NCBI GenBank assembly: GCA_900549285.1 | Contig: URNW01000003.1 | Coordinates: forward strand, 7,975-71,974 | From: an uncultured Mycoplasmatota bacterium | GTDB lineage: Bacteria > Bacillota_I > Bacilli_A > RF39 > UBA660 | Length of the DNA: 64,000 bases | Reading direction: 5' to 3' | Part shown: one piece after another, positions 1 to 64,000 of the stretch | Numbering within the stretch: position 1 is the first letter of the stretch | Layout of the letters: each line of letters opens with the position of its first letter | Notes under the pieces: model-generated | Seen by the model: the letters and a program-made list of their open reading frames with translations, nothing else | The model's database searches: none | What the model was told of the DNA's origin: nothing | Made by a program: the position numbers and the translations under genes

Positions 1-61
1 CACCAGGAATAATTTTACCAATTCCTACAATAAAACCTTGGATAATCAATCTTAAATTCAT
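1..61 (-). CDS. N-terminal 20 codons of an integral membrane protein, possibly DUF368 family; the gene continues left of the window
   Basis: ATG at 61..59 preceded by GGTGA. Translation MNLRLIIQGFIVGIGKIIPG resembles the G-rich ..PGVSGG N-terminus of DUF368 proteins. Only 20 aa are visible. Confidence 0.3.
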   Translation of the reverse strand, partial: MNLRLIIQGFIVGIGKIIPG

Positions 62-256
62 CTATTTCACCAATAAAATATATGATTAAAAATAATTTAT
101 ATTAATGAACATGATCTGTTACTCTTATTTCTGCTGTATGCCACAAAGTCCTTCCGTACTTCTTTTATATTTTGATTTTAATCTTATTTAAGCAATTACA
201 CTTATGCTTGAGCACTCTTATGATTTCACGAAATGTAGTATCTGTAACATTTTTTC

Positions 257-379
257 TTAATGTTTTATGATTGTTTTTCTTTTAACAAATCTAGTACATC
301 CAAAAGTCTTATGAATTAACATTTCTTGTTCTTTATTTAGATATAAACGAAATGGATAATCTCTATGTATATTGATCAC
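257..379 (-). pseudogene. Relic N-terminal fragment of an IS200/IS605-family TnpB (OrfB) gene
   Basis: Minus-strand translation VINIHRDYPFRLYLNKEQEMLIHKTFGCTRFVKRKTIIKH* matches the conserved TnpB N-terminus (..FRLYPNKEQ..L...FG..RFVYN). It stops after ~40 codons and no intact downstream ORF exists in 64..423. Confidence 0.4.
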
Positions 380-423
380 TTACTTAAAGAATATACGAAT
401 TTCCTATAAGAAAAAAAAGATGA

Positions 424-783
424 CTATAAGCATCTTCTTTCATAGACATTTTGTACTTCATTTTCTTCACAGCAAGAATAGGTTGGTGTATAGGTATGAC
501 GATAAATATGATGATTAATAATTTTTGTATTACAAGGAATAATATGAGGAACTTCATGACAAATATAACGATTAACTATAGTTTGTCTTGGGCATTCATA
601 AATAGGTGGACACACTACTCCAGGTAACATATCTCCCATCATATTTGGCATACACATATCCATATTGCAAGGACAAGATTGCTCCATAGATTCCATATCT
701 CCTGAGTTATATTGAGCATTAAAATATCCTTCAGCTTTCAAAGCTTCAAAATCGCGATTATTATTTATTTTCAAGATAATCAC
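424..783 (-). CDS. CotD-like Cys/His/Pro-rich spore coat protein
   Basis: The C-terminal half (VCPPIYECPRQTIVNRYICHEVPHIIPCNTKIINHHIYRHTYTP) resembles the repeated V.P....V..H motif of the CotD family. GGAGGG followed by an in-frame GTG suggests a start at 783; the start is uncertain (ORF reaches 828). Confidence 0.5.
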   Translation of the reverse strand: MIILKINNNRDFEALKAEGYFNAQYNSGDMESMEQSCPCNMDMCMPNMMGDMLPGVVCPPIYECPRQTIVNRYICHEVPHIIPCNTKIINHHIYRHTYTPTYSCCEENEVQNVYERRCL

Positions 784-834
784 TTTCCCTCCTCTAGTGT
801 ATCTTATGACAATAAAATAATAATGCATAGGTTT

Positions 835-1236
835 TTATCCCATATTTTTCTTTCTATTAGTAAGAAAATGATTGCATAAACAAAATATAAAATTAATAAA
901 AATCCCATAATAAATAGTACCCACTAAAATTAAAAAGGAAACAGTTGTTAAAAATTCACTTGGAATAATAATAATTAGTAAAACAGGGGCAAAAGCTCCT
1001 AATATAATATTCCATATAGCTACATAATAAAGATATTTTTTTCCTCTCATTTCTAACTTTCTAAAAATAAAACATATTAAAAAATAAAAAACAATTGCCA
1101 CTACAATTAATGCTAAAAAATGGACGAAAAAGCGAAATAAAGAACTCGTAAAGGGAATACTATCAATTAATACCATAAAAAATGTATAAAAAATAAATTC
1201 AAAAATAGATGACAAAACAATTAAAAACTTCCGCAT
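835..1236 (-). CDS. Polytopic membrane protein, function unknown
   Basis: 133-aa ORF with about four hydrophobic helices, 9 nt downstream of ffh on the same strand. No recognisable motif. Confidence 0.5.
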   Translation of the reverse strand: MRKFLIVLSSIFEFIFYTFFMVLIDSIPFTSSLFRFFVHFLALIVVAIVFYFLICFIFRKLEMRGKKYLYYVAIWNIILGAFAPVLLIIIIPSEFLTTVSFLILVGTIYYGIFINFIFCLCNHFLTNRKKNMG

Positions 1237-1245
1237 AATTCCTCC

Positions 1246-2553
1246 TTAAAATGGCATTTTCATATTTCCACTACTAAATTTTTTCATCATTTCTTTCATA
1301 GATTCAAATTGCTTTAATAATCGATTTACTTCTTCAACACTTACCCCACTACCCTTAGCAATTCTCTGTTTACGACTAGCCTTTAAAATATCAGGATTAC
1401 GTCTTTCTTTTGGAGTCATAGAACTAATAATTGCTTCTATATGAGCAATTTGTTTAGGATCAATATTAATGTTATTAAGTCCCATTTTTCTAGCTCCTGG
1501 AAGCATTTTTAAAATGTTCTCTAAAGGTCCTAATTTTTTGATTTGTTTAATATTTGTTAAAAAATCTTCTAAATCATACTTTCCCTTTCGCATTTTAGCA
1601 ACTTGATTCTTCGCATCATCTTCACTAATTAATCCTTCTACTTTCTCAGCAATACCCAAAATATCTCCCATATCCAGTATTCTCTCTGCCATCCGATCAG
1701 GATAGAATTCTCGAAGCCCATCCATTTTCTCAGAATCACCAACAAATTTTATTGGAATATGCGTGAGATGTCTAACAGATAGTGCAACACCACCCTTAGT
1801 ATTTCCATCTAATTTAGTAAGTATTGTACCTGTAAGTTTAAGTTTACTATTAAAACCAGTAATAACATTAATGGCATCTTGTCCCATCATAGCATCAATT
1901 ACTAATAAAGTCTCATCAATATGAAAATGACTACTAATATCTTGAAGTTCCTGCATTAATATCTCATCAATTTGTAAACGTCCTGCTGTATCAATAATTA
2001 TGTAATCCAATTGATTTTCTTTAGCATATTCCATAGCACTACTTACAATTTCAAGAGGGCTAATTTTTCCTTTTGTAAATACAGGGATATTTAAGTTTTT
2101 ACCAATCTCCACTAATTGATCTATAGCTGCAGGTCGATAAACATCACAAGCAACTAATAAAGGTTTTTTATGATATTTTTTTCGCAAATAGTTAGCAAGT
2201 TTACCAGCTGTAGTCGTTTTACCACTACCTTGAAGTCCACATAACATTAAAACAGTAGTTCCACTATTGACTTTTAAAGCTTCATATTCTCCACCTAATA
2301 ATTCAACTAACTCATCTTTTACCAATTTAATAAATAATTCATCAGGTTTTAAACTTTTGGATACATCTAACCCTAAAGCCTTTTCTTTAACATGATTAAC
2401 AAATTCTTTTACAACTTGATAATTAACATCAGCTTCAAGTAAAGCAAGACGAATTTCTCTCATAGCATCACTAATATTTTCTTCACTAATAGTTCCCATG
2501 CCTCTAATATTTTTAATAGCTCTGCTAATTCTATCTCCCATATATTCAAACAT
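1246..2553 (-). CDS. ffh: Signal recognition particle protein Ffh
   Basis: Contains GLQGSGKTTTAGKLA (P-loop), DTAGR, TKLDG and a Met-rich C-terminal M domain. Start placed at MFEYMGDRIS, 9 nt after GGAGAG. Confidence 0.95.
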   Translation of the reverse strand: MFEYMGDRISRAIKNIRGMGTISEENISDAMREIRLALLEADVNYQVVKEFVNHVKEKALGLDVSKSLKPDELFIKLVKDELVELLGGEYEALKVNSGTTVLMLCGLQGSGKTTTAGKLANYLRKKYHKKPLLVACDVYRPAAIDQLVEIGKNLNIPVFTKGKISPLEIVSSAMEYAKENQLDYIIIDTAGRLQIDEILMQELQDISSHFHIDETLLVIDAMMGQDAINVITGFNSKLKLTGTILTKLDGNTKGGVALSVRHLTHIPIKFVGDSEKMDGLREFYPDRMAERILDMGDILGIAEKVEGLISEDDAKNQVAKMRKGKYDLEDFLTNIKQIKKLGPLENILKMLPGARKMGLNNINIDPKQIAHIEAIISSMTPKERRNPDILKASRKQRIAKGSGVSVEEVNRLLKQFESMKEMMKKFSSGNMKMPF

Positions 2554-2585
2554 TTTAATCACTCTCCAGTAAAAATATTTTATCA

Positions 2586-2617
2586 TAAAAAAAAGGCAAA
2601 CTCAATAAAATGCCTTT
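2586..2617 (-). terminator. Rho-independent terminator after the lipoprotein gene
   Basis: Minus strand reads AAAGGCA-loop-TGCCTTT followed by a T run. Confidence 0.6.
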
Positions 2618-3473
2618 ATCCTAATGTTGTATTTCTAATATGATCAATAAAATTTCTCATAATAGTAAGATAATTTTCATTATTACTAGCCTCTTCATCT
2701 GACAAAGTATATAAAGTATCAACTGAAATAATATTAGCTTCATACTCTTCTTCTAAAGATGAAATAAAATCTGTTTTTTGATCCGTATCACATAAATAAA
2801 TATCTTTATATGTTCCATCATCAAAAGAATCTTTCAAACTATCTTCATTAATATCACTATTTAAAACAATAACATGAAAGCCATAATTTTCTAAAAAAGC
2901 AAGCTTACTACTAGAAACAACTAAAGTAGATACACCATCTTTTTTAGCTTCTGTAGCAACACTTCTAAGCTCTGCATCCATAAAAGATAGTGTTTCTTCT
3001 ATCTCTTCATATTTTTGGTTAATATTTTCTATCATCACTGTACTAGTAGTATAATCAACTAAATTATTGCGAATATTTTTAGCAAGCATCAAAAAGTTAT
3101 TAGGAGATAACCATAATTCTTCTAAAGCATATTCATAATTTAATCCATAAGCAACATCTATTAATAATAAATCAGAATTTCGATTTAAAAATTCTCGTGC
3201 TAATTCTTTTTCTGAAGTAAGCCCATTATAAACAAATAATTTTCCTTTACTATAAGCTTCTTTTTGTTTATTTGTTAATTCATAATTTAAAACATCAGCC
3301 CCTTTTGGATAAATACTACTTACATTGCTTTCTTCCCCATATAAGTAACTTACTAAATACTCAATAGGATAAACAGTTGTATAAACTTGCGTATTTTTTA
3401 AACTATCTTCCTGACAACCAGATAGTCCAAACATAAATATACTTAAAACTAAAATTTTCCAAAATTTCTTCAT
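2616..3473 (-). CDS. ZnuA/TroA-fold lipoprotein (cluster-9 solute-binding family) without the usual metal-ligand histidines
   Basis: Lipobox LSGC. Collinear with metal-binding SBPs (VYTTVYPIEYL.., ..LFVYNGL.., ..LWLSPNN..), but the DPH motifs read DVLNYE and EELW. No ABC permease or ATPase partner is adjacent. Confidence 0.55.
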   Translation of the reverse strand: MKKFWKILVLSIFMFGLSGCQEDSLKNTQVYTTVYPIEYLVSYLYGEESNVSSIYPKGADVLNYELTNKQKEAYSKGKLFVYNGLTSEKELAREFLNRNSDLLLIDVAYGLNYEYALEELWLSPNNFLMLAKNIRNNLVDYTTSTVMIENINQKYEEIEETLSFMDAELRSVATEAKKDGVSTLVVSSSKLAFLENYGFHVIVLNSDINEDSLKDSFDDGTYKDIYLCDTDQKTDFISSLEEEYEANIISVDTLYTLSDEEASNNENYLTIMRNFIDHIRNTTLG

Positions 3474-3532
3474 TAAAAGTCCTCCATGACTATAATTATT
3501 TTAAATTATTTTTCTAAATAAATCAATAGAAT

Positions 3533-5368
3533 TTAATCCCACTTTTCTAATAATAATTCAAGCTTATTTTCTAAAACTGTAATTTCATGAGCTACTTCTT
3601 GATACTTTTTAATATCCAAATAAACTTCTTCTAAAAATAATTGCTTCTTTAAATCATCAATTTTCTTTTCTAAATCACTAATTTTTTTATCAAAAGAAAC
3701 ATTTTTCTTTTTACTCGTTTTAACTTTCTTTTCTTCAATAATTGGTAAAACTATCTCCCTATTTTGTTCTTTTTTTTCTAAATACTCTTCATATCGATAA
3801 TCATAATAAGTAATTTTATAATCAAATTCTAAAATAGAATCAGCAAGTTTTGAAATAAAATAGCGATCATGAGAAACAAAAAGAATAGTCCCAGGATAAT
3901 GGAGCAATAAACTTTCTAATTTTTCTTTTGATAAAATATCTAAATGATTCGTAGGTTCATCTAAAATAAGAAAATTAGCTTGTTCATATATAACTTCACA
4001 CAAAGAAAGTCTTACTTTTTCACCACCAGAAAGAACTTCAATTTTTTTATGAATGTCTTCTTCTAAAAACAAGAAACTAGCTAATAACGAACGAATCTCA
4101 AAATCAGTTTTATCTGGAAAATGTTTTTGAAATTCTTCATAAACCGTCAAATGAGAATCTAAAAAACTAAATTGTTGATCAAAATAAGCAACTTTTACTT
4201 GATAGCCAAAATGAATTTCTCCCCCTAAACTAGGAATCATACTCATAATTGTTTTTAAAAAAGTAGATTTTCCACTTCCATTAGGACCAACAATTCCCAA
4301 TCTTCTTCCTCTACTTAAAGTAAAAGTTGCTTCTCCCAAAGAATATCCATATCCAAACTTTACATGTTCAACGCTTAAAACCATTTTCCCACTTGTATTT
4401 ACATTAGAAAAATTAAAATGAAAAGTTTTGGTATTTGCTCTTTCTGGTTTATGAGATTTTTCCATACGTTCAATCTGCTTCAATTTAGATAAAGCCATAG
4501 ATGCTTTAGAAGGCTTATATCGAAATCGATCAGCTATTTTTTGTAAACGATCAATTTCTTTTTGCTGACGTTCATAATTTTTTAAATTAGCAATATATAT
4601 CTTTTCTTTTTCTTCAATATAATAATCATAATTCCCGTGATATAAAGTAGTTTGTCCATACTCTATTTCATATATTTTATTAACAATTCGATTAAGAAAC
4701 ATTCGATCATGGGAAACTACTACAAAAGCTTTAGGATATCTCTTTAAATAATCTTCTAACCATTCTATAGCTAAAATATCCAAATGATTCGTAGGTTCAT
4801 CTAAAAGTAATAAATCAGGTTTACTAAGTAATAAACGAAGAAAACTAATTTTCGTGAGCTCTCCTCCTGAAAAAGAAGATAACTTCTTATTAAGATCACT
4901 ATCTTGAAATCCATTCTTCGCTAAAGCTGTCAAGTATTCCTTTTTATAAAGATATCCACCTTGATTTTTATATGCTTCTTGCAATTCTACATATTGATCA
5001 AATTCTAAAGCAGAAATAATTCCTGCCTCCATTTTCTTTTCTAATTTTTCCATTTTCTTTTCTAACAAAATAAGTGGTTCATAGACTTGCAAAATATATT
5101 GAAGCAAAGTTAGATCCCCATGATAACCTTCATTTTGTTTTAAAAAGCCTATAATAGGATGATCAAGAATCGTAATACTAAATTTATCTTCGCCAATTCC
5201 TTCTTCTAATAAACTAGTATCTACAAATGATTTCAAAAGAGTTGATTTTCCTGCTCCATTTCTTCCTATAATAGCAACATGATCTTTATCTTTAATCTCT
5301 AAATTAATTTCTTCTAATATTCTTTTCGCATTAATTTCAATAGCTCCATTCACTACTTTAAAATACAT
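3533..5368 (-). CDS. ABC-F family ATPase (two ABC domains, no transmembrane domain)
   Basis: Two Walker A sites (GRNGAGKST, GPNGSGKST), two signature motifs (LSGGE) and two Walker B sites (LLLDEPTNHLD, LILDEPTNHLD), plus a charged linker and a coiled-coil C-terminus. Start set at MYFKVVNG. Confidence 0.85.
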   Translation of the reverse strand: MYFKVVNGAIEINAKRILEEINLEIKDKDHVAIIGRNGAGKSTLLKSFVDTSLLEEGIGEDKFSITILDHPIIGFLKQNEGYHGDLTLLQYILQVYEPLILLEKKMEKLEKKMEAGIISALEFDQYVELQEAYKNQGGYLYKKEYLTALAKNGFQDSDLNKKLSSFSGGELTKISFLRLLLSKPDLLLLDEPTNHLDILAIEWLEDYLKRYPKAFVVVSHDRMFLNRIVNKIYEIEYGQTTLYHGNYDYYIEEKEKIYIANLKNYERQQKEIDRLQKIADRFRYKPSKASMALSKLKQIERMEKSHKPERANTKTFHFNFSNVNTSGKMVLSVEHVKFGYGYSLGEATFTLSRGRRLGIVGPNGSGKSTFLKTIMSMIPSLGGEIHFGYQVKVAYFDQQFSFLDSHLTVYEEFQKHFPDKTDFEIRSLLASFLFLEEDIHKKIEVLSGGEKVRLSLCEVIYEQANFLILDEPTNHLDILSKEKLESLLLHYPGTILFVSHDRYFISKLADSILEFDYKITYYDYRYEEYLEKKEQNREIVLPIIEEKKVKTSKKKNVSFDKKISDLEKKIDDLKKQLFLEEVYLDIKKYQEVAHEITVLENKLELLLEKWD

Positions 5369-5402
5369 AATAATTCCTTCTTTAAAATTATTATAACACA
5401 CT

Positions 5403-5732
5403 CTACCAGAAAAGTCCTTTTAAAGCATCCAATAAGCCTGATACCCCCTTTGTCATGACTTCACTAATTCCACTTGCTATTTTATTTCCCATTTTAGTAA
5501 TACTATTAGAATAATCTATAGTATCATCCTTCAAATAATCCTTAATATCTACAACTTCACCATTTTCAACATCACTCTCAAATTGCTCCATTGCTTCTTT
5601 CGTTAAAATGGCTCGATTACTCATTTTTGTTTCATAATATCCGCTTTCATAAGCAATTAATAAAGAAACAAACATAAAAAAGAAACAAAATAAAATACTA
5701 AAAAAATATTTGCTTTTTTTACTCTTTTTCAT
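5403..5732 (-). CDS. Small membrane protein in the yqxA position downstream of spoIIP
   Basis: 109 aa with one N-terminal TM helix. It overlaps the spoIIP stop by 4 nt. Assignment rests on synteny with the Bacillus spoIIP-yqxA pair, not on a motif. Confidence 0.4.
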   Translation of the reverse strand: MKKSKKSKYFFSILFCFFFMFVSLLIAYESGYYETKMSNRAILTKEAMEQFESDVENGEVVDIKDYLKDDTIDYSNSITKMGNKIASGISEVMTKGVSGLLDALKGLFW

Positions 5733-6661
5733 TTTTCCACCTCTCCAATAAAACTAGCTATAGCCTTAGCTAATAATTTTAGTGAACGATTTACTTCATC
5801 AATTGTATTATGTATTCCACCTATTTGAATAAGTAAAGTATAATCTGAAAAGTCTTGATTATAAATGCCTTGATAACCCGTACCACCTCTTAAACTTACT
5901 CCTCTAGATAAAGAAGGATTAATACTTTCTAAAATTTCATTCAATTGAATTGCAAAATTCTGATTCACTTCATAATTTCCATTATCTGTACCAACAACAA
6001 ATAAAATCTTTGCATAATTTACACCGTCAATAAGAGTTGTAGTAACATCTCTTTCATAATCAGAAATCTGCAAATCAAAAAAATATTTCAAACTACCTAC
6101 TTTTGATAAAGCATCTTCCATTAATATTTTTGATGCAGCATAGCTATTAGAATAAGGAATATTATTTTCTTTTAAAGTTTTAACAACACTATTACTTTCT
6201 ACCATACTACCAATATTATAATCTTCTAAATACTCCTTTAAAATAAAACTTGCTTGCGTAACATAAGCAGGAATACTATAACTATTAAAAATTTTATTTT
6301 TATACTGATCAGTTTGAAAAGTATTATATAAATAAACAACATTAGTTAAATCATGATTGACAATATTCTCTAAAGAAGGAATTTCTCCCATCACAGGCAT
6401 ATCAGCAAAGTAAAGTCCAAAAGAATTACGATAAAGATATTCTTTTTTTAAATCAAAAGTCTGATATTCTGTAGTATTTCCAAAACTATTCCCTACTAAA
6501 ACTTTTAAAAAAGTATCCCCTGAAACATAGTTTAGTAAAAAATTTACTAGTAGATTTAAAAGAAATATAATTAAGATTAGAAAAAGAAAAACAAAGTAAT
6601 AAAGTTTATATCTTGGTATTATTTTCTTTTTAATGGCAATAAATCGTTTCATTTTCTTCAC
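5729..6661 (-). CDS. spoIIP: Stage II sporulation protein P (SpoIIP) family
   Basis: N-terminal TM helix, then a family-like core (VVYLYNTFQTDQY..., FFDLQISDYERD, AKILFVVGT, LRGGTGYQGIYNQD, LIQIGGIHNTIDEVNRS). Sits next to gpr as in Bacillus. Confidence 0.75.
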   Translation of the reverse strand: MKKMKRFIAIKKKIIPRYKLYYFVFLFLILIIFLLNLLVNFLLNYVSGDTFLKVLVGNSFGNTTEYQTFDLKKEYLYRNSFGLYFADMPVMGEIPSLENIVNHDLTNVVYLYNTFQTDQYKNKIFNSYSIPAYVTQASFILKEYLEDYNIGSMVESNSVVKTLKENNIPYSNSYAASKILMEDALSKVGSLKYFFDLQISDYERDVTTTLIDGVNYAKILFVVGTDNGNYEVNQNFAIQLNEILESINPSLSRGVSLRGGTGYQGIYNQDFSDYTLLIQIGGIHNTIDEVNRSLKLLAKAIASFIGEVEK

Positions 6662-6703
6662 CCATTATAATTATATAATGAGATATTTAAAAAAATTGTC
6701 AAA

Positions 6704-6734
6704 CAAAAAAAGAAACTCAATTTAATAGTTTCTT
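6704..6734 (-). terminator. Rho-independent terminator, about 290 nt downstream of gpr
   Basis: Minus strand reads AGAAACT-9 nt loop-AGTTTCT followed by TTTTTTT. Confidence 0.65.
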
Positions 6735-7024
6735 AAATTTTTCAATTCACTATACACAAAAAAACACGATAGCACGTTGATGCAAATATCATATTCTGCT
6801 GACTATTTACTAAGATAACCCCAAGTATTTAACTTGAGACTTTTTTATTTTTAACACAGAGATCAAAAAGTGTCAGAATACGTTGAGCGATTTTTCTTAC
6901 TTTTTTATGTTCATAATAAAGAATCAAGCATTAGAAATATATCTTCTTTAGGAAAGTTATAGTAAAGTTAGAAATACTAGTGAAACTATTAAATTCTATT
7001 AGTCTTTATAGACCAAATAATAAT

Positions 7025-7753
7025 TTAAAAAAACAAATCATTTAAAGCATCACTAATAATACTACTAGTCATTTCGATAATTTCTCCTACATTCGGAGTT
7101 GTATACATATCTTTATCAATTTTTAAAACTAAAGGAACTCCTATAGCAATAACAGGAATACCAAAAGTATTTTTATCTATTTTTTTATTGTCTTTAATCG
7201 CACTTCCAGGAATAATACCTGTATTATTAATTTCAATACAATTATTTAAGTACTCTTTTTTATTTGTAGCTAATGAATCCACCATAATAATCATACTTGG
7301 TTTTAACTTTTTAACAACCATCTCAATTAATTGGAAAGAGCTAATACCCGTTTTTTCAGTAACCTCAGGATTAAATAAAGCTACTCTTGGTATATTTAAA
7401 AAATCAGTAAAATGATTAGTAGCCATCACCTTATTAGTAACTTTAACCCCCAAACTATCACATAAAATACTAGAGTTACCTAGCCCAATAATTAAAGGAT
7501 CAGTAGTTGGAAACTCTCTAAATAAAACACGAAAGATTTTCATAAGCTCTTTTTTTAACATTTTACTTTTTTGATGCAAACTAATATAATCAAAAAGAAT
7601 TGTAAAATAATCTCCTCTTACTCTTTTCACTAACTTTTCACTTCGATAATCTACACAAAAATGTTGAACACAATATCCACGATAATTTTTTTCATCTATT
7701 TTAAACTTATTATCTAATAGTATTTTAGAAACATCCATAAACGCCTTTTTCAT
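7025..7753 (-). CDS. gpr: Spore germination protease GPR-like (peptidase A25 / HybD-fold)
   Basis: IIGLGNSSILCDSLG and MIIMVDSLA...TGIIPGS...GIPVIAIGVPLV match GPR/YyaC-type motifs. Conserved neighbourhood with spoIIP and rpsT. Shorter than Bacillus GPR. Start placed at ATG after AAGGG. Confidence 0.7.
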   Translation of the reverse strand: MKKAFMDVSKILLDNKFKIDEKNYRGYCVQHFCVDYRSEKLVKRVRGDYFTILFDYISLHQKSKMLKKELMKIFRVLFREFPTTDPLIIGLGNSSILCDSLGVKVTNKVMATNHFTDFLNIPRVALFNPEVTEKTGISSFQLIEMVVKKLKPSMIIMVDSLATNKKEYLNNCIEINNTGIIPGSAIKDNKKIDKNTFGIPVIAIGVPLVLKIDKDMYTTPNVGEIIEMTSSIISDALNDLFF

Positions 7754-7799
7754 AACTAACACCCTTATTATTATGGAAATAAAAAAAAGAGATATACTC

Positions 7800-9833
7800 T
7801 TATAAAGACCTAATTTTCTCTTGTTCTTTAATAAAATAAAAACTTTCCATAATAAAAATATATAAAATATTATAGTGAGAAAAATTTCCTTTATTCATAA
7901 TCTCTATCATTTTTTCATTTTTATATTTCAGATATTCAGAAGTAGTGTAGCCCAAACGATAAAAAGACATTTCTATAACTTTTAGAGCATCTAATAAAAC
8001 TTGTTTTACTTCAAGCTGCTTTTTTGAGCAAACTTCTAAACTTTCTATTTTTAAATATCTCTCAAATTTTCTTCTTAATCCTAACAGATCAATACGAGCT
8101 TTTTTACGTACTTCATCACTTTGATGATATAATCCATTAATATATCCATTTATTTCTTCTTGTTTTTCTTTAGATAAACGGGCATATAAAATATCGATTA
8201 CTTTTTTATCTTCTTCACTTAAATCTGATTTAAGCATTTTAAAATAAAAATATAATGTATGTGGTTCATTTTTTAAATTCAAACATCCACTTTCTAAATA
8301 TTTTTTAAACTGACGTTTCAATGTTGAAATATCATTACTCGCCTTTCTACCTACCTCATCATTTTGGTGATATAATCCACTAATATATCCATCTATCGCT
8401 TCTTGTCTTTCCTTAGATAAATGAGCATATAAAGTATCTATTACTTTTTTATCTTCTTCACTTAAATCTGATTTAAGCATTCTAAAATAAAAATATAATG
8501 TATGTGGTTCATTTTTTAAATTCAAACATCCACTTTGTAAATACTTTTTAAATTGTCGCTTTAATATCGAAATATCATTACTTGCTTTTCTACCAACCTC
8601 ATCATTTTGGTGATATAATCCACTAATATATCCATCTATCCCTTCTTGCCTTTCTTTAGATAAATGAGTATATAAAATATCTATTATTCCTCTATCTTCT
8701 GCACTTAAATTTGATTTAATCTTTTCAAAATAAGAATATAATGTACGTCGTTCACCTTTTACTTTTAAGCATCCATTAATTAAATATTTTTTAAACTGAC
8801 CTTTTAACATTGAAATATCATTACTAGCTTTTCTACCAACCTCATCATTTTGGTGATATAATCCATTAATATATCCATCTATCCCTTCTTGCCTTTCCTT
8901 AGATAAATGAACATATAAAGTATCTATTACTTTTTTATCTTCTTCACTTAAATTTGATTTAATCTTTTCAAAATAAGAATATAATGTACGTCGTTCACCT
9001 TTTATTTTTAAACATTCATTTCCTAAATGTTTTTTCTTCTCATCATGTTGAGGCTTTAATTCCTTTATTAAAAGCCAAATTTTATCATATTTTTCAAGTG
9101 CACTTCCTCCATAAATTTGATTATAGCAATATTCCTCTATTAATAAATCTAGTTGATCTATACTCCAAGAAAAAATAACTTTCCTAAATAAAGATAAAGA
9201 GATATCTCGTATTTTAGTATAGCAAACCTGATAGATGCCATCCAAAAAAGAAGCATGATAAATTAAATATCGAAATTGATCTAAATGAGAATCCATATTA
9301 TCCATAACTTGTTTTTGCTCTTGTACATTTAAAGAGTAATAATAACCATCAAAAATATCTTTAACTTCTTTTAAAGATTTTCCATGAACTGAGAACTTAA
9401 AATAAAAAGAATATTCTTTCCAAAAAGCAGATAACTCACAAAATTTTAAATCTGAAATACCAAGAGATTTCACAATATTTTGATATAGAACAGATTCCTT
9501 TTTTAAGACTTCATAAAAAGATTCTGTCATATGAATATGATATATTTCTAGCTGACTTAAAAATTCTTGCAATAAATTACTATAAGAAAGCTTTCTTCGC
9601 TTCAATAAAATAAGCATATTATGAATAATTCTAATATTCCCAATAGAAATTTGTTTATCAATATAACTACATAAAATTCTATCTAAATAAGTTCTAATTT
9701 CATCCACGCTATTTAAGGTTTTATTTTCAACTAATTTTGTAATACGTTCACTTAAAGACTTCCAACTTTTCTCACTAAAAGCTAAAAATGAATATTGCTT
9801 TTTATAATTTTCTATTATCATATTAATTCTCAT
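7800..9833 (-). CDS. 677-aa protein of unknown function with four tandem 81-aa repeats
   Basis: Long ORF with an AGGGGGA Shine-Dalgarno. The central part is four near-identical 81-aa units (CL.LK.E..TLY.YF...KS.LSEEDKKVID.LY..LSKERQE.IDGYI.GLYHQNDEVGRKASNDIS.LK.QFKKYL). No known domain recognised. Confidence 0.6.
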   Translation of the reverse strand: MRINMIIENYKKQYSFLAFSEKSWKSLSERITKLVENKTLNSVDEIRTYLDRILCSYIDKQISIGNIRIIHNMLILLKRRKLSYSNLLQEFLSQLEIYHIHMTESFYEVLKKESVLYQNIVKSLGISDLKFCELSAFWKEYSFYFKFSVHGKSLKEVKDIFDGYYYSLNVQEQKQVMDNMDSHLDQFRYLIYHASFLDGIYQVCYTKIRDISLSLFRKVIFSWSIDQLDLLIEEYCYNQIYGGSALEKYDKIWLLIKELKPQHDEKKKHLGNECLKIKGERRTLYSYFEKIKSNLSEEDKKVIDTLYVHLSKERQEGIDGYINGLYHQNDEVGRKASNDISMLKGQFKKYLINGCLKVKGERRTLYSYFEKIKSNLSAEDRGIIDILYTHLSKERQEGIDGYISGLYHQNDEVGRKASNDISILKRQFKKYLQSGCLNLKNEPHTLYFYFRMLKSDLSEEDKKVIDTLYAHLSKERQEAIDGYISGLYHQNDEVGRKASNDISTLKRQFKKYLESGCLNLKNEPHTLYFYFKMLKSDLSEEDKKVIDILYARLSKEKQEEINGYINGLYHQSDEVRKKARIDLLGLRRKFERYLKIESLEVCSKKQLEVKQVLLDALKVIEMSFYRLGYTTSEYLKYKNEKMIEIMNKGNFSHYNILYIFIMESFYFIKEQEKIRSL
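8043..9014. repeat. Tandem repeat, 4 x 243 nt, in frame inside the 677-aa ORF
   Basis: The string aaatctgatt/aaatttgatt recurs at 8221, 8464, 8707 and 8950, an exact 243-nt period. Flanking sequence is nearly identical between units. Confidence 0.9.
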
Positions 9834-9912
9834 AAAATCCCCCTATAAAACCAAATTATATAGCATATTCTAACATTATCGATTATAAAAGTAAAGTTTA
9901 GCACTAAAAAAC

Positions 9913-9941
9913 TTGAAAAAAGCAAAATATTCTGTTAAAAT
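9913..9941 (+). promoter_or_regulatory. Sigma-A-type promoter of rpsT
   Basis: TTGAAA, 17-nt spacer, TAAAAT, with TG at the extended -10 position. Confidence 0.6.
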
Positions 9942-9972
9942 GATTAATGACAAGCAAGAGAGGAGTTTAAAA

Positions 9973-10236
9973 ATGGCAAATATTAAAAGCTCTAAGAAAG
10001 CGATTAAAGTAATAGCAAAAAAGACTGAAAATAATCATGAATTAAAAGCTAGAGTTAAAAATTTAATTAAAGAAACTGACAAAGCTATCGCTGCTAATGA
10101 TTCTGAAAAAGCGAGTCTTTTATTGAAAGATGTACAAAAATATTTAGATCAAGCTGTTAGTAAAGGTCTAATTAAGAAAAATACATCTGATAGACAAAAA
10201 TCAAGATTATCTTTAAAAATTAAAAATATGAAGTAA
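9973..10236 (+). CDS. rpsT: 30S ribosomal protein S20
   Basis: MANIKSSKKAIKV... is a typical S20 N-terminus. AGAGGAG lies upstream. 87 aa. Confidence 0.95.
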   Translation: MANIKSSKKAIKVIAKKTENNHELKARVKNLIKETDKAIAANDSEKASLLLKDVQKYLDQAVSKGLIKKNTSDRQKSRLSLKIKNMK

Positions 10237-10266
10237 CGAATGATTGTCGACTTCATTTTTTTTTGT
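10228..10266 (+). terminator. Rho-independent terminator of rpsT
   Basis: ATGAAGT-loop-ACTTCAT followed by a T run of about 9. Confidence 0.7.
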
Positions 10267-10289
10267 TATACTTATAACTAGGTGATAAT

Positions 10290-11240
10290 ATGAAAAAATT
10301 ATTAATTCCTTTTATTTGTTTAATTTGTATTTTGACTATCTTACTAAGTGCTGATAAAATAACTGATCATTTAATTTTTTTCTTAAATCAAAAGACAGCC
10401 AACAAAATAGAAACTAAAAATGATTACTATAAAAGCAATAATTATATTTTTGTATCCAACACCGATAATTTTACTCCCTATGGAATTGAAGATATTTTAA
10501 ATATAATGTACTCAACAATCAACAGTGGAACTTCCAATTTTACTTTCTACTGTCCTAAAGAATATGCTAATTGTGTAAAAGATATCAAAGATATTACAAA
10601 TGATAGAACCTTACTTACTCATTTAAATAATTTTGTCCATCCCTTTAATTCTTTTTCAAGTATTGAAGCAAGCATCTCTAATACTGGAGAGATCATTATT
10701 AAAATAAATTATTTATATACATCTGAAGAAATTACCAAAATAAATAAAGAAGTTGATAATTTAATAAATAAACTGATTACCTCAGATTTAACAGAAGACT
10801 ATGATAAAATTAAAACAATTCATGACTATATTATTAACAATACAAAATATGACTTGGAAAATAAAGATGAAAATAAAAGCTATATTGCTTATGGACCATT
10901 ATTTAACCATCTAGCTACATGTAATGGTTATACTGATCTAATGGGTATTTTCTTAACCAAAATGGGTTATGACAACTACAAAGTCGCTACTACAATTGAA
11001 AAAGATGAAAATACTGAAGGACATGTTTGGAATGCCGTAAAAATAAATGGAGAATGGTTACACTTAGATTTAACTTGGGATGATCCCGTAAGTAGTGATG
11101 GAAAAGATTATTTATATCATAAATACTTTTTAATAGATACCGAAGAATTAATAACCGCAGATGCAAATATTACTAGTGAAGATCATGTATTTGATAAAAC
11201 AATTTATAGTGAATTAAAAAATACTAAGAATAAACCTTAG
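10290..11240 (+). CDS. Transglutaminase-like cysteine protease domain protein, membrane-anchored or secreted
   Basis: N-terminal hydrophobic segment. Cys-His-Asp triad context: ATCNGYTDLM, EGHVWNAV, HLDLTWDD. Confidence 0.75.
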   Translation: MKKLLIPFICLICILTILLSADKITDHLIFFLNQKTANKIETKNDYYKSNNYIFVSNTDNFTPYGIEDILNIMYSTINSGTSNFTFYCPKEYANCVKDIKDITNDRTLLTHLNNFVHPFNSFSSIEASISNTGEIIIKINYLYTSEEITKINKEVDNLINKLITSDLTEDYDKIKTIHDYIINNTKYDLENKDENKSYIAYGPLFNHLATCNGYTDLMGIFLTKMGYDNYKVATTIEKDENTEGHVWNAVKINGEWLHLDLTWDDPVSSDGKDYLYHKYFLIDTEELITADANITSEDHVFDKTIYSELKNTKNKP

Positions 11241-11246
11241 TATTTT

Positions 11247-13163
11247 TTAAAACCCATGACCAGAAGATCCTCCGCCACCGAAACCTCCACCACTAGAGAA
11301 TCCTCCGCCAAAGCCTCCACCACTAGAATAATTAGAGTGAGAATTAGCATAATTGGCAGATTGTCTACTATAAGCACTGTTAATTGCATTATTGACACTA
11401 GAATGAATAGTAGGACCAAGATTAATATAGAAAAACATTGGATAATAATCACTAGTAGCATCAATATTCATTTCACTAATATAGACATTCATACTCTTTT
11501 CAACTTTATCAGCTAAACCAAAAATAGTCGCATAAACTAAATATCTTTCCCACAAGATAATTTCTGGTAATTCTTTTAATTCAAAAGAACCAAAATCATC
11601 TAAAAAATTTTTAAAAGCCATCCATCTTGCATAATGTTCACTTCCCTTTTGTGTTTTTTTATAAATGGCAATCGAACAGAAAAAGAAAACAATACTTAAA
11701 ATAATTACAATATAAGATAAAACATAATCAATACCATTAGAAATAACAAAAACACATAAAAGTATTCCTAAAATAAGTACTACAAGACCTATATATTTAG
11801 GTTTATTAGAAGTCTCAAAAAACTCTTCTTTTTTCCCTTCTTCCATGACACTATTTTTCCAAGCTGTATAACTTTTAATAAATTTACTGCATGTTTTAGT
11901 ACCACTAGCATAATCTTTTAAATCTTTTGTCGTAAAAACTTTCTGCTTCTTTTCATTTACATTTCCTTTACCAACTGTATCAAATAAAAAACCTACTAAA
12001 AGTTCTTCACTACCTACTAAATGTTCAGTATTCTCTAAAGTAAATTCATAATCTTTTTGCTTCTTTTTATCACTCACGATTTCTTTAGCACTAATATTTT
12101 TCTTATAAATAAGATTCATAATAGAAGCAGATAAAGCATTAGGAGTAATTTGTCTTTTCATAAGATAATCAATAACTTCTACATTGTAGTCATCTATAAA
12201 TTCACGATTATATTTTGAATAATAACTAGATTTAGGACTCTTACCATATTTTAAATAAATATAAATTCCCAAACCAATAATAGCTCCAAATAAAATCCAT
12301 GAGGCTACAACTGCTATATTCCATTTTGTTTTTAATTGATTACGTAAATCATTAGCAACCTCTGCTCTTTTCTCTTCCACTTCAATAATTTCCGATAAAG
12401 CAGAATCATTAGTTGTTTTAACATTGCTAATATCCTTAATTAAATTTCGATCAAAAGTCATCCGAATATCCAAAACTGAACTAGCATCCATATGTGAAAT
12501 AGTAGCCAAAATTCCATTACTATACTCCAATTTTTCTACATCACCAGATAAATCTCCATGTGCCCAAAAACGAAAAAGATCACTATAATCTGACTCAGGA
12601 AGAAGCACTTTTACTTGAATATGATTAATATCATCATAATCATTAGGCGTAATAAAATTCCAATAAAGTTCTGCTACATCTTCATGTAATACAATAGCTT
12701 GCTCCACTATATAAGTAATCAAAAAAGCAACCCTTTCATGATTAGCTGCATAATACATTCGATAAGTATAACCATTTTCATTTGTATAAGAAGTATATTT
12801 TCCTTTATCTCCGTTACTAGCAGCATAATCTAAAGTAAATAGATCAAAATCTGAATCTTGAAAAGTATCAAAATCTACTTGATCAACATATTTTGCTTGA
12901 ATACTAACTAAACGAAGATCAGAAGCATTATATAAACTATTATTATCATAACTGCTATAGTTATCCTCTAATAAAGAATTAGCATAACTAAGTGTTTTTT
13001 CATAACCATTAAAAGTACCATCCATAACAATTAATTCACTAATTTTTAAATTACCATTTTCCTGGATTTCTGCCTGAATAAGTTGATCAGTAATCGTATA
13101 ATTCGCAGCATATACAAAATTAGGAATGAAAAATAAAAATAACCCTATAATAACTCTCTTCAT
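11247..13163 (-). CDS. DUF2207-type membrane protein with a Gly-rich C-terminal tail
   Basis: Signal peptide, large extracytoplasmic domain, several TM helices and a C-terminal GGGFGGGFSSGGGFGGGG. Pairing with an upstream LemA gene is typical of this family. Confidence 0.7.
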   Translation of the reverse strand: MKRVIIGLFLFFIPNFVYAANYTITDQLIQAEIQENGNLKISELIVMDGTFNGYEKTLSYANSLLEDNYSSYDNNSLYNASDLRLVSIQAKYVDQVDFDTFQDSDFDLFTLDYAASNGDKGKYTSYTNENGYTYRMYYAANHERVAFLITYIVEQAIVLHEDVAELYWNFITPNDYDDINHIQVKVLLPESDYSDLFRFWAHGDLSGDVEKLEYSNGILATISHMDASSVLDIRMTFDRNLIKDISNVKTTNDSALSEIIEVEEKRAEVANDLRNQLKTKWNIAVVASWILFGAIIGLGIYIYLKYGKSPKSSYYSKYNREFIDDYNVEVIDYLMKRQITPNALSASIMNLIYKKNISAKEIVSDKKKQKDYEFTLENTEHLVGSEELLVGFLFDTVGKGNVNEKKQKVFTTKDLKDYASGTKTCSKFIKSYTAWKNSVMEEGKKEEFFETSNKPKYIGLVVLILGILLCVFVISNGIDYVLSYIVIILSIVFFFCSIAIYKKTQKGSEHYARWMAFKNFLDDFGSFELKELPEIILWERYLVYATIFGLADKVEKSMNVYISEMNIDATSDYYPMFFYINLGPTIHSSVNNAINSAYSRQSANYANSHSNYSSGGGFGGGFSSGGGFGGGGSSGHGF

Positions 13164-13202
13164 ATAATATCCTTTCAAAAAAAGGTATACCATTTGGTAA
13201 CC

Positions 13203-13754
13203 TTAAAATTGTACTTTAACATTTTCTTTTTCAGATTCATTTGCTTCAAAGAATTTTTCTTGCTTAAATTTAAACATCCCTGCAATAATGTTAGATGGTA
13301 CCATCTCAATCTTATTATTATATTGCATTACAATATCATTATAAAATTGTCTAGACATAGCAATCTTATCTTCTGTTTGTTGTAATTCTTGCTGTAAATC
13401 TTGAAAATTTTGATTAGCTTTTAAATCAGGATAATTCTCAGATAAAGCAAATAACTTATTAATGGCATTCGTAAGCTCTCCATCAGCTTTTAATTGATCT
13501 TCTGGTAAAGAAGCAGATAGATAAGTATTACGAGCTTTAATAACTTCTTCTAAAGTTTCACTTTCATGTTTTGTATAACCTTTAACTGTCTCAACTAAAT
13601 TAGGAATTAAATCAAATCTTCTTTTTAATTGAACATCAATTTGACTCCAAGCATCTTTAACTCTATTTCTAAAATCAACTAATGAATTATAAGTTGCAAT
13701 AGCCCAAAGTAAAATCAAAACAATAATTACAATAATTACAATAGCAATCCACAT
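13203..13754 (-). CDS. lemA: LemA family protein
   Basis: N-terminal TM helix followed by YNSLV..R..V..AWSQIDVQLKRR.DLIPNLVETVKGY and NYPDLKAN..F..LQ.EL..TE.KI...R..YN, the characteristic LemA sequence. Confidence 0.85.
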   Translation of the reverse strand: MWIAIVIIVIIVLILLWAIATYNSLVDFRNRVKDAWSQIDVQLKRRFDLIPNLVETVKGYTKHESETLEEVIKARNTYLSASLPEDQLKADGELTNAINKLFALSENYPDLKANQNFQDLQQELQQTEDKIAMSRQFYNDIVMQYNNKIEMVPSNIIAGMFKFKQEKFFEANESEKENVKVQF

Positions 13755-13839
13755 ATTAAATCCTCCTTATATAAATATATTATCATATATTCCTTTTTAA
13801 CTCAATAATCTTCAAAAAGAAAATGTCAAAAATTGTAAG

Positions 13840-14442
13840 CTATAAATTATCTTTTATTTCAGGAAATAAATCATATAAATTATAACCTAATAAATGATCA
13901 AAATATTCCTTTAATTTATAAGTTTCTTTTATATGATACTGTGTATTAGAATAAACACCCCGACGAAGCATAATATCAATAAGTCTTTTATCAATAGTAT
14001 ATATTTTATCTCCTTGAGGACACATTAAATCACATAAATTAACAATCTTCTCTTCTATTGTATAATTATGATTTTTAATGAATTGAGAGCGAAAAGGAAT
14101 CTCCTCAGGTATTCCTCCTGCTGTACACATTACATCATTATTTAAATAGGAATGAGTTAAACAAATATTTGCATATTCCTCATCAAATCCCAAATCAATT
14201 ATATACTGATATCCTCTCATAACATGTCCTTTAGATTCTCCATTAAACTTACCAATATCATGAATATATCCTAAAGTAATTGCTTTATCTACATCAATAT
14301 CCATTCCTTTATTTTTTAAAGCTTTCGCAATTACGCAAGCACAATTCCCTACTGTAATTGAATGAAAAATCCAAGCATCATTACTGGTTTTTCCCTGAAA
14401 ACTCTTAATAAGTTCCCTAGCTTTTTCACTAGTTAATTTCAT
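13840..14442 (-). CDS. HD-domain (HDIG-type) phosphohydrolase
   Basis: H...V......A and GYIHDIGK motifs. Overlaps the upstream gene's stop by about 14 nt. Confidence 0.7.
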   Translation of the reverse strand: MKLTSEKARELIKSFQGKTSNDAWIFHSITVGNCACVIAKALKNKGMDIDVDKAITLGYIHDIGKFNGESKGHVMRGYQYIIDLGFDEEYANICLTHSYLNNDVMCTAGGIPEEIPFRSQFIKNHNYTIEEKIVNLCDLMCPQGDKIYTIDKRLIDIMLRRGVYSNTQYHIKETYKLKEYFDHLLGYNLYDLFPEIKDNL

Positions 14443-15862
14443 TAAAATCACCTAACTTTCTAAACAAATCTTCATAGACCTTATTAGCATCTATATCATA
14501 TACAAAAGTAATTTTATGTCTATTCTTTGTTTTAGAATAAGTTGTATCATCATTTATTATAGGACAACTTATTTTATTAGTCTTAAACCAATTTCGATTA
14601 ATTAAATAAGCAATAACACTAATATCCCAAATAACTCTTCTTTCCTGAATACCATGATAACCATCATTATAAAATCTTTCTATTAAATAATTACATAACT
14701 CATTTTTTCCCTTTAAATATTGATTCAATTCACTAATAGAAATCATCAAATTAGAAGCAACATTTTTACAAGGAATTACTGTTAATTTAACTTTCGACTC
14801 AAATACTATTCTTACAGCTTCAATATCTTGTTTAAAATTAAATTCTAAATTATTTTCTTGTTCAAGACTATGTCCCCCTAACCAAACTATTTCTATTCTA
14901 TCAATTATTTTAGGTTCTGTTTTTATAGCTAATGCTACATTAGTTAAAGCCCCAATAGCCATAATAAAAGTTTTATCATTTGCTAAAGCAATTTCGATAA
15001 TCTTTTTTACTGCTGCATTTTTTTCATTATATTCATTTATCAAATAATCCATAGATCCCTTAAATACTTTATTTAAAGCTTCAAAATGAAGCCAATTACA
15101 TATTTTTAAAACTTCGTTATAGCTTAAATTTTGCCCTTCACAAACGGATACTCCACCTGATTTATGGGAATATGGAGCAATAGTAATAGCCTCTATATTA
15201 AATAAATTTTGAGATTTTAACAGATAAGATAAAGCAAACTGATCATCACATTCATTATAAGTATCAGTATCTAAAATAACATTCATTTTATTCTTCTTAT
15301 AATTTGAAACAAAATAATATATCTCTTGCCAATTATTTACTCTTCGAATATCTACATTTTGATTATAGGAAGTATTCATTAACAAAGAAACAGTCCCAAT
15401 ACTTTCTGCATTAGAACAAACCGTAACAGAATCATCAATTATAATATCAAGTCTTTTTTCTTTACACACATCTATTTTTTGAATAGGTGATTTAGTCAAA
15501 ATTAATTCATCATACCTAATCTCTTGCTCTTTTAACCATTCTAAAGTTAATTTTAAAGGATCTACATATTCCCCATTATCTCTAGCACTAATAATATAAA
15601 TGGTATGTCCATCTTTTTTTAATAGATCAATATATTCTTTAGCACCCTCTTTTAATATTAAATTTTTAGCAATTCTTTCAATATTGTCAGTATAAAACTC
15701 TTTTATTTCATCTTTTGACCAATCAAACATTCCTTTTGTCATATATAAATTTTTATTTATAATTCCTGTATTTCTAATTTCCTTATCATGATTCAAAAAC
15801 TCCTTTAATAGGGCTTCATCAAAATTCGAAATAACATTATCAATATCAATACCAATCATCAT
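14429..15862 (-). CDS. Fusion protein: HAD-type 5'(3')-deoxyribonucleotidase-like domain plus inosine/uridine-preferring nucleoside hydrolase domain
   Basis: N-terminus has IGIDIDNVIS (DxDxV HAD motif I) and IIDDS. The second half begins ILDTDTYNECDDQFAL (the DxDxxxDD signature of the IUNH family). Confidence 0.75.
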   Translation of the reverse strand: MMIGIDIDNVISNFDEALLKEFLNHDKEIRNTGIINKNLYMTKGMFDWSKDEIKEFYTDNIERIAKNLILKEGAKEYIDLLKKDGHTIYIISARDNGEYVDPLKLTLEWLKEQEIRYDELILTKSPIQKIDVCKEKRLDIIIDDSVTVCSNAESIGTVSLLMNTSYNQNVDIRRVNNWQEIYYFVSNYKKNKMNVILDTDTYNECDDQFALSYLLKSQNLFNIEAITIAPYSHKSGGVSVCEGQNLSYNEVLKICNWLHFEALNKVFKGSMDYLINEYNEKNAAVKKIIEIALANDKTFIMAIGALTNVALAIKTEPKIIDRIEIVWLGGHSLEQENNLEFNFKQDIEAVRIVFESKVKLTVIPCKNVASNLMISISELNQYLKGKNELCNYLIERFYNDGYHGIQERRVIWDISVIAYLINRNWFKTNKISCPIINDDTTYSKTKNRHKITFVYDIDANKVYEDLFRKLGDFNEIN

Positions 15863-18800
15863 AAATTTATAGCCTCTACCTCCTTTACTTTATGATCCAT
15901 AATAGAATACAAATACAAAGATATTTTTTTATCACTAACACTCTTCACATACTCATAATAAACACTTAATTGCTTTACATAAGCATCATCTTCTATATTT
16001 TTCAATTTATAATCTATAATTTTAATTTCATCATCATACTCTAACATTAAATCTATAATTCCATGATATTCCTGATTATCTTTCATAAAGAAAAACTCTA
16101 ACTCTTGATAAATATCTGCATCTTTAAAAGAAAAAGTATCTAATAAATTTTTAACATAAATATTAGGATTTTCAACTTGTTTAAAATCCGTTTGTTCTAG
16201 CATTTCATGAATTTTAGTACCATAAGAAAGAGTATTTGCTTCTTCTTTTGTGATTAACTTTAAAATATTTTTAGAAGCATGATTTTTTTCTACTACCTTA
16301 GAATCAATAGGGATCTCATCAAAATTAATTACCCCATCACTATCAACATTTTGCATAACTTTATTAACTTTAAGTAGATAATCTTTAGATAAATGTAAAG
16401 TATTTAAATCTACTACTTTTACATAATCTTTTAAATTAAGAGAAATAGAACTTAAAAAGTCATAAAAAGAACGATATTGAATTCCAACTAAATAATCAAT
16501 TTTATTTTTTATTAAATTTTCCTTTTGAAACTTAGGAACAACCATAATCATTTTTTCTTTTGCTCTTGTTAACGCAACATAAAAAAGTCTAATTTTTTCA
16601 GCAATTTCTTCTTCCAAATATTTATTTTTAATTAATACTTTAGTAAATAAAGTACCAATACCATCCTTATAAAATGGAGTCAAAATCCCATATGTAGAAT
16701 CATACATAAATCTACTTTGTAAATCTTTCAAATTAAAAGTCTCACGAAACCCAGCAAAATAGCAAACAGGAAATTCTAATCCTTTTGATTTATGAATATT
16801 CATAATTTTAACAGAATTACCTGAGCTTTTACCTTCTTTATATCGGATTTCCATACCTGATTCAATCATCTGATTAAGATATTCTTCCAAATCCAAAATT
16901 GTAAAGCCAAGCATTTCCATAGAATTTGCAAGATCAAGTAAATAATCAAGCCGTATCATAGCATCTTTAATATTACCAACTAAAATCAACTGTTGATAAA
17001 ATTGATAGCGAAAAATTATTTCTTGTAGTAAAATATTAGGAGTCATAAAATCCAAATTTTTGGCGATTTCCTGAGCAATTTTATAAATGTTTTCTTCATA
17101 AAAAGTATTATTTTCTAAAGCTAAAAATATCTTTTCATCACTCATATTACCAATATAACTACGAGCTATACTAACAAAATGATAACGCATACTTTTATTA
17201 TATTCTTGCTTTTTGATATCCAAAATGAGCCCTATAATATTTTTGATAATAAGGATATCTTCTTTATCAGTCAAATTACTATCTTGATAAATTTCCATAG
17301 GAATATGAAACATTTCAAATATTTTTTTATAACGAGTCATTTCTTTTCCACGATCTAAAATAATGCAAAAATCTTGATATAAAATATCTCTATTTTTCCC
17401 CAAATCAAAATCATAAACTGGATAATGATTCTTTACTTTTTCTTCTATATCATGTGCAATTGTAAAAGCTTCAATTTCTGCATTGGTATATTTTTTTTCT
17501 AGATTATCATACTGTAAAATCTCTAAATTATGATTTTCTTCATTATGTCCTTTTTCTTCATAAACTTTATTGCCATAGATCATAGCGTGATGATCTTGAA
17601 AATCTATCCCACCTAATTCAGGAATCATAATCAAATTAAATATTTCATTAATATTGTGAAGAACTTCTCTTCTTGAACGAAAATTTTCTAATAAATCAAT
17701 CTTTTCTCCACAAATATGTTCTTTATAAGAATCATATTTGTCTCTAAAAATATTAGGATTAGCATTTCGAAATCGATAAATAGATTGTTTAATATCTCCC
17801 ACCATATAGACATTATGATTCTCAATTTCTGAAACAAACATTTCTTGTAAATCATTTGTATCTTGATATTCATCAATCATAATTTCTTGATAAAAAAATT
17901 TTATTTCATCCCGAATATCAGGATATTCTTTAACAATAGAAATTGCCATTTTAGAAATATCAATAAATTCAAAAGCATTCTTTTCTTTTTTATACTCTTG
18001 TATTCGATCATCTAATTTTAAAATAATATCAATAATTGCTAAAACATAGTCTTTAGTACTAAATATCTGATTTTTTAACTCTTCCTCACTATAAATTGTA
18101 AGATCATTCAATTCTTTTACTAATTTCTTTAATTCTTCCTTAATTTCTAATCCTTCAGGATCTATTTCACGAATAGTCGGTAATTTCACTTGATAATGAT
18201 GCAAATCAGCATAATTTCTTGGTTTAAAAATTGGTTTTAAAACTTCATAACATTTTTGATATACTTTTTCTGTTAAAAAACTTTCTAAAAGATAAAAATA
18301 ATTTTCAATTAAATCTACTAAATTTTTCAAATATTCAAAATACTCATCAAAAATTTGATTAACATAATTCTCACTATAAAATTTCTCTAAATAAGTTGTT
18401 AAATATTGCTTTTTATCATATCGTAAATCTAAAGCATTGCTAATATTCAAAATATATTTACGAATAAACTCATCATCACGATCAGTAAAATCACGCACCA
18501 ATTTTAAATAATTAGAATCCTTTTTTTCATATAAATCCATTACAATATCATCTAATATTCTTTTCTTTTCTAAATTAATAATAGAAGAATCAATAATTGA
18601 AATATTAGAACTTAAATCAAATAAATAATGATATTTTTTAACCAAACTAAAAGCATAAGCATCAAAAGTTGTAATATAGGCACTATCCAAAAAAGAAAGG
18701 GATTCTTCTAAATTTTCTTTTTGTAATTTTTTCCGAATTCTTTCCTTCATTTCTCCAGCTGCTTCATTTGTAAATGTCAAAATAAGAATACGACGAATAT

Positions 18801-18933
18801 CAATTCCCTCTTTAACTTTTCTTTTTACTCTCTCAGAAAGAACAGCTGTCTTTCCTGAACCTGCTCCTGCTGAAATAATAAGATTTGTTCCTTCTTCATT
18901 AATTGCCAGCAATTGTTCCTTCGTCCAATTCAT
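15859..18933 (-). CDS. addA: ATP-dependent helicase/nuclease subunit A (AddA/RexA)
   Basis: UvrD-type motifs GAGSGKT, IDEYQDT, VGDIKQSIYRFRNA, LLENFRSR, HKSKGLEF. C-terminal RecB nuclease motif GIIDLM...IIDYKL. Start at MNWTKEQL. Confidence 0.9.
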   Translation of the reverse strand: MNWTKEQLLAINEEGTNLIISAGAGSGKTAVLSERVKRKVKEGIDIRRILILTFTNEAAGEMKERIRKKLQKENLEESLSFLDSAYITTFDAYAFSLVKKYHYLFDLSSNISIIDSSIINLEKKRILDDIVMDLYEKKDSNYLKLVRDFTDRDDEFIRKYILNISNALDLRYDKKQYLTTYLEKFYSENYVNQIFDEYFEYLKNLVDLIENYFYLLESFLTEKVYQKCYEVLKPIFKPRNYADLHHYQVKLPTIREIDPEGLEIKEELKKLVKELNDLTIYSEEELKNQIFSTKDYVLAIIDIILKLDDRIQEYKKEKNAFEFIDISKMAISIVKEYPDIRDEIKFFYQEIMIDEYQDTNDLQEMFVSEIENHNVYMVGDIKQSIYRFRNANPNIFRDKYDSYKEHICGEKIDLLENFRSRREVLHNINEIFNLIMIPELGGIDFQDHHAMIYGNKVYEEKGHNEENHNLEILQYDNLEKKYTNAEIEAFTIAHDIEEKVKNHYPVYDFDLGKNRDILYQDFCIILDRGKEMTRYKKIFEMFHIPMEIYQDSNLTDKEDILIIKNIIGLILDIKKQEYNKSMRYHFVSIARSYIGNMSDEKIFLALENNTFYEENIYKIAQEIAKNLDFMTPNILLQEIIFRYQFYQQLILVGNIKDAMIRLDYLLDLANSMEMLGFTILDLEEYLNQMIESGMEIRYKEGKSSGNSVKIMNIHKSKGLEFPVCYFAGFRETFNLKDLQSRFMYDSTYGILTPFYKDGIGTLFTKVLIKNKYLEEEIAEKIRLFYVALTRAKEKMIMVVPKFQKENLIKNKIDYLVGIQYRSFYDFLSSISLNLKDYVKVVDLNTLHLSKDYLLKVNKVMQNVDSDGVINFDEIPIDSKVVEKNHASKNILKLITKEEANTLSYGTKIHEMLEQTDFKQVENPNIYVKNLLDTFSFKDADIYQELEFFFMKDNQEYHGIIDLMLEYDDEIKIIDYKLKNIEDDAYVKQLSVYYEYVKSVSDKKISLYLYSIMDHKVKEVEAINL

Positions 18934-21244
18934 CTTCTTCACCTCCAAGTATAACTTCATTCTTTTTTTGCTTAAAGCATAAATCTTTAAACTTACAATA
19001 AGTGCAAGCTACATTCTTTTGATCTACAACTTTTGGATTAATTTCAAATTCACCATTCAAAATATGATCAATTACCTTCTCAATAATTTGATCTACTTGA
19101 ATTAAAAGCTCATCCATTTCTTCATTTGATAAAACCTTTGAAGTAGAACTAAGCGATCCATCTTTTTTAAATTTCAAATTTTGAATAATTTTACTATCTT
19201 GATATTCATCATCTATAAGTTCCATCATCCTCTCATCTGCATTAGTAAATCCTTGTAAACGTAAGCGATCCTCTAGTAATTCTTGCACGCTTTTTTTAAA
19301 CTGTATAGCCTCTTTTTTAGCTAAAACTTTTTGAATATAAAACCCAGCTATAAAAGCCTTACAAAATCGATCAGATTTTTTTAAAAGATATAAATAAATA
19401 GGTAATTGAATATGAAGCCCATATTCTAAATCTTTTAAAGTAATATTAGTATTACCTGTTTTATAATCTACTACAGCTAATATTTCCTGATCTAAAAACT
19501 GATCATACATTACTTTATCAATATTACCTTTAAAAGTAATATCTATATCTTTTCTATCTTTATAAACAAAAAACTCTTGTTCAAATAAATAATGTTTTAG
19601 CTTAGAATGACTTTGTTGAACACGGATAACCTCTAATATCTTCGTTAATTCTTTGCCCAATTCTTCTAAATAAAACATTTCCTTAGCATTTAAAACATAC
19701 TCTTTTTCTTTTATAAATTTCATTATTTCTACAGGAATATCAATATCTTTTAATATGCCAAGTTCTAATATATGATGCATAATACTCCCAACTATTGTTT
19801 TAAAGTTTTCTAAAAAAATATCTAAATGTAAAATTTTACTAATATAATAACGAAAAGCACATTCTTGATACATTTCTAAGTTAGTATAAGATAAAACAAA
19901 CGGCTTTTCTATCTTATTCAAAATTAAATTCTTTGAAATACCTGTAAATTGATTATCATATTCTTGATAAGGAATCTCTATACTATTTTGAAATATTCCC
20001 AAATTATCATGAACAATATTAAACTTATATAAATCATCTAAAGCTTCTGCATATTTAATTTCACTATAAAGTCTTGAATAGGAAACAGTATTAAGAAGAA
20101 AAACAGGTTTTACTTCTACTCCTAATTCTTTAACTAAAACAGAAGGATAAAAGACTCCACTAGAACTTCTAAGTTTATAAGTAATTACTAAATTTTTAAT
20201 ATGATGAATAGATTCTAAAAGAATAGTACTTTGATAATGATTATAATCCATAGAAGTATCAAGTCCTAAGGCATCTTTAATTTCATCAGATAAATAATCA
20301 GTATCTCTCTTAACTTTTGGATATTCATTAATATTAAACCCAAGCATAAAAACATAATCTTCTAAATCAAAAAAAGTACCTAAATTTACCTTTGTAACTG
20401 CATCTTCATATGCGGATTCTTGTATTTTTGTATTTTTAAGATCTTCAATAATAAAAGATTTTCTTTCTATCTTATCATCAATCAAAACCGAACGATTAAT
20501 AATCCGCACTAAGTCACTAACGTTTTGATATTTTTCACTTAAATGCAAAATATTTTCTTCAATAGATAACTGATCATAATTTTCTAAAAATTCTTGAGCA
20601 AGCATAGTACCATAATAAGAGTGTTGATTTTCTTTATTAAAAGGAAGATGAAAAATAGAAAAATATCGCATTAAAATATTATCATAATAAGAAGAAGCTA
20701 TGATTTTAATATGAGACAAAGAAATTCCTTTTCTAATTAACTTCATAATTTCTTGTACTACAAATTCTACTTCTTCTTCTAAAGTAGATGCTTCAAATAT
20801 AGATGGCGTAAAAGTATTAGTAGAATTTTGATAAACAATGGGAACATTCAATTTTTTTAAAATCATATTTTCTTCTTTACTAAGAACTGGAAAACCATAA
20901 ACAACAACTTTTTTATTTTGAAAAAAATGGACAAATTGAGAATGATAAATAAGTAAATGATTAGAATCCAGATCTTTTTTCAGCTGATTTAAAAATTTTA
21001 CTTTACCATAATTTAAATCTTTTAAAAAATATAAATGTTCTAAATAAACTTTTGCAACAGAAACACTGACATGATAATTTCTAACAACATATAGTATTGC
21101 TTGTTCATCATAATCAAAAAATAAATTTCGTTTCAAATCTTGAAAAGTAAAGAACTTTATATTAGTAAATAGATGATTTCTGCTATTCTCTCTTAAAATT
21201 TCTTTTTTATTTTCTTCTGTTGTAATAACAATTGTCTGTTCCAT
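18899..21244 (-). CDS. addB: Helicase/nuclease subunit B (AddB/RexB), compact form
   Basis: Lies upstream of and overlaps addA. C-terminal nuclease motif VVDYKTG plus Cys ligands (ECAFRYY ... CTYCKFKDLC), consistent with the AddB Fe-S/nuclease domain. No clear Walker A at the N-terminus. Confidence 0.8.
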   Translation of the reverse strand: MEQTIVITTEENKKEILRENSRNHLFTNIKFFTFQDLKRNLFFDYDEQAILYVVRNYHVSVSVAKVYLEHLYFLKDLNYGKVKFLNQLKKDLDSNHLLIYHSQFVHFFQNKKVVVYGFPVLSKEENMILKKLNVPIVYQNSTNTFTPSIFEASTLEEEVEFVVQEIMKLIRKGISLSHIKIIASSYYDNILMRYFSIFHLPFNKENQHSYYGTMLAQEFLENYDQLSIEENILHLSEKYQNVSDLVRIINRSVLIDDKIERKSFIIEDLKNTKIQESAYEDAVTKVNLGTFFDLEDYVFMLGFNINEYPKVKRDTDYLSDEIKDALGLDTSMDYNHYQSTILLESIHHIKNLVITYKLRSSSGVFYPSVLVKELGVEVKPVFLLNTVSYSRLYSEIKYAEALDDLYKFNIVHDNLGIFQNSIEIPYQEYDNQFTGISKNLILNKIEKPFVLSYTNLEMYQECAFRYYISKILHLDIFLENFKTIVGSIMHHILELGILKDIDIPVEIMKFIKEKEYVLNAKEMFYLEELGKELTKILEVIRVQQSHSKLKHYLFEQEFFVYKDRKDIDITFKGNIDKVMYDQFLDQEILAVVDYKTGNTNITLKDLEYGLHIQLPIYLYLLKKSDRFCKAFIAGFYIQKVLAKKEAIQFKKSVQELLEDRLRLQGFTNADERMMELIDDEYQDSKIIQNLKFKKDGSLSSTSKVLSNEEMDELLIQVDQIIEKVIDHILNGEFEINPKVVDQKNVACTYCKFKDLCFKQKKNEVILGGEEDELDEGTIAGN

Positions 21245-21265
21245 TTTAATCACTACTCCTAAATT

Positions 21266-21294
21266 ATCTTACCATTTATTAAAAAAATTTACAA
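21266..21294 (-). promoter_or_regulatory. Candidate promoter of the addB operon
   Basis: Minus strand reads TTGTAA, 17 nt, TAAGAT, about 20 nt upstream of the AGGAG SD. Confidence 0.4.
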
Positions 21295-21337
21295 TGGTAG
21301 ATTCTAGAATTTTTCTTAAAAAAAATGAATAAAACTG

Positions 21338-21366
21338 TTGACAATTAGCATAATATTTACTATAAT
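21338..21366 (+). promoter_or_regulatory. Consensus sigma-A promoter of tRNA-Asn
   Basis: Perfect TTGACA, 17 nt, TATAAT, 11 nt before the tRNA 5' end. Confidence 0.75.
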
Positions 21367-21377
21367 TTAGTAGTACT

Positions 21378-21453
21378 GCTCGTTTAGCTCAGTCGGTAGA
21401 GCGCACGGCTGTTAACCGTTAGGTCGTAGGTTCGAGTCCTACAACGAGCGCCA
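21378..21453 (+). tRNA. tRNA-Asn (anticodon GTT) with encoded CCA
   Basis: Cloverleaf read by hand: acceptor GCTCGTT/AACGAGC, D arm TAGCTCAGTCGGTAGAGC, anticodon loop CTGTTAA, T arm GTAGGTTCGAGTCCTAC, discriminator G, CCA. Confidence 0.95.
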
Positions 21454-21464
21454 TTTGAAAATTA

Positions 21465-21495
21465 AATCACAATTTTATAATTGTGATTTTTTTTA
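21465..21495 (+). terminator. Rho-independent terminator of tRNA-Asn
   Basis: AATCACAATT-TTAT-AATTGTGATT followed by T7. Confidence 0.75.
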
Positions 21496-21668
21496 TACTT
21501 CAAATTTTTTCAATGAAAAAAGAAACTTATTTAGTTTCTCTTAATAATTTAACTATATTTTTGCCATAATAAATTTTAGTTACTTAACTCATTATTTCTA
21601 TCTCATATTGCTTCCTTACTTGCCAAAATCATTAATATGGTATAATAGTTTATTTTTTAAAAGAAAAA

Positions 21669-22419
21669 TTACTCATTTTCTTTTAAATTATTAATTGTTT
21701 CTATAGTTAAACCACTAATTTCCACAATTTCATTAATGGCATATCCTTTTTTTAACATACTTTTTGCTATTTCCTTTTTACCTTGCTCAACTCCAAGTTC
21801 ATATCCTTTATCTTCTGCTATCTCTAAATCTCATTTATTTAATTCTTCTTGAGTTTTATCATCTGCTACATATTTGTGTATCCATTCATTTAATTTCACT
21901 AATAACTCATCTCCTCTGGCTATACTAGATCTTTCATTATTGCTTTTTGCCGCTATAAACTTTAGCCATCTTTCTAATTCATTATTAGTATAGCCTAACT
22001 CTCTTGCTTTGTCAATTTGCACAACTTTGACACAAAACTTATCCACTAATATTTTAATATTATGATTTTTCTCACTTGTTAAGTAAAAATTAGTAATTAA
22101 TTTCTAATTTACTTGCTTGTATCCTCATGACATAATATAAACTTTTATCTAATGAATTCATATTAAAATTAGTATATGCTTCTATATTAACGGTTGTATC
22201 ATCAAACTCTACTATAATATCTCCTCTTACATTCTTTTCGCGCACATTCCCCTTTTTAAGAGGACTTTCATAATGAACCTCTAATTTATCTTTTAAATAT
22301 CCCGAAGGATATTCTAAAATTAATTCTAATAATTTTTCTAATTGGCGACGATTATCTTTATCAGCAAAAGTTTCTTTAAAAATTAAATCATGCATTAATG
22401 TGTCGTTATTTCTGTACAT
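21669..22419 (-). pseudogene. Rpn-family (PD-(D/E)XK nuclease / transposase-like) gene disrupted by a frameshift and a nonsense codon
   Basis: Three collinear fragments: MYRNNDTLMHDLIFKETFADKDNRRQL...GDIIVEFDD..NIEAY; then a +1 frame ..ITNFYLTSEKNHNIKILVDKFCVKVVQIDKAREL...ELNK; then an in-frame TGA and DLEIAEDKGYELGVEQGKKEIAKSML... The TGA aligns with the TGG (Trp) of the copy at 33.6 kb. Confidence 0.75.
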
Positions 22420-22631
22420 AGAATACCTCCTTTCAACAGGTGCAATATAACATAAAAGAAAGAGAGAAGCAAATTGCCAATTTAATATAATTCTTAAATC
22501 AAATTGATAAGTTTTACTAGAAAAATCGATATATTTCATATATCAAATCAATATAATTAGTAAAATTTTATTTTTTAATAATTTAATATGGTCCCTCCTA
22601 ATTAAAGAAATCTAAAGTTACATATTTTCAT

Positions 22632-22657
22632 AAAAAAAGAATGACTTCCGTCATCCT
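22632..22657 (-). terminator. Rho-independent terminator ending the Tad-like locus
   Basis: Minus strand reads GGATGAC-GGAA-GTCATTC followed by T8. Confidence 0.65.
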
Positions 22658-22678
22658 TACACAACAATAAATTGTTAA

Positions 22679-23026
22679 TTAATCTGCATTATCCGTATTA
22701 CATTTACTTGGATTGGTGATACACGTAGCACAAACCTCATATTCACCCTCAACTTCAGAAAAGTCATCAACAATTCTAAAAATAGCACCAATTATTGTTG
22801 GAACAAAGAAAATAATAACTCCAGCAATTGCTCTCATAACTAAAGACTTAACAGAATTCTTTATTTCATCATCTTTACTTGCTACAACCGCTTTTCCTAA
22901 ATCTATCATACCAAATATAATGATTACAATTGGAATTACAATTTTAAAAATCCATAAAACCCAACCAATTACTTGCCAAATTTCTGCTAAATCAGTACAA
23001 ATTGAAGGCTTTGCCATAATTAACAT
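22679..23026 (-). CDS. 115-aa two-TM protein with an acidic, Cys-containing C-terminal tail; candidate structural subunit of the locus
   Basis: Two hydrophobic helices and the tail EVEGEYEVCATCITNPSKCNTDNAD. Has its own consensus promoter and an AGGA SD. No Flp (G/xxxxEY) or class III signal motif. Confidence 0.6.
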   Translation of the reverse strand: MLIMAKPSICTDLAEIWQVIGWVLWIFKIVIPIVIIIFGMIDLGKAVVASKDDEIKNSVKSLVMRAIAGVIIFFVPTIIGAIFRIVDDFSEVEGEYEVCATCITNPSKCNTDNAD

Positions 23027-23056
23027 ACAAATTCCTCGCTTTCTAAATCTATATTA

Positions 23057-23085
23057 ATTTTAACTTAACTTATGTATATTGTCAA
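23057..23085 (-). promoter_or_regulatory. Internal consensus promoter in front of the 115-aa gene
   Basis: Minus strand reads TTGACA, 17 nt, TAAAAT, inside the 89-nt gap after the TadC-like gene. Confidence 0.6.
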
Positions 23086-23115
23086 GTTTTTAAGTCTTTT
23101 TCTGTAAAATTTTGT

Positions 23116-23904
23116 CTAAATATTCATTAACAATAATACCGCAAAGATAAGAAGAACCATAACGCCTAAACCAGTTGTAATAAGCATACTCATAGTTTTT
23201 CCTTCCATCTTATCCAAACGATTTTTATATTTTGTTTCTCTTGCTTTTTGTTGTAAATTAGAGATTGTCTTTGAAAAAGCAAGCAATTGCTCCTGTTTTC
23301 TCTCTTGTCTACCTAAACTCAAACGATAAAGTAAACGCATCATTCTCATAGAATCACGAACTGGATATTTTCTAGCAAATTCCATATAAGGTTCAATTGT
23401 ATCATCACCAGCATTAATAGCATTAATAAGCTCTTTTAACCCATCTTTAAAAATATCAGGAGCATCTTCTAAAGATTTACCTATAGCAACAGGGACCGTA
23501 TAGTGTTGAATCAATATCTCAAGTCCCTTTAAATAATAAGGTAACATTGTATCAATTTCATGTAAGTGCCTCTTATAATAATTTTTTAAATTAATATAAT
23601 CTAACTTAAAGAAAGCAAACCCCACAACAACACAAACTAAAGCATAAACATAAGACATATTAGATATCAGTAAACAAAAAACTAAAACGGTTACAATTAA
23701 AGTATTTCGAATTCTTTTATTAAAAAGTAAATCTGGATTTACTGAATCACCATATTTAGCTTTTACATAAAAATCCCAATCACTCTCTTTTAATCTCCTT
23801 AAATACATTTCATTATCAGCAACAAGTTTATTAATACTAATCTTACCACTATAAGTAAGAATAAAGAAAATAATGACAGCTATAACAGCAATTTCTATTT
23901 GCAT
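23116..23904 (-). CDS. T2SSF-like platform protein (TadC-like)
   Basis: 262 aa. TM helices flank a cytoplasmic helical domain (YLKGLEILIQHYTVPVAIGKSLEDAP..F...L..), with a C-terminal TM helix. Sits directly after a second T2SSF-like gene and the ATPase. Confidence 0.55.
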   Translation of the reverse strand: MQIEIAVIAVIIFFILTYSGKISINKLVADNEMYLRRLKESDWDFYVKAKYGDSVNPDLLFNKRIRNTLIVTVLVFCLLISNMSYVYALVCVVVGFAFFKLDYINLKNYYKRHLHEIDTMLPYYLKGLEILIQHYTVPVAIGKSLEDAPDIFKDGLKELINAINAGDDTIEPYMEFARKYPVRDSMRMMRLLYRLSLGRQERKQEQLLAFSKTISNLQQKARETKYKNRLDKMEGKTMSMLITTGLGVMVLLIFAVLLLMNI

Positions 23905-23905
23905 A

Positions 23906-24802
23906 CTACTCTACCCCCACATTATCATTATAATATTTTTCACCACTAAGCAAAAAATAACAATTAATAATTATAATAGCGTGCAAAACAATATGGACAT
24001 ACCACAAATCCAAAAGCTGCAAATAACTTTCTTTACCAAGTAATACCTGCATAACTAATACTAATAAAAAGAGTACTAAAGCAAAGGTAATAAACTTTGT
24101 ATGAAATTGTTTACGATCCATTTGATCACGATAAACGCCCTCAACTAAAGCATCAATATCCATACTCATATTTTCTAAAGCTTCGCCAGAATCTTTAGCT
24201 CCCTCTTTAGTAATTTGTAGGAAAAGTTGATGCATATTTTTAACCATATAATAAGGATATTTTTGATTAAAATATTCTACCGATTCATCTACTGTACCAT
24301 TTTGATAAGACATATTAATCATTATTTTAACATCTTCTAACACAGGATCTTCCAAAATTCCTGAATCTCGAACTCCTTCTAATGATTTTACAAAACTTTG
24401 AGTCGTATTAAATTCCATAATAACATTTGTAGTATATATTTGAATTTGTTCAAATATATACTCACTATAAAGTCTTTTACTTCTTAAAAAGGCTAAATAT
24501 GGAATAAAAGCAATCGCAATCGCAGTATAAATAATAAGAACAATTAAGCTATAAAAATATAAATAAGCAATCGCAGCAGCTAATCCACCAATAACAACAA
24601 TCTGTAAAGCATAATCTTTTACAGTATATTCTTGCTTTAATTCCTTCATTTTAGCACTAATAGTCCGATAACTATATGGAGCATATTTTTCATAAATTAA
24701 ACCAAATTGAGATTTAATAAACTTATAAAAGGTTTCAGTTCCATCATTTCTACGGTATATAATTATAAACATTGCAATAAGAAATATAATAACAAATTCC
24801 AT
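23906..24802 (-). CDS. T2SSF-like platform protein (TadB-like)
   Basis: 298 aa with the same TM-helical domain-TM architecture, 14 nt downstream of the ATPase gene. Confidence 0.55.
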   Translation of the reverse strand: MEFVIIFLIAMFIIIYRRNDGTETFYKFIKSQFGLIYEKYAPYSYRTISAKMKELKQEYTVKDYALQIVVIGGLAAAIAYLYFYSLIVLIIYTAIAIAFIPYLAFLRSKRLYSEYIFEQIQIYTTNVIMEFNTTQSFVKSLEGVRDSGILEDPVLEDVKIMINMSYQNGTVDESVEYFNQKYPYYMVKNMHQLFLQITKEGAKDSGEALENMSMDIDALVEGVYRDQMDRKQFHTKFITFALVLFLLVLVMQVLLGKESYLQLLDLWYVHIVLHAIIIINCYFLLSGEKYYNDNVGVE

Positions 24803-24816
24803 AGCATCCCCTCCTT

Positions 24817-25905
24817 TTATAATGTTTCAATAGCATCTTGGTTTTGAGCATTTAAATGAAACAAATCTTCATCTAGAATAACTCCCTGAATTGCTAAATA
24901 ACTTCTCAAATATTTAGTTGGATTATTTAAAGTAAAATTACCATCTAATGTTTTTTGATAAATTGTATTAACTTGGGGTTTATTATTATCATCAACATAA
25001 AATTCACAAATTTCCATAATTTCTCTTTGAAAACGTCCCAACTTTGCACTCATATATCCTTTAACATATATACCAATCTGTACATATCTATGAATAGTAG
25101 TAACAAACTGTTCTACATCAATATTAGATTCAATTAAACTATACATACGCATTGGAATCAAAGCAGCTTTATCGGAGTGAATAGTAGATATAATATGATG
25201 TCCAGAAGAAATAGAGTTACGTACAGCCATAACAGCCTCAGCACTACGAACCTCAGACAATAATATCCAAATAGGATTTTGTCTCATACAAGTAACTAAA
25301 ACATCAGAATAACTAGCAATGTTATTTGTTTTCATAGCAACAATATCTCTATGAGGAAAGATTCGATCTAAGTGTAACTCTAAAGTATCCTCTATTGTAA
25401 TAATTTTTTCATTCTCTTTTGTTGTACTTGCTAAATATTTAACTAGCTCTGTCTTACCACTACCAGTTTCACCACTAACAATAATATTAGCATGTCCTTG
25501 AACGCAATTAAGAAGAAAATCTAACAAATCAGCACTAACATATTCTTCATTCAACAATTTCTCACGATTAAGTCTAATTTTAGCTGGTGTTTTACGAATA
25601 ACCAAAGCAATTCCATTAGTAGCAATTGAATCATGAACGAAATTAAGACGCAACTCAGTTGATTCAGCATCTAAAAAAGGATGCGCCATATTGAATGTTT
25701 TTCCCATAACATTAGAACATTGGAAAGCTAATTTTTCAATTAAAGCATTATTGATTTCTGGTCTTTCTACTCGATAAACCCCTTTAGATAAGCTTTTCAA
25801 CCATAGCTGACCTCCATTAGTATATGAAATATCAGTTATATCATCAATATCAATAAATTCTTTTAATGGTCCAAAGTCTATTTGTGAGAATATAGCATCA
25901 TTCAT
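24817..25905 (-). CDS. Type II/IV secretion-family ATPase (CpaF/TadA/VirB11-like)
   Basis: Walker A VSGETGSGKTE, Asp box IITIEDTLEL, Walker B RQNPIWILLSEVR, His box GHHIISTIHS. N-terminal ITDISYTNGGQLW resembles the T2SSE N-domain. Confidence 0.85.
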   Translation of the reverse strand: MNDAIFSQIDFGPLKEFIDIDDITDISYTNGGQLWLKSLSKGVYRVERPEINNALIEKLAFQCSNVMGKTFNMAHPFLDAESTELRLNFVHDSIATNGIALVIRKTPAKIRLNREKLLNEEYVSADLLDFLLNCVQGHANIIVSGETGSGKTELVKYLASTTKENEKIITIEDTLELHLDRIFPHRDIVAMKTNNIASYSDVLVTCMRQNPIWILLSEVRSAEAVMAVRNSISSGHHIISTIHSDKAALIPMRMYSLIESNIDVEQFVTTIHRYVQIGIYVKGYMSAKLGRFQREIMEICEFYVDDNNKPQVNTIYQKTLDGNFTLNNPTKYLRSYLAIQGVILDEDLFHLNAQNQDAIETL

Positions 25906-25939
25906 ATAAGCACCTCCTTTTTATTTATTCTTTTTATCT

Positions 25940-26779
25940 TTATTCATTTGTATTTGTATTAGAATTATTATTGTCATTTACAGTACTAGATGTATTAGCA
26001 TCAGGAATTTCTTGAGCATAAGTTCTAATTAAATTTCTCAAATATTGACTAGAAACAGCCGTTTCACCAGGATTACTACTATAAGAAGCATTTCTTGGAA
26101 CTGGTATTAATTCAAGCCCACTAATATAATTAGCTACACTAAGTAATTGAAATAAATCATCAGGGACCGCAAACAATAATTCAGCTGGAGTAGCAACATC
26201 ACTAGTTAAGAATACACTAACTCCTTTATTATCACGAACATCTTTAATCTCAATACTTTCAATCAATTTTCCAAATACTATTTTACCATCTACTGTCATT
26301 TTTACATATAAATCAATATAATCTCCAGGGTACATTGAATTACCATATGTTGTATGAATATCAACAGCCATTGAAAATAAAGTATAACCATCAGGTATAT
26401 TTTTAGTTGGATCATTTGGTGCTGAACTACAAGAAACTACTTGCTCCTGATAAAAAAGAGCTCCAGATGGAACGCTAGTTCCATAAGTAACACACTTCGG
26501 ATCAGTAGTATTTACTATAGCAGACATATCCGTAATCACATTCTTATTATTAGAAATAAAATCTTTAAGAATGGGTTTTGTTGTAATCATTTCCTGAGTA
26601 ATCTCTGATGTAGCAGTAATTGTCTGTTTAGAAACAGGAACATTAACTGTTGAAATTGCTTGATCTACTCGGTAATTATAACCAACATATAAAACAACGA
26701 TTCCTAATAACACACCAAGTATTGTAATAGTATTTTTATTTGACAAAAAACGTTTAATTGTCGTTACTATATTTCCCAT
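25940..26779 (-). CDS. CpaB/RcpC-like (SAF-domain) pilus-assembly protein
   Basis: N-terminal TM helix. VPVSKQTITATSEITQEMI (SAF-like), PDGYTLFSMAVDIHTTYGNSMYPGDYIDLYV and LLFAVPDDLFQLLSVA parallel CpaB motifs. Asn/Ser/Thr-rich tail. Confidence 0.55.
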   Translation of the reverse strand: MGNIVTTIKRFLSNKNTITILGVLLGIVVLYVGYNYRVDQAISTVNVPVSKQTITATSEITQEMITTKPILKDFISNNKNVITDMSAIVNTTDPKCVTYGTSVPSGALFYQEQVVSCSSAPNDPTKNIPDGYTLFSMAVDIHTTYGNSMYPGDYIDLYVKMTVDGKIVFGKLIESIEIKDVRDNKGVSVFLTSDVATPAELLFAVPDDLFQLLSVANYISGLELIPVPRNASYSSNPGETAVSSQYLRNLIRTYAQEIPDANTSSTVNDNNNSNTNTNE

Positions 26780-26788
26780 TTTATCCTC

Positions 26789-27205
26789 CTAATTCTTATT
26801 GTATTCTTCAGCATGGATCTGAATAATAGCATCCACTCTAGAAATGGTATCATAACCATTAGCAGACACAAAATTAGCACCACTATTTGATTTAATTTCC
26901 ACACTTACTTTAGGTGGAGCCTCATATATAGCATAAAAATTAACTTCATAAGTATCATTAGTACCCATTGTTTCTGCAACTCTTCGAATAAATACTTCCA
27001 TAAATTTCTCTTTATCTATTTTAATCTCATTATAATCACGATAATAAGCATAATCAACTGAATCTAACATTGAAGCCTCAGCTATTTCTCTTATCGCATA
27101 ACTATCTTGGGTAGTGTTAGTTGTTATGCCCTGAACTGAGATCATAAGACCAACAATTGCAACACCCATAACAACTAACCAATATCCCCAATATGAACTT
27201 TGCAT
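26789..27205 (-). CDS. 138-aa protein with one N-terminal TM helix; possible minor-pilin/TadE-like role, not demonstrable
   Basis: AAGGGGAG SD. Hydrophobic N-terminus WGYWLVVMGVAIVGLMISV followed by a beta-rich domain. Occupies the position of pseudopilin genes, but no prepilin cleavage motif is present. Confidence 0.5.
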   Translation of the reverse strand: MQSSYWGYWLVVMGVAIVGLMISVQGITTNTTQDSYAIREIAEASMLDSVDYAYYRDYNEIKIDKEKFMEVFIRRVAETMGTNDTYEVNFYAIYEAPPKVSVEIKSNSGANFVSANGYDTISRVDAIIQIHAEEYNKN

Positions 27206-27222
27206 AACTTAACTCCCCTTTC

Positions 27223-30200
27223 CTATTTCCAAGATGGACCAATCATATCTTCTTCAGATATACCTTTATCCCATATAGAGAAATATTCAAAATTGTCATC
27301 ACTTTCTGTTCTATAATGATTACCCATTATTAAACTACGATTATTAACAATTTCTAAATTACTTCCAAATGTTTTACCTTCATAAGAAATCACACCATCT
27401 AATAAATCACTAATGAAAGAACTGTAACAAGCGATTTCTTCATAACCATCTAACGCATAACAAGAAAGTGTACTATTAAGATATCCATTATTATAATCTT
27501 TTTCAGCTTCATCATTATACTCTTTTATAGCTCTAGCAGCACTAGGTGTAATTGTAACACTTAAAATTGGTGTTTCATCATAAATACTATTTCCAGCCTC
27601 TTCTATCTCATCAACTGTAGTAGCAGCCTTATCCGTTGCATCACGATTCCAGTTATATGAATTAGTACCATTAGGGAATAAATTATTTAAAGAAACTACT
27701 CGTTCAATTAATGAAGTTCCAGCATCACTATCATAAATACATCCAGCTCCAATACAATCAGCTATACAGTCATCACCATAACATTCATAATCGCAATTTG
27801 GACCCTTACAATCCGCAAAACATTCATCACCAGTACATTCAGTATCGAAATCACAGATAATTGTATCTTCATCTGTAATACCCATATTAACTAGATAAGC
27901 ACATGCGTATTGAACATTTCCATCTTTATCAACAAAGTCTCCATACTCTTCTTTATTGATAACGGCATTTTTACCACCAATTAATCGACCAAGTTTACCA
28001 TTTTGATCATAGTATTCACCTAAATCAGTCATATTAACGGTATATTTATACATTCCTCTTTCAGTACTTAAACTAACAGGTAATTTATTTTCTAATGCAA
28101 TAGCATCATCACGTTTTTCTCCTTCATCAGCACTTATAATTTCACCACTAGGATAAACATTATAGAACAATGTAGACGGTTTATAATTAGCTTCTATAGT
28201 AGAAGTAACCTTTTTATAACGAGCATCAGATATTTCTTGAGTACTTTCCTTTTTATTTGTTCCACAGCCATCAGTATCACAATAAACATAACTTATAGGA
28301 GTATATTTTGTAGATGAAGAAGTTGATTTAGAACATCTATCATATTGAAGTCCTTTTAATTCTGCTTGAGATTCAGAACCATTACTAGAAACATTAGAAT
28401 TACAATACCACTCAGTAGTATCTTTTCCAGAAACAGAGGCATCCATACTTCCATAATCATTAGCTAAATCTGCCAAATAATCCTCTTCATAATCATAGTA
28501 TACTTCTGGTTCATACTCAATTTCAGTTTCCCATTCTGAGCAAGAATTATACTCTTTAATCGTGTTATCATATTCAGTTTTCAAACGTGATAAATTCCTA
28601 CTTGCAGTATCAATTTTGTTTTGAATTTGCTCTTGGTAATCAGATTTTGTATTAACAGTATCTTTAGAATAAGTCGTAGTAGTACAACATCCACCATCTT
28701 CGTAAATTCTTTCATAAGTTACGCTATCTTCAACATCCTTAGAGCCATAAGTTACTTCCATAATACCAGTGGCAAGTTCAGAGTTACTATATTCTTTAGA
28801 AGCAAATCTACTCTCATTATAATAAGCCCAATTCCGTGCAGTTCCTTCTGTTTTCCAAGTACCATAATAACTCAACCAGTCTGTACAACCACTACAACAA
28901 TGAGGATTTAAAACACCACATGTAGATTCTGAGCAAGCGCTACAAGCGGTTCCATAATCAGTTTCATATATTGTAGGTAATAAAGTAGTCCATTTATTAT
29001 ACTCATTCCACCAGTAGGCCATCTCATATTGAATATCTAACATATCCTTATTATACAAGTCTCTATCAATCGTATTAGTATAACATGTTTTGGTTCCTTC
29101 AACCGCAGCACTAAATGTAAAGTATCTACCTGCATTTACAAGTTTAGCAGTAGGCATAGTCATTGTATAATCTTCTTTACAAGAAACAACACAATACTTA
29201 TTTTGTTCTAATGTATAAGAATTTCCTTCGTCATCCACTGCCCCAGGAACTGAGCCTTTATCAGCAGCGCCTTTATCACCATTACGATCTACCTGTCCAT
29301 CAATTTGGCTAACAAAACAAGCGTAAACTTCATCAGGTCCTTTTATATTAACATCATGATTATCTAATGGAGAAACAATCAAATTATTATCAGCATCACA
29401 GCAATCAAAATTATCAACAACTGTAGGGCATTCTACTTCACAAACTGCTCCAAATTCTTCACAAGCATCATCATCTCCAAATGCACATTCTACTTCAAGT
29501 TCTGCACATTCACCACAATCAGCTTCTAATAATTCTTGACATTCACTACTGCCAATATATCCAGATGCAATACAAGCCTCAATTAAATCATCACAATCAC
29601 AAGCATCAATTAAATAAGTCTCATAAGAACTTGTCCAAGGACTAGGATTTCCATCTGACTCATATACGCCCAAATATCTTTGTGCTTCTTTTTCACCAGA
29701 ATACCAAACAACACCTACATATTTACTATACTCACCAAACTCAGAAGTAGTTGAAGTACCACCAATAGAATATTTAATAGGAGCTTGTCCACACTTTAAT
29801 TTATTTATACTATTATTAGTTGTAGATTCATAGCCTTCAAAATGGACTGTAATTTTAACTGTAGTTACACTATTTTCTTTAAAATATCCTAGTGCAACTA
29901 AATCTTGCCCTAAAATCGATTCGATCTCTCCTCTATTAGTCAAAATTGGTCCATTCTCTATTTCAATAGAAGAAATATAACCAGTTAATCCTTCATATTG
30001 AGTATTATTAGCATAACTAATTCCTGTACCATTTGTACCTTTATTAATAATAAATTTATCATTTAAAGATAGATTAGAAACAACAATAGTATGAACTACA
30101 TCTTTTTGAACAAATACACCATCATTTGTTTCAATCTTTTCAACTTCTGTTGCTTGTGGAAGAACAGAAGTAGTATCAATATCAGTAAGAGAACTTAAAT

Positions 30201-31026
30201 TATTAACATACTCTGTAGCTTTTTGTAATGCACTATAATAATAATTTTTAGCATTCGTCATAGCATTTCCACTCGTAGTGCCAAAATAATATTTTGGATG
30301 AGCACTAAAAGTACTACGTGGAGATAAAGATCCAGCGTTTGCTGCACTAAGAGCACTATTTAAATTATCATAATAAGAAGAATTTTCTGTTAACCAAGTA
30401 TTAACAGCTGTTAAATTAGAATAAAATGCTCCTTTATACTCCAAATTAGCAGTATTATATAAACCAAAAGTATACAAAAGTCCTCTAATTGCTACTAATC
30501 TTGAAAAATAATCTTCAATATTTGAACTAGGAGATCCTAATATTCCATGATCTACTAAAACACTCATAACTGCAACGTCAAAAGCCTTTACTTTAACACT
30601 AGAAGAACTGTCTAATAAAAATCTTTCAGCATATAAAGGATTATATCCTTCATATTGTGCATCTAAACAAAATAAAGCTGATCCAACATATTTATCATAA
30701 TAAGAAGAAAAATAACCATTGTTAACCGTAGAGCCATTAACAACATATTTTATCCCAATATCTCTATAATAGTTAGTAGGATTACCTTTAGCAGTATATC
30801 TGTTATTTGTTCCAACTATAACTTTAGAAGTATTAGTTGCAGATTTTAATTGACTAATAACGCCCTTTGCAGATAATATATTACCATTTTTTGTTGAACG
30901 ACACTGCTCAGAACCATAGCCATCACAACTTGCAGGACTATTTGCAAAAGCGGATGCAGATGGTGCCAAAATAACGAATAATAATAAGGTAATAATAAAC
31001 AAACTAGCATTCTTTAACTTTTTCAT
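27223..31026 (-). CDS. 1267-aa secreted protein with three acidic cysteine clusters, function unknown
   Basis: Signal peptide MKKLKNASLFIITLLLFVILAPSASAFA. One uninterrupted 3.8-kb ORF. Cys clusters at roughly 29385..29610, 28875..28955 and 27735..27860. No LPXTG motif or TM anchor. Confidence 0.8.
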   Translation of the reverse strand: MKKLKNASLFIITLLLFVILAPSASAFANSPASCDGYGSEQCRSTKNGNILSAKGVISQLKSATNTSKVIVGTNNRYTAKGNPTNYYRDIGIKYVVNGSTVNNGYFSSYYDKYVGSALFCLDAQYEGYNPLYAERFLLDSSSSVKVKAFDVAVMSVLVDHGILGSPSSNIEDYFSRLVAIRGLLYTFGLYNTANLEYKGAFYSNLTAVNTWLTENSSYYDNLNSALSAANAGSLSPRSTFSAHPKYYFGTTSGNAMTNAKNYYYSALQKATEYVNNLSSLTDIDTTSVLPQATEVEKIETNDGVFVQKDVVHTIVVSNLSLNDKFIINKGTNGTGISYANNTQYEGLTGYISSIEIENGPILTNRGEIESILGQDLVALGYFKENSVTTVKITVHFEGYESTTNNSINKLKCGQAPIKYSIGGTSTTSEFGEYSKYVGVVWYSGEKEAQRYLGVYESDGNPSPWTSSYETYLIDACDCDDLIEACIASGYIGSSECQELLEADCGECAELEVECAFGDDDACEEFGAVCEVECPTVVDNFDCCDADNNLIVSPLDNHDVNIKGPDEVYACFVSQIDGQVDRNGDKGAADKGSVPGAVDDEGNSYTLEQNKYCVVSCKEDYTMTMPTAKLVNAGRYFTFSAAVEGTKTCYTNTIDRDLYNKDMLDIQYEMAYWWNEYNKWTTLLPTIYETDYGTACSACSESTCGVLNPHCCSGCTDWLSYYGTWKTEGTARNWAYYNESRFASKEYSNSELATGIMEVTYGSKDVEDSVTYERIYEDGGCCTTTTYSKDTVNTKSDYQEQIQNKIDTASRNLSRLKTEYDNTIKEYNSCSEWETEIEYEPEVYYDYEEDYLADLANDYGSMDASVSGKDTTEWYCNSNVSSNGSESQAELKGLQYDRCSKSTSSSTKYTPISYVYCDTDGCGTNKKESTQEISDARYKKVTSTIEANYKPSTLFYNVYPSGEIISADEGEKRDDAIALENKLPVSLSTERGMYKYTVNMTDLGEYYDQNGKLGRLIGGKNAVINKEEYGDFVDKDGNVQYACAYLVNMGITDEDTIICDFDTECTGDECFADCKGPNCDYECYGDDCIADCIGAGCIYDSDAGTSLIERVVSLNNLFPNGTNSYNWNRDATDKAATTVDEIEEAGNSIYDETPILSVTITPSAARAIKEYNDEAEKDYNNGYLNSTLSCYALDGYEEIACYSSFISDLLDGVISYEGKTFGSNLEIVNNRSLIMGNHYRTESDDNFEYFSIWDKGISEEDMIGPSWK

Positions 31027-31793
31027 ACTATCTTACTCCTTTGTTTTCTAATTACCACATACGTAATCAATCCCCCAGCAGCAATTATTATAACTACAAC
31101 TATTATAACAATGACCACATTATCTTTTAAAAACTCAATAAATCCATTCTTTTCTTCTTCTGTAACTGGATTTTTTTCTGTTCCATCAGCATTTAACTTA
31201 CCTGCTTTATATTCTTCAGCTAATCTTAAAAAATCTTCATATGAAATATTATCAATAGAAACAGATAAATATTCATGACATAAATAGAAATCTTCAATCC
31301 CATCACAAATAGCTGTCTCACTATAATTATTATACAGAGGTGTAGTTAAATAAGTCGTATAAAGTTTTGTATCAGGGCAATTAGTAGATGTAGAACTATA
31401 AATCTCTATAGTATAATTAGTACTATAAATATAAACAGCTTCATCAAATGATATTACTCCATCTACTGCATCTGAATAAGTATAAGTAGTAGACTGATTA
31501 GTAGATTGATTAGTAACTACAACATATAAATCTTCTGTAATATTTCTAATGTATATTCTAAAATAAGACTTTTTAGGGACATAATTTTCTTGTTCCTCAT
31601 CTGTTAATCCATCTGGCGGATTAAATCCTTCATCTACAGTAATTTCTTTTTCTATAACTTCATAGTCAACACCCACATTTGCAGCCAAACTATTTAGCTC
31701 ATTTGTCTCAGTAACATCACACGCTGCATAAGCATAAGTACTACTGGCTAAAAACAAAAGTAATGCAAAACTAAAAGCTTTCAATTTCCTCAT
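31023..31793 (-). CDS. Secreted protein with a C-terminal TM anchor, first gene of the Tad-like operon
   Basis: Signal peptide MRKLKAFSFALLLFLASSTYAYA, a Thr/Tyr-rich middle, and C-terminal VVIVIIVVVIIIAAGGLITYVVIRKQRSK. Its stop overlaps the next start by 4 nt. Confidence 0.65.
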   Translation of the reverse strand: MRKLKAFSFALLLFLASSTYAYAACDVTETNELNSLAANVGVDYEVIEKEITVDEGFNPPDGLTDEEQENYVPKKSYFRIYIRNITEDLYVVVTNQSTNQSTTYTYSDAVDGVISFDEAVYIYSTNYTIEIYSSTSTNCPDTKLYTTYLTTPLYNNYSETAICDGIEDFYLCHEYLSVSIDNISYEDFLRLAEEYKAGKLNADGTEKNPVTEEEKNGFIEFLKDNVVIVIIVVVIIIAAGGLITYVVIRKQRSKIV

Positions 31794-31818
31794 AGTATAC
31801 ACCAACCTCATAATTTAA

Positions 31819-31847
31819 ATTATAACATGGCTCAATCATTTTTTCAA
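31819..31847 (-). promoter_or_regulatory. Consensus promoter of the Tad-like operon
   Basis: Minus strand reads TTGAAA, 17 nt, (TGT)TATAAT. Confidence 0.6.
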
Positions 31848-31852
31848 TAAAA

Positions 31853-31886
31853 ATAACGCAAAAAGAAGCCATCATAAAGCTTCTTT
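31853..31886 (-). terminator. Rho-independent terminator after the YfcC-like gene
   Basis: Minus strand reads AAAGAAGC-loop-GCTTCTTT followed by TTGCGTTATTTTT. This separates the transporter from the operon downstream. Confidence 0.6.
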
Positions 31887-33324
31887 AAATAATAGTCATT
31901 AGAATAAAAATTACTAATAAACAAATAAACATTCCAAGTAAAAATCTCCATATATATTTTAACCAATCACTAAATTTAACTTTTAATGAAACAAGTCCAA
32001 TTCCTAAAATCATACTAGTTGGAATAAAGAATTGTACAAATCCATATAAAGAAGTAAAAATAGTATAAACAGGTCCCATATAATCAACATATTCAACTGG
32101 TAAATATGATCCCATAACCCAACCTGTAAATCCTAAATCTGTATGGAAAATATTAAGTAATAAAGATGATAAAGTCATAGTTGCAATATTAAAGCTATCT
32201 GTTAAAGTAAGTAATTTATTTACGATAGTAGCCATATAAGTTGATTGATAAACTACAATCATTAACATATATGCACCAACTATACATAAAGATGGAAGAA
32301 TAAGTTTTTTAATTCCATTTATCACTGCCTCAATAAAATCATTCATTTTAAAACGATAACATAAAGCAAGAATAATAGTAAACAACATTAAAAATGCACT
32401 AATGGTAATATTATTCCATGAACCTAAAGCAGTAATACCAGTTCCAAGTAAATCTTTAAAAATAAAGAACTCATTAGAACTTGATCCTATTTTAATATCC
32501 TCCGTAATCAAAGAGTGAAAATTATCAAAAGCTTCAATTCCAAAATTACCCTTCCAATTAACAAAGCCTAAAATACAAATTGCAAACAATACCACTCCTA
32601 CTACTATAATTGGAATCATATTTTTAGTCTTTTTATTTCGCTCTTCTTCAACTTCAACTGAAAACAAATCAACCGTCAAAGCATCCTTTTCTACTTTACT
32701 CATATGAGTTAATATAAAGAAATTAAATAGTAATAAGCCGATTCCTAAAATTCCTCCTCGTACTAAAAGAGCTGGCATTTCATAAGGAGTACTTTGAGTA
32801 TATCCTAAATAATAATTAAACATAGAAATACCATCTGTACCATAAGTAGCACCCATAACTCCTACTAAAATAGAACCAAATGTTGTAGCTAAAATTGTCA
32901 TTTTATCAAATTTTAAACGGTTTAAAATTGAAATAATAAAAGGAACAAAAATTAATACAACAAAAGTCTGAGTAAGTAAACTAGTTAAAGCTGCTAAAAT
33001 AATTGAAATAACCACTACTGCTACTTTTTTATGCTTAATTTTATGAGCAATTCCTGAGACAATTCTTTCATATGCTTGTGTTTTAGTAAGCACACCATAA
33101 AAAGCTCCAATTGCAAATAAAATCACAATTTTATCTACTGCAAAAGATAAAGCATAATAAATAGTATAAGCAATATCATAGATTCCTAACCTAGCCATTC
33201 CTGTTGAAGAATAACCTGTTGAAGTATATCCTCCTGTTGGAATAACCCAAGAAAGAACAAATGCTAATACAACTAATATTAAAACACCTTTTAAAAGACC
33301 ATACTTTTTTTCTTTTTTCTTCAT
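31885..33324 (-). CDS. YfcC/DcuC-like (C4-dicarboxylate anaerobic carrier family) polytopic transporter
   Basis: About 480 aa with more than 10 TM helices. N-terminus KKYGLLKGVLILVVLAFVLSWVIPTGGY resembles YfcC-family starts. Family call is from recollection only. Confidence 0.5.
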   Translation of the reverse strand: MKKKEKKYGLLKGVLILVVLAFVLSWVIPTGGYTSTGYSSTGMARLGIYDIAYTIYYALSFAVDKIVILFAIGAFYGVLTKTQAYERIVSGIAHKIKHKKVAVVVISIILAALTSLLTQTFVVLIFVPFIISILNRLKFDKMTILATTFGSILVGVMGATYGTDGISMFNYYLGYTQSTPYEMPALLVRGGILGIGLLLFNFFILTHMSKVEKDALTVDLFSVEVEEERNKKTKNMIPIIVVGVVLFAICILGFVNWKGNFGIEAFDNFHSLITEDIKIGSSSNEFFIFKDLLGTGITALGSWNNITISAFLMLFTIILALCYRFKMNDFIEAVINGIKKLILPSLCIVGAYMLMIVVYQSTYMATIVNKLLTLTDSFNIATMTLSSLLLNIFHTDLGFTGWVMGSYLPVEYVDYMGPVYTIFTSLYGFVQFFIPTSMILGIGLVSLKVKFSDWLKYIWRFLLGMFICLLVIFILMTII

Positions 33325-33450
33325 AAATTCCCTCCTAACATTGATTATAATACAAATCATTTTAAAAAAAAAGAAAAAAGTGTTATTTTTCTATGAATTT
33401 TTTGTGAAAAATCATTTTAAAAAAGAAAAATATTCTTTTCTTATCAAAAT

Positions 33451-34089
33451 CTAGTCTTTTTCCTTTAACTTTTCTATTTCTTCAACAGATAATCCAGTAT
33501 ATCCAGATATTTTATCTTTTGAAATGCCATCTTTTAACATATTTTTAGCGATTTCCATTCTTTCTAATTCCACTGCATGATTCTTTGCAATTAACATATT
33601 CCATTTGTTTAGTTTCTCTTGTTTCTCTTCATCATTTACATATTTATGTATCCATTCATGTAATTCCATTAATAACTCATCCCCTTTGGCTATCTTTTCT
33701 CGCTCTTTCTCATCTTTTGTTCCAATAAATTTCAACCATTTTTCTAAGACATTTTTAGTATAGTCTAACTCTCTTGCTTTGTCAATTTGCACTACCTTGA
33801 CACAGAAACGATCTTTCCCTAATTTAATCTTTGAATTATGTTCACTAGTAATATAAAAATTCTCTATTACTTCTTCTCCTAAATCCAATTTGCTATTCTC
33901 TATAAAATTGATCTGAATTGTTTTTCCTAATTCATAGTAATGTTCTCCTACTTCTAATTTATTGTGTAAATATCCCACTGGATATTCCAATATTTGTTCT
34001 AATAAAAATTCTAACTGTCTTCTATTATCTGGATTAGCAAATGTTTCTTTAAATAATAAATCATTCATTAACGTATCTTTATATTTCAT
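33451..34089 (-). pseudogene. Rpn-family gene derivative lacking the nuclease core (second copy)
   Basis: The open frame aligns with copy 1 at both ends (MKYKDTLMNDLLFKETFANPDNRRQLE.. and ..DRFCVKVVQIDKARELDYTKN..KWLKFI..GDELLMELHEWIHKYV..KLNKW). The segment equivalent to GDIIVEFDD..NIEAY.. is missing. May still be expressed. Confidence 0.5.
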
Positions 34090-34277
34090 ATATATTTCCC
34101 TTTCCTGCACCCAATATATAAGAAAAAGAAAAAAGAGTCAAATAACCAATTTAATGTCATTCTCTAATCAAATCATATATTTTCATTAATAAAAAAGTGT
34201 TCTTTCATTTATCAAACTAACATATTTAGTAAAAATTAAAAAAAGACAAATTTTCATTCATCTTTTTTAAAATAATT

Positions 34278-36182
34278 CTAATATAATTTGGCACCAGCTG
34301 GAATATGATCATCAACAATCAAAAGATGCAATCCTTCATGACCGTCTTCCTCATGAACAGCTGAAATAAGCATTCCTTCTGAATCAATACCCATCATTTT
34401 TCTTGTTGGAAGATTCACAATAGCAATAGCGGTTTTTCCAATAAGTTCATCTGGTTCATAATATTCATGAATACCACTTAAAATCGTACGCTTACGATCA
34501 GTTCCATCATTAAGTGTAAATTTAAGAAGTTTACTAGACTTAGGAACTGCTTCACAATTCTCAATTTTAACAGCCCGAAAATCTGACTTAGAAAAGGTAT
34601 CAAAATCGACCATTTCTTCAAAAAGAGGTTCTATTTTAACTTTAGAAAAATCAATCTTCTTATCTTCTAATTTTTCTTTAATACTATTTTTTTCATTTCC
34701 CTCTCTAAGAGGTTTCATAGTTGGGAATAAAATAACTTCTCGAATTGTTTCGCTTCCTGTAAGAAGCATAACCAAACGATCAATTCCCATACCCATACCA
34801 CCAGCAGGAGGCATACCATATTCCAAAGCTTCGACAAAATCAATATCCATGTCGTTAGCTTCATCATTGCCAAGCTCTCTTTCTTTTAGTTGATTTTCAA
34901 ATCTTTCATATTGATCAATTGGATCATTTAATTCTGTAAATGCATTAGCATATTCACTACCAATAATGAATAATTCAAATCTTTGAGTAAATCTAGGATC
35001 ATTAGGATCTTTCTTAGCTAAAGGACTAATTTCAATAGGATGTCCAAAAACAAAAGTTGGCTCTATAATAGTATCTTCAACAAATTTTTCAAAAAAAGCA
35101 TTTACAATATGCCCAAAAGCAAAATGACTTTCTAACTCTACATCATTTTCTCGAGCTAATCTTTGGGCTTCCTCTAAAGTTTTTACATTAAAAAAATTAA
35201 TGCCTGTTTTTTCACGAATAAGATCAACCATATGTGCTCTTTTAAATCCAGGAGCTAAATTAATATGATGTCCTAAAAATTCTACTTCATAAGTACCATT
35301 AAGCTCCATTGCACACGTGCTTATAATACCTTCTGTAACATCCATCATTCCCTCTAAATCTGAAAAAGCTTTATAAAGTTCAATTGTCGTAAATTCTGGA
35401 TTATGTTTACGATCCATCCCTTCATTTCTAAAAATTCGTCCAATTTCATAAACCGCATCCATACCACCAACTAATAATCTTTTTAAATTAAGCTCTGTAG
35501 CAATTCGCAAATACATATCAATATTTTGAGCATTATGATGAGTAATAAAAGGCTTCGCAGAAGCACCTCCTAAAATAGTACCTAAAATAGGAGTCTCTAC
35601 TTCTACATAACCTAAATGATCTAAATAATGTTGAATAGAGCGAATAATTTTTGGTCTAGCAAAAGCTACTTTTCTAGCATCATCATTCATAATTAAGTCA
35701 ACATATCTTCTTCTAAATCTTTCCTCTACATCATTAAGACCATGATACTTCTCAGGTAATGGTTTAAGTGATTTTACTAAATGAGTATATTCTAAACATT
35801 TAACGGTTACTTCTCCTGTTTGAGTAAGCATTACTTTTCCATATACTCCAACAATATCACCAATATCAGCTGTTTTAAATAATGAATAAGCCTCTTCACC
35901 AACGTCATTTATTGAAATATATACTTGAATATTTCCAAGTTTATCTTTCAAAGAGAAAAAACTAGCTTTTCCCATTTTTCGAATAAACATAATTCTTCCA
36001 GCAATTCTAACCATGATGTCTTTTTCTTCTAATTCATCATGAGTAAGACCAACACATTGATCTTTAATATCTTGTGAAAAATCAGTAACTGAAAAACGGT
36101 GCCCAAATGGATCAATTCCAAATTCTCTAATTTTATTAAGTTTTTCTCTCCTAACTAATTCTTGTTCTGTAAACTCACGCAT
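34278..36182 (-). CDS. lysS: Lysine-tRNA ligase (class II) with a C-terminal tRNA-binding-type (Trbp111/MetRS-C-like) extension
   Basis: Class II motifs (FRNEG.D..HNPEFT, GGMGMGIDRLVM). After ..ILFPTMKPL come about 140 aa resembling the OB-fold tRNA-binding domain (DFRAVKIENCEAVPKSSKLLKFTLNDG...ILSGI..YYEPDELIGKTAIAIVNLPTRKMMGIDSEGML). Start at MREFTEQEL. Confidence 0.9.
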   Translation of the reverse strand: MREFTEQELVRREKLNKIREFGIDPFGHRFSVTDFSQDIKDQCVGLTHDELEEKDIMVRIAGRIMFIRKMGKASFFSLKDKLGNIQVYISINDVGEEAYSLFKTADIGDIVGVYGKVMLTQTGEVTVKCLEYTHLVKSLKPLPEKYHGLNDVEERFRRRYVDLIMNDDARKVAFARPKIIRSIQHYLDHLGYVEVETPILGTILGGASAKPFITHHNAQNIDMYLRIATELNLKRLLVGGMDAVYEIGRIFRNEGMDRKHNPEFTTIELYKAFSDLEGMMDVTEGIISTCAMELNGTYEVEFLGHHINLAPGFKRAHMVDLIREKTGINFFNVKTLEEAQRLARENDVELESHFAFGHIVNAFFEKFVEDTIIEPTFVFGHPIEISPLAKKDPNDPRFTQRFELFIIGSEYANAFTELNDPIDQYERFENQLKERELGNDEANDMDIDFVEALEYGMPPAGGMGMGIDRLVMLLTGSETIREVILFPTMKPLREGNEKNSIKEKLEDKKIDFSKVKIEPLFEEMVDFDTFSKSDFRAVKIENCEAVPKSSKLLKFTLNDGTDRKRTILSGIHEYYEPDELIGKTAIAIVNLPTRKMMGIDSEGMLISAVHEEDGHEGLHLLIVDDHIPAGAKLY

Positions 36183-36204
36183 ATCATTCCACCTCTTGTT
36201 TTTT

Positions 36205-36234
36205 ACTATACCACAAAAACCCATAATAAGTAAA
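36205..36234 (-). promoter_or_regulatory. Candidate extended -10 promoter of lysS
   Basis: Minus strand reads TTTACT, 17-18 nt, TGgTATAGT, downstream of a hairpin plus T run (36246..36272) that ends the upstream gene. Confidence 0.45.
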
Positions 36235-36276
36235 CCCAAAATCTAATAAAAAAGCATTAACAACCTTGTTAACACT

Positions 36277-36948
36277 TTATATTTTATATACTTTATTAGA
36301 TTTTCTACTAAACAAATAAACCACTACTATTGCCGCAAGTCCACCACCAATAGCTACATAAGGAATTACACTTCCTGTCTCACTATTTGGAACATCATTA
36401 GGATTATCAGGATTAGTTGTATTACCACAAACCTGATTATATTCTTCTTCTGAAATAGGATTTCCATTATTATCAAAATAATAACCATCAACTTTTACTG
36501 AACAATTTAATCGATAAGGTGAAACATCTAACATACACCCTGTATCAGCAGTATCAGTAGTCTTAACCGTTATTTTTAAATTAGTAGAACTTCCAGAAGC
36601 TTCAATAAATACATCCCTTGTACCATCACTATTTTCAGGTTGAGAAACAATCACAAAACCAGAACTTACACTAACACTATCAATCTTTACACTGCTTGGA
36701 ATTAATTGAAAATAAATATATTTACTATCCGTATTGACCGAAATAGTCCAAGTCTTTTCTTTTGCTTCTTTATTTGAATAAGTCCAAGTATAATCTCCTG
36801 CTTTAATAGTACCAAACTGTCCAAAAGAAATATCTTCTGTACTAAGATGTGGATCACTTTGAGTAAATCCAGCTGCTAAAACTGTTTGGGGCATAACTAA
36901 TATAGCTACTGCTATAAAACTAAGTATCATAGTAACTCTTCTAATCAT
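36277..36948 (-). CDS. Secreted surface protein with a cell-wall-sorting-signal-like C-terminus (non-canonical motif)
   Basis: Signal peptide ..VMPQTVLAAG. The C-terminus reads VPNSETG, then the hydrophobic stretch SVIPYVAIGGGLAAIVVVYLF, then the basic tail SRKSNKVYKI. Divergent from a sortase B gene. Confidence 0.6.
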   Translation of the reverse strand: MIRRVTMILSFIAVAILVMPQTVLAAGFTQSDPHLSTEDISFGQFGTIKAGDYTWTYSNKEAKEKTWTISVNTDSKYIYFQLIPSSVKIDSVSVSSGFVIVSQPENSDGTRDVFIEASGSSTNLKITVKTTDTADTGCMLDVSPYRLNCSVKVDGYYFDNNGNPISEEEYNQVCGNTTNPDNPNDVPNSETGSVIPYVAIGGGLAAIVVVYLFSRKSNKVYKI

Positions 36949-37034
36949 ATAACCTCTTCCTTTACTATTATTATGTACTAATTATAACATAAAAATGTAA
37001 AAAAGAAAGTTCTTTTTTAAAAATATTTAAAAAA

Positions 37035-38675
37035 ATGTCAATCTATGATATGATAGTAATGGTGAATAGTGTGAAAAAAATATTAATAAGCATACATAAT
37101 AAAAACATTATTTTTTCCTATAAAACAAATAATAGTTCAATTAATAATGATTTAATAAATACAAATATCATCAGTAACAATGAACTAATTTTTAGTGATG
37201 TCTACATAAAAGAAAACATGAAAATTCTTTCTTCTTTTATTAAAGAATTATCCCTACAGTATAATGTAAATAAAGTAATTATCAGTAAAATAGAATTAGC
37301 TCCTCTTATTTTAAAACTATTAAAAAAAGCAAGCAATATAACAGAACTAGAAATAAAAGAAGAAGAAACATTAACTTATGAAATATGTGAATTACTAACA
37401 CAAATAAATCATATTAAAAGTGTTACTTGCTATAATCTACAACCATTCATGATTGAATTATTAGACAAATTTAATATTACATGTACCTCAAAATGTGAAA
37501 TACTCTATTTAAGCAATTTTATGGAAAAGAACAATTTATTAAGATATTCTAACATTTATTATAAAACTAATATTAGAATCACCTTCCCTCTTTCTTTAGA
37601 GGATTTAAAAGATTTACAAGATTTTCTCAAAATAAATAAATATTTAAAAACAATTCATATAAATAGCCTCATAAATAATGAACTAGAAAATTTAGTAAAT
37701 TTATTAATAAAATATAATCGTAAAAATTTAAAAATAATCATTCACGAAAATATCACAGAAGAAAAAAAAGCAGAATATTTAAAACAAAGAAATAAAATTT
37801 ATAAAAAGAAATATAAAATATATTTATCCTTAGAATATACCAAAGAATACTTAGATAAAAACATTTTTAGGCAAGCGATCACCAACACTTTAAAAGTTTG
37901 TGGACTAATTATATCAAGTCTAGTAATTTTAATAGTAACTTATATAGGTATTTCTAATTATGTAGCCTATAAACAAGTAAATAAAATTAAAGAAAATCTA
38001 GCCGAAGTAATAGAAGAAACTGATCCCAGTACAATTATTAAAGAAAAAAATGAAGAAAACATAGAACAAGCAAAAGAAGAAGAATTAGACCTAAACAACA
38101 TTAAGCCAATTATCAATTCTAATTTAGCTTCTTTACTTTCTGTAAATGAAGATGTAGTTGGAGAACTGGTTGTAAATAACACAAATATTAACTACCCAGT
38201 TGTTCAAGCAGATGATAATGATTATTATCTAGATCATAACATAAATAAAGAAAAGAATGCGAATGGTTGGATTTATCTGGATTTTCGTAATGATTCTATG
38301 AATTTAGATAAAAATAATATTATTTATGGTCATAATATGTACTACAGTGGAGTAATGTTTGGAACACTTCATAAAACGGCTAATGCAAGTTGGTACACAA
38401 ATCCAGAAAATCAAATAATTACTTACAATACTCTATATGAAAATATGCATTTTAAAATATTTTCAATATACCGTGTCCCTAAAACAAACGATTACATCAA
38501 AGTATTCTTTGAAGATGATAATGATTTTCTAGATTTTATAGATATGATAACAAAACGCAGTATATATAATTTTAATGTTCCCGTAAATGCTGATGATAAA
38601 ATCATAACACTATCTACATGCAGTAACAATGGAACTAAAAGATTAGTAATTCATGCTGTATTAATTAATGAATAA
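37035..38675 (+). CDS. srtB: Class B sortase with a ~290-aa N-terminal cytoplasmic extension
   Basis: C-terminal third carries SrtB-type motifs (YPVVQADDNDYYLDHN, NIIYGHNMYYSGVMFGTL, IITLSTCSN, RLVIHA). One TM helix (VCGLIISSLVILIVTYIGI). The N-terminal region is Leu/Ile/Asn-rich and repeat-like. The true start may be the GTG at 37071. Confidence 0.8.
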   Translation: MSIYDMIVMVNSVKKILISIHNKNIIFSYKTNNSSINNDLINTNIISNNELIFSDVYIKENMKILSSFIKELSLQYNVNKVIISKIELAPLILKLLKKASNITELEIKEEETLTYEICELLTQINHIKSVTCYNLQPFMIELLDKFNITCTSKCEILYLSNFMEKNNLLRYSNIYYKTNIRITFPLSLEDLKDLQDFLKINKYLKTIHINSLINNELENLVNLLIKYNRKNLKIIIHENITEEKKAEYLKQRNKIYKKKYKIYLSLEYTKEYLDKNIFRQAITNTLKVCGLIISSLVILIVTYIGISNYVAYKQVNKIKENLAEVIEETDPSTIIKEKNEENIEQAKEEELDLNNIKPIINSNLASLLSVNEDVVGELVVNNTNINYPVVQADDNDYYLDHNINKEKNANGWIYLDFRNDSMNLDKNNIIYGHNMYYSGVMFGTLHKTANASWYTNPENQIITYNTLYENMHFKIFSIYRVPKTNDYIKVFFEDDNDFLDFIDMITKRSIYNFNVPVNADDKIITLSTCSNNGTKRLVIHAVLINE

Positions 38676-38698
38676 AGGATATGTTTAAACCCATATCC

Positions 38699-39322
38699 TT
38701 ATTTTTTTGCATCTAAATAATTAATTTTGGCTCCTAATGCCTGAAACTTTTTTTCATACTCAGTTAAAACATTTGGAATATCACTATGATGTAAATCGAA
38801 ATGAACATTAGAAAATACATAGCCATAATTACTCAAACTAACAAGAGAACTTGCAAACAATCCCAAATTATCAGTTTTCATAACAATATGAGAAGTATTT
38901 AGAAATATATGATCATAAATCTGTAAGAATACCTCGCTAGTAAGACGTCTATTTTTATTGGCTTTCTTTGGCCATGGATCAGAAAAATTAAGATATATAG
39001 TAGTAATTTCCGAAGAAAACACTTCTTCAAGTCTTAAAGCATCTAAATTAATAATTCTTAAATTAGGCAATCCAACTGGATACTTCTTAATAGCTCGTGC
39101 TAAAACATTGCTATATTTTTCAACACCAATAAAATTAATATTTGGATGCAACCGAGCCATATCATAAATAAAATCTCCTTTACCCATGCCTATTTCTAAA
39201 TGAATAGGAAAACCATTTGAAAATAATTCACTCCACTTTCCTTTATACAAAAAAGGATCCTTCACCAAATAATTACAATTTTCTAATAAAAAATCTTTAT
39301 TTTTTAAATTTCTAAGACGCAT
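38699..39322 (-). CDS. trmB: tRNA (guanine46-N7)-methyltransferase TrmB
   Basis: IHLEIGMGKGDF (SAM-binding), GVEKY and LNFSDPWPKK motifs. Start at MRLRNLKN. Confidence 0.85.
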   Translation of the reverse strand: MRLRNLKNKDFLLENCNYLVKDPFLYKGKWSELFSNGFPIHLEIGMGKGDFIYDMARLHPNINFIGVEKYSNVLARAIKKYPVGLPNLRIINLDALRLEEVFSSEITTIYLNFSDPWPKKANKNRRLTSEVFLQIYDHIFLNTSHIVMKTDNLGLFASSLVSLSNYGYVFSNVHFDLHHSDIPNVLTEYEKKFQALGAKINYLDAKK

Positions 39323-39375
39323 AATATCACTACTTTCTATATCTAACATATAATAAATTGAAAGGATAAGTGTAT

Positions 39376-39711
39376 ATGAAAAAAGATCGAAATGCTTTTT
39401 TTCAAGAATCAGGATATTTTAACCAAACAAATATTCCTGCCCCTAACATGAATATAGCCAACCAACCGTTTACTACAAGCTCTCAATCTAGCTTCTATGC
39501 TGGACCTACACCCATGAATTATAACACACCTAATAACATGAATGCAAACATTCCTAATATTCCAAATTATGATTATAGCGACATAGAGTCTCGCTTATCT
39601 AAGTTAGAAAGACAAATAAATCGTTTAGATGCTCGCATAACTAAATTAGAAAATACCAATCTTTACCCTGTTGAGGAAATTGATACAACAACAAACATGT
39701 ATATGGTCTAA
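39376..39711 (+). CDS. Small Asn/Pro-rich protein with a C-terminal coiled coil, unknown function
   Basis: 111-aa ORF with a low-complexity N-terminal half, then SRLSKLERQINRLDARITKLEN. Possibly spore-associated; no motif. Confidence 0.4.
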   Translation: MKKDRNAFFQESGYFNQTNIPAPNMNIANQPFTTSSQSSFYAGPTPMNYNTPNNMNANIPNIPNYDYSDIESRLSKLERQINRLDARITKLENTNLYPVEEIDTTTNMYMV

Positions 39712-39712
39712 A

Positions 39713-41356
39713 TTAGACCTCTTTTTTATTTTTTATAAATTTATTTTTTAATTTTTGTAAATAATCCTTTCCTAAAATTTCATCTATAAGTCCCATTTTA
39801 TGAGAAATAATAAAATAACTAAAAGCTCCAACTAATGCTATAACCGCAATATACATAACACAAGCAAATCTACTATTAAAATCAATAGGAATAAATAACT
39901 TCATAACTAAAACAACAACAATCATTGTAACAAGAGGAACAATCATTTTCATAAACATTTTTTTGGTGTCATGATATTGGAAACGATATTCCTTTCTTAA
40001 ATACAAAACAGCTATTAAAATAGTAATACTAAATCCAACAATGGTAGCTAAAGTAGCTCCCCAATAAGCTGGAGCACCTAATGAATCAAAGAGTAACATA
40101 AAAGGAACATCTAATAAAGCATTAATAACAATACCTGATATAGAACTGATATAAACCCATTTAAATTTATTCATACTTTGCAAAGTATGGTTACAAACAG
40201 TATATAAATTAGTAAAAAGAGGAGCAAAAATAGCAAAAGCCAAAATATTTGTTCCAATAGAACTATAACCATAAAAAACTGTCCATATAGAAGATGCTAA
40301 TAAACTAATTCCTATACACATTGGTAAACTAATAAATAAAATAATTTGTAAAGATTTATTAAATTTATGATTTAAATCATCATATTTCTTTAATGTAAAT
40401 GCCTCTACCATATTAGGAATCAAACTTGCAGATAATCCCAAAGCAATAGATGTAACAACAATACTAATCTTAGGTGCCCAAGTTGAAATACTAGAAGCAA
40501 TAAATTCTGCTTCTAAAGCATCAATACCCAAATAATCCATAGTCCTCAAAACTAAAATCATATCTACGTTATTATAAATAGTAAAAGCAATACTCACAAT
40601 AACTACTGGTAAAGCATACTGAATAATTTTTTTAATAATATCTTTATTTGAAACATCATCTTTTACATCAAAATGTTCTACTAAATGTAGTTCTTTTTTA
40701 TTTTCTTTAAGCTTTTGACGAACGTAAAAAAAGGCTGATAATCCCCCAATAAAAGCTCCAAAAACAGCTACTCCAACCACAATCGTCAAATCAAGATGAA
40801 GCCATTTAAGAGCAATATAACTGCCACAAATGATCACTAAAACTCGAACCACTTGTTCAATAACCTGTGATATACTAGAAACAGAAATAATATTATGTCC
40901 TTGAAAAAAACCTCTAGAAACACTTAAAAAAGGAAAAACAAGTAAAGAAAAAGATACACAGCGAATCACAAAAGTAACATCCTGAACCGTATTTCCACCT
41001 GTCATATCTCCAATAATCAAATTAGAAATTTGCGGAGCAAAAATAAAAAGAAGAGCAAAAGCAATAATTGCAATAAAACTTAATAATTTCTTACCTATTT
41101 TAAAAGTTCTAATTTTAGCTTCTTGTTTATTGAGCGTATTAAATTCATTTATAAGTTTACTAACAGCAATAGGAATACCCGCAGTAGCAATCTCTAAAAA
41201 TAATCCATAAATATTATAGGCATAAGAATATAAAGATCCGCCATCTGATCCAACGATTGCATAAAAAGGAATAACATAAAGCATCCCTAATATTTTTACA
41301 ACTATAATACAAATAGTAGCAATAATTGTTCCTTCTATAAATGAATTTTTTTTCAT
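39713..41356 (-). CDS. MOP-superfamily oligosaccharide/lipid II flippase (SpoVB/YtgP/MurJ-like)
   Basis: 547 aa with about 14 TM helices. N-terminus GTIIATICIIVVKILGMLYVIPFYAIVG...YSYAYNIYGLFLEIATAGIPIAVSKLI is typical of the polysaccharide biosynthesis protein family. Confidence 0.75.
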   Translation of the reverse strand: MKKNSFIEGTIIATICIIVVKILGMLYVIPFYAIVGSDGGSLYSYAYNIYGLFLEIATAGIPIAVSKLINEFNTLNKQEAKIRTFKIGKKLLSFIAIIAFALLFIFAPQISNLIIGDMTGGNTVQDVTFVIRCVSFSLLVFPFLSVSRGFFQGHNIISVSSISQVIEQVVRVLVIICGSYIALKWLHLDLTIVVGVAVFGAFIGGLSAFFYVRQKLKENKKELHLVEHFDVKDDVSNKDIIKKIIQYALPVVIVSIAFTIYNNVDMILVLRTMDYLGIDALEAEFIASSISTWAPKISIVVTSIALGLSASLIPNMVEAFTLKKYDDLNHKFNKSLQIILFISLPMCIGISLLASSIWTVFYGYSSIGTNILAFAIFAPLFTNLYTVCNHTLQSMNKFKWVYISSISGIVINALLDVPFMLLFDSLGAPAYWGATLATIVGFSITILIAVLYLRKEYRFQYHDTKKMFMKMIVPLVTMIVVVLVMKLFIPIDFNSRFACVMYIAVIALVGAFSYFIISHKMGLIDEILGKDYLQKLKNKFIKNKKEV

Positions 41357-41365
41357 AATACACTC

Positions 41366-41539
41366 CTAACTAGTATAAATAATCATTGCAGTAAAACAAT
41401 AAATTTGCTCTTCTCCAAACATAGAGATCGCCGTACTAAATTTAATATCAATCACCTCACCAGAAACTTCACTTAAAAAAGAATTAATTTGTCCTTCTAA
41501 ATCTTTCTCATGAGATTCATCAAATATTTTCACTTTCAT
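41366..41539 (-). CDS. Cse60-like small sporulation protein
   Basis: MKVKIFDESHEKDLEGQINSFLSE...VIDIKFS......EEQIYCFTAMIIY matches my recollection of the Cse60 (YteV) family pattern. Confidence 0.55.
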   Translation of the reverse strand: MKVKIFDESHEKDLEGQINSFLSEVSGEVIDIKFSTAISMFGEEQIYCFTAMIIYTS

Positions 41540-41573
41540 AATCATCACCATGTTCAATATAACACAGAATCTT

Positions 41574-42029
41574 TTATTTTATTGTCGAATTAAAGAGTAG
41601 CACAAAAGCTTGTATTACTTCCATCTTATTATCTGAACGTTTATTTTTTAAAATAGGAATATATTCGGAATAATATCGATTTACCCTTCGATCATAAATG
41701 CAAAGATAAACCCCTTTTTCTTTGCAAACATTACTAGTAAGTCTCCCCGTAATTCCCACTCCTAAATCACTTTTCGTAAAATCACTAATTGCTAAAGCCA
41801 TCTCCATAGCGGTTTCTTTACTATATACCGTATAAGTATCAATTACTTTTTTAGATACACCCATTTTAATTTTAAAATCAGTACTATAAGTAACCGCACT
41901 AAATTTTAAAATAGTACTAGCATCAGGTATATCTGTAATAAGACTTGCAAGTAATCCCCCAGTACAAGATTCCATAGTTGAAATAGTAATACGATTTTCT
42001 ATCAAATAATGAACAATTTGTTCTAACAT
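41574..42029 (-). CDS. pncC: CinA C-terminal-domain protein / nicotinamide-nucleotide amidohydrolase PncC
   Basis: ISTMESCTGGLLAS.. and SDLGVGITG.. motifs. 151 aa. Confidence 0.8.
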   Translation of the reverse strand: MLEQIVHYLIENRITISTMESCTGGLLASLITDIPDASTILKFSAVTYSTDFKIKMGVSKKVIDTYTVYSKETAMEMALAISDFTKSDLGVGITGRLTSNVCKEKGVYLCIYDRRVNRYYSEYIPILKNKRSDNKMEVIQAFVLLFNSTIK

Positions 42030-42122
42030 CTAAATCGACCTCATTAATATTGTACCATAAAAAAATTCAAGTGTATAGAATACACTTGCCATATATTTAC
42101 ACTAATAAATTATTAATCTACA

Positions 42123-43001
42123 TTATTTGACTTGACCTGCAATTCCAACTATTGTATATCTTTTTATTACTTCATATCTTAATTGACTATCCTTTATTGT
42201 ATACACTCTCTCTTCTAATTCTCCATAATCTTTTACTTCTTCTTCCCCGTTTTCTGTATTCTCCAAACTATTTAATACAGGTACTAAATAATAAATTTTA
42301 TCATCTTCTACTTTAATATCAATGTAACAATTTGAAGGAGTAGTACAAGCATTAAAACTATCAGTATACCAAGGATATTCATTATCTTTTAAAGTATAAC
42401 CTGTATAAGTAGACATAATAGTCATCCCACGTGTTTCACTACTTCCAGAATAATCTACTAAATCATTATTAACAAACTCTAAATTTTCATTTAAAATATA
42501 CAATTTATCTTCTTCTCCAGCCAAATCTGGATAAATACTAGTATGAATGAGCAAATAGGACTTCCCATCTTCTCCATTAATAAAAGAAAAATTCTTCTCA
42601 TTAAAACTACTAGAAATCATATTAATATCAAATTCTGTTTTATTATCATTATAAGTTTCATAATAAGCATATAAAGTTGCCCCATTATAATCACCAGTTA
42701 AGGATTGTTCCTTTAAATCTTCATTATGACGATACAAAAATTCTATTTCAAATGTTTTTTCTAAACCATTTATAACAATTTCATATTTTTGAACAAAGGA
42801 ATCTTCTATTTTTTTAGTTTCCACTAAAATAATTTGATCTTCCTTCTTTACTTCAATATTACCATCATTTAATTCAACATTTTCCTTTTGAGATTCACTT
42901 TTTTTATCAACATTAAAATCATGCGTAGTAACATAAAAAATTCCTACTCCAATAACAATAACTGCTAAAACAATAATAAAAATAATCAATACTTTTTTCA
43001 T
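42123..43001 (-). CDS. Membrane-anchored extracytoplasmic protein, unknown function
   Basis: 292-aa ORF with an N-terminal TM helix. No motif recognised. Confidence 0.5.
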   Translation of the reverse strand: MKKVLIIFIIVLAVIVIGVGIFYVTTHDFNVDKKSESQKENVELNDGNIEVKKEDQIILVETKKIEDSFVQKYEIVINGLEKTFEIEFLYRHNEDLKEQSLTGDYNGATLYAYYETYNDNKTEFDINMISSSFNEKNFSFINGEDGKSYLLIHTSIYPDLAGEEDKLYILNENLEFVNNDLVDYSGSSETRGMTIMSTYTGYTLKDNEYPWYTDSFNACTTPSNCYIDIKVEDDKIYYLVPVLNSLENTENGEEEVKDYGELEERVYTIKDSQLRYEVIKRYTIVGIAGQVK

Positions 43002-43093
43002 ACTTCCTACCTCTACCTATTAATTAAACCATATTTCTATTATTATTTCAATCCTCATTTTTTAACACATAAAAAGCATACCGAAGTATACTT

Positions 43094-43330
43094 TTAATAT
43101 CCATAAGGACCAGGTATATATCCTCCATAAGAATAATACGAATACGGAGGCTGGTATAAAGGCCTTACTCCATAATTTGGTCCTTGAGGTGCTACATTAA
43201 CAATTGGTCTTGGTCTAGTTAACCCAACTGCTGCTCCACCAACTAAAGCTCCAGTTAAAAATGGAAAAATAAAACGATCATTATTACCTTGAATACGAGG
43301 TGGTCTCATTTGATACATATTATTATTCAT
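43094..43330 (-). CDS. Small Pro/Tyr/Gly-rich protein with one hydrophobic segment
   Basis: MNNNMYQMRPP...FLTGALVGGAAVGL...YQPPYSYYSYGGYIPGPYGY. The composition resembles spore-coat or low-complexity proteins. Confidence 0.4.
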   Translation of the reverse strand: MNNNMYQMRPPRIQGNNDRFIFPFLTGALVGGAAVGLTRPRPIVNVAPQGPNYGVRPLYQPPYSYYSYGGYIPGPYGY

Positions 43331-43390
43331 AATTACCACACTTTCTAATATATCATATGTTTTCTTCTAAAAAGAAAATAGGCTATAAGC

Positions 43391-44626
43391 CTAATTTCCT
43401 TCTTTTACTAAACCTAAATAATAGTTTTTCTTTCCCCTTTTAATAATAAGTACTTTCCCATCAATAGTATTTTCTTTATTAAGAATATAATCTAAATCCA
43501 TAATCTTTTTATTATTAATACTAATAGCACCAGCTCCAACAAACTCTCTAGCTTCTCTTTTACTATTAACAATTTTACTTTCAACTAAAATATCTACAAT
43601 AGATTTACCAAGAACAACATCTACATTAGGAACGCCCTTTAAAGAAGAAATAACTTCTTCACTAGTAAGGGCCACAACATTCTCACTAAATAATGATTCA
43701 CTAATTTTAACTGCTCTCTCATATTCTTCATGACCATGTAAAAAAGTAATAACTTCTTCTGCCAATTTTTTATGAGCAATGCGAAGTTCTGGTTTTTCAC
43801 TATGAATTTTTTCTATTTCTTCTATTTCTTCCTTAGATAAAAAGGTTAATTTTTTTAAATAATCAATTACCATATCATCTTCTGTATTAATAAAGAACTG
43901 ATACATTTCATAGCTACTAGTTTTATTAATATCTAACCATATAGCATTCCCTTCACTTTTACCAAACTTTGTTCCATCTTTCTTAGTAATAAGAGGCATT
44001 GTAAAACCATAAGCTTCCTGACCAGTTTTTTTACGAATTAAATCGATACCAGCCGTAATATTTCCCCATTGATCTTGACCTGCAACTTGCATAATACATC
44101 CCTTATTTTGATACAACCACAAAAAATCTAAAGATTGCATAATCATATAAGAAAATTCTGTATACGTAATACCCGCATCCAATCTTCTTTTAATAATATC
44201 CTTATCTAACATATAGTTAATACTAAAATATTTTCCATAGTCTCGTAAATAATCTATAAAATTAATATCTTTACTCCAATCATAATTATTTACAATCTCA
44301 AAACCAAATATTTTCTTTACTTGATTAGTTAAGGCATCTACATTATGAGCAACTGCTTCTTTTGTAATCATAGCTCTCTCCGCAGTTGGTTTAGGATCTC
44401 CAATTTGCCCTGTTGCCCCACCAATAAGTAAAATAGGATGATGTCCTGCTTTTTTTAGACGACTAGCAATTAAAAAAGAAGAAAAATGTCCAATATGCAA
44501 TGAATCACCTGTAGGATCTGTACCAATATAAAATGTAACTCCTTCACCATTTAATAATTCCTCTATCTTAGGACTAGATATGTCTTTCAAAAGTCCTCTC
44601 CACTTTAAATCTTCATATAAATTCAT
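43391..44626 (-). CDS. tyrS: Tyrosine-tRNA ligase
   Basis: Class I HIGH (LHIGH) and KMSKS-like (KFGKS) motifs plus a C-terminal S4 domain. The ATG overlaps the pepS stop (ATGA). Confidence 0.95.
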   Translation of the reverse strand: MNLYEDLKWRGLLKDISSPKIEELLNGEGVTFYIGTDPTGDSLHIGHFSSFLIASRLKKAGHHPILLIGGATGQIGDPKPTAERAMITKEAVAHNVDALTNQVKKIFGFEIVNNYDWSKDINFIDYLRDYGKYFSINYMLDKDIIKRRLDAGITYTEFSYMIMQSLDFLWLYQNKGCIMQVAGQDQWGNITAGIDLIRKKTGQEAYGFTMPLITKKDGTKFGKSEGNAIWLDINKTSSYEMYQFFINTEDDMVIDYLKKLTFLSKEEIEEIEKIHSEKPELRIAHKKLAEEVITFLHGHEEYERAVKISESLFSENVVALTSEEVISSLKGVPNVDVVLGKSIVDILVESKIVNSKREAREFVGAGAISINNKKIMDLDYILNKENTIDGKVLIIKRGKKNYYLGLVKEGN

Positions 44627-45828
44627 TTTTTTACCTCCACAAAATTCCCGTCTTTCATTATAACTATTTCTTCCTTATTTTGCAAGACAGCTTTGATTTC
44701 TAAATCACTAGTTCCAATAAAGAAATCAACATGTAAAGAAGACATATTAAGTCCCATTTCACTTAATTCCTCCTTAGATAAAATAAACCCATCTTGAATA
44801 CATTCTGCAAAAGATTGTCCAATTGCTAAATGACAGCTAGCATTTTCATCAAAAAGTGTATTTTTAAATAAAATATTAGTTAAAGAAATTGGACTAGTAT
44901 AATCAACTAAAGCTACTTCTCCCAAATAATGTGATCCCTCATCTGTATCTATAATACCTTTTAAAATTTCTTTTCCTTTTTTCGCATCAAAATCTACTAT
45001 CCGTCCATCCTTAAATTCTAACCAAAAATCTTCAATTATATTCCCATTATATAAAAGCAGTTTAGAAGAATAAACACGGCCATTTACTCGAAGTTTATCT
45101 GGTGAAGTAAACACTTCTTCTGTTGGCATATTAACAATATTTTCTCCATCAGCACTTTGAAATAAATAATTTTGAGTTAACCCAATTTCCAAATTAGTTC
45201 CTAAAGAATTATGATAGATAAAGTAATCAATATTAAGCTCATTTAAATATTTAGCCCTTCTTTTTAACTCATTCATTTTTTCTTTCCAAAGAAGTGTTGG
45301 ATTTTCCTCTTTAATCAAACATATATCAAAGATAATATCCCATAAGTGATCTTCATCATCTTCTCCTAAAATATCTTTTGCCCATATCTTATTAGGTACA
45401 GCTGAAATATTCCATTTTATAAGTCCTTTTAATTGATAATCTTTATATTCTGTAATACTTTTCATTTGATAAGCATAGACTTTACTTAATAAAGAAGCAT
45501 CAACATCTTCATAAAATCCAGGTAAAGGAGAAGATAAACTTAAAAAAGCATATCCTTCTCTAGCCATTTTGTTATATATTTTCCGATCCATTATAGGATT
45601 ATTAACAATTTCTAAAAAAGACTTCGTTAAGTATAATTCTTTTTGTTTAAAGGGATCATTAATTAAAGTTTTAATATCTGTAATTCCCATTTTACCAGCT
45701 TCATCAATAACTAAATCAATAAAATCTTTAATTAAAGTATAACCAATAATAAAAAGTTTATCTCCTTTTTTTAATTTCAAACATCCTTCAACCAAAAACC
45801 TAGCATATTTTCTTTTTAAATCAAGCAC
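44623..45828 (-). CDS. pepS: Aminopeptidase PepS/AmpS (M29 family)
   Basis: LKRKYARFLVEGCLKLKKGDKL.., ..PTEEVFTSP.., ..GEVALV.., ..HLAIGQSF.., ..HVDF.. are typical M29 blocks. Start taken as the GTG after GAAAGGAAG. Confidence 0.85.
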   Translation of the reverse strand: MLDLKRKYARFLVEGCLKLKKGDKLFIIGYTLIKDFIDLVIDEAGKMGITDIKTLINDPFKQKELYLTKSFLEIVNNPIMDRKIYNKMAREGYAFLSLSSPLPGFYEDVDASLLSKVYAYQMKSITEYKDYQLKGLIKWNISAVPNKIWAKDILGEDDEDHLWDIIFDICLIKEENPTLLWKEKMNELKRRAKYLNELNIDYFIYHNSLGTNLEIGLTQNYLFQSADGENIVNMPTEEVFTSPDKLRVNGRVYSSKLLLYNGNIIEDFWLEFKDGRIVDFDAKKGKEILKGIIDTDEGSHYLGEVALVDYTSPISLTNILFKNTLFDENASCHLAIGQSFAECIQDGFILSKEELSEMGLNMSSLHVDFFIGTSDLEIKAVLQNKEEIVIMKDGNFVEVKK

Positions 45829-45985
45829 TTTTCTCTTCCTTTCTAACAATAAAAAGTCCATAAATAAGGGACGAGTTCACCCGCGGTACCACCCTTAATT
45901 TATGAACTTAACTTCATACTCTTTTTTATTTAACGCATATCTACGATTTAGCTCCAAAGTTGTAAATTTCTTCAACGCTAATTTA
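45829..45985 (-). promoter_or_regulatory. T-box leader (probable Tyr specifier) in front of pepS-tyrS
   Basis: Minus strand contains AATTAAGGGTGGTACCGCGGGTGAACTCGTCCCTT. This is the T-box consensus, foldable as an antiterminator: AAGGG/CCCTT helix, UGGUACC bulge, GCG/CGU helix. It is preceded by the hairpin TATGAAGTTAAGTTCATA. UAC lies in the loop of an upstream hairpin (45948..45981). Confidence 0.75.
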
Positions 45986-47830
45986 TCTCCAAAAAGTATC
46001 TACAATCTCATAATTATCATATTTATAACGATTAGATGCTTTATCAGTTGTACATTTATCTAAATTTGTATATTGAGTAGTAAAGTAGAAAGGTACAAAG
46101 TAAATACTACTTCCTAAATTACTAGCATAATAAGGACTTAAATTACTATAATTTCGAATGTTTACTGAAAGATCAGTATACCAATATCCATTCTGATAAT
46201 ATGGAATATTGACGGAGAATCCAAAATTATTAGACTTTAGTGAATATTCTTTAAGCATTGTACCAGAAGTAACAGCTACATTGTATTTTCCTGTTGCTCC
46301 TACCATTACAATACCTTTATCATAGGACTCTTGATAAGCTCTATTATACATATTAGTAGTTGTCAAATATCCAGCATCTATCACTTTAAGATTTTGAACA
46401 TGATTAAGATTATAAAAACGTACTTGCCATGAATAATTCCATGTATTTTGATTTGCTGAAACATAGCTAATAGAATAATAAGTATCTTCTTCTATTTTAC
46501 AATATTTATTATACTTTTCTTGAACATCTTCCCATTTTGCTTCTAAAGTAATATCTTCATAAATGCGGGTATTAAAGTTAAATTTCTTACCATTTAAATA
46601 CCATCCTACAAATTCATATCCATCTCTCTTAGGATCTTTAGGTTGATAAGCACGATCTCCTTCCTCTACCCATTGTGTTGCAACACTACTTCCTTTATTA
46701 GAATCAAATTTAACTCGATAAGTACGAACTGTACAAGAGCCATCATCCTGCCATTTAGCATATAAAGTCATATCACTGGTAACTGGAGTATTAAAATCAT
46801 ACTTCTCTGTTAATGCAGAATCTATATACCAACCTAAAAAGCGATAACATTCACGTGTAGGATTATTAGGTCTTTTTACTAAATCATTTTTTTCAACTCT
46901 TTGAAAATCAACAGATGTTCCTCCATTAGATTCAAAATTCACAATAAATGTTTCTGATGGTTTTTGCTCTTCTTTCTTTTCCCATTTTGCTACTAAAACA
47001 ATTTGCTCTGTAACAGGAGTATTAAAATCATATTTTACTCCATTCAAATACCATCCTAAAAATTCATAACCGTAACGATATGGCTCTACATAAGTAGCAT
47101 AACCACCATGTTTTATAATCTGTGTATGAATTACACTACCTCCATTAGAATCAAAAGCTACAGAATGATATACATTTGTCAAACAATTATCATTGCAATT
47201 GCCATTATTACCATTTGTACAACAACTATCTACATAATTGATATTTACATTGGTATTTTGAGTAATTTCAACAGGACGGCTGTTTCCACTACTTGAGCTA
47301 TTACTATTACTAGAATTAGTACTATTATTAGAATTGTTATTGTTTATAGAAGATGATGGAATTTCTTCTTCATTTATCTCTTCTTTACTACTTTCCTGAT
47401 TTGTCGTGTTACAATCCGTACAAGTTACCTCATTAGAAATAGAAGTAACAATATAATCTGATTTATTATCACAACTTAAATAAACGCTCATTTCATACTC
47501 ATTGTCCATAGTCTTTGTTGCTTCTATGTAACTATTTTGAGTATGGCAACTATTTCCTTCTTCATCCAAAAACTCCACAATCAAATTACGTGCTAGCATC
47601 TCATCTAAACTAAGTCGTTCCGAATCTCCAATTTCTTTAGGTAAATGACTACCTGAAAAATATTCAAACCCCGCATCTTTCATTAAAGTGATATTACTAA
47701 TATAAGTTTGTTGTGTTAAAAGTGTATTATCCTTCTTAGGATAAAGAAGACAAATAAGCACAATAACTCCTACAATAAGTGCCGTAATACCAATAATTTT
47801 AAGCCAACTAATCTGATATTCTTTTTCCAT
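45983..47830 (-). CDS. Membrane-anchored surface protein with three Listeria-Bacteroides (Flg_new/InlB B-type) repeats
   Basis: N-terminal TM helix, a Ser/Asn-rich linker and a Cys/Asn cluster. Three ~70-aa repeats follow (F.SNGG......V..G.....P..P.R.GY.F.GWY......YDFNTPVT.D..L.AKW). Confidence 0.7.
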   Translation of the reverse strand: MEKEYQISWLKIIGITALIVGVIVLICLLYPKKDNTLLTQQTYISNITLMKDAGFEYFSGSHLPKEIGDSERLSLDEMLARNLIVEFLDEEGNSCHTQNSYIEATKTMDNEYEMSVYLSCDNKSDYIVTSISNEVTCTDCNTTNQESSKEEINEEEIPSSSINNNNSNNSTNSSNSNSSSSGNSRPVEITQNTNVNINYVDSCCTNGNNGNCNDNCLTNVYHSVAFDSNGGSVIHTQIIKHGGYATYVEPYRYGYEFLGWYLNGVKYDFNTPVTEQIVLVAKWEKKEEQKPSETFIVNFESNGGTSVDFQRVEKNDLVKRPNNPTRECYRFLGWYIDSALTEKYDFNTPVTSDMTLYAKWQDDGSCTVRTYRVKFDSNKGSSVATQWVEEGDRAYQPKDPKRDGYEFVGWYLNGKKFNFNTRIYEDITLEAKWEDVQEKYNKYCKIEEDTYYSISYVSANQNTWNYSWQVRFYNLNHVQNLKVIDAGYLTTTNMYNRAYQESYDKGIVMVGATGKYNVAVTSGTMLKEYSLKSNNFGFSVNIPYYQNGYWYTDLSVNIRNYSNLSPYYASNLGSSIYFVPFYFTTQYTNLDKCTTDKASNRYKYDNYEIVDTFWR

Positions 47831-47981
47831 TCTACCACCCTACTTTCCTATATGCCTAGTATATCGTTAATATTCTAAAAAGTCAAGGTAATAGACATAA
47901 ATTAATCAAAATAAAAAAAACAAGAAATACTAATGTCTCCTAAATCGATTCACATCATATATTCTTGTTTTTAAAAAACAA

Positions 47982-48416
47982 TTACTTACTAGATTTAGAT
48001 AATTTCTTAGGTTCTTCTTCTTTTAACTTAGCGGTAATAGATTCTAATGTTTTAATAGTAGATTCTTTTACTTCTCTTGCAGCAGCCTCAATTATAGGAG
48101 TCCCTTTTTTTACAGCATATTGAACTAGTTCATCTGCTTTCTTCTTAATTTTTTTTGATCCTTCTTTGATCTTTTCTGCTACTACTTCCTTATCTAAATT
48201 TTTAAGATCTTCTTTAATTTCATTTACTTTATTTTCAATAGTTTCTTTTACTTCTTCAACATCAATATTTTTAGCTTTATCAATTAAATTATCCATTTTC
48301 TTTTTTAAATCTACCCTTGTTTCTTTACCACTTTTAGGAGCAAATAAAATTCCTAAACCTAATCCAATACCAGCACCTAATAAAAACTTACCAAATCCAC
48401 TTTTATTCTTACTCAT
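47982..48416 (-). CDS. YtxH-like protein
   Basis: MSKNKSGFGKFLLGAGIGLGLGILFAPKSGKETR, then a Lys/Glu-rich helical region. Start after the AGGAAG-type SD. Confidence 0.7.
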   Translation of the reverse strand: MSKNKSGFGKFLLGAGIGLGLGILFAPKSGKETRVDLKKKMDNLIDKAKNIDVEEVKETIENKVNEIKEDLKNLDKEVVAEKIKEGSKKIKKKADELVQYAVKKGTPIIEAAAREVKESTIKTLESITAKLKEEEPKKLSKSSK

Positions 48417-48705
48417 CTTCCTCTTCCTTTCTTTTCTTATTTTTCTTTCTAAAAAACAACTTTGATGCAAAAGATGATAAACCATCTACTACTTTATCAG
48501 TAATAGCAACTAATTTATCAGTAGTAAAATCAACTATTTGGAACAAACCATTTAAAGATTCCACTTTCTCATTTACATCATCCACAACTTTTTCTACCTT
48601 GTTAATCGTAATAATTGACTTAATTCCTAATATAATACCAATAACCAATAAAATAATTAATAAAATATAAATGATAATTGGTAAAAAAGATAACCAAAAG
48701 TCCAT
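48409..48705 (-). CDS. DUF948 (YtxG-like) membrane protein
   Basis: N-terminal TM helix followed by helical ..VEKVVDDVNEKVESLN... It lies immediately upstream of the YtxH-like gene, as in the Bacillus ytxGH pair. Confidence 0.65.
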   Translation of the reverse strand: MDFWLSFLPIIIYILLIILLVIGIILGIKSIITINKVEKVVDDVNEKVESLNGLFQIVDFTTDKLVAITDKVVDGLSSFASKLFFRKKNKKRKEEEDE

Positions 48706-49601
48706 TATTTTTCCTCCTCTCTATTCTCATACATTGAATCAATTAAATCAAATAAATCATTTTCAAGAGTATCATTTTCCAAATTACTCTCATGTTTTTC
48801 TTCCTTTACTGGATTTAATTCTTCTTCATTTTCTAATGGTTCAATCTCAGAAAATGATTTATCAATCTCATCATCAATGGCATCATTAATATTAATTACT
48901 TCATCACTACTATCTTTTAATAATTCATCAATTGTTCTAGCTTTTTCTATTTTTTCTTCTAAAACTTGATCCATTACAAGCTCTTCATCTTTTATATCAA
49001 TCTTTTCTACTGTTTTTTCTTCTGAGGAACCAAAAGCTTTTTTTCTTACAGTATCCACATCTAATGTTCTTGAAGGAACCTCAGTTCTTGTCGTAATTTC
49101 ATCAGGAGTATAATTTTTATCTAAAATACCATAAACAGGACTAATAATGGGAGATGGTTTAAATTTTTTTACCTCTTTTGTTTCTTCTGGCTTTTTATAG
49201 TCTTTTCTATATTCTGGTTTATATTCATTTTTTTTCTCTGTTTTTCTGCGCTCATGTTCTAATACATTAGTAGTTCTTTTTTTAGGAACAAAACTATCAA
49301 ACTCTTCCTCATCAAAAGCTGGAAAATTAAAAGTCTTTTCACTCTTAAAAAGTTCACGCTCACTTACAACATGATCATTATCCGCATTAAAACGAACTTT
49401 ATCTTCCATTTTCTTTTCTTCACGAATTACAGGCTCCAAATGATCATAATTTTGATAATTTGTTACTTTTACTTCCTCTTTTTTAGGTAATTCTTTATAT
49501 TCTCGAACCACCTCAGGCTTTTTTCCTTTTTTTTCAATAACCGGAATTTCTACTTCTTCCTCTTCAAATAATATGTTTTTAAGTTTACTTACTAAACCCA
49601 T
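48705..49601 (-). CDS. Highly charged Glu/Lys-rich protein, unknown function
   Basis: ORF with a GGAAGGTGGA SD. Low complexity apart from the conserved-looking PSPIISPVYGILD segment. Confidence 0.5.
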   Translation of the reverse strand: MGLVSKLKNILFEEEEVEIPVIEKKGKKPEVVREYKELPKKEEVKVTNYQNYDHLEPVIREEKKMEDKVRFNADNDHVVSERELFKSEKTFNFPAFDEEEFDSFVPKKRTTNVLEHERRKTEKKNEYKPEYRKDYKKPEETKEVKKFKPSPIISPVYGILDKNYTPDEITTRTEVPSRTLDVDTVRKKAFGSSEEKTVEKIDIKDEELVMDQVLEEKIEKARTIDELLKDSSDEVININDAIDDEIDKSFSEIEPLENEEELNPVKEEKHESNLENDTLENDLFDLIDSMYENREEEK

Positions 49602-49614
49602 AATATCCACCTTC

Positions 49615-50247
49615 CTAATTTACATAATCCGGATCTCTTATTTCATCAGTTACTTCTATATCTTCTGTAAATTGTAAATAATTATCACTACCTACAATCT
49701 CAAAAATGTCATATTTTTCTTCAGATGATTCAAAGATATCTTCACCTAAATAATTTTCAATCACACTATTATTATACGTAATTGATGTTAATATGCTCAT
49801 AGCATATGCAACAACCTTTTTAATATCTTTTTCATATGCTACTACTTCTATTTTAGCATAATTATACATAATTTCAATTAAATATTGATCATTTTCATAA
49901 TTATTTATTTCTATAAAGCCATTTTTATCTTGATGAACCAAACTTGCAGAATAATAAGCCTCTTGATTCACCGTATAAGAAAAGCCAATTTCACTATCAT
50001 AACTTACAATATCTACATATAAATAATAAAAATACTTTTGATCACTAATAATTTCATTAAATTCTTTACTTGATTTAATAAATAACCCTTTAGGTAAATA
50101 ATAACGATAGCCATTTCGATTCACATTAGTAGTATGAACTCGACTATTAATAGAACTACTTAGAATATGATCAAGACTACTATTTTCAATGCTACTACAT
50201 CCACTCAAAAGGATCAATATAACTCCTAGCAGGAATAGCTTTTTCAT
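49615..50247 (-). CDS. Lipoprotein, unknown function
   Basis: Lipobox LLSGCSS after the hydrophobic signal MKKLFLLGVILI. Confidence 0.6.
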   Translation of the reverse strand: MKKLFLLGVILILLSGCSSIENSSLDHILSSSINSRVHTTNVNRNGYRYYLPKGLFIKSSKEFNEIISDQKYFYYLYVDIVSYDSEIGFSYTVNQEAYYSASLVHQDKNGFIEINNYENDQYLIEIMYNYAKIEVVAYEKDIKKVVAYAMSILTSITYNNSVIENYLGEDIFESSEEKYDIFEIVGSDNYLQFTEDIEVTDEIRDPDYVN

Positions 50248-50310
50248 AAATCCTCCTACAATTCATAATTATAAACAAAAAAATAAGAAAAATCAATCCA
50301 AAAAAAAGAG

Positions 50311-50748
50311 TTACAAATATTGTTTAAACTCTTCTCTATTATGTTCTTCTGTTTCTAAAAGTCTTTTAGCAAGATTCAAAATCTCTTCATCTTCCCCATT
50401 ATATTGATTTAACTCAGCTGTAATTTCTAAAACACCTTTTTGATTTCCTTCCATCATCATCTTAGCAATTTCTTTATCACTTTTATTGATACTCATAGCC
50501 TCAGCCATCACTTTACTGCTAAGCTCTTTTAATTTACTAATTTCTTCTTCTTTCGCCCCATATTTAATCAGAATACCTTTAGCATCTTTTAAAAACTTTT
50601 CATACTCTTTTCTTTGTTCCTCTACTAATTTAGCAAGATGACTATCTTCAAGTTTTTTTATTACCGTATCGATATCAATTAATCCCATTTGAGCATTCTG
50701 ATAAATTAAATTTAAAAAAATAATATTTTTGTTTTGACGTTCTTTCAT
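50311..50748 (-). CDS. Helical protein, unknown function
   Basis: About 145-aa ORF predicted all-helical from composition. No catalytic motif seen. Confidence 0.45.
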   Translation of the reverse strand: MKERQNKNIIFLNLIYQNAQMGLIDIDTVIKKLEDSHLAKLVEEQRKEYEKFLKDAKGILIKYGAKEEEISKLKELSSKVMAEAMSINKSDKEIAKMMMEGNQKGVLEITAELNQYNGEDEEILNLAKRLLETEEHNREEFKQYL

Positions 50749-50796
50749 ATAAAAATCACCCACTATTATAATGGATGATTTTTAAAAATATATACC

Positions 50797-52458
50797 TTAA
50801 ACTTCTTGAACTACTGCAATAATCATAGGTTTACATTCTGTTTCTTCAAACAAATACTTAGATAATTCATCACGAATTTCCGTTTTAATCTTGTTAAAAT
50901 CAACATAATTAGGTGTAATATTTCTTTCAATTATAGCCTCACTAATTCTTTTTATTTCCTGAATCATTTCTGCTGAATCTTTTACATAAATAAACCCTCT
51001 TGTGGTTACTTCTGGACCAACTAGTAACACTTTATCTTGTTTAGAAATAGTGGCACTAATTAAAACAATTCCATTTTCACTCAACATTTCACGATCTTTA
51101 ATAACAAGTTCTCCAATATCATCACTAGACTTACCATCAATTAAAGCATCTCCTACTTTAATCTTTTCATTTTTATCCTCTAATTCACCATTTATAAAGG
51201 AAATTGCTTCTCCATTTTGTTTTAAAATAATATTTTCACGAGGGATACCTAAAGAATAAGCAAGGTCTGCATTTCCAACCATATAACGATATTCCCCTTT
51301 AACAGGCATGTAATACTTAGGTCTCATAAGTTTAATCATTTGCATTAAATCTTCACTAGAGGCATGATGTAAAATTGTTTTATCTTTGGGAATATTAACA
51401 ATCTCACAACCATACTCAGCTAGATCATTTTCTAATCTCACTAAAAGTTTTTCGTTACTATCATATCTAGGTTCCGCAAAAACAATTGTATCATTACTTT
51501 TAAGCTTAATAAATTTATCATATCCATTTAATATTTTTGACATTGCAGCATAAGGACTAGCTTTATCATCACAAATAAGTAAAATAGCATTATTATCATT
51601 AACATTAGATAAATCACCAAGCATATCTTCTGCAATTGATAAATAATTTTCTTTTAATCCAAAATTCACAGCATTTTGTAATTTCTTTCCCATAATAATA
51701 ACTTTACGGTGAGAATTAACTGCAGATGCAAATATTTCTTCAATCGTATATAGGTGCGTTGGTAAAACCATAAACATAATTCTACCTGTTGCATCCTTAA
51801 TTGCTTTTCTAAAAATATCAATTAACTTATGATTAGGTGAAGTATGCCCAATATTTTCACTAAAAACCGATTCGCTAAGCAAACACAATACTCCTTGCTT
51901 ACCAACATAAGCAATTTTACCCAAATCCATATCATAAGCCCCCATCATAGACGGATCAAAAATAAAATCACCTGTATAACAAATAGCTCCATCTTTCGTA
52001 TTTACCACATACATAACTGCATCTGGTGCACTATGAGATACACTGATAGGAAAAATACTAACATGGCCAAAATTCATCTTTTTATGAGCTTGAATTTCGA
52101 CAATATTATTTGCATTTACTCCATTTTCCATAAGTACATACTTAGTAAACTTAGTAGCAAATACTTTAATATTTGGAATTTGTGAAAGTAAATCTGAAGC
52201 AGCTCCCATATTTTCCAAATGACCATGCGTAATAAATAGCCCCTTAATTCTTTTTTTATTTTTAACTAAATAAGAAAAATCAGGAATAATATAATCGATA
52301 CCAAGCATATTTCCACTAGCATATTTAAGTCCACAATCAAAAATAAAAATATCTTTATCTATTTCTATAATATACATATTTTTACCATTTTCATCTAATC
52401 CACCCAGACTAAAAATCTTTATTTTACTCAAAATAATCAACTCCATTTCAAAAAACAA
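50797..52458 (-). CDS. rnjB: RNase J paralogue with a degenerate metallo-beta-lactamase motif 2 (RNase J2-like)
   Basis: Collinear with the RNase J at 60934..62607 (IFSLGGLDENGKNMYIIE.., beta-CASP region, C-terminal domain). However HGHEDHIG is replaced by HGHLENMG. The start may be one of several Met/Leu codons near 52446..52458. Confidence 0.85.
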   Translation of the reverse strand: MFFEMELIILSKIKIFSLGGLDENGKNMYIIEIDKDIFIFDCGLKYASGNMLGIDYIIPDFSYLVKNKKRIKGLFITHGHLENMGAASDLLSQIPNIKVFATKFTKYVLMENGVNANNIVEIQAHKKMNFGHVSIFPISVSHSAPDAVMYVVNTKDGAICYTGDFIFDPSMMGAYDMDLGKIAYVGKQGVLCLLSESVFSENIGHTSPNHKLIDIFRKAIKDATGRIMFMVLPTHLYTIEEIFASAVNSHRKVIIMGKKLQNAVNFGLKENYLSIAEDMLGDLSNVNDNNAILLICDDKASPYAAMSKILNGYDKFIKLKSNDTIVFAEPRYDSNEKLLVRLENDLAEYGCEIVNIPKDKTILHHASSEDLMQMIKLMRPKYYMPVKGEYRYMVGNADLAYSLGIPRENIILKQNGEAISFINGELEDKNEKIKVGDALIDGKSSDDIGELVIKDREMLSENGIVLISATISKQDKVLLVGPEVTTRGFIYVKDSAEMIQEIKRISEAIIERNITPNYVDFNKIKTEIRDELSKYLFEETECKPMIIAVVQEV

Positions 52459-52557
52459 TCATAAAATAAAAAAGTTTTAAGGCAAAAATATTATATCAAA
52501 AAACTAAAATGATTGCAACAGCGATTGTTTTATTTAAATTATAACAAAAAAAGAAAA

Positions 52558-53337
52558 CTAAACATTTTCTTCACTAATTAACTCACTTAAATAAACTATT
52601 TCATAATTTTTATACTTAATTTCTTTCAAAAGAAGCTTAACATCACTTAACTTTGCTGTTTTATCAATAAGAATAATACTGCCACTTTCTAAATCATTTT
52701 TTGTTTCAATATAATTAGTAGAATTTAAAGTAAGTGTTGGTTCAACTAAATATTTCTTTTTGTCTTTACATAATCTATAATTAGTATGATTTAAAACACA
52801 AATATTTTTATTTTCTTTATTAAGATTTAAACTATTTTCTAAAGATGCAAAAGCATCATCTTCATTATTAATAGCTTCAAAATAATTATTTTTTTTATAA
52901 GTATCTAAATCAACAAGTAAACTAGCCTTATATTGATTTGCCTTTAAATATTCACTTATCTTTCCTTCTTCACTTAAAATTAAACTAACTTTTTTTAATT
53001 TAGAATTCCCTTGATAAATAATTTTATCTTTGTTTTCTTGCAAAGATATCTCTGGCTTTACTTGATCAAACACTAAATAATATTCATTAAACATATCTAA
53101 TTCTTGCATATTATAAAAAGACTCTCGCGTGTTCACTTCCAAGCCGTTAATTCCAGGGATAATATAATCTCCTTCAATAAAAGCATTTACAAATTCTTCT
53201 TCATAATTTTCTTTTTCTTCATGAATACTTTGCATAAGTGGATTTTTATTAAGAACAATTAAAGCAATTTTTTCTGTATAATAAAAACTAAATACCATAA
53301 TAATAGCTAAACCCAAAAATTGATAATATTTCCGCAT
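52558..53337 (-). CDS. Membrane-anchored protein, unknown function
   Basis: N-terminal TM helix after MRKYYQF. A weak resemblance to sporulation polysaccharide deacetylase-like proteins is not supported by catalytic motifs. Confidence 0.45.
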   Translation of the reverse strand: MRKYYQFLGLAIIMVFSFYYTEKIALIVLNKNPLMQSIHEEKENYEEEFVNAFIEGDYIIPGINGLEVNTRESFYNMQELDMFNEYYLVFDQVKPEISLQENKDKIIYQGNSKLKKVSLILSEEGKISEYLKANQYKASLLVDLDTYKKNNYFEAINNEDDAFASLENSLNLNKENKNICVLNHTNYRLCKDKKKYLVEPTLTLNSTNYIETKNDLESGSIILIDKTAKLSDVKLLLKEIKYKNYEIVYLSELISEENV

Positions 53338-53389
53338 AACATCACCTAAAAAAATTATATGCGATTCTAATATGGGAAATGAATATGGT

Positions 53390-53749
53390 TTAACCAATTA
53401 TTTTTTTAACTAACTCAGCTCCTCTTTTGGGATCTTCCATTAAAATATCATAAACTAATTTATTCTTTTTAATTTCTTCTATAAAAGTAATCTCTTCATG
53501 TGTTAAAATAGCATACTCTTCAAAAGAATCTTGATCACCTGTTTTAACTAAGCAATCTGCTCCCAACAAATAATCTGCACTCACACCAAAAACAAGGATC
53601 AAAGAAATCAAAGCTTCTAGCGTAGGATTACGTGTTCCTTTTTCATAGCAACAGATGGCAGACTTTCCAACCCCAATTAATTCTCCTAATTCTGTTTGTG
53701 TTAAACCTTTGGCTTTCCTTACCTCTCTTAACCTATTTCCGTTTAACAT
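53390..53749 (-). CDS. XRE-family helix-turn-helix transcriptional regulator
   Basis: LREVRKAKGLTQTELGELIGVGKSAICCYEKGTRNPTLEAL is a canonical Cro/C1 HTH. Confidence 0.8.
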   Translation of the reverse strand: MLNGNRLREVRKAKGLTQTELGELIGVGKSAICCYEKGTRNPTLEALISLILVFGVSADYLLGADCLVKTGDQDSFEEYAILTHEEITFIEEIKKNKLVYDILMEDPKRGAELVKKIIG

Positions 53750-54018
53750 TCCATCACCCTCACTTCTCGAAAGAATTATACCCGCTCCCAACTTATAATT
53801 GTAATTTATTCACCTATGGTAAAAATAAACAATTACTTTTTACAAAATATCAATATTATTGAATAATAAAGATACTTTTATTCATCTAAAATAAAATTCT
53901 TTTTCTAACCCAAACTCTCTTTTAAGTAAAAAATATTATACTACACATTTTTTTATTTGTTTAGTGTTGTATTTTTTCTATTTTTTTGCTACAATGATAA
54001 TAATTGGAGGGTATTAAA

Positions 54019-54831
54019 ATGAATGAACATCATACTTTTAATAATAACACAATTGAAATGCCTAAATATCGCGTAGATAACTCAAACAAACCAAAAGTAA
54101 ATTTAAACAATTTTGAAATACCAGCAACACAAAAGATTCAAGAAGAAGATCAGACTAAAATTAGTAAAACAAAAATCATCAATATCAATGATTTTATTTT
54201 CCGTCAATATATAGAATTTTATCCTCAATTGCAAGGAATAAGTTGCAAAGATAATACTTTATATTTAAAGGAAAATGAACAAATCGTTGCAACTGAAACA
54301 TTAACCTTTGATTTACGAACACTCCCAGGTGAAGCATGGAATGTAGATAAAAGAACTTTTATTGAAAATATCAAAATCAATAAAAGTTGTAAACAATTAG
54401 AAGATTTCCTCAATTTATTAAATGCTTCTGCATACAACAATATAATTTTAGATAAAGAGCAATTAAACAATCAACTTACCAATTACATGAACCTATATTT
54501 TAGTGTAAAAGAATCCTTCCATTATTTAACAGAAGATAACAAAATATTAATTGGTTCTTTAGAAACTCTAATCGCTAGCCTTCCAAAAGAAACTCCAATT
54601 GGTACACTAATCAATCAAAAACTAGATGAATACTTTGAAATAACCAAGGAAATTGGTGATACTAAAGGAAAAGGTATGGTATTAGAACTTAAAAATAAAA
54701 ATCTTCCAACAATGATTCCAGAAGAAGAACCATTAATGAAGTCAAAAAAAGCTGCTTTTGTAAATGTAGCAATTATCTTATATGCAGTTTTAAATATTGG
54801 ATTTATTTTAGCAATAGCTCTAATGAAGTAA
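54019..54831 (+). CDS. Protein with a C-terminal TM anchor, unknown function
   Basis: GGAGGG SD then ATG. 270 aa with a C-terminal hydrophobic helix AAFVNVAIILYAVLNIGFILAIAL. Confidence 0.5.
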   Translation: MNEHHTFNNNTIEMPKYRVDNSNKPKVNLNNFEIPATQKIQEEDQTKISKTKIININDFIFRQYIEFYPQLQGISCKDNTLYLKENEQIVATETLTFDLRTLPGEAWNVDKRTFIENIKINKSCKQLEDFLNLLNASAYNNIILDKEQLNNQLTNYMNLYFSVKESFHYLTEDNKILIGSLETLIASLPKETPIGTLINQKLDEYFEITKEIGDTKGKGMVLELKNKNLPTMIPEEEPLMKSKKAAFVNVAIILYAVLNIGFILAIALMK

Positions 54832-54851
54832 AAAATACTTCATTTTTTTTA
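54823..54851 (+). terminator. Rho-independent terminator
   Basis: ATGAAGTA-AAAAA-TACTTCAT followed by T8. Confidence 0.7.
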
Positions 54852-54858
54852 TCCTATA

Positions 54859-54867
54859 TGATATAAT
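54859..54867 (+). promoter_or_regulatory. Extended -10 element upstream of ssrA
   Basis: TGaTATAAT, 10 nt before the mature tmRNA 5' end. Confidence 0.5.
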
Positions 54868-54876
54868 AAAACACAT

Positions 54877-55245
54877 GGGGTAGTAAAGGTTTCGACATAT
54901 ATTACTACATATGATTGCAAGTGGGAGAGACACCTCACGTCTAAACTTAAAATTAAATGACAAGAATGAAAATTCTTTTGCTTCAAATGCTTACGCATTT
55001 GCCTAATTAATAAATAGGAATAGCAAGCTTCTATTTATTTTGCTTATAGAATAAATATGAGGTTCATATATATAAGATATATTATTTTATTTGTTTAGGA
55101 TAAAATAATGAATACGAACTAAACTTAAATTTATAATCGGTGAGTCTTGAGCCAGTTATAAATTGAAATTAAAATCAAGCTAAACTTGTAGACATTATAT
55201 GATAGGATATACTGGACAGGAGTTCAACTCTCCTCTACTCCACCA
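54877..55245 (+). ncRNA. ssrA: tmRNA (SsrA)
   Basis: 5' GGGGTAGTAAAGGTTTCGAC pairs with the 3' GGACAGGAGTTCAACTCTCCTCTACTCCACCA (tRNA-Ala-like acceptor with a G3-U pair, T arm, CCA). Tag ORF gac..gcc taa at 54959..55006 encodes DKNENSFASNAYAFA. Confidence 0.92.
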
Positions 55246-55278
55246 AATTTGTTAATAATCTATTAGATTTTCAGATAA

Positions 55279-55301
55279 GCACTAAAAAATAGTGTTTTTT
55301 T
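55279..55301 (+). terminator. Terminator-like hairpin after ssrA
   Basis: GCACTA-AAAAA-TAGTGT followed by T7. Confidence 0.55.
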
Positions 55302-55339
55302 ATAAATTAAATTATGCTAAAATTAAAATGGAGGAAAAT

Positions 55340-56245
55340 ATGAAAGATAAATTATATGATTTAGAACAATTTTTTAACTATAACTTACAAATTAAACAAA
55401 TGCTTAGTTTTTATCCAGAAATATACAGTAAAGAAGACGCAATTGAATATGTAGACAAAACTTATAAAAATCTACAAGATATAAAATATATGCTAATTAA
55501 AATGATAACAATAATCGATCAAGATGAAAAGATAATTCAATACATAAATAAGCTTTTTGCATATTATGAAAAAGTATTATTAAATTCTCATTATAATCCT
55601 CAAAAATTACGAGAATTTTATCGAAATTGTCTATCTAATATGGACCCTACCCTAATTCATGAAATAAATAAAGAAATAAAAGGTTATTATCTTTTTAATG
55701 ATTATCATAGCTTTTTTTATCAAAGTAAAACAATCAATGAATTAATTCATGTTTTACATCAATATATTACCAATAATGAAACATTTTACCAAAAAATACC
55801 AATCGATTCCCAAAAAACAAACCAATATGAGGGAACTATTACTTTATATGGCCACAATACACCAATAGCCAATGCTATTTATATAAATATGGATCACATC
55901 AATAGTAGTATAATTGATATATTATCATTAAATAATAACCATATATTAATGATGGCACGTGATTTAGGACATGCTTTAACTATTGAAATAGAAATAGAAA
56001 AAGAAAAAGCACATGTAAAGTACTTTATTCCCAAGGTATGCAATATTGATATGGTAAATCACTTAAAGGGAATTACACCAATAAAAGCAAATGAAAACTC
56101 TGATATAGGAAATCTATATGCTAAAGGAAGTTTTGAAATAAATACAGAAGACTTAATACCTAATTTATTAGAATTAATGACAAATGTTCCTAAAGATGAA
56201 GATATGTTTATTAAAGGAGGAACTTTAAACAATAAAGCTTTATAA
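55340..56245 (+). CDS. Hypothetical protein (301 aa)
   Basis: GGAGG SD 5 nt before the ATG. No recognisable motif. Confidence 0.5.
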   Translation: MKDKLYDLEQFFNYNLQIKQMLSFYPEIYSKEDAIEYVDKTYKNLQDIKYMLIKMITIIDQDEKIIQYINKLFAYYEKVLLNSHYNPQKLREFYRNCLSNMDPTLIHEINKEIKGYYLFNDYHSFFYQSKTINELIHVLHQYITNNETFYQKIPIDSQKTNQYEGTITLYGHNTPIANAIYINMDHINSSIIDILSLNNNHILMMARDLGHALTIEIEIEKEKAHVKYFIPKVCNIDMVNHLKGITPIKANENSDIGNLYAKGSFEINTEDLIPNLLELMTNVPKDEDMFIKGGTLNNKAL

Positions 56246-56269
56246 AAGTAAAAATAAAATGGAGAATCT

Positions 56270-56728
56270 ATGAAAAAAATAAAGATCGAATTAAATAATT
56301 TAGATAACGCAACCAATCAATTTAATAACGAAGTATTAGATAATGAATTAGATAATTACATTACAAATACAAGCCTACATATTTTACCTAAAGAAGCAAT
56401 ACTTCTAAATATATATGGCATTTCAAAATACCAAGAACAGGAACAATTAATAAAATTAATTCATACTCACTATGAAAAAAAAGTAAAACAATTAAAGCAA
56501 ATTGATAAATATGATGATTATTTTCGGATGATTTTATTACTCTTAGGCATAATTTTAATCATCATTTCTGAACACTTAACTTCCTTTCTAAGTGAATTAT
56601 TCTTAATCGCTGGTTGGGTAGTAGTATGGGAAATGGTCTATGATATCCTATTTACTGGAATGAAAAGAAAAAGAAGTTTAAATTTATATAAAAAACTGGC
56701 TACTTGTAAAATAGAATTTTTAAATTAA
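56270..56728 (+). CDS. Hypothetical protein with a C-terminal two-TM module
   Basis: 152 aa. The soluble N-terminal half is followed by the helices MILLLLGIILIIISEHL and FLSELFLIAGWVVVWEMVYDILF. Confidence 0.5.
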   Translation: MKKIKIELNNLDNATNQFNNEVLDNELDNYITNTSLHILPKEAILLNIYGISKYQEQEQLIKLIHTHYEKKVKQLKQIDKYDDYFRMILLLLGIILIIISEHLTSFLSELFLIAGWVVVWEMVYDILFTGMKRKRSLNLYKKLATCKIEFLN

Positions 56729-56782
56729 AAGGATAGATTATCACTCCAAGTTATGATAAAATATGAATAATAAGGAGTGTAT

Positions 56783-57886
56783 ATGAAAAATAAAGAAAAT
56801 TTATGTTTAATTGTTATGGACAATTGTAAAGAACTAGGCTTAAAAGTAAATAAGGAAATTAAAAAAATTAGAAATTCAGAAAATAACTATTTAATTCCTG
56901 CTAATATTACTAGATTTAATGATGGTGAAGGTAAAGTAACGATTTTAGAAACCATTAGAGGCAAAGACGTTTATATCCTAAGCGATACTCACAATTATAA
57001 TATAACCTATAACATGTATGGAATCACGCACAATATGAGCCCAGATGAACATTTTCAAGACATCAAAAGAGTAATTTCTGCAATTATGGGACATGCACAA
57101 AGTATCAGGGTTGTCATGCCTTTTTTATATGCTTCTCGTCAACACCGAAGAAAATCTCGTGAATCACTAGATTGTGCATTAGCCCTTCAAGAACTTAATA
57201 ATTTAGGAATTAGTGGTATTGTAACATTTGATGCTCATGATCCAAATGTGCAAAATGCCATCCCTACTCTTCCTTTTGATAATTTTTTTCCCACAAATGA
57301 TATGTTAAAAGTATTCTTAAAAAAAGAAGAATTTATTCCAGAAGAAACACTAGTAATAAGTCCTGACACAGGAGCAATGGACCGAGCAAGATTTTTAGCA
57401 GATATTCTCCGTGTTGATGTTGGTATGTTTTATAAAAGAAGAGATATTTCTAAAATTATAGATGGTCATAATCCAATCGTTGCACATGAATATTTAGGAA
57501 AAGATGTAACAAATAAAACTATAATAATTGTTGATGATATGTTAGCAAGTGGTGGCTCTATGATTGATGTAGCAAAAGAATTAAAAAAACGAGGAGCCAA
57601 AAAAATATTTTTCTTTACAACATTTGCACTTTTCACCTCAGGTTATAAGCTATTAGATGAAGCATATAAAAATAAATTTCTAGATGCAATCTATTCTACA
57701 AATTTAACTTACATTCCCCCTGAAATATTAAATAAACCATGGATGAACATAGCAGATTGTTCAAATTATCTAGCTAAAATCATTGATAGTCTCAACAAAG
57801 GAAATTCAATTACAAGTCTAATAAAAGATAATTCTGCTATTACCAATTATAAAAAAGAAAAAAATTTATTCAAACAAAAAAGCTGA
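56783..57886 (+). CDS. prs: Ribose-phosphate diphosphokinase (PRPP synthetase) family protein, long form
   Basis: FNDGEGKV, RVVMPFLYASRQHRR, TFDAHD, VISPDTGAMDRAR, IIVDDMLASGGSM (PRPP-binding loop). AAGGAG SD. Confidence 0.8.
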   Translation: MKNKENLCLIVMDNCKELGLKVNKEIKKIRNSENNYLIPANITRFNDGEGKVTILETIRGKDVYILSDTHNYNITYNMYGITHNMSPDEHFQDIKRVISAIMGHAQSIRVVMPFLYASRQHRRKSRESLDCALALQELNNLGISGIVTFDAHDPNVQNAIPTLPFDNFFPTNDMLKVFLKKEEFIPEETLVISPDTGAMDRARFLADILRVDVGMFYKRRDISKIIDGHNPIVAHEYLGKDVTNKTIIIVDDMLASGGSMIDVAKELKKRGAKKIFFFTTFALFTSGYKLLDEAYKNKFLDAIYSTNLTYIPPEILNKPWMNIADCSNYLAKIIDSLNKGNSITSLIKDNSAITNYKKEKNLFKQKS

Positions 57887-57904
57887 TGATAAATAACCAT
57901 CAGC

Positions 57905-58435
57905 TTATCTTTTTCTTTTCAAATCTTCTTCTTGTCTTTTTTCTAAGTAATAATAACTTTTTTCTTCAGGCAAATATCCTTCATCCTCTAAAAGTTTGAT
58001 TTTTCTTCTATCATAAGCCCAATATTTTCCTACTTCCATAAAAGATACTTTACCAGTATTCATATTAATATAAGTAATATAAGTAGTAATATCAAAATTA
58101 TCATAACCATGTCCCAATGAATAAAATTTTTCTAAAATTTGATGATGGAATCCTAAAAGCATTAATTTAGTATAAACAAGAGGATTTTTAACTTCAACAT
58201 TAAAATTATTTTGCCTAAAACGTGTCATTGGCAAGTAGTTTTCTTCACGCAACTCATAAAGAGCCTCTTCAATATTAGAAGGAATATCTACACCAAGATA
58301 ATCATAATGCCGATAAGATTGCTTCTTACCACTTCTATTTTCAATTGTTTCATCATATACTTTATATTTTGCTATCATAAGTTCATTATTGCTATTTAAA
58401 TGAATATCATAAGCATAATATGTATTATTAATCAT
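57905..58435 (-). CDS. Hypothetical protein (176 aa)
   Basis: ORF with a plausible SD. No motif. Confidence 0.45.
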   Translation of the reverse strand: MINNTYYAYDIHLNSNNELMIAKYKVYDETIENRSGKKQSYRHYDYLGVDIPSNIEEALYELREENYLPMTRFRQNNFNVEVKNPLVYTKLMLLGFHHQILEKFYSLGHGYDNFDITTYITYINMNTGKVSFMEVGKYWAYDRRKIKLLEDEGYLPEEKSYYYLEKRQEEDLKRKR

Positions 58436-58499
58436 TTTCTCACCTCATTTATAGTATTTTATCACAATTTTAGGAAATAATAAAGTTAAGGAGGCTAAA

Positions 58500-58703
58500 A
58501 TGAAAAACTCAGGATGCAGTAAATGTGAAGAGACAACTGTTCAAGGCCGTGCTTATATTGATGAAAAAACAGGACTTTTATGTGTCTCATTAGAAGAAAA
58601 ATATGAAAAACCTAAAGGATTAAAAATATTAGTACCTTTTGTATGTACAACCTGCGGTACCACAAATTGGAAAACAATTGATACCGAAGAAGATAAAAAA
58701 TAG
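58500..58703 (+). CDS. Small zinc-ribbon-like protein
   Basis: AAGGAGG SD. Two CxxC pairs (CSKC ... CTTC) in 67 aa. Confidence 0.45.
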   Translation: MKNSGCSKCEETTVQGRAYIDEKTGLLCVSLEEKYEKPKGLKILVPFVCTTCGTTNWKTIDTEEDKK

Positions 58704-58716
58704 AGCCAAGTTCGCT

Positions 58717-59334
58717 CTATTTTTTTCTTCTAATTGAAACTAAATTTTTACCTTCAAAAACCAATTCAATAATATTGATACCATCCCATGCTCCATCAAT
58801 AATTGCTTCATCTTGAAAATTTAAAATTAAACGATTATCCAAATTAAATCCCTTTGTACACCAGTTACTAAGTAAACAAGTAATAGCAACATTATGAGTA
58901 AAAACAGCAATAGACTTATCTGAGTGAACTTGTAATAAATACTGAATAAAATATAGCATTCTTTTTTTTACTTCATTCAAAGATTCTCCACCTAAAAGTT
59001 TATAATCAAAATCATTTTCTTGAATTTCTGTAATCATTCTTATTTTTTTATCACCCAAATTACCAAGAATTCTCTCACCAATTTCTGATTGAATATTAAT
59101 ATCCAATTCTAAACTTTTAGCTAAATATTTTGCCGTTGCAAGGCTCATAACATAAGATGAAGAATATATTACTTGAACAGACTGTAAATCTTTATCATAA
59201 ATAAGCTTTTTACTTGCTTCTTCTCCTTCAATACTAAGAATCCTTTTCTCTCTTTTTTGTTCTAATGATTCCTCATCAGGAAAAGAAAGATTATTCATAG
59301 TAAGACTATTATTAATAAGATAGATCACTGTCAT
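58717..59334 (-). CDS. Histidine-phosphatase (phosphoglycerate mutase) superfamily protein with a degenerate catalytic motif
   Basis: Collinear blocks LSIEGEEASKKL, VIYSSSYVMSLATAKYLA, GGESLNEVKKRM, IAVFTHNVAITCLL. The N-terminal RHG position reads INNS. Confidence 0.55.
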   Translation of the reverse strand: MTVIYLINNSLTMNNLSFPDEESLEQKREKRILSIEGEEASKKLIYDKDLQSVQVIYSSSYVMSLATAKYLAKSLELDINIQSEIGERILGNLGDKKIRMITEIQENDFDYKLLGGESLNEVKKRMLYFIQYLLQVHSDKSIAVFTHNVAITCLLSNWCTKGFNLDNRLILNFQDEAIIDGAWDGINIIELVFEGKNLVSIRRKK

Positions 59335-59390
59335 TCTTTTTCACCTACTCTAAAAATATTATAAAAGAAAATAAAAAAAGAAGCAAGCAT

Positions 59391-59855
59391 TTACTTTCTT
59401 CTCTCCCTAATAATTGGTTTAACAATTTCAAAAGTCTTAACATATTGATAATTTGAATTAAAAGAACATGGATACTCTAGTTTTCGCATAGAACCGAAAT
59501 AGCCTATTTTATCTGACCAAGTTCCATCTTTCAAATTTTGTCTTATAAAATGGAAATCATTACAAAAAGAATGATAAAAAGATAAATATAACATTACTTT
59601 ATAGCCACCATGATAATTAGGTAAATCCACTTCAGAATCAAAAACCTGAATTCCTAAAATAGAGCAATCATGATAAAAATTTTGTAATATACTAGAAGCA
59701 TTTCCTGGTAAAGCGTAATTTTTAGTTGTATAAGTAAAACCACAATTAAATGGAAATAATTCTTCTTGCCCCAAACTAATAAATTTATCTATAAACTCTT
59801 TTTTACTAGGTAACCCTAAGGCATAAGTATAACAGTTACCTAAATAATAATCCAA
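59391..59855 (-). CDS. Hypothetical Cys/His-containing protein (154 aa)
   Basis: ORF only. GNCYTYALG and DFHFIRQ..DGTWSDKIG hint at a Cys-His hydrolase fold, but this is speculative. Confidence 0.4.
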   Translation of the reverse strand: MDYYLGNCYTYALGLPSKKEFIDKFISLGQEELFPFNCGFTYTTKNYALPGNASSILQNFYHDCSILGIQVFDSEVDLPNYHGGYKVMLYLSFYHSFCNDFHFIRQNLKDGTWSDKIGYFGSMRKLEYPCSFNSNYQYVKTFEIVKPIIRERRK

Positions 59856-60124
59856 TAAATTATCTTCTTAACTAAGATAATTGGTTCCTAATTTAATTTC
59901 TTCTTTTAAATAATCTACATATAATCGTTCAACTTCTAAAGAATTAGCAACATTTTTTAATTTCATAAGTAACTTTAATTGTTTCAGCCAAAGTTGCATT
60001 TCTAAAACTGACATAAATCCTCCCATACATTCTCCTATTTTACAAAATACAAAAATAAAAGTCAATTATGATTTACAAACCCTTCATAATCACTTATAAT
60101 CATTAAAGAAAAGAAGGAATAAAT

Positions 60125-60631
60125 ATGTTAAACGTTGTTTTATTTGAACCAGAAATACCTGGAAATACAGGAAATATTATGCGTACTTGTGTTGCAACCA
60201 ATACCACCTTACATCTAATAAAGCCTTTAGGATTCTCATTAGATGAAAAATATATCAAAAGAAGTGGTGTAAATTATATAGATAAATGTAAATATTTTAT
60301 ATATGAAAATATAGAAGAATTTTTCAGTAAAAACAAAGGAGAATATTTTTTCTTTACTAGATATGGCCACAAACCTCATTCAACTGTTAACTTTAATCAA
60401 ATAAAAAATAATATTTATTTAATTTTTGGCAAAGAAAGCACAGGAATACCTAAAGAAATATTAAAACCTTATCTAGATAGATGCTATCGTATTCCCATGA
60501 CAGCTAATGTTAGAGCTCTAAATTTATCAAACACAGTAGCAATTGGTATTTACGAAGTTTTAAGGCAAAAAAATTATGAGGGTCTACTATTTGATGAACC
60601 TCATAAAAGTAAAACATTCCTTGAAGACTAA
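60125..60631 (+). CDS. trmL: tRNA (cytidine/uridine34-2'-O)-methyltransferase TrmL (SpoU/TrmH family)
   Basis: VVLFEPEIPGNTGNIMRTC, IFGKESTGIP, RIPM...RALNLSNTVAIGIYEVLRQ. Confidence 0.85.
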   Translation: MLNVVLFEPEIPGNTGNIMRTCVATNTTLHLIKPLGFSLDEKYIKRSGVNYIDKCKYFIYENIEEFFSKNKGEYFFFTRYGHKPHSTVNFNQIKNNIYLIFGKESTGIPKEILKPYLDRCYRIPMTANVRALNLSNTVAIGIYEVLRQKNYEGLLFDEPHKSKTFLED

Positions 60632-60762
60632 ATCATTCTCACATATACTGCCACAGAACAAACAATAAGTAAAATAATTAATAAAATAATAATAACCATA
60701 TTATTTAAATTATTTTGCTTTTTTAAATGAATCAATTTTTCATTTATATTTTTCTCTTCCAT
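60628..60762 (-). CDS. Possible 44-aa single-TM peptide
   Basis: GAGGT SD then ATG. Translation MEEKNINEKLIHLKKQNNLNNMVIIILLIILLIVCSVAVYVRMI. Not in the supplied ORF track and supported only by the SD and the hydrophobic helix. Confidence 0.3.
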   Translation of the reverse strand: MEEKNINEKLIHLKKQNNLNNMVIIILLIILLIVCSVAVYVRMI

Positions 60763-60933
60763 TTCAATTACCTCAATTCTATTATATAAAAATTTAGACA
60801 AGGTATGGTAATAATTAATAAAAGGTATGTCTATATATTGTCAATAACAAGTTATTATAGACAAAAAAGAAAAAAAAGAGTATAATGTTATTTAGTCAAA
60901 AACTTTTATTACTGATTACGAAAGGAAGATTAA

Positions 60934-62607
60934 ATGAAAAATAATAGTAATATTACGTCTATTTTTGCGTTAGGCGGATTAGGCGAAGTTGGAAAAAATA
61001 TGTATATTATAACTCACAATGAAGAGATAATAATCATTGATGCTGGTGTTATGTTCCCAGAAGATGATTTACTTGGAATTGATTATGTAATACAAGATGT
61101 TTCTTATTTAAAACAAAATGAAAATAAAATTAAAGGTTTATTTATTACTCATGGTCATGAAGATCATATTGGAGGAATTTCTTTCCTTTTAAATAGTGTA
61201 AATATTCCTAAAATTTATGCTTCTAAAATTGCCGCTGATCTAATTAATAAGAAATTATTAGATCGAAACATCAAATACGAAAATATAGAAATTGTAAATG
61301 AGCAAACCATTATAAAAACAAAATATTTTACCATTGAGTTTGTAGGTACAACTCATTCAATTCCCGAATCTTTTGCTCTTGCAATACACACACCAAATGG
61401 TTTAATATTTGAAACAGGAGATTTTAAATTTGATTTAACTCCAATTGGCCCAATGGCAAATATTCATAAAATGGCCGAGTTAGGAAAGAAAGGCGTTACT
61501 CTTCTTCTAAGTGATTCAACCAACGCTTTATCAGAAGGCTTTTCTAAGAGTGAATCAAGTGTAGATGAAGCATTAAATGATATAGTATCTAAACATTATG
61601 GACGAGTAATCATTGCCACTTTTGCTTCTAATATTTATCGTATTAAACATATCGTAGAAACATGCCGTAAAAACAATCGTAAAATTATTGTTTTTGGTAG
61701 ATCCATGGAAACAAGCATTGAACTGGCTATGAACAACGGTTTAATTGAAGATAAGACCATATTTATTGATAATAATGAAGCTAAAAATTTAAAGAAAAAT
61801 GAAATTTGTATACTATGTACAGGAACACAAGGAGAACCTCTAGCCGCATTATCTCGTATTGCTAATGGAATACATAAGCAAATTACTTTAATGCCTGATG
61901 ATTTAGTTGTCTTTTCATCTTCTCCTATTCCAGGAAATGCAGCAAGTATTAATAAAGTGATTAATAAACTTTATTTAAAAGGCGTAAAAGTATACACGAA
62001 TAAAACCTTTAATGATGTTCATACTTCTGGACACGCTAAAGAAGAAGAATTAAAATGGATGCTTAGAATTATTAAGCCAAAATACTTTATGCCAATGCAT
62101 GGTGAATATCGTATGTTAAAACAACATGGAGAAATCGCTATTTCTTGTGATATACCCAAAGAAAATATATTTATATGTAAAAATGGTGATGTAATTAATA
62201 TTAAAGATGGAATTGTTACTCGTGGAGATACTGTAAAAAGTGGTGATGTTTATGTTGATGGCTCTCGTATTGGGGATGTAGGAAGTCAAATTATCAAAGA
62301 TCGTAAATTAATGAGTAGTGATGGAATATTAGTAACCATATTAAATATCAATACTTTAACAAGAAAATTATTAATTAAGCCAAATGTAACAACTAGAGGT
62401 TTCATTATGGTTAATGAAAATCCTGAATTAATAAGTAAAATTGAAAGAAAAATAACAGAAATAGTAAATACTTTTCTCTCAACTTCAACTTACAATTATA
62501 CCGATTTAAAAAATCAAATTATTTTAGAACTATATCCATTTATCAATGATCTTACAGGAAGACGTCCAATTATCTTACCTGTTATTATGGAAGTAAATCA
62601 AGCCTAA
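60934..62607 (+). CDS. rnjA: Ribonuclease J (J1-type, intact active-site motifs)
   Basis: IFALGGLGEVGKNMY, THGHEDHIGG, beta-CASP region, HTSGHA, and a C-terminal domain. 557 aa. Confidence 0.95.
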   Translation: MKNNSNITSIFALGGLGEVGKNMYIITHNEEIIIIDAGVMFPEDDLLGIDYVIQDVSYLKQNENKIKGLFITHGHEDHIGGISFLLNSVNIPKIYASKIAADLINKKLLDRNIKYENIEIVNEQTIIKTKYFTIEFVGTTHSIPESFALAIHTPNGLIFETGDFKFDLTPIGPMANIHKMAELGKKGVTLLLSDSTNALSEGFSKSESSVDEALNDIVSKHYGRVIIATFASNIYRIKHIVETCRKNNRKIIVFGRSMETSIELAMNNGLIEDKTIFIDNNEAKNLKKNEICILCTGTQGEPLAALSRIANGIHKQITLMPDDLVVFSSSPIPGNAASINKVINKLYLKGVKVYTNKTFNDVHTSGHAKEEELKWMLRIIKPKYFMPMHGEYRMLKQHGEIAISCDIPKENIFICKNGDVINIKDGIVTRGDTVKSGDVYVDGSRIGDVGSQIIKDRKLMSSDGILVTILNINTLTRKLLIKPNVTTRGFIMVNENPELISKIERKITEIVNTFLSTSTYNYTDLKNQIILELYPFINDLTGRRPIILPVIMEVNQA

Positions 62608-62623
62608 CAAGCTTGTTTTTTTT
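62606..62623 (+). terminator. Rho-independent terminator of rnjA
   Basis: Palindrome AACAAGCTTGTT followed by T7. Confidence 0.65.
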
Positions 62624-62677
62624 GACATAAACTTAATTTTAAAGTATAATATAGTGCCAACAAAGGAGATAATAGTT

Positions 62678-63208
62678 ATGTTTACCTTATTAGAAATATC
62701 AAATAAAGATGAAAATAGTTTAAAATTAAATTACCTATTTGTAAAAGAAGCTTCTAAAAATGATTGGAAAAAAAGATATCAATTATCTTGCCTTTTAAAA
62801 AATATCCCTATAATTAAACAAGGAAATTTATCGGATTATGAATACTTTAAAGCTACCGAAAAACAAAAAGCTCCTTTTGAACTAGCAAATAAAGAATATT
62901 TACTGCTAATAAATGATATTCCCGTATCAAGCGTTTATGTAATTCACAAAAATGAAAAAATAGTAGACATTACTGTAACTACTCTAGCAAAATACCGTAG
63001 AAAAGGATATGCCCAAATGGCAATACAATTAGTTGAAGAAAAAATATTTGCAAATCCTAATATATTCTTTGCAACAATTACAGATATTACAAAAGAAAAA
63101 ATCAGTTCAAAAATAGCTACTGCTTTAGGCTATACTTATCATGAAGAAACCAATACTTTTATAAAAGCAAATCCTATTTTAGAAGAAAAAATCACTCATC
63201 AATTGTAG
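62678..63208 (+). CDS. GNAT-family N-acetyltransferase (probable)
   Basis: AAGGAG SD. VTTLAKYRRKGYAQMAIQLVEE resembles GNAT motif A (R/Q-x-x-G-x-A/G). Confidence 0.55.
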   Translation: MFTLLEISNKDENSLKLNYLFVKEASKNDWKKRYQLSCLLKNIPIIKQGNLSDYEYFKATEKQKAPFELANKEYLLLINDIPVSSVYVIHKNEKIVDITVTTLAKYRRKGYAQMAIQLVEEKIFANPNIFFATITDITKEKISSKIATALGYTYHEETNTFIKANPILEEKITHQL

Positions 63209-64000
63209 CGTGCCTAAGCATACCAGAATTAGTACGTTCCAAAAAACGAACTCTAATTGTATAAATTGGTTTTACAAAATTAACATCTTTTAAAAAATTA
63301 ACAAATTGACTGTTAATTTTTTTTAATTTTTTAAGCTTCTTTATAATTTCATGTTTTTTATTAACACCAACTTTACCAACATATTTTATACTTTCCTTTT
63401 TATATTCACCGAGAATCAAACTATAAGTATTAGTCATTTCAAGATATCCAAGAATCAAAAAATTATCTACTTTAATATTTTTTATCTTTATCCAATCTAA
63501 TGTTCTTTCACCAAAAAAATATAAACTATTTTTTTTCTTAGCAACAACCCCTTCTAATCCCATTTTTTTTACTAATTGAAATAAAGCAACTCCTTTAAAA
63601 TAAACTTTAGATTTCATAAAATTCAGTGTATCATTATAACAATTTAAAATTTTTTTTCTTTCAACTAAAGTATTCTTAGTTAGATCCTTATTATCATATA
63701 AAATATCAAAAGCTATAAAAGTAACGGGTATCTCTTCTATTAAACTTTCAGTAATACTTTTTTTTCTACTTCTTTTTTGCAATAAAGAAAAATTAGGAAT
63801 TCCATTTAAAGTAGCAATAATTTCACCATCAAAAATAACCTCATGATCTTTAACAATCTTTTGTATTTCTCTTAATTCTGGATATTTTAAAGTAACATCA
63901 TTTCCATTTCGAGTTAAAATAACAAATTCTTTTTGACTCGCATATATAAAAGTTCGAAAGCCATCAAATTTAATTTCATATAAATAATTAGAATCCTGAA
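63192..64000 (-). CDS. ATP-dependent DNA ligase (LigD-type ligase domain), partial at the window edge
   Basis: The frame stays open from 64000 through the called ORF. YEIKFDGFR (motif I KxDG), VIFDGEI, FIAFDILY, GLEGVVAKK and WIKIK are adenylation/OB-domain motifs. The N-terminus lies outside the window. Confidence 0.8.
   Translation of the reverse strand, partial: QDSNYLYEIKFDGFRTFIYASQKEFVILTRNGNDVTLKYPELREIQKIVKDHEVIFDGEIIATLNGIPNFSLLQKRSRKKSITESLIEEIPVTFIAFDILYDNKDLTKNTLVERKKILNCYNDTLNFMKSKVYFKGVALFQLVKKMGLEGVVAKKKNSLYFFGERTLDWIKIKNIKVDNFLILGYLEMTNTYSLILGEYKKESIKYVGKVGVNKKHEIIKKLKKLKKINSQFVNFLKDVNFVKPIYTIRVRFLERTNSGMLRHATIDE

Follow-up and report, generated by a model that had tools for sequence, protein, structure and literature searches.

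A chromosomal eight-gene operon of an RF39-type bacterium, putatively the reduced cell-contact half of a Gram-positive type IV secretion locus

The window, a 64-kb stretch of DNA from an uncultured Mycoplasmatota bacterium, contains eight co-directional genes (g1 to g8) on the minus strand. The operon is preceded by a TG-extended promoter, TTGAAA-17-TATAAT (31819..31847, minus strand; scan match 11/12 with TG), and closed by an intrinsic terminator with a 9-bp stem, a 4-nt loop and a T run (22628..22658, stem-loop 22658-22637, minus strand). A second promoter, TTGACA-17-TAAAAT, was located by motif scan ahead of g8 (23057..23085, minus strand). Genes, promoters and terminator all lie where the original prediction had placed them, and the tight spacing it described was likewise observed: g1 and g2 overlap by 4 nt, the following gaps measure 17, 9, 34, 14 and 1 nt, and 89 nt precede g8. 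These gaps contain no open reading frame of at least 20 residues, in agreement with the claim that they are too short to hide a Flp gene. A Shine-Dalgarno sequence could be read upstream of each of the eight genes. Promoter-like matches in general are no more frequent in this AT-rich window than chance predicts (74 found against 86 expected from shuffles); all 34 of the 34 distinct g7-g8 intergenic regions from orthologous loci keep both the g8 motif TTGACA-N17-TAnAAT and the ribosome-binding site GAAAGCGAGGAA. The locus is chromosomal, flanked by LysRS, AddAB and further housekeeping genes, and its position is fixed, with the housekeeping flanks conserved across species.

The centre of the operon encodes a motor. 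The 362-aa product of g5 (24817..25905, minus strand) is a CpaF/VirB11-family secretion ATPase of hexameric type, which matches Pfam T2SSE (E 7e-27) and retains the Walker A, Asp box, Walker B and His box previously claimed for it (GETGSGKT, ITIEDTLEL, WILLSEVR and HHIISTIH, respectively). Its NCBIfam scores, all below cut-off, were 109 bits for VirB11, 98 for TadA-conjugal and 92 for TrbB, while in the PDB the best match was CpaF (2e-16), followed by FlaI (1.6e-14) and VirB11 (1e-13). The 279-aa bitopic protein g4 (25940..26779, minus strand) is CpaB/RcpC-like; from the single protein this label is weak (TIGR03177 E 1.5e-4, RcpC E 0.021), but it is strengthened by a BLASTP match to a Priestia SAF+RcpC protein (1e-13) and by the family profile, which aligned with proteobacterial CpaB at 92.6% probability (E 4.5e-7). 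The polytopic membrane proteins g6 (298 aa; 23906..24802, minus strand) and g7 (262 aa; 23116..23904, minus strand) have no direct match in Pfam or the PDB, and neither Pfam nor NCBIfam identifies them as T2SSF at E<=1, so the T2SSF-like labels originally given to them were a guess, supported only indirectly by transitive, remote homology. Thus g6 aligned by hhalign with Priestia WP_053400277 (93.6% probability, E 2e-7), which in turn matches T2SSF at E 3.4e-5 (24.2 bits, cut-off 25.2) and proteobacterial TadB at 92.6%; through this one intermediate protein g6 is considered remotely TadB-like. The corresponding match for g7 is the 279-aa neighbour in Priestia (96.7% probability), and the g7 family together with its plasmid homologues matched a TadB/TadC profile (90.8%, E 1.2e-6), consistent with a remote TadC-like protein. 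The Tad-like motor set proposed for the locus was recovered: a CpaF/VirB11-family ATPase, a CpaB-like protein and, by remote and transitive homology, two TadB/TadC-like proteins. As had been reported, the operon contains no detectable Flp, TadE/F, TadZ or A24 peptidase, and a Pfam scan found no A24 peptidase among the 38 ORFs of the window.

Two small membrane proteins accompany the motor. The 138-aa product of g3 (26789..27205, minus strand), originally described as a single-TM protein, belongs to DUF5411 (PF17424, E 7.7e-53). In alignments it displays a short leader ending in an invariant SYWG-YW, ~20 hydrophobic residues and a small alpha/beta ectodomain; judged by this N-terminal layout only, g3 and DUF5411 are pilin-like, a second feature that the earlier description had missed. 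AlphaFold2 models of DUF5411, of low confidence (pLDDT 55 and 63), contain a long N-terminal helix and three strands. These low-confidence models gave no significant Foldseek match (best E 0.54), and the DUF5411 profile matched neither TadE nor Flp profiles. In relatives DUF5411 carries C-terminal fusions to Flg_new or, in 19 loci, to an SH3+M15 wall-peptidase module; the latter fit a wall-spanning role.

The 115-aa g8 product (22679..23026, minus strand), a two-helix hairpin with one invariant or near-invariant Cys in its N-terminal tail and three in its C-terminal tail, had been listed as a two-TM protein, a description that overlooked the conservation of its promoter and its likely family. 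It matches the T4SS_pilin family PF18895 at E 4e-4; 37/41 of its orthologues and 26/83 distant relatives also match this family (best E 4e-6), although all scores fall under the Pfam cut-off and noise from 7TM families reaches E 1.8e-5 to 3e-4. The protein is thus VirB2/T4SS_pilin-like on matches that are sub-threshold everywhere. The g8 family comprises 4991 representative clusters at E<=1e-3. Its profile showed no significant match to pLS20 p45 or to the TrbC/VirB2 of pZB18. In relatives g8 paralogues form arrays, a g8 module occurs fused to a signal peptide and ectodomain, and g8 stands immediately ahead of VirB6-like, VirB3-like and VirB4 genes; g8-like modules also serve as anchors of GDSL lipases and C39-like peptidases.

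The first two genes are predicted to encode a translationally coupled, fast-evolving, Cys-rich surface pair, a membrane anchor and a giant secreted protein. The anchor, g1 (31023..31793, possible extension to 31811, minus strand), is a type I membrane protein with a Sec signal peptide, an ectodomain containing four Cys invariant across 73 sequences, a C-terminal TM helix and a basic tail. Its length agrees with the 256 residues given previously, as M7 is the likeliest start: M1 lies only 8 nt past the -10 box. Identity to orthologues ranges from 26 to 86%, and no family match was found in Pfam or NCBIfam. The 1267-aa Sec-secreted g2 product (27223..31026, minus strand) contains 45 Cys and has no match in Pfam, NCBIfam or PDB sequences. 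Its N-terminal two thirds are variable; among 70 sequences the conserved blocks are residues 601-650 and 950-1200, the latter containing an eight-Cys ladder with a spacing of 4-5 residues (residues 1064-1096). The g1-g2 pair is tandemly duplicated in three loci (L003, L016 and L062), and g1-g2(-g3) cassettes are duplicated as units next to one motor in relatives. Judged only by signal peptides, size and rapid divergence, g1 and g2 may act as an adhesin.

Among RF39-type Bacilli related to 'Mycoplasma sp. CAG:776', 32 species-level genomes have the complete eight-gene set, and of the 35 species-level loci of the no-pilin type 32 show all eight genes in order. Nothing else in the operon is as well conserved as the motor, which lies far above the surface pair: in close no-pilin loci (L001-L046) identity to the window is 92-99% for the ATPase, compared with 32-86% for g1 and 29-86% for g2. 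A sister clade has five further genes between g7 and g8, encoding two Flp-sized and two ~160-aa pilin-like proteins and one protein of 330 aa. The two ~80-aa proteins start with an invariant MKEATGELN and the two ~160-aa proteins with MREAIGG, in each case followed by a hydrophobic helix; clade-B DUF5411 has a leader of the same M-K/R-E-x-x-G style (MKE[ST]YWGYWL). The fuller gene set of the relatives appears to be the ancestral state, the Flp-sized pilins having been lost in the window lineage. Since these genes are kept in sister lineages and the motor remains the best conserved part without them, the comparison favours a client that is not a small pilin of the Flp type and probably is one of the retained proteins. 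This preserves part of the original proposal of a non-pilin substrate, but ties the locus to a T4SS and to a pilin-like g3.

Many loci with the five-gene block run on into T4SS genes: a VirB6-like gene with weak matches to Mbov_0396, MMCAP2_0566 and pLS20_p028, a PrgI/VirB3-like gene, a VirB4 divided between two ORFs (NF045975, 349 bits) and wall hydrolases (SpoIID+NlpC/P60 or M23+lysozyme). VirD4, recorded where the available flank extended far enough, belongs to the CD1115 family and was found in L174 and L175 (303 bits, cut-off 250). These continuations contradict the view that the operon is a free-standing novel machine. Several genomes retain fragments of this arrangement. An orphan VirB3 and split VirB4 occur in clade-A genomes, adjoining g8 in L025 and as a separate locus, L172, in the same assembly as L033, and recur in L173 and L176; VirB6, hydrolase and T4CP are absent from the clade-A VirB3/VirB4 loci. 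In L173 the orphan VirB4 has a T4CP in its vicinity and a MobL relaxase ~8 kb away; the VirB4 clusters examined have no relaxase directly beside them. The 64-kb window itself contains no VirB4, VirB6, VirD4/T4CP or relaxase.

The T4SS continuation in relatives, together with the collinearity with pLS20 described below, suggests that the operon is, on balance, the cell-contact half of a Gram-positive T4SS locus of the pLS20/Mycoplasma-ICE class that is fixed in the chromosome, and the most reduced form known. In the mechanism that belongs to this reading, the ATPase would drive the platform so that membrane-embedded subunits, DUF5411 and/or the VirB2-like protein, are pulled from the bilayer and stacked into a short wall-crossing fibre or stalk. 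This structure would carry or expose the g1-g2 anchor and giant protein, a variable adhesin that would mediate contact with other cells or with the host. With the Flp-sized pilins lost and VirB6, hydrolase and VirD4 absent from the locus, DNA transfer by the operon on its own is not expected, and the orphan VirB3 and split VirB4 of related clade genomes may cooperate with it.

Unlikely is a hybrid pilus, in which g8 is assembled into a VirB2-type fibre by the VirB11/TadA-like ATPase, TadB/C-like platform and CpaB-like protein with an orphan VirB3/VirB4 from another locus, while the Tad-like platform replaces the missing VirB6/8/10 scaffold and g1-g2 forms a tip or base adhesin. It would account for the survival of g8, with its strong conserved promoter, and of the motor after loss of the Flp-sized pilins, VirB6, hydrolase and VirD4, and for the retention of VirB3 and split VirB4 in clade-A genomes. 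In Gram-negative bacteria VirB4 and VirB11 are the only requirement for pilus production (PMC12857230). The g8 arrays and signal peptide-ectodomain-g8 fusions recall the VirB2 arrays of Patescibacteria, but the link of g8 to VirB2 is weak, VirB4 is absent from the window, and the g8-like modules on lipases and peptidases fit a plain membrane anchor equally well. To our knowledge, no Gram-positive VirB2-type pilus has been demonstrated experimentally.

The machine for a non-pilin substrate originally proposed, here taken as a T2SS-like secretion or wall-crossing device in which a short DUF5411 pseudopilus acts as a piston that pushes Sec-exported g2 (and g1) through the peptidoglycan with no need for a stable filament or adhesion, is quite unlikely. 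As g1 and g2 have ordinary Sec signal peptides, the wall would be the sole barrier left to them, and the DUF5411 wall-peptidase fusions, the duplication of g1-g2(-g3) cassettes beside a single motor and the lack of a small pilin in the clade are all consistent with such a device. It leaves unexplained, however, the separately promoted and highly conserved g8 and the fact that the locus was ancestrally linked to a T4SS and to genes of pilin-like proteins, and we know of no established case of T2SS-like secretion by a Tad system in Firmicutes.

It is highly unlikely that the operon still works as the mating-pair-formation part of a conjugative or DNA-uptake T4SS with core genes at another place in the genome, a role comparable to that of the thin pilus of R64 or the Tie adhesin of pLS20. 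The nearest plasmid homologues of the ATPase do sit in conjugative plasmids, being the 'VirB11' proteins of the pLS20 family and of Enterococcus plasmids, a pLS20-type VirD4 adjoins the operon in relatives, and L173 offers its relaxase and T4CP. The prediction that the ATPase would not group with conjugative VirB11 inside an ICE thus held in part, as the locus lies between housekeeping genes with no VirB4, VirD4 or relaxase. The fixed position between conserved housekeeping flanks, the gaps in the clade-A VirB3/VirB4 loci and the lack of relaxase and T4CP in the window argue against a mating function. Finally, a decaying, functionless remnant, which the absence of the T4SS half and of five genes that sister lineages have might evoke, is scarcely credible given 8/8 intact ORFs in the 32 genomes, a motor 92-99% identical across the close no-pilin loci, the conserved internal promoter with its ribosome-binding site and a Shine-Dalgarno sequence before every gene of the window operon.

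The preferred reading, a reduced contact half of a T4SS locus, can be set against known systems. The thin pilus of IncI1 R64 (type IVb) shares the concept, as a filament machine beside a T4SS that presents variable PilV adhesins for mating contact; R64, however, is a Gram-negative system with canonical pilins and a peptidase, and homology is limited to the ATPase superfamily. The Tad/Flp (type IVc) systems of Caulobacter (Cpa) and Aggregatibacter (Tad) have in common with the window a CpaF-type ATPase, a CpaB-like protein and a one-domain TadB/TadC-like pair directly after the ATPase. The window operon differs in having no Flp prepilin with a G/XXXXEY site, TadV, TadZ/CpaE or recognizable TadE/F, in platform proteins too divergent for Pfam, and in adding the VirB2-like and giant Cys-rich proteins. 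The order g8, VirB6-like, VirB4 in relatives mirrors Mbov_0395 (pilin-like), Mbov_0396 (TM protein) and Mbov_0397 (VirB4) of the Mycoplasma ICE, and the T4SS of Patescibacteria resembles that of the relatives in being chromosomal, with diverse T4SS_pilin-like gene arrays and no relaxase beside the VirB4 clusters examined. By contrast, a VirB11/TadA-like ATPase with TadB/C-like partners is unreported in either system, and the window lacks their VirB4/VirB6 part.

Operons of related content are not new. The 'membrane machineries' of Roseburia, Ruminococcus and Eubacterium, a purely computational prediction (Miller et al. 2022, PMC9523054), are 8-9-gene operons with CpaF, a PilC/GspF-like protein, DUF5411 and a large surface protein, so a related DUF5411, CpaF and PilC operon had already been predicted in Clostridia. 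These machineries have one 434-aa PilC-like platform, an internalin-like surface protein and other small genes, whereas VirB2-like and CpaB-like genes are unlisted there.

Another close counterpart is the conjugation operon (genes 34-54) of the pLS20 family of Bacillus plasmids, seen also in Enterococcus pZB18 and a Priestia koreensis plasmid. Compared with these plasmids the window locus is chromosomal and lacks VirD4, VirB6, VirB4, relaxase, DUF4320 and Flp-like genes; it has a CpaB-like gene, and its adhesin is unrelated and Cys-rich rather than thioester, SpaA or Ig-like. The g5 ATPase shares ~32-33% identity with pLS20-type ATPases. In pLS20, p36 is DUF5411-like, p37 'VirB11', p39 weakly g7-like, p40 DUF4320 and p45 VirB2-like, although most of genes 34-54, including 36-45, are marked 'unknown' in the published list (PMC8557374); the Priestia order is an Ig-like giant protein, DUF5411, SAF, ParA-like, ATPase, T2SSF, a 279-aa protein and DUF4320. 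The gene order of this family matches the layout of the window and its relatives: a large adhesin, a DUF5411-like protein, a CpaF/VirB11 ATPase, two polytopic proteins of ~250-300 aa, small pilin-like proteins and a VirB2-like hairpin. There follow VirD4 (CD1115), VirB6-like, VirB4 and a wall hydrolase, the same set as is found in relatives of the window.

All eight minus-strand ORFs that the original prediction assigned to an atypical Tad-like operon were recovered at exactly the predicted coordinates. A consensus scan also found the three expression signals claimed for it: the operon promoter (TTGAAA-17-TATAAT with an upstream TG; 31847-31819, minus strand), an internal promoter before the last gene (TTGACA-17-TAAAAT; 23085-23057, minus strand) and a terminator with a 9-bp stem (22658-22637, minus strand). 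The genes, termed g1 to g8 in order, are spaced by a 4-nt overlap, by 17, 9, 34, 14 and 1 nt and finally by 89 nt before g8, and a good Shine-Dalgarno sequence precedes each of the eight. As the first ATG of g1 lies only 8 nt past the −10 box, the start is most likely the seventh codon, giving a product of 256 aa. The window is AT-rich (25-33% G+C in 2-kb windows) and its promoter-like matches are, as a class, not enriched over shuffled sequence (74 observed vs 86 expected), hence such a match alone means little. The internal promoter and ribosome-binding site of g8 are kept in all 34 distinct orthologous g7-g8 intergenic regions. A 114-aa ORF antisense to g8 (22713-23057, plus strand) is almost certainly a shadow ORF and not a gene, as it is hydrophobic and mirrors the g8 frame.

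The ATPase g5 belongs to the T2SSE family (Pfam, 7e-27), and the four motifs attributed to it, GETGSGKT (Walker A), ITIEDTLEL (Asp box), WILLSEVR (Walker B) and HHIISTIH (His box), can all be read in the protein. Its best relatives of solved structure (PDB) are CpaF (2e-16), then FlaI and VirB11. Because the NCBIfam models for VirB11, conjugation-associated TadA and TrbB score about equally, all under their cut-offs, the sequence family of g5 is best described as CpaF/VirB11 and not specifically TadA; score comparisons place the enzyme between VirB11, TrbB and CpaF, nearest a Firmicutes plasmid group. The predicted CpaB-like SAF protein, g4, does carry a CpaB/RcpC feature: alone it is weakly CpaB-like (TIGR03177 at 1.5e-4, under cut-off), its family profile matches proteobacterial CpaB with 92.6% probability (E 4.5e-7), and it is also linked to a SAF+RcpC protein. 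The two T2SSF-like platform proteins of the proposal remain putative. Neither g6 nor g7 has a direct match in Pfam, NCBIfam or PDB, and PDB profile searches with g6, g7 and a T2SSF-like protein from a Priestia plasmid gave no useful match; a likeness to TadB/TadC is reached transitively. The g6 protein matches the Priestia plasmid protein WP_053400277 (93.6% probability; BLASTP 2e-10), which is annotated by PGAP as T2SS F family, scores 24.2 bits against Pfam T2SSF (cut-off 25.2) and matches a TadB profile at 92.6%, while g7 with its plasmid homologues matches a TadB/TadC profile at 90.8%. In view of this chain from g6 through Priestia to TadB, together with the match of the g7 family, the two are taken, by transitive evidence alone, as putative, very divergent TadB/TadC-like proteins. 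A comparison of g6 with g7 for paralogy was not significant.

The components said to be missing from the operon are indeed absent from the sequences searched. There is no Flp match, and no ORF of at least 20 codons lies in the operon gaps, in line with the argument that these are too short to hide an Flp gene. A Pfam scan of the operon and 38 window ORFs found no Peptidase_A24 (TadV/CpaA) prepilin peptidase, nor was an A24 peptidase found in 79 related loci searched with a candidate from Priestia. That candidate, a 172-aa ORF, was itself rejected, since it found no support from NCBIfam or from comparison with TadV. No TadZ/CpaE ParA-like protein was found in the window operon, and the absence of TadE/TadF holds in that the DUF5411 protein g3 has no profile similarity to TadE/TadG proteins. 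Likewise, DUF5411, the small and medium pilin-like families of related loci (described below), p40 and p41 of the conjugative Bacillus plasmid pLS20, and the DUF4320 protein of Priestia gave no signal against profiles of proteobacterial Flp and TadE.

The 138-aa product of g3 is a clear member of DUF5411 (PF17424; 178 bits, cut-off 30). Its start is invariant, S-Y-W-G-Y-W followed by ∼20 hydrophobic residues. AlphaFold2 predicted a long N-terminal helix, then a helix and three strands, at low confidence (mean pLDDT 55 with a 49-sequence alignment and 63 with a 71-sequence alignment), and Foldseek found nothing in the PDB for these models (best E 0.54). The low pLDDT and the empty Foldseek search therefore leave a pilin fold unsupported, and g3 appears pilin-like in its N-terminal layout only. 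C-terminal additions to DUF5411 occur in 19 loci (10001-11464 of L019 and 18 others) and in P0154, P0159, P0162 and P0167, and include a low-complexity linker with SH3_3 and an M15 (VanY-like) wall peptidase, or Listeria-Bacteroides repeats; these modules are reminiscent of modular pilins.

The 115-aa product of g8 is a two-helix hairpin whose N-terminal tail has one invariant or nearly invariant Cys and whose C-terminal tail has three. It scores 20.8 bits against T4SS_pilin (PF18895), under the cut-off of 26.6, and 37 of 41 orthologues match the same model at E≤0.01, also under cut-off. Beside this weak match, its topology and its gene position in relatives fit a T4SS pilin of the VirB2/TrbC type; profile comparisons with pLS20 p45 and with TrbC/VirB2 of the Enterococcus plasmid pZB18 were not significant. 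The family is very large (4991 representative clusters at E≤1e-3), and in many members the hairpin is the C-terminal module of a protein that also has a signal peptide and an ectodomain, which in some cases is enzymatic. The conserved strong promoter, the terminator, the paralogue arrays and the ectodomain fusions would fit a structural subunit and, equally, a plain membrane anchor.

The putative surface pair encoded by g1 and g2 has no match in Pfam or NCBIfam, and g2 also gave no useful PDB profile match. The g1 protein has four invariant Cys and the 1267-aa g2 protein 45, many of them nearly invariant. The N-terminal two thirds of g2 are variable, while residues 601-650 and 950-1200 are conserved. 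At residues 1064-1096 (window 27837-27935) lies a ladder of eight Cys, spaced 5 and 4 residues apart in turn and set among acidic residues (ECTGDECFADCKGPNCDYECYGDDCIADCIGAGC), which is 96-97% conserved across 70 homologues; Cys-rich tails resembling it are also seen on g8 and on the small pilin-like proteins of the sister clade, and such Cys may form disulfides or bind metal. Tandem duplication of g1-g2, with or without g3, is found in several loci.

Conservation was assessed by scanning one genome per species with a DUF5411 alignment, which yielded 79 loci. In 35 of these g7 is followed directly by g8, with a gap of 57-120 nt in all but one, and 32 of the 35 show all eight genes in order; the eight-gene set is thus conserved across relatives. 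Over all loci, the motor is the part most like the window's and the surface pair the part least like it, with identities of 75-99% for the ATPase g5, 64-98% for the platform proteins g6 and g7, 45-96% for the DUF5411 protein g3, 28-91% for g4, 30-81% for g8, 26-86% for g1 and 24-86% for g2. A further 22 of the 79 loci carry extra genes between g7 and g8. In the sister clade there are five: two encode ∼80-aa proteins that combine an invariant MKEATGELN start with a hydrophobic helix and a Cys-rich tail, two encode ∼160-aa proteins that start MREAIGG and continue into a hydrophobic helix, and one encodes a 330-aa soluble protein. The DUF5411 of this clade starts MKE[ST]YWGYWL, a leader of the same style. 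By their layout the ∼80- and ∼160-aa proteins look like pilins; they match no Flp or TadE model or profile, the small ones have no G/XXXXEY motif, and at profile level the 160-aa families do not resemble TadE/TadG proteins. The 330-aa protein was considered as a TadZ and rejected, as Pfam, NCBIfam and PDB gave no support and its similarity to a ParA-like protein from Priestia fell short of significance. The window has none of the five genes; tblastn found no match there to the small pilin-like genes or to the rest of the block. In related plasmid loci, too, the second platform gene is followed by genes for small proteins, DUF4320 in both pLS20 and Priestia and, in pLS20, an Flp-sized protein of 47 aa; the pilin-bearing state is therefore most likely ancestral and the arrangement in the window would reflect a deletion.

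Divergently upstream of g1 in sister-clade locus L067 (3890-5935) lie genes for a membrane-anchored thioredoxin-like CxxC protein, a CPBP/Rce1-like intramembrane protease and a metallophosphoesterase, a trio also found in L049, L054, L056, L057, L060, L061, L081, L082 and L091. A CPBP protease is likewise encoded near the homologous module of Enterococcus pZB18 (L086, 2590-3036). Proteins of this kind could stand in for an A24 peptidase in leader processing and could also form disulfides, and the Cys-rich exported parts together with the thioredoxin-like gene beside sister-clade loci suggest disulfide-stabilised surface structures. The window holds no tblastn match to the thioredoxin or CPBP genes.

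A metagenome scan with the g8 alignment was used to view the genes past g8. At many loci the operon continues past g8 and its paralogues with a polytopic protein of 700-1000 aa (weak matches to Mbov_0396, MMCAP2_0566 and pLS20_p028), then a PrgI/VirB3-like protein of 105 aa, then VirB4 as two ORFs of ∼200 and 594 aa (NF045975; 48 and 349 bits), and then a wall hydrolase (SpoIID with NlpC/P60, or M23 with lysozyme) and a ∼290-aa protein. VirD4 of the CD1115 family follows the T4SS genes in L174 (303 bits, cut-off 250) and L175, the loci whose sequence extended further, and VirB4 lies within the flank of 10 of 37 pilin-type metagenome loci. The VirB4 of RF39-type T4SS loci is consistently split (14106-16536 in L099, 9450-11788 in L174, 9453-11785 in L172) into adjacent or overlapping ORFs, an N-terminal 'TraC-like' part of ∼185-215 aa and the 594-aa P-loop part, the latter 77-96% identical between loci. 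At L099 a g8 that is 61% identical to that of the window directly precedes the T4SS and has no Tad-like genes upstream; at L025, a locus of the window's type, the VirB3-like gene and split VirB4 directly follow g8. The window itself encodes no VirB4, VirD4, VirB6 or relaxase within its 64 kb, no wall hydrolase of the T4SS type, and nothing matched by tblastn with the T4SS genes.

A VirB3/VirB4 cluster can also stand alone. Assembly GCA_947632455.1, which holds a locus of the window's type (L033), has an orphan cluster on another contig, without VirB6, hydrolase or VirD4, and the arrangement recurs in L173 and L176. On L173, an RF39-type contig, a MobL-type relaxase and T4CP (18006-20083) lie ∼8 kb from the orphan genes, which indicates that true mobile elements are present in these genomes as well. 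In two loci of the window's clade, L172 (7027-8232) and L176 (7800-9008), a ComGA/PilB-type ATPase with a zinc-finger motif divergently adjoins the orphan VirB3/VirB4. Judged from this gene, a competence-type pseudopilus is probably present in their clade too, which may imply a prepilin peptidase encoded elsewhere in these genomes.

The nearest proteins are those of 'Mycoplasma sp. CAG:776' and of many uncultured 'Bacilli/Tenericutes' gut MAGs. The wall-less organism first assumed from the name 'Mycoplasma sp.' is ruled out by the presence in the window of SpoIIP (5729-6661), a germination protease (Peptidase_A25; 7025-7762), a sortase-domain protein (37035-38675) and a SpoVB/MurJ-like flippase (39713-41356); the organism is clearly not wall-less and may sporulate. 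The operon lies among chromosomal genes. Downstream of g8, at lower coordinates, are a tRNA-Asn gene (21378-21453), which sits just past the operon between a split Rpn gene and AddB, then AddB, a UvrD-type AddA helicase (assigned by synteny with the related locus L001), an HD-domain protein, LemA, DUF2207, a transglutaminase-like protein, the germination protease, SpoIIP, an ABC-F protein, ZnuA and SRP54. The flank upstream of g1 holds a DcuC-like permease, LysRS, the sortase-domain protein, a TrmB-like methyltransferase, the SpoVB/MurJ-like protein, CinA, TyrRS and an M29 peptidase. Two Rpn/PD-(D/E)XK (PDDEXK_2) recombination-nuclease-like genes (21831-22539 and 33451-34110) form direct repeats (271 nt at 73%, 11.8 kb apart) on either side of the DcuC-like gene and the operon, a bracketing repeated in CAG:776-like contigs. 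The copy downstream of the operon is broken into two ORFs and is probably a pseudogene. The window also contains a tmRNA gene (54877-55245; tag DKNENSFASNAYAFA), a 615-aa protein with three Listeria-Bacteroides (Flg_new) repeats (45983-47830) and sizeable ORFs of 677, 301, 210, 279 and 275 aa without a Pfam family (7800-9833, 48705-50247, 52558-53397 and 54004-54831).

Homology (with several links sub-threshold or transitive) and synteny identify the window operon as part of a Gram-positive T4SS locus of the pLS20/Mycoplasma-ICE class, the part that encodes the putative adhesin, the Tad-like motor and the VirB2-like protein. The locus is fixed in the chromosome of this bacterial order and, in the window's lineage, appears reduced, the small pilin-like genes having been lost and the T4SS core being no longer adjacent. 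This lineage offers a natural deletion experiment: the small pilins are gone, as are the DNA-transfer genes from the locus, and what persists under strong constraint is the motor together with DUF5411, the VirB2-like protein and the putative adhesin pair. Their retention narrows what the motor acts on. Since the motor is the best conserved part in exactly the genomes without small pilins, its client is probably among the remaining proteins, DUF5411, g8, g1 and g2, assuming that no small pilin genes lie elsewhere. In the simplest mechanism, the ATPase-driven platform would extract membrane-anchored subunits, these would build a short wall-spanning fibre or stalk, and the fibre or stalk would present the g1-g2 complex as a variable adhesin. 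Such a fast-evolving giant surface protein may matter for the attachment of reduced-genome gut bacteria to hosts or partner cells. The boldest version of this scheme is improbable as a whole: in RF39 gut Bacilli and, by homology, pLS20-type plasmids, a Tad-type platform (TadB/C-like proteins, VirB11/TadA-like ATPase and CpaB-like protein), possibly with VirB3/VirB4, would polymerise the VirB2-like hairpin into a surface fibre displaying a hypervariable Cys-rich adhesin. This would amount to a Gram-positive 'conjugative-type' pilus that became domesticated for adhesion once the DNA-transfer genes and Flp-sized pilins had been lost.

Set against canonical Tad systems the operon is missing Flp, TadV, TadZ and TadE/F, and set against a T4SS core it is missing VirB4, VirD4 and VirB6; judged by its genes, it would work like part of both. 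According to a recent T4SS review (PMC12857230), the T4SSs of Gram-positive bacteria 'universally lack VirB11 homologs', and no monoderms other than Patescibacteria have the potential to make conjugative pili. A T4SS study (10.1101/2025.01.22.634366) likewise states that major pilin (virB2) genes are missing from the Gram-positive T4SS classes, and it describes VirB2 arrays in Patescibacteria. The family described here comprises genes for a VirB11/TadA-like ATPase, TadB/C-like partners and VirB2-like proteins wired into Gram-positive T4SS loci, found both on pLS20-family plasmids and in the chromosomes of a gut order that is widespread and uncultured. Two published observations touch on it: in a paper on the pLS20 family (PMC8557374) genes 36 and 38-47 are entered as unknown, and gene 37 is remarked on as a homologue of VirB11 that had not been expected, and an NLP study predicted an uncharacterised operon of CpaF, PilC, DUF5411 and an internalin-like protein in Clostridia (PMC9523054). 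Literature searches found nothing on RF39 with a T4SS or Tad system, nor on a pLS20 pilus.

The best plasmid matches of g5 (∼32% identity) are 'CpaF/VirB11 family' proteins of pLS20-family Bacillus plasmids and of Enterococcus pZB18, with values of e-39 to e-55 against pLS20-type ATPases in a small database. The clearest Tad-like version is that of the Priestia plasmid, which encodes an Ig-like giant protein, DUF5411, SAF+RcpC, a ParA-like protein (weak AAA_31/ParA-like match), the ATPase, T2SSF, a 279-aa protein and DUF4320. pLS20-type neighbourhoods are collinear with the RF39 locus, running from an adhesin (thioester Tie or SpaA-type) through the DUF5411-like p36 (E 1.4e-5 with DUF5411), the ATPase p37 and the polytopic p38 and p39 (g7 vs p39 is weak, BLAST E 0.02 and hhalign 21%) to the DUF4320 protein p40, the 47-aa proteins p41, the VirB2-like p45 (Mbov_0395 family, E 1.7e-4), and VirD4 (CD1115) with the pLS20_p028 protein. 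The main value of the window operon lies in its natural 'minimal' configuration and in this pLS20 homologue, in which the question is directly testable because pLS20 in Bacillus subtilis is genetically tractable. The accessory module of pLS20 genes 34-39, comprising adhesin, DUF5411, VirB11-like ATPase and two polytopic proteins, occurs in the same order in the window.

Follow-up and report, generated by a model that had tools for sequence, protein, structure and literature searches.

What does a gut bacterium do with an exported protein of 1267 residues, 45 of which are cysteines? The gene lies in a stretch of 64,000 nucleotides (hereafter the window, meaning the whole stretch of DNA that was analysed) from an uncultured, genome-reduced Bacilli lineage represented by metagenome-assembled genomes (RF39/UBA660, CAG-776-like), rather than from a classical Firmicute; an earlier note on this DNA had spoken of a Gram-positive anaerobe. 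Because sortase and MurJ-like genes are present in the window, the host is expected to have a wall. We propose, with about an even chance of being right, that the protein is a disulfide-stapled adhesin with a thioester domain (TED)-like head, which a type IV filament-like machine puts on display.

Cysteine makes up 3.55% of the protein compared to 0.96% in the other 54 open reading frames (ORFs) of the window (binomial P = 3e-13), and shuffling the protein yields equally dense clusters in just 0.12% of shuffles. The unusual density described in the earlier note is therefore genuine, and the three cysteine segments it pointed out are all located as claimed (Table 1). On sequence reading, the N-terminus carries a classical Sec signal, MKKLKNASLFIITLLLFVILAPSASA followed by F, with neither a twin-Arg motif nor a lipobox; Ala at -1 (A26) is kept in 98% of the family. 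As previously stated, no hydrophobic segment follows the signal peptide and no LPXTG-like motif is found in the 1267 residues. There are 56 full-length orthologues, and the family comprises at least 682 clusters at 50% identity; we found no published description of it in the literature. Drift does not account for the cysteines: 34 of the 45 are invariant when 23 orthologues of 42-78% identity are compared, and relatives of ~25% identity still keep about 24. The Cys-rich modules matched nothing known in Pfam, NCBIfam, PDB-sequence profile or Foldseek searches and thus fall in no well-characterised family.

Table 1. Coordinates of the Cys-rich protein gene, its parts and its operon (positions within the window).
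Feature	Position	Strand	Basis or remark
Terminator-like hairpin + T-run	22637..22658	-	after last gene; consensus match only
115-aa two-TM protein, operon's last gene	22679..23026	-	4 invariant Cys; PF18895 (T4SS_pilin) E = 4e-4, below cut-off
Two polytopic membrane proteins, 298 aa + 262 aa	23116..24802	-	80-95% identical across genomes
Secretion ATPase, CpaF/TadA-VirB11 class, 362 aa	24817..25905	-	PF00437 E = 7e-27
CpaB/RcpC-like protein, 279 aa, N-terminal TM	25940..26779	-	TIGR03177 E = 1.5e-4, RcpC E = 0.02, below cut-off
DUF5411 membrane-anchored protein, 138 aa	26789..27205	-	PF17424 E = 8e-53
Cys-rich exported protein gene, 1267 aa	27223..31026	-	ORF + translation; stop codon 27223..27225
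Terminal motif G-P-[SA]-W-[KR]-COOH	27226..27240	-	in about 94% of 197 members
C-terminal domain, residues 1097-1267	27226..27738	-	conserved, 65% mean identity
Cys cluster 3, residues 1058-1096	27739..27855	-	9 Cys, spacing x5,x4,x3,x4,x3,x4,x3,x4
Stalk, residues 826-1045	27892..28551	-	long beta-hairpins + long helices (AF2)
Hypervariable Cys-rich region, residues 676-825	28552..29001	-	holds cluster 2 + GGCC (778-781)
Cys cluster 2, residues 692-714	28885..28953	-	6 Cys
Conserved segment, residues 549-675 (NAGRYFTF, C-x3-C-KEDY)	29002..29382	-	conservation profile
Cys cluster 1, residues 476-548	29383..29601	-	12 Cys in 73 aa
Acidic four-helix module of cluster 1, residues 476-543	29398..29601	-	AF2 helices, invariant Cys
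Head, residues 27-470, TED-like	29617..30948	-	beta region, five helices, beta region; AF2 pLDDT about 90
Invariant Q449, motif A-Q-R-Y-L	29680..29682	-	189/189 members
Invariant C120, motif F-C-L-D	30667..30669	-	189/189 members
Sec signal peptide, residues 1-26	30949..31026	-	sequence reading; A-S-A/F cleavage site
Cognate partner, 262 aa	31023..31811	-	signal peptide, beta-rich ectodomain, C-terminal TM anchor
Promoter-like site TTGAAA-17-TATAAT w/ TG	31819..31847	-	upstream of anchor gene; consensus match only

The genes for the anchored partner, the Cys-rich protein, the DUF5411 protein, the CpaB-like protein, the ATPase and the two platform proteins follow each other in the same order in ~40 RF39-like genomes and around the ~25%-identity relatives L041, L043 and L044, and the locus adjoins lysyl-tRNA synthetase in most of ~40 species. 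Nine genes including the ATPase lie between the promoter-like and terminator-like sites, and the stop codon of the partner gene overlaps the start of the Cys-rich gene (ATGA), in agreement with the coupling to the secretion ATPase operon and to the upstream anchored-protein gene that had been claimed earlier. The best solved relative of the ATPase is CpaF (E = 2e-16), and the L041 orthologue of the CpaB/RcpC-like protein matches RcpC (E = 1.6e-4). Neither Pfam nor the PDB offers a match to the two polytopic proteins, which are weakly alike (hhalign E = 0.066); from their position, size and topology we infer that they are TadB/TadC-like platform proteins. In many relatives, a Peptidase_M15 cell-wall hydrolase domain is fused to DUF5411. 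Neither a prepilin peptidase nor a Flp-like ORF turned up in the window, and the small pilin-like genes present in the operons of relatives are absent from the RF39 operon, so a pilus or 'tip' in the RF39 lineage is putative. On the best reading, the locus encodes a chromosomal Tad-like (type IV filament-like) machine conserved throughout the gut order RF39 and found also in more distant, low-identity relatives; members of the Cys-rich family invariably stand at the front of such an operon. A 'secretion-related' operon predicted computationally by Miller et al. (2022) in Roseburia, Ruminococcus and Eubacterium shares the CpaF-type ATPase, a PilC/GspF-like membrane protein, DUF5411 and a large adhesin-like protein (PMC9523054); compared by description, that large protein is internalin-B-like, not Cys-rich or TED-like (PMC9523054).

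Within the first 470 residues, C120 and Q449 are the only positions conserved in all 189 members, with R181 at 99.5%. Their family contexts ([YF]-C-[LRIM]-[DN] and Q-R-[FY]-[VIL], respectively) agree with the published definition of the TED motifs, whose Cys and Gln are fully conserved (PMC4450167). In the AF2 model, both residues adjoin or lie in predicted beta strands, and they flank the helical core. TED is the only Pfam family to recur, with matches in 5 of 82 distant members, of which one exceeds the gathering score, and the NCBIfam TQXA_dom model matches 2 of 41 distant members. The window protein itself stays below every TED model threshold in Pfam and NCBIfam, TED was not found by profile searches of PDB sequences, and it is absent from the 50 best Foldseek matches of the whole 703-residue model (all E > 0.09). 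The Cys-Gln spacing in known TEDs is about half of the 329 residues that separate C120 from Q449, and an invariant Arg takes the place of Trp in the TQxx-phi-W helix of this family. Taken together, the head, in which the earlier note recognised no domain, is probably a divergent thioester domain of the "covalent glue" type, as suggested by remote homology. C120 is probably the single unpaired cysteine of the protein, and motifs, invariance and weak HMM matches point to a putative thioester with Q449. The family alignment contains no conserved His in the head, and a C120 lacking such a partner argues against a protease. The earlier idea of another Cys-based cross-link may hold, although it would involve C120 with Q449, a cysteine not flagged at the time.

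Several features are shared with TED/TIE adhesins (SfbI, Cpa, TIEpLS20; PF08341), which are likewise exported surface proteins with Cys and Gln as the sole fully conserved head residues. While TIE stalks consist of isopeptide or ester domains, the stalk of the Cys-rich protein would be stabilised by ~22 putative disulfides. TIEpLS20 of pLS20 is a TED adhesin whose gene belongs to the operon of a secretion machine and which is not anchored by sortase (PMC8092201), and both points hold for the Cys-rich protein as well. The Cys-rich protein differs in having no LPXTG and in being tied to a CpaF-type machine instead of a sortase or T4SS.

The C-terminal end of the protein suggests how such a head could be displayed. 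The partner, which has four conserved Cys in its ectodomain, and the Cys-rich gene have been duplicated in tandem as a pair in L008, L033, L040, L043 and L044. In five genomes with tandem paralogues, the heads are 30-61% and the tails 44-86% identical. Between genomes whose platform proteins are 80-95% identical, the Cys-rich protein is 35-60% identical. A head that evolves quickly, joined to a tail that is conserved, is compatible with a tip that binds ligands and is mounted on a constant docking module. PilC/PilY1, MshQ and CpaL/TadG are, like the Cys-rich protein, Sec-exported non-pilins of ~1000-1200 residues encoded with filament genes, and have a variable distal and a conserved proximal part; PilC/PilY1 moreover has a conserved extreme C-terminus, comparable to the putative docking tail G-P-S-W-K. 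The last ~10 residues of PilC/PilY1 have been shown to dock to a minor pilin by beta-strand addition, and the same has been modelled for the large Sec-exported tip proteins MshQ and CpaL (PMC13533445). By analogy, we infer tip docking of the Cys-rich protein, although we detected no sequence or fold similarity to these proteins, no vWA or beta-propeller domain, and no minor pilins in the RF39 operon.

If the machine were instead a type II secretion-like pseudopilus of a single-membrane host, pushing a folded, disulfide-rich protein through the wall without later attachment, the Cys-rich protein would be released cargo such as an effector, toxin or nutrient scavenger. We consider this unlikely. 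The lack of a recognisable major pilin in the RF39 operon, the wall hydrolase fused to DUF5411 in relatives, the Sec signal without an anchor of its own and the label 'secretion-related' given to the analogous Clostridial operon (PMC9523054) would all suit cargo; conversely, the membrane-anchored partner is always paired and co-duplicated with the protein, the extreme C-terminus is invariant in the manner of docking tails, the head bears TED-like adhesin signatures, and no enzyme or toxin domain was detectable in Pfam, NCBIfam, PDB-profile and Foldseek searches.

Also unlikely, and slightly more so, is a structural role in the envelope, in which the protein would bind no ligand and form a wall-spanning ring, conduit or sheath, standing in for the secretin absent from single-membrane bacteria. 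Against this role, the protein evolves far faster than the core machine, its Cys-rich loops are hypervariable and its head diverges, and it forms tandem paralogues, as exposed proteins that face ligands or the immune system typically do. The appeal of the role comes from the single copy per operon in most genomes examined, the highly conserved C-terminal half, the long beta-hairpins and long helices of the AF2 model, and Foldseek neighbours that include alpha-haemolysin, CsgG and a T2SS part, all of them non-significant (E > 0.2).

The cysteines themselves were taken by the earlier note chiefly as a sign of metal or cluster binding. Cluster 1 is 32% Asp+Glu without a single Lys or Arg, and its cysteines are spaced C-x6-C or C-x7-C inside AF2 helices, which carry Cys at i and i+7 and form twin-CX6C hairpins. 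The segment behind it (residues 549-675) has four invariant Cys (570, 612, 616 and 648) and is still present in ~25%-identity relatives. Cluster 2 is positioned as reported and its surroundings stay Cys-rich, but the cysteine positions are poorly conserved: across the family, residues 676-825 have 22% mean identity, a length of 115-261 aa and 0-14 Cys (median 8), and both cluster 2 and GGCC fall where the model has low confidence, in gaps that separate its long beta strands. Much of residues 660-1046 is modelled at pLDDT 80-97, and the stalk contains invariant Cys at 829, 875, 916, 921 and 1042, with C898 in 82 of 89. In cluster 3, four C-x-G-x-x-C-x-x-[DE] nonapeptides make up a ladder of nine Cys. 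Its strict C-x4-C-x3 period applies to this orthologue; 87 of 89 relatives keep all nine Cys, but two of the gaps range over x3-4 and x3-9. AF2 gives pLDDT 25-36 here and no confident model of the ladder or the C-terminal domain.

Three observations favour a disulfide scaffold, the other possibility raised earlier. First, the Cys count is odd in 149 of 163 mature family members (p = 1e-29), with totals ranging from 25 to 63. Second, adjacent cysteines are lost as pairs (34/42, 514/522, 916/921 and 1189/1200): C514 and C522 are both missing in P0009, and helices 2 and 3 of cluster 1 are deleted jointly in L006 and L009, leaving a twin-CX6C hairpin. Third, the twin C-x6-C helical hairpins fit helix-helix disulfides. 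Twin-CX9C and CX3C (CHCH-type) proteins are disulfide-stapled helical hairpins; cluster 1 resembles them in its i/i+7 cysteines on consecutive predicted helices and in the co-loss of the inner pair 514/522, as expected for antiparallel helices with two disulfides, and differs in spacing (x6/x7 rather than x9/x3) and in being part of a bacterial extracellular protein, so homology is not implied. Disulfides, probably ~22 of them, are thus favoured over metal binding. No Dsb-like oxidoreductase was found within the window, which counts against disulfides. The host is presumably an anaerobe, a point also counted against a disulfide-stapled adhesin. That the dense, acidic clusters coordinate Zn, Fe-S or another metal is quite improbable: the 12 Cys of cluster 1 could in principle form three Cys4 sites, and cluster 3 escapes AF2 as cofactor-dependent folds can, but Cys totals follow the odd-parity rule and step by two, co-loss is pairwise and not fourfold, there is a single CxxC, no ferredoxin-type or other Fe-S motif and no conserved His in the head, and export by Sec instead of Tat speaks against a cluster assembled beforehand.

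Hardly credible is an origin in a phage or mobile element (a tail or receptor-binding protein, or the conjugation adhesin of an integrated element), hinted at by a weak, below-cut-off Pfam match (E = 9e-4) to a family of phage tail tube proteins, the weak T4SS_pilin match of the last gene, flanking Rpn-type nuclease genes and the TED adhesin employed in pLS20 conjugation, given the constant chromosomal site beside lysyl-tRNA synthetase, the absence of relatives in viral contigs, plasmids, PHROGs or BFVD, and the absence of relaxase, VirB4 and VirD4 among the neighbouring genes scanned.

For the disulfide-stapled, TED-headed adhesin, we propose the following mechanism. As read from its sequence, the protein is exported unfolded via Sec and cleaved after A26. 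Outside the membrane, it would fold into an elongated shape held by ~22 disulfides, among them those of the twin C-x6-C hairpins, of the Cys-rich stretches that lie between long beta strands and of the nine-Cys ladder, as the AF2 model, the odd Cys counts and the loss of Cys in pairs suggest. C120, the probable unpaired cysteine, would form the thioester of the head with Q449, and this thioester could covalently bind a ligand amine. In the most speculative step, drawn by analogy with PilC/PilY1/MshQ/CpaL, the C-terminal domain, perhaps through G-P-S-W-K, would dock to the co-duplicated anchored partner and/or to DUF5411 or minor-pilin-like subunits, and the CpaF-like ATPase machine would present the protein through the wall, aided in some relatives by the DUF5411-fused Peptidase_M15. 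If the adhesin reading is true, the operon of the Cys-rich protein is likely an attachment organelle.

The gene singled out by the earlier note encodes a large exported protein, here called the Cys-rich protein, whose N-terminal Sec-type signal ends at A-S-A, immediately before F. This signal is its sole hydrophobic stretch and an LPXTG-like motif is absent, as had been claimed for both the LPXTG motif and a transmembrane (TM) anchor. The gene start overlaps the stop of the upstream gene for a 262-aa anchor protein (ATGA), with an AGGAG located upstream, so that the proposed coupling also holds. The 45 Cys amount to 3.55% of the protein, compared to a mean of 0.96% in the window's 54 other ORFs (P = 3e-13), and equally dense Cys clusters arise in 0.12% of shuffles of its own sequence. 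The three Cys-dense segments (clusters 1, 2 and 3) lie where they had been placed (see table), and the observation as a whole is confirmed. The highest Cys share among window ORFs belongs to a 134-aa ORF lacking a signal peptide (10 Cys, 7.5%), with Cys/Met-rich runs (SCPCNMDMCMPNMMGDM).

Location of features in the window, in the Cys-rich protein (residues) and in related loci (L numbers)
Feature	Location	Strand	Remarks
Cys-rich protein gene	27223..31026	-	1267 aa
Cluster 1	residues 476-548		12 Cys, 32% Asp+Glu, zero Lys/Arg
Cluster 2	residues 692-714		
Cluster 3	residues 1058-1096		nine Cys, spacing x5,x4,x3,x4,x3,x4,x3,x4
Promoter-like site	31819..31847		strong site, consensus match
Terminator-like hairpin	22637..22658		consensus match
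DUF5411 gene	26789..27205		short form, 138 aa
115-aa protein, last operon gene	22679..23026	-	two-TM hairpin, weakly T4SS_pilin-like (PF18895, E = 4e-4)
Long DUF5411-Peptidase_M15 orthologues	L013:13669-15129; L021:13535-15133; L035:13602-15047; L027:10833-12380		
Extra genes beyond second platform gene	L041:17568-20115; L043:22353-23615; L044:21820-24005; L040:16714-17565		
134-aa ORF	424..828	-	
AddA/AddB-type pair	15859..21253	-	UvrD helicase, PD-(D/E)XK_1 domains
Rpn-like nuclease gene	22090..22539	-	149 aa, looks truncated
Rpn-like nuclease gene	33451..34110	-	
Polytopic membrane protein	31885..33360	-	491 aa, no Pfam match
Exported protein	36277..36948	-	223 aa
Sortase-domain protein	37035..38675	+	546 aa
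Putative surface protein	45983..47830	-	615 aa, 13 Cys

The Cys-rich gene is part of a series of nine co-directional genes between a promoter-like site and a terminator-like hairpin, both of which are consensus matches only. The order starts with the anchor (signal peptide, C-terminal TM segment), the Cys-rich protein and a DUF5411 protein (PF17424, E = 8e-53), and continues with a CpaB/RcpC-like protein, a T2SSE ATPase, two polytopic membrane proteins and a 115-aa two-TM protein. More specifically, the ATPase is of the CpaF/TadA type (PF00437, E = 7e-27), its best solved relative being CpaF (2e-16), followed by FlaI and VirB11. The two adjacent polytopic (platform) proteins have the size, position and topology of TadB and TadC, no Pfam or PDB match and weak mutual similarity (hhalign E = 0.066); a T2SSF identity was considered, and sequence does not tie them to that family. 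The CpaB/RcpC-like protein matches its models weakly: TIGR03177 at E = 1.5e-4, where 21 bits fall short of the cut-off of 71, and RcpC at E = 0.02, the latter match reaching 1.6e-4 for the orthologue in L041, a distantly related locus. In gut Clostridia, a predicted and uncharacterised 'secretion-related' operon comprises CpaF, PilC/GspF and DUF5411 together with a large adhesin-like protein (PMC9523054), the only literature on DUF5411 that we found.

The closest relatives are metagenome-assembled genomes that go under the names uncultured Bacilli, Tenericutes or 'Mycoplasma sp. CAG:776'. The order RF39, a group of uncultured gut Bacilli with reduced genomes, includes CAG-776 in its family UBA660 (PMC13155120). 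Genes for a sortase-domain protein and for a MurJ-like flippase in the window indicate that the host is walled. In many RF39-like genomes, DUF5411 orthologues are 480-560 aa long and end in a Peptidase_M15 domain of cell-wall hydrolase type (D-Ala-D-Ala dipeptidase/VanY-like, E down to 2e-12), a fusion that fits a machine needing to open the wall.

The 546-aa protein has a C-terminal sortase domain behind a long N-terminal extension, and its gene is the divergent neighbour of that for the 223-aa exported protein, which carries an end resembling a cell-wall sorting signal (...VPNSETG, a hydrophobic stretch, SRKSNKVYKI); the two may be a sortase and its dedicated substrate, using a motif other than LPXTG. 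In 23 of the related loci the 223-aa gene is kept upstream of lysS, and no relationship between its product and the 262-aa anchor is detectable. Listeria-Bacteroides repeats (Flg_new, E = 3e-48) occur three times in the 615-aa putative surface protein. The gene for the 491-aa polytopic protein separates lysS from the operon in most RF39-like loci; it is apparently a separate transcription unit and is absent from L041, L043 and L044. Paralogous Rpn/PD-(D/E)XK_2 'transposase-like' nuclease genes flank the locus, and about nine other loci, among them L002, L004, L018, L032 and L039, have similar genes close to the operon. An AddA/AddB-type helicase-nuclease pair lies past the truncated copy, some 1.4 kb beyond the downstream end of the operon.

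Neither a Flp-type pilin (G/XXXXEY signal) nor a prepilin peptidase was found in the operon or the 64-kb window. Beyond the second platform gene, loci L041, L043 and L044 carry two to three pilin-like genes (76-90 aa, MKEATGELN..., Cys-rich C-termini), two minor-pilin-like proteins of 150-180 aa and a protein of about 335 aa; L040 has small pilin-like genes only, and the RF39-type operon and the window have none of these. Because pilin-like genes, prepilin peptidase and a Flp-like ORF are absent from operon and window, the RF39 machine is a candidate pilus only. The 115-aa protein is conserved from RF39 to L041 and has four invariant Cys, one near its N-terminus and three C-terminal ones spaced C-x2-C-x6-8-C; it could be the sole candidate for a filament subunit in RF39. 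The Cys-rich protein, free of an anchor of its own, could also be pictured as released cargo of a T2SS-like pseudopilus, a reading that we consider unlikely.

We favour display of the protein by the machine. Gene order from the anchor gene through the Cys-rich, DUF5411, CpaB-like and ATPase genes to the two platform genes is constant in about 40 RF39-like genomes, as far as contigs reach; the 115-aa gene comes next in 33 of these loci, and lysS adjoins the operon in most. For the platform proteins, identity between most of these genomes is 80-95%, falling to 66-69% in L040, the locus that diverges most; in the same genomes it is only 35-60% for the Cys-rich protein and 28-56% for the anchor. 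Both genes are tandemly duplicated as a pair in L008, L033, L040, L043 and L044, and in all five loci the paralogues diverge more in their heads, the N-terminal domains at residues 27-470 (30-61% identical), than in their tails (44-86%). The Cys-rich protein is an integral, fast-evolving component of the machine. It is doubtful that it is a wall-spanning structural part of the machine rather than a displayed adhesin. The wider family is large: a profile of residues 401-1267 retrieves 682 clusters (50% identity) at E < 1e-3, 321 of them below 1e-30. Its distant tier, at about 25% identity, consists mostly of proteins of about 950-1400 aa with a signal peptide and 2-5% Cys, encoded in the same operon in L041, L043 and L044.

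Conservation of the Cys depends on the segment. Across 23 orthologues (42-78% identity), 34 of the 45 Cys are invariant, and about 24 positions are kept at 25% identity. Every Cys of clusters 1 and 3 is fully or almost fully conserved, but cluster 2 is part of a hypervariable stretch, residues 676-825, with 22% identity and 0-14 Cys, which the AlphaFold2 (AF2) model sets in gaps of low confidence separating long beta strands. The nine Cys of cluster 3 recur in 87 of 89 relatives, although the strict period described from the window sequence is not family-wide, because two spacings vary (x3-4 and x3-9). Neighbouring Cys disappear together: 34/42 in 12 sequences, 514/522 in the family protein P0009, 916/921 in L038 and 1189/1200 in one L033 paralogue. 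Cluster 1 forms four helices in the AF2 model, three of them with Cys at positions i and i+7; helices 2 and 3 are jointly deleted in L006 and L009, where C-x6-C ... C-x6-C remains.

The number of Cys is odd in 149 of 163 mature family proteins (totals 25-63; modes 45, 43, 41, 47 and 39; p = 1e-29). From this parity across totals we infer that Cys come and go in twos and that exactly one is unpaired, and the pairwise gain and loss therefore favours disulfides. Fourfold metal sites are unfavoured because totals differ by twos, bearing in mind that parity alone would also hold with such sites. The earlier note had read the Cys density as metal or cluster binding or as a scaffold cross-linked by extensive disulfides or by other Cys-based links. 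The disulfide scaffold is supported and a Cys-based cross-link is probable, but a different one; a metal-binding protein is very unlikely, given that there is a single CxxC (C504-G-E-C507), that Fe-S motifs and a conserved head His are lacking, and that the signal is of Sec, not Tat, type. No Dsb-like gene is present in the sequence examined, which raises the question of how an anaerobe without one there oxidises about 44 exported thiols per molecule.

The unpaired Cys is probably C120, in the head. In thioester domains (TEDs), the thioester Cys and Gln are the sole fully conserved residues, and the Gln sits in a separate beta motif rather than in the TQxA(I/V)W helix (Walden et al., PMC4450167); both motifs lie in a beta context on either side of a helical core (PMC4450167). 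The AF2 model of residues 28-477 (pLDDT about 90) consists of a beta region, five helices (144-275) and a further beta region, that is the helical core between beta regions found in TEDs, with an extra beta region (about 280-440) before the Gln strand. Among 189 full-length members, C120 and Q449 are the only residues conserved at 100% in the first 470 positions, R181 reaching 99.5%. The TED Cys motif, [YFL]-C-hydrophobic-hydrophilic, is present as F119-C120-L-D122 at the end of model strand 117-120 (C120 in 189/189, [YF] at -1 in 181/189; family context [YF]-C-[LRIM]-[DN]-[AP]). The Gln motif is present as A-Q449-R-Y-L at the start of strand 450-457 (Q449 in 189/189, followed by R in 132 and [FY] in 166; context Q-R-[FY]-[VIL]), with an inconsistently hydrophobic -1 position. 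The TQxx-hydrophobic-W helix motif is not found: the window protein reads S-R-L-V-A-I-R181 and distant members A-T-[SNT]-[IV]-A-[IL]-R, with Arg at the Trp position in 188 of 189. This helix occurs in most, not all, TEDs, and is dispensable, none of its residues being essential (PMC4450167). The odd Cys counts may lend indirect support to a C120-Q449 thioester. A cysteine protease acting through C120 is rejected, no His or other catalytic partner being conserved.

Pfam TED (PF08341), the only Pfam family matched repeatedly in the distant tier, matches 5 of 82 of its members at E < 0.01 (best 1.1e-5); P0106 reaches 23.5 bits, the gathering score being 22. NCBIfam TQXA_dom matches 2 of 41, neither better than E = 0.006. 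No curated TED model matches the window protein at E < 0.1. Foldseek of its 703-residue model returned nothing at E < 0.09 in the PDB and no TED among the 50 matches listed, a weak negative because the query comprised the whole multi-domain chain; both AF2 half-models against the PDB, and the C-terminal half against BFVD, gave nothing better than E = 0.09. PDB sequence searches with near-family and far-family profiles yielded zero matches, and a head-domain profile search for a bridge to annotated TED proteins three fragments only. Because the window protein lacks a match, PDB sequence and fold searches return no TED, C120 and Q449 are 329 residues apart and Arg replaces Trp, a TED-derived head with a C120-Q449 thioester is the best-supported inference and not a finding; we judge it on balance probable.

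That the protein belongs to a mobile element is extremely improbable. For the window protein, Pfam, NCBIfam and PHROGs returned sub-threshold noise only, namely Relaxase_C and, at E = 9e-4, a phage tail tube family; no relatives occur in viral contigs, plasmids, PHROGs or BFVD, and a tblastn search of plasmids with the head of a TED-positive family member gave zero matches. A phage or plasmid origin is rejected because viral contigs and plasmids hold no relatives.

Behind the putative thioester head, the model shows an elongated stalk at residues 660-1046, built of long helices and long beta-hairpins, with pLDDT up to 97. Conservation is highest in the nine-Cys ladder of cluster 3 and in the last 170 residues (65-71% mean identity), yet both have a pLDDT of 25-55; about 94% of 197 members end in G-P-[SA]-W-[KR]-COOH. 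Like PilC/PilY1-type tip adhesins, the Cys-rich protein is large, Sec-exported, non-pilin and encoded with filament-type genes; unlike PilY1, it has no beta-propeller or vWA homology in Pfam, NCBIfam, PDB-sequence or Foldseek searches. The last beta-strand of such large Sec-exported tip proteins adds to a minor pilin, as shown for PilC/PilY1 and modelled for MshQ, and CpaL is modelled to add the strand to its own minor-pilin-like domain (PMC13533445). We propose that the protein would first be exported by Sec, would then fold oxidatively to give a reactive head on a stalk stapled by disulfides, and would finally associate with its cognate anchor and the machine. By analogy, and speculatively, the invariant tail might dock to DUF5411 or minor-pilin-like subunits.

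The protein would combine a thioester-type adhesin with a large protein associated with a type IV filament system; its disulfide modules are novel, and it is conserved across an important uncultured gut lineage. Stalks of known thioester adhesins consist of isopeptide or ester domains. The twin-CX6C acidic hairpins and the nine-Cys nonapeptide ladder are probable new disulfide modules, beyond the reach of AlphaFold2 modelling and without a match in the PDB, and the TED-like head is unusual in its invariant Arg and its Cys-Gln spacing. The odd-Cys rule is a clean statistical signature that could serve to find other proteins in which a single reactive Cys accompanies many structural ones. Tentatively, RF39 and related uncultured lineages may possess a universal, chromosomally fixed attachment organelle in which a type IV filament-like motor displays a thioester adhesin on a stalk of about 22 disulfides. 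If true, thioester adhesion would be linked for the first time to a type IV filament machine, and an obligately anaerobic gut bacterium of Firmicute type would for the first time be seen to have a surface protein system with heavy disulfide bonding. The organelle would also be a candidate way for these nucleotide-auxotrophic, genome-reduced bacteria to hold a host or partner cell. Members of RF39 occur widely in the guts of humans and animals; they are uncultured and genome-reduced, and are suspected to depend on a host or other microbes (PMC13155120). The largest product of the operon, an apparent covalent adhesin, is a testable candidate for this dependence and offers a handle for their enrichment or labelling.
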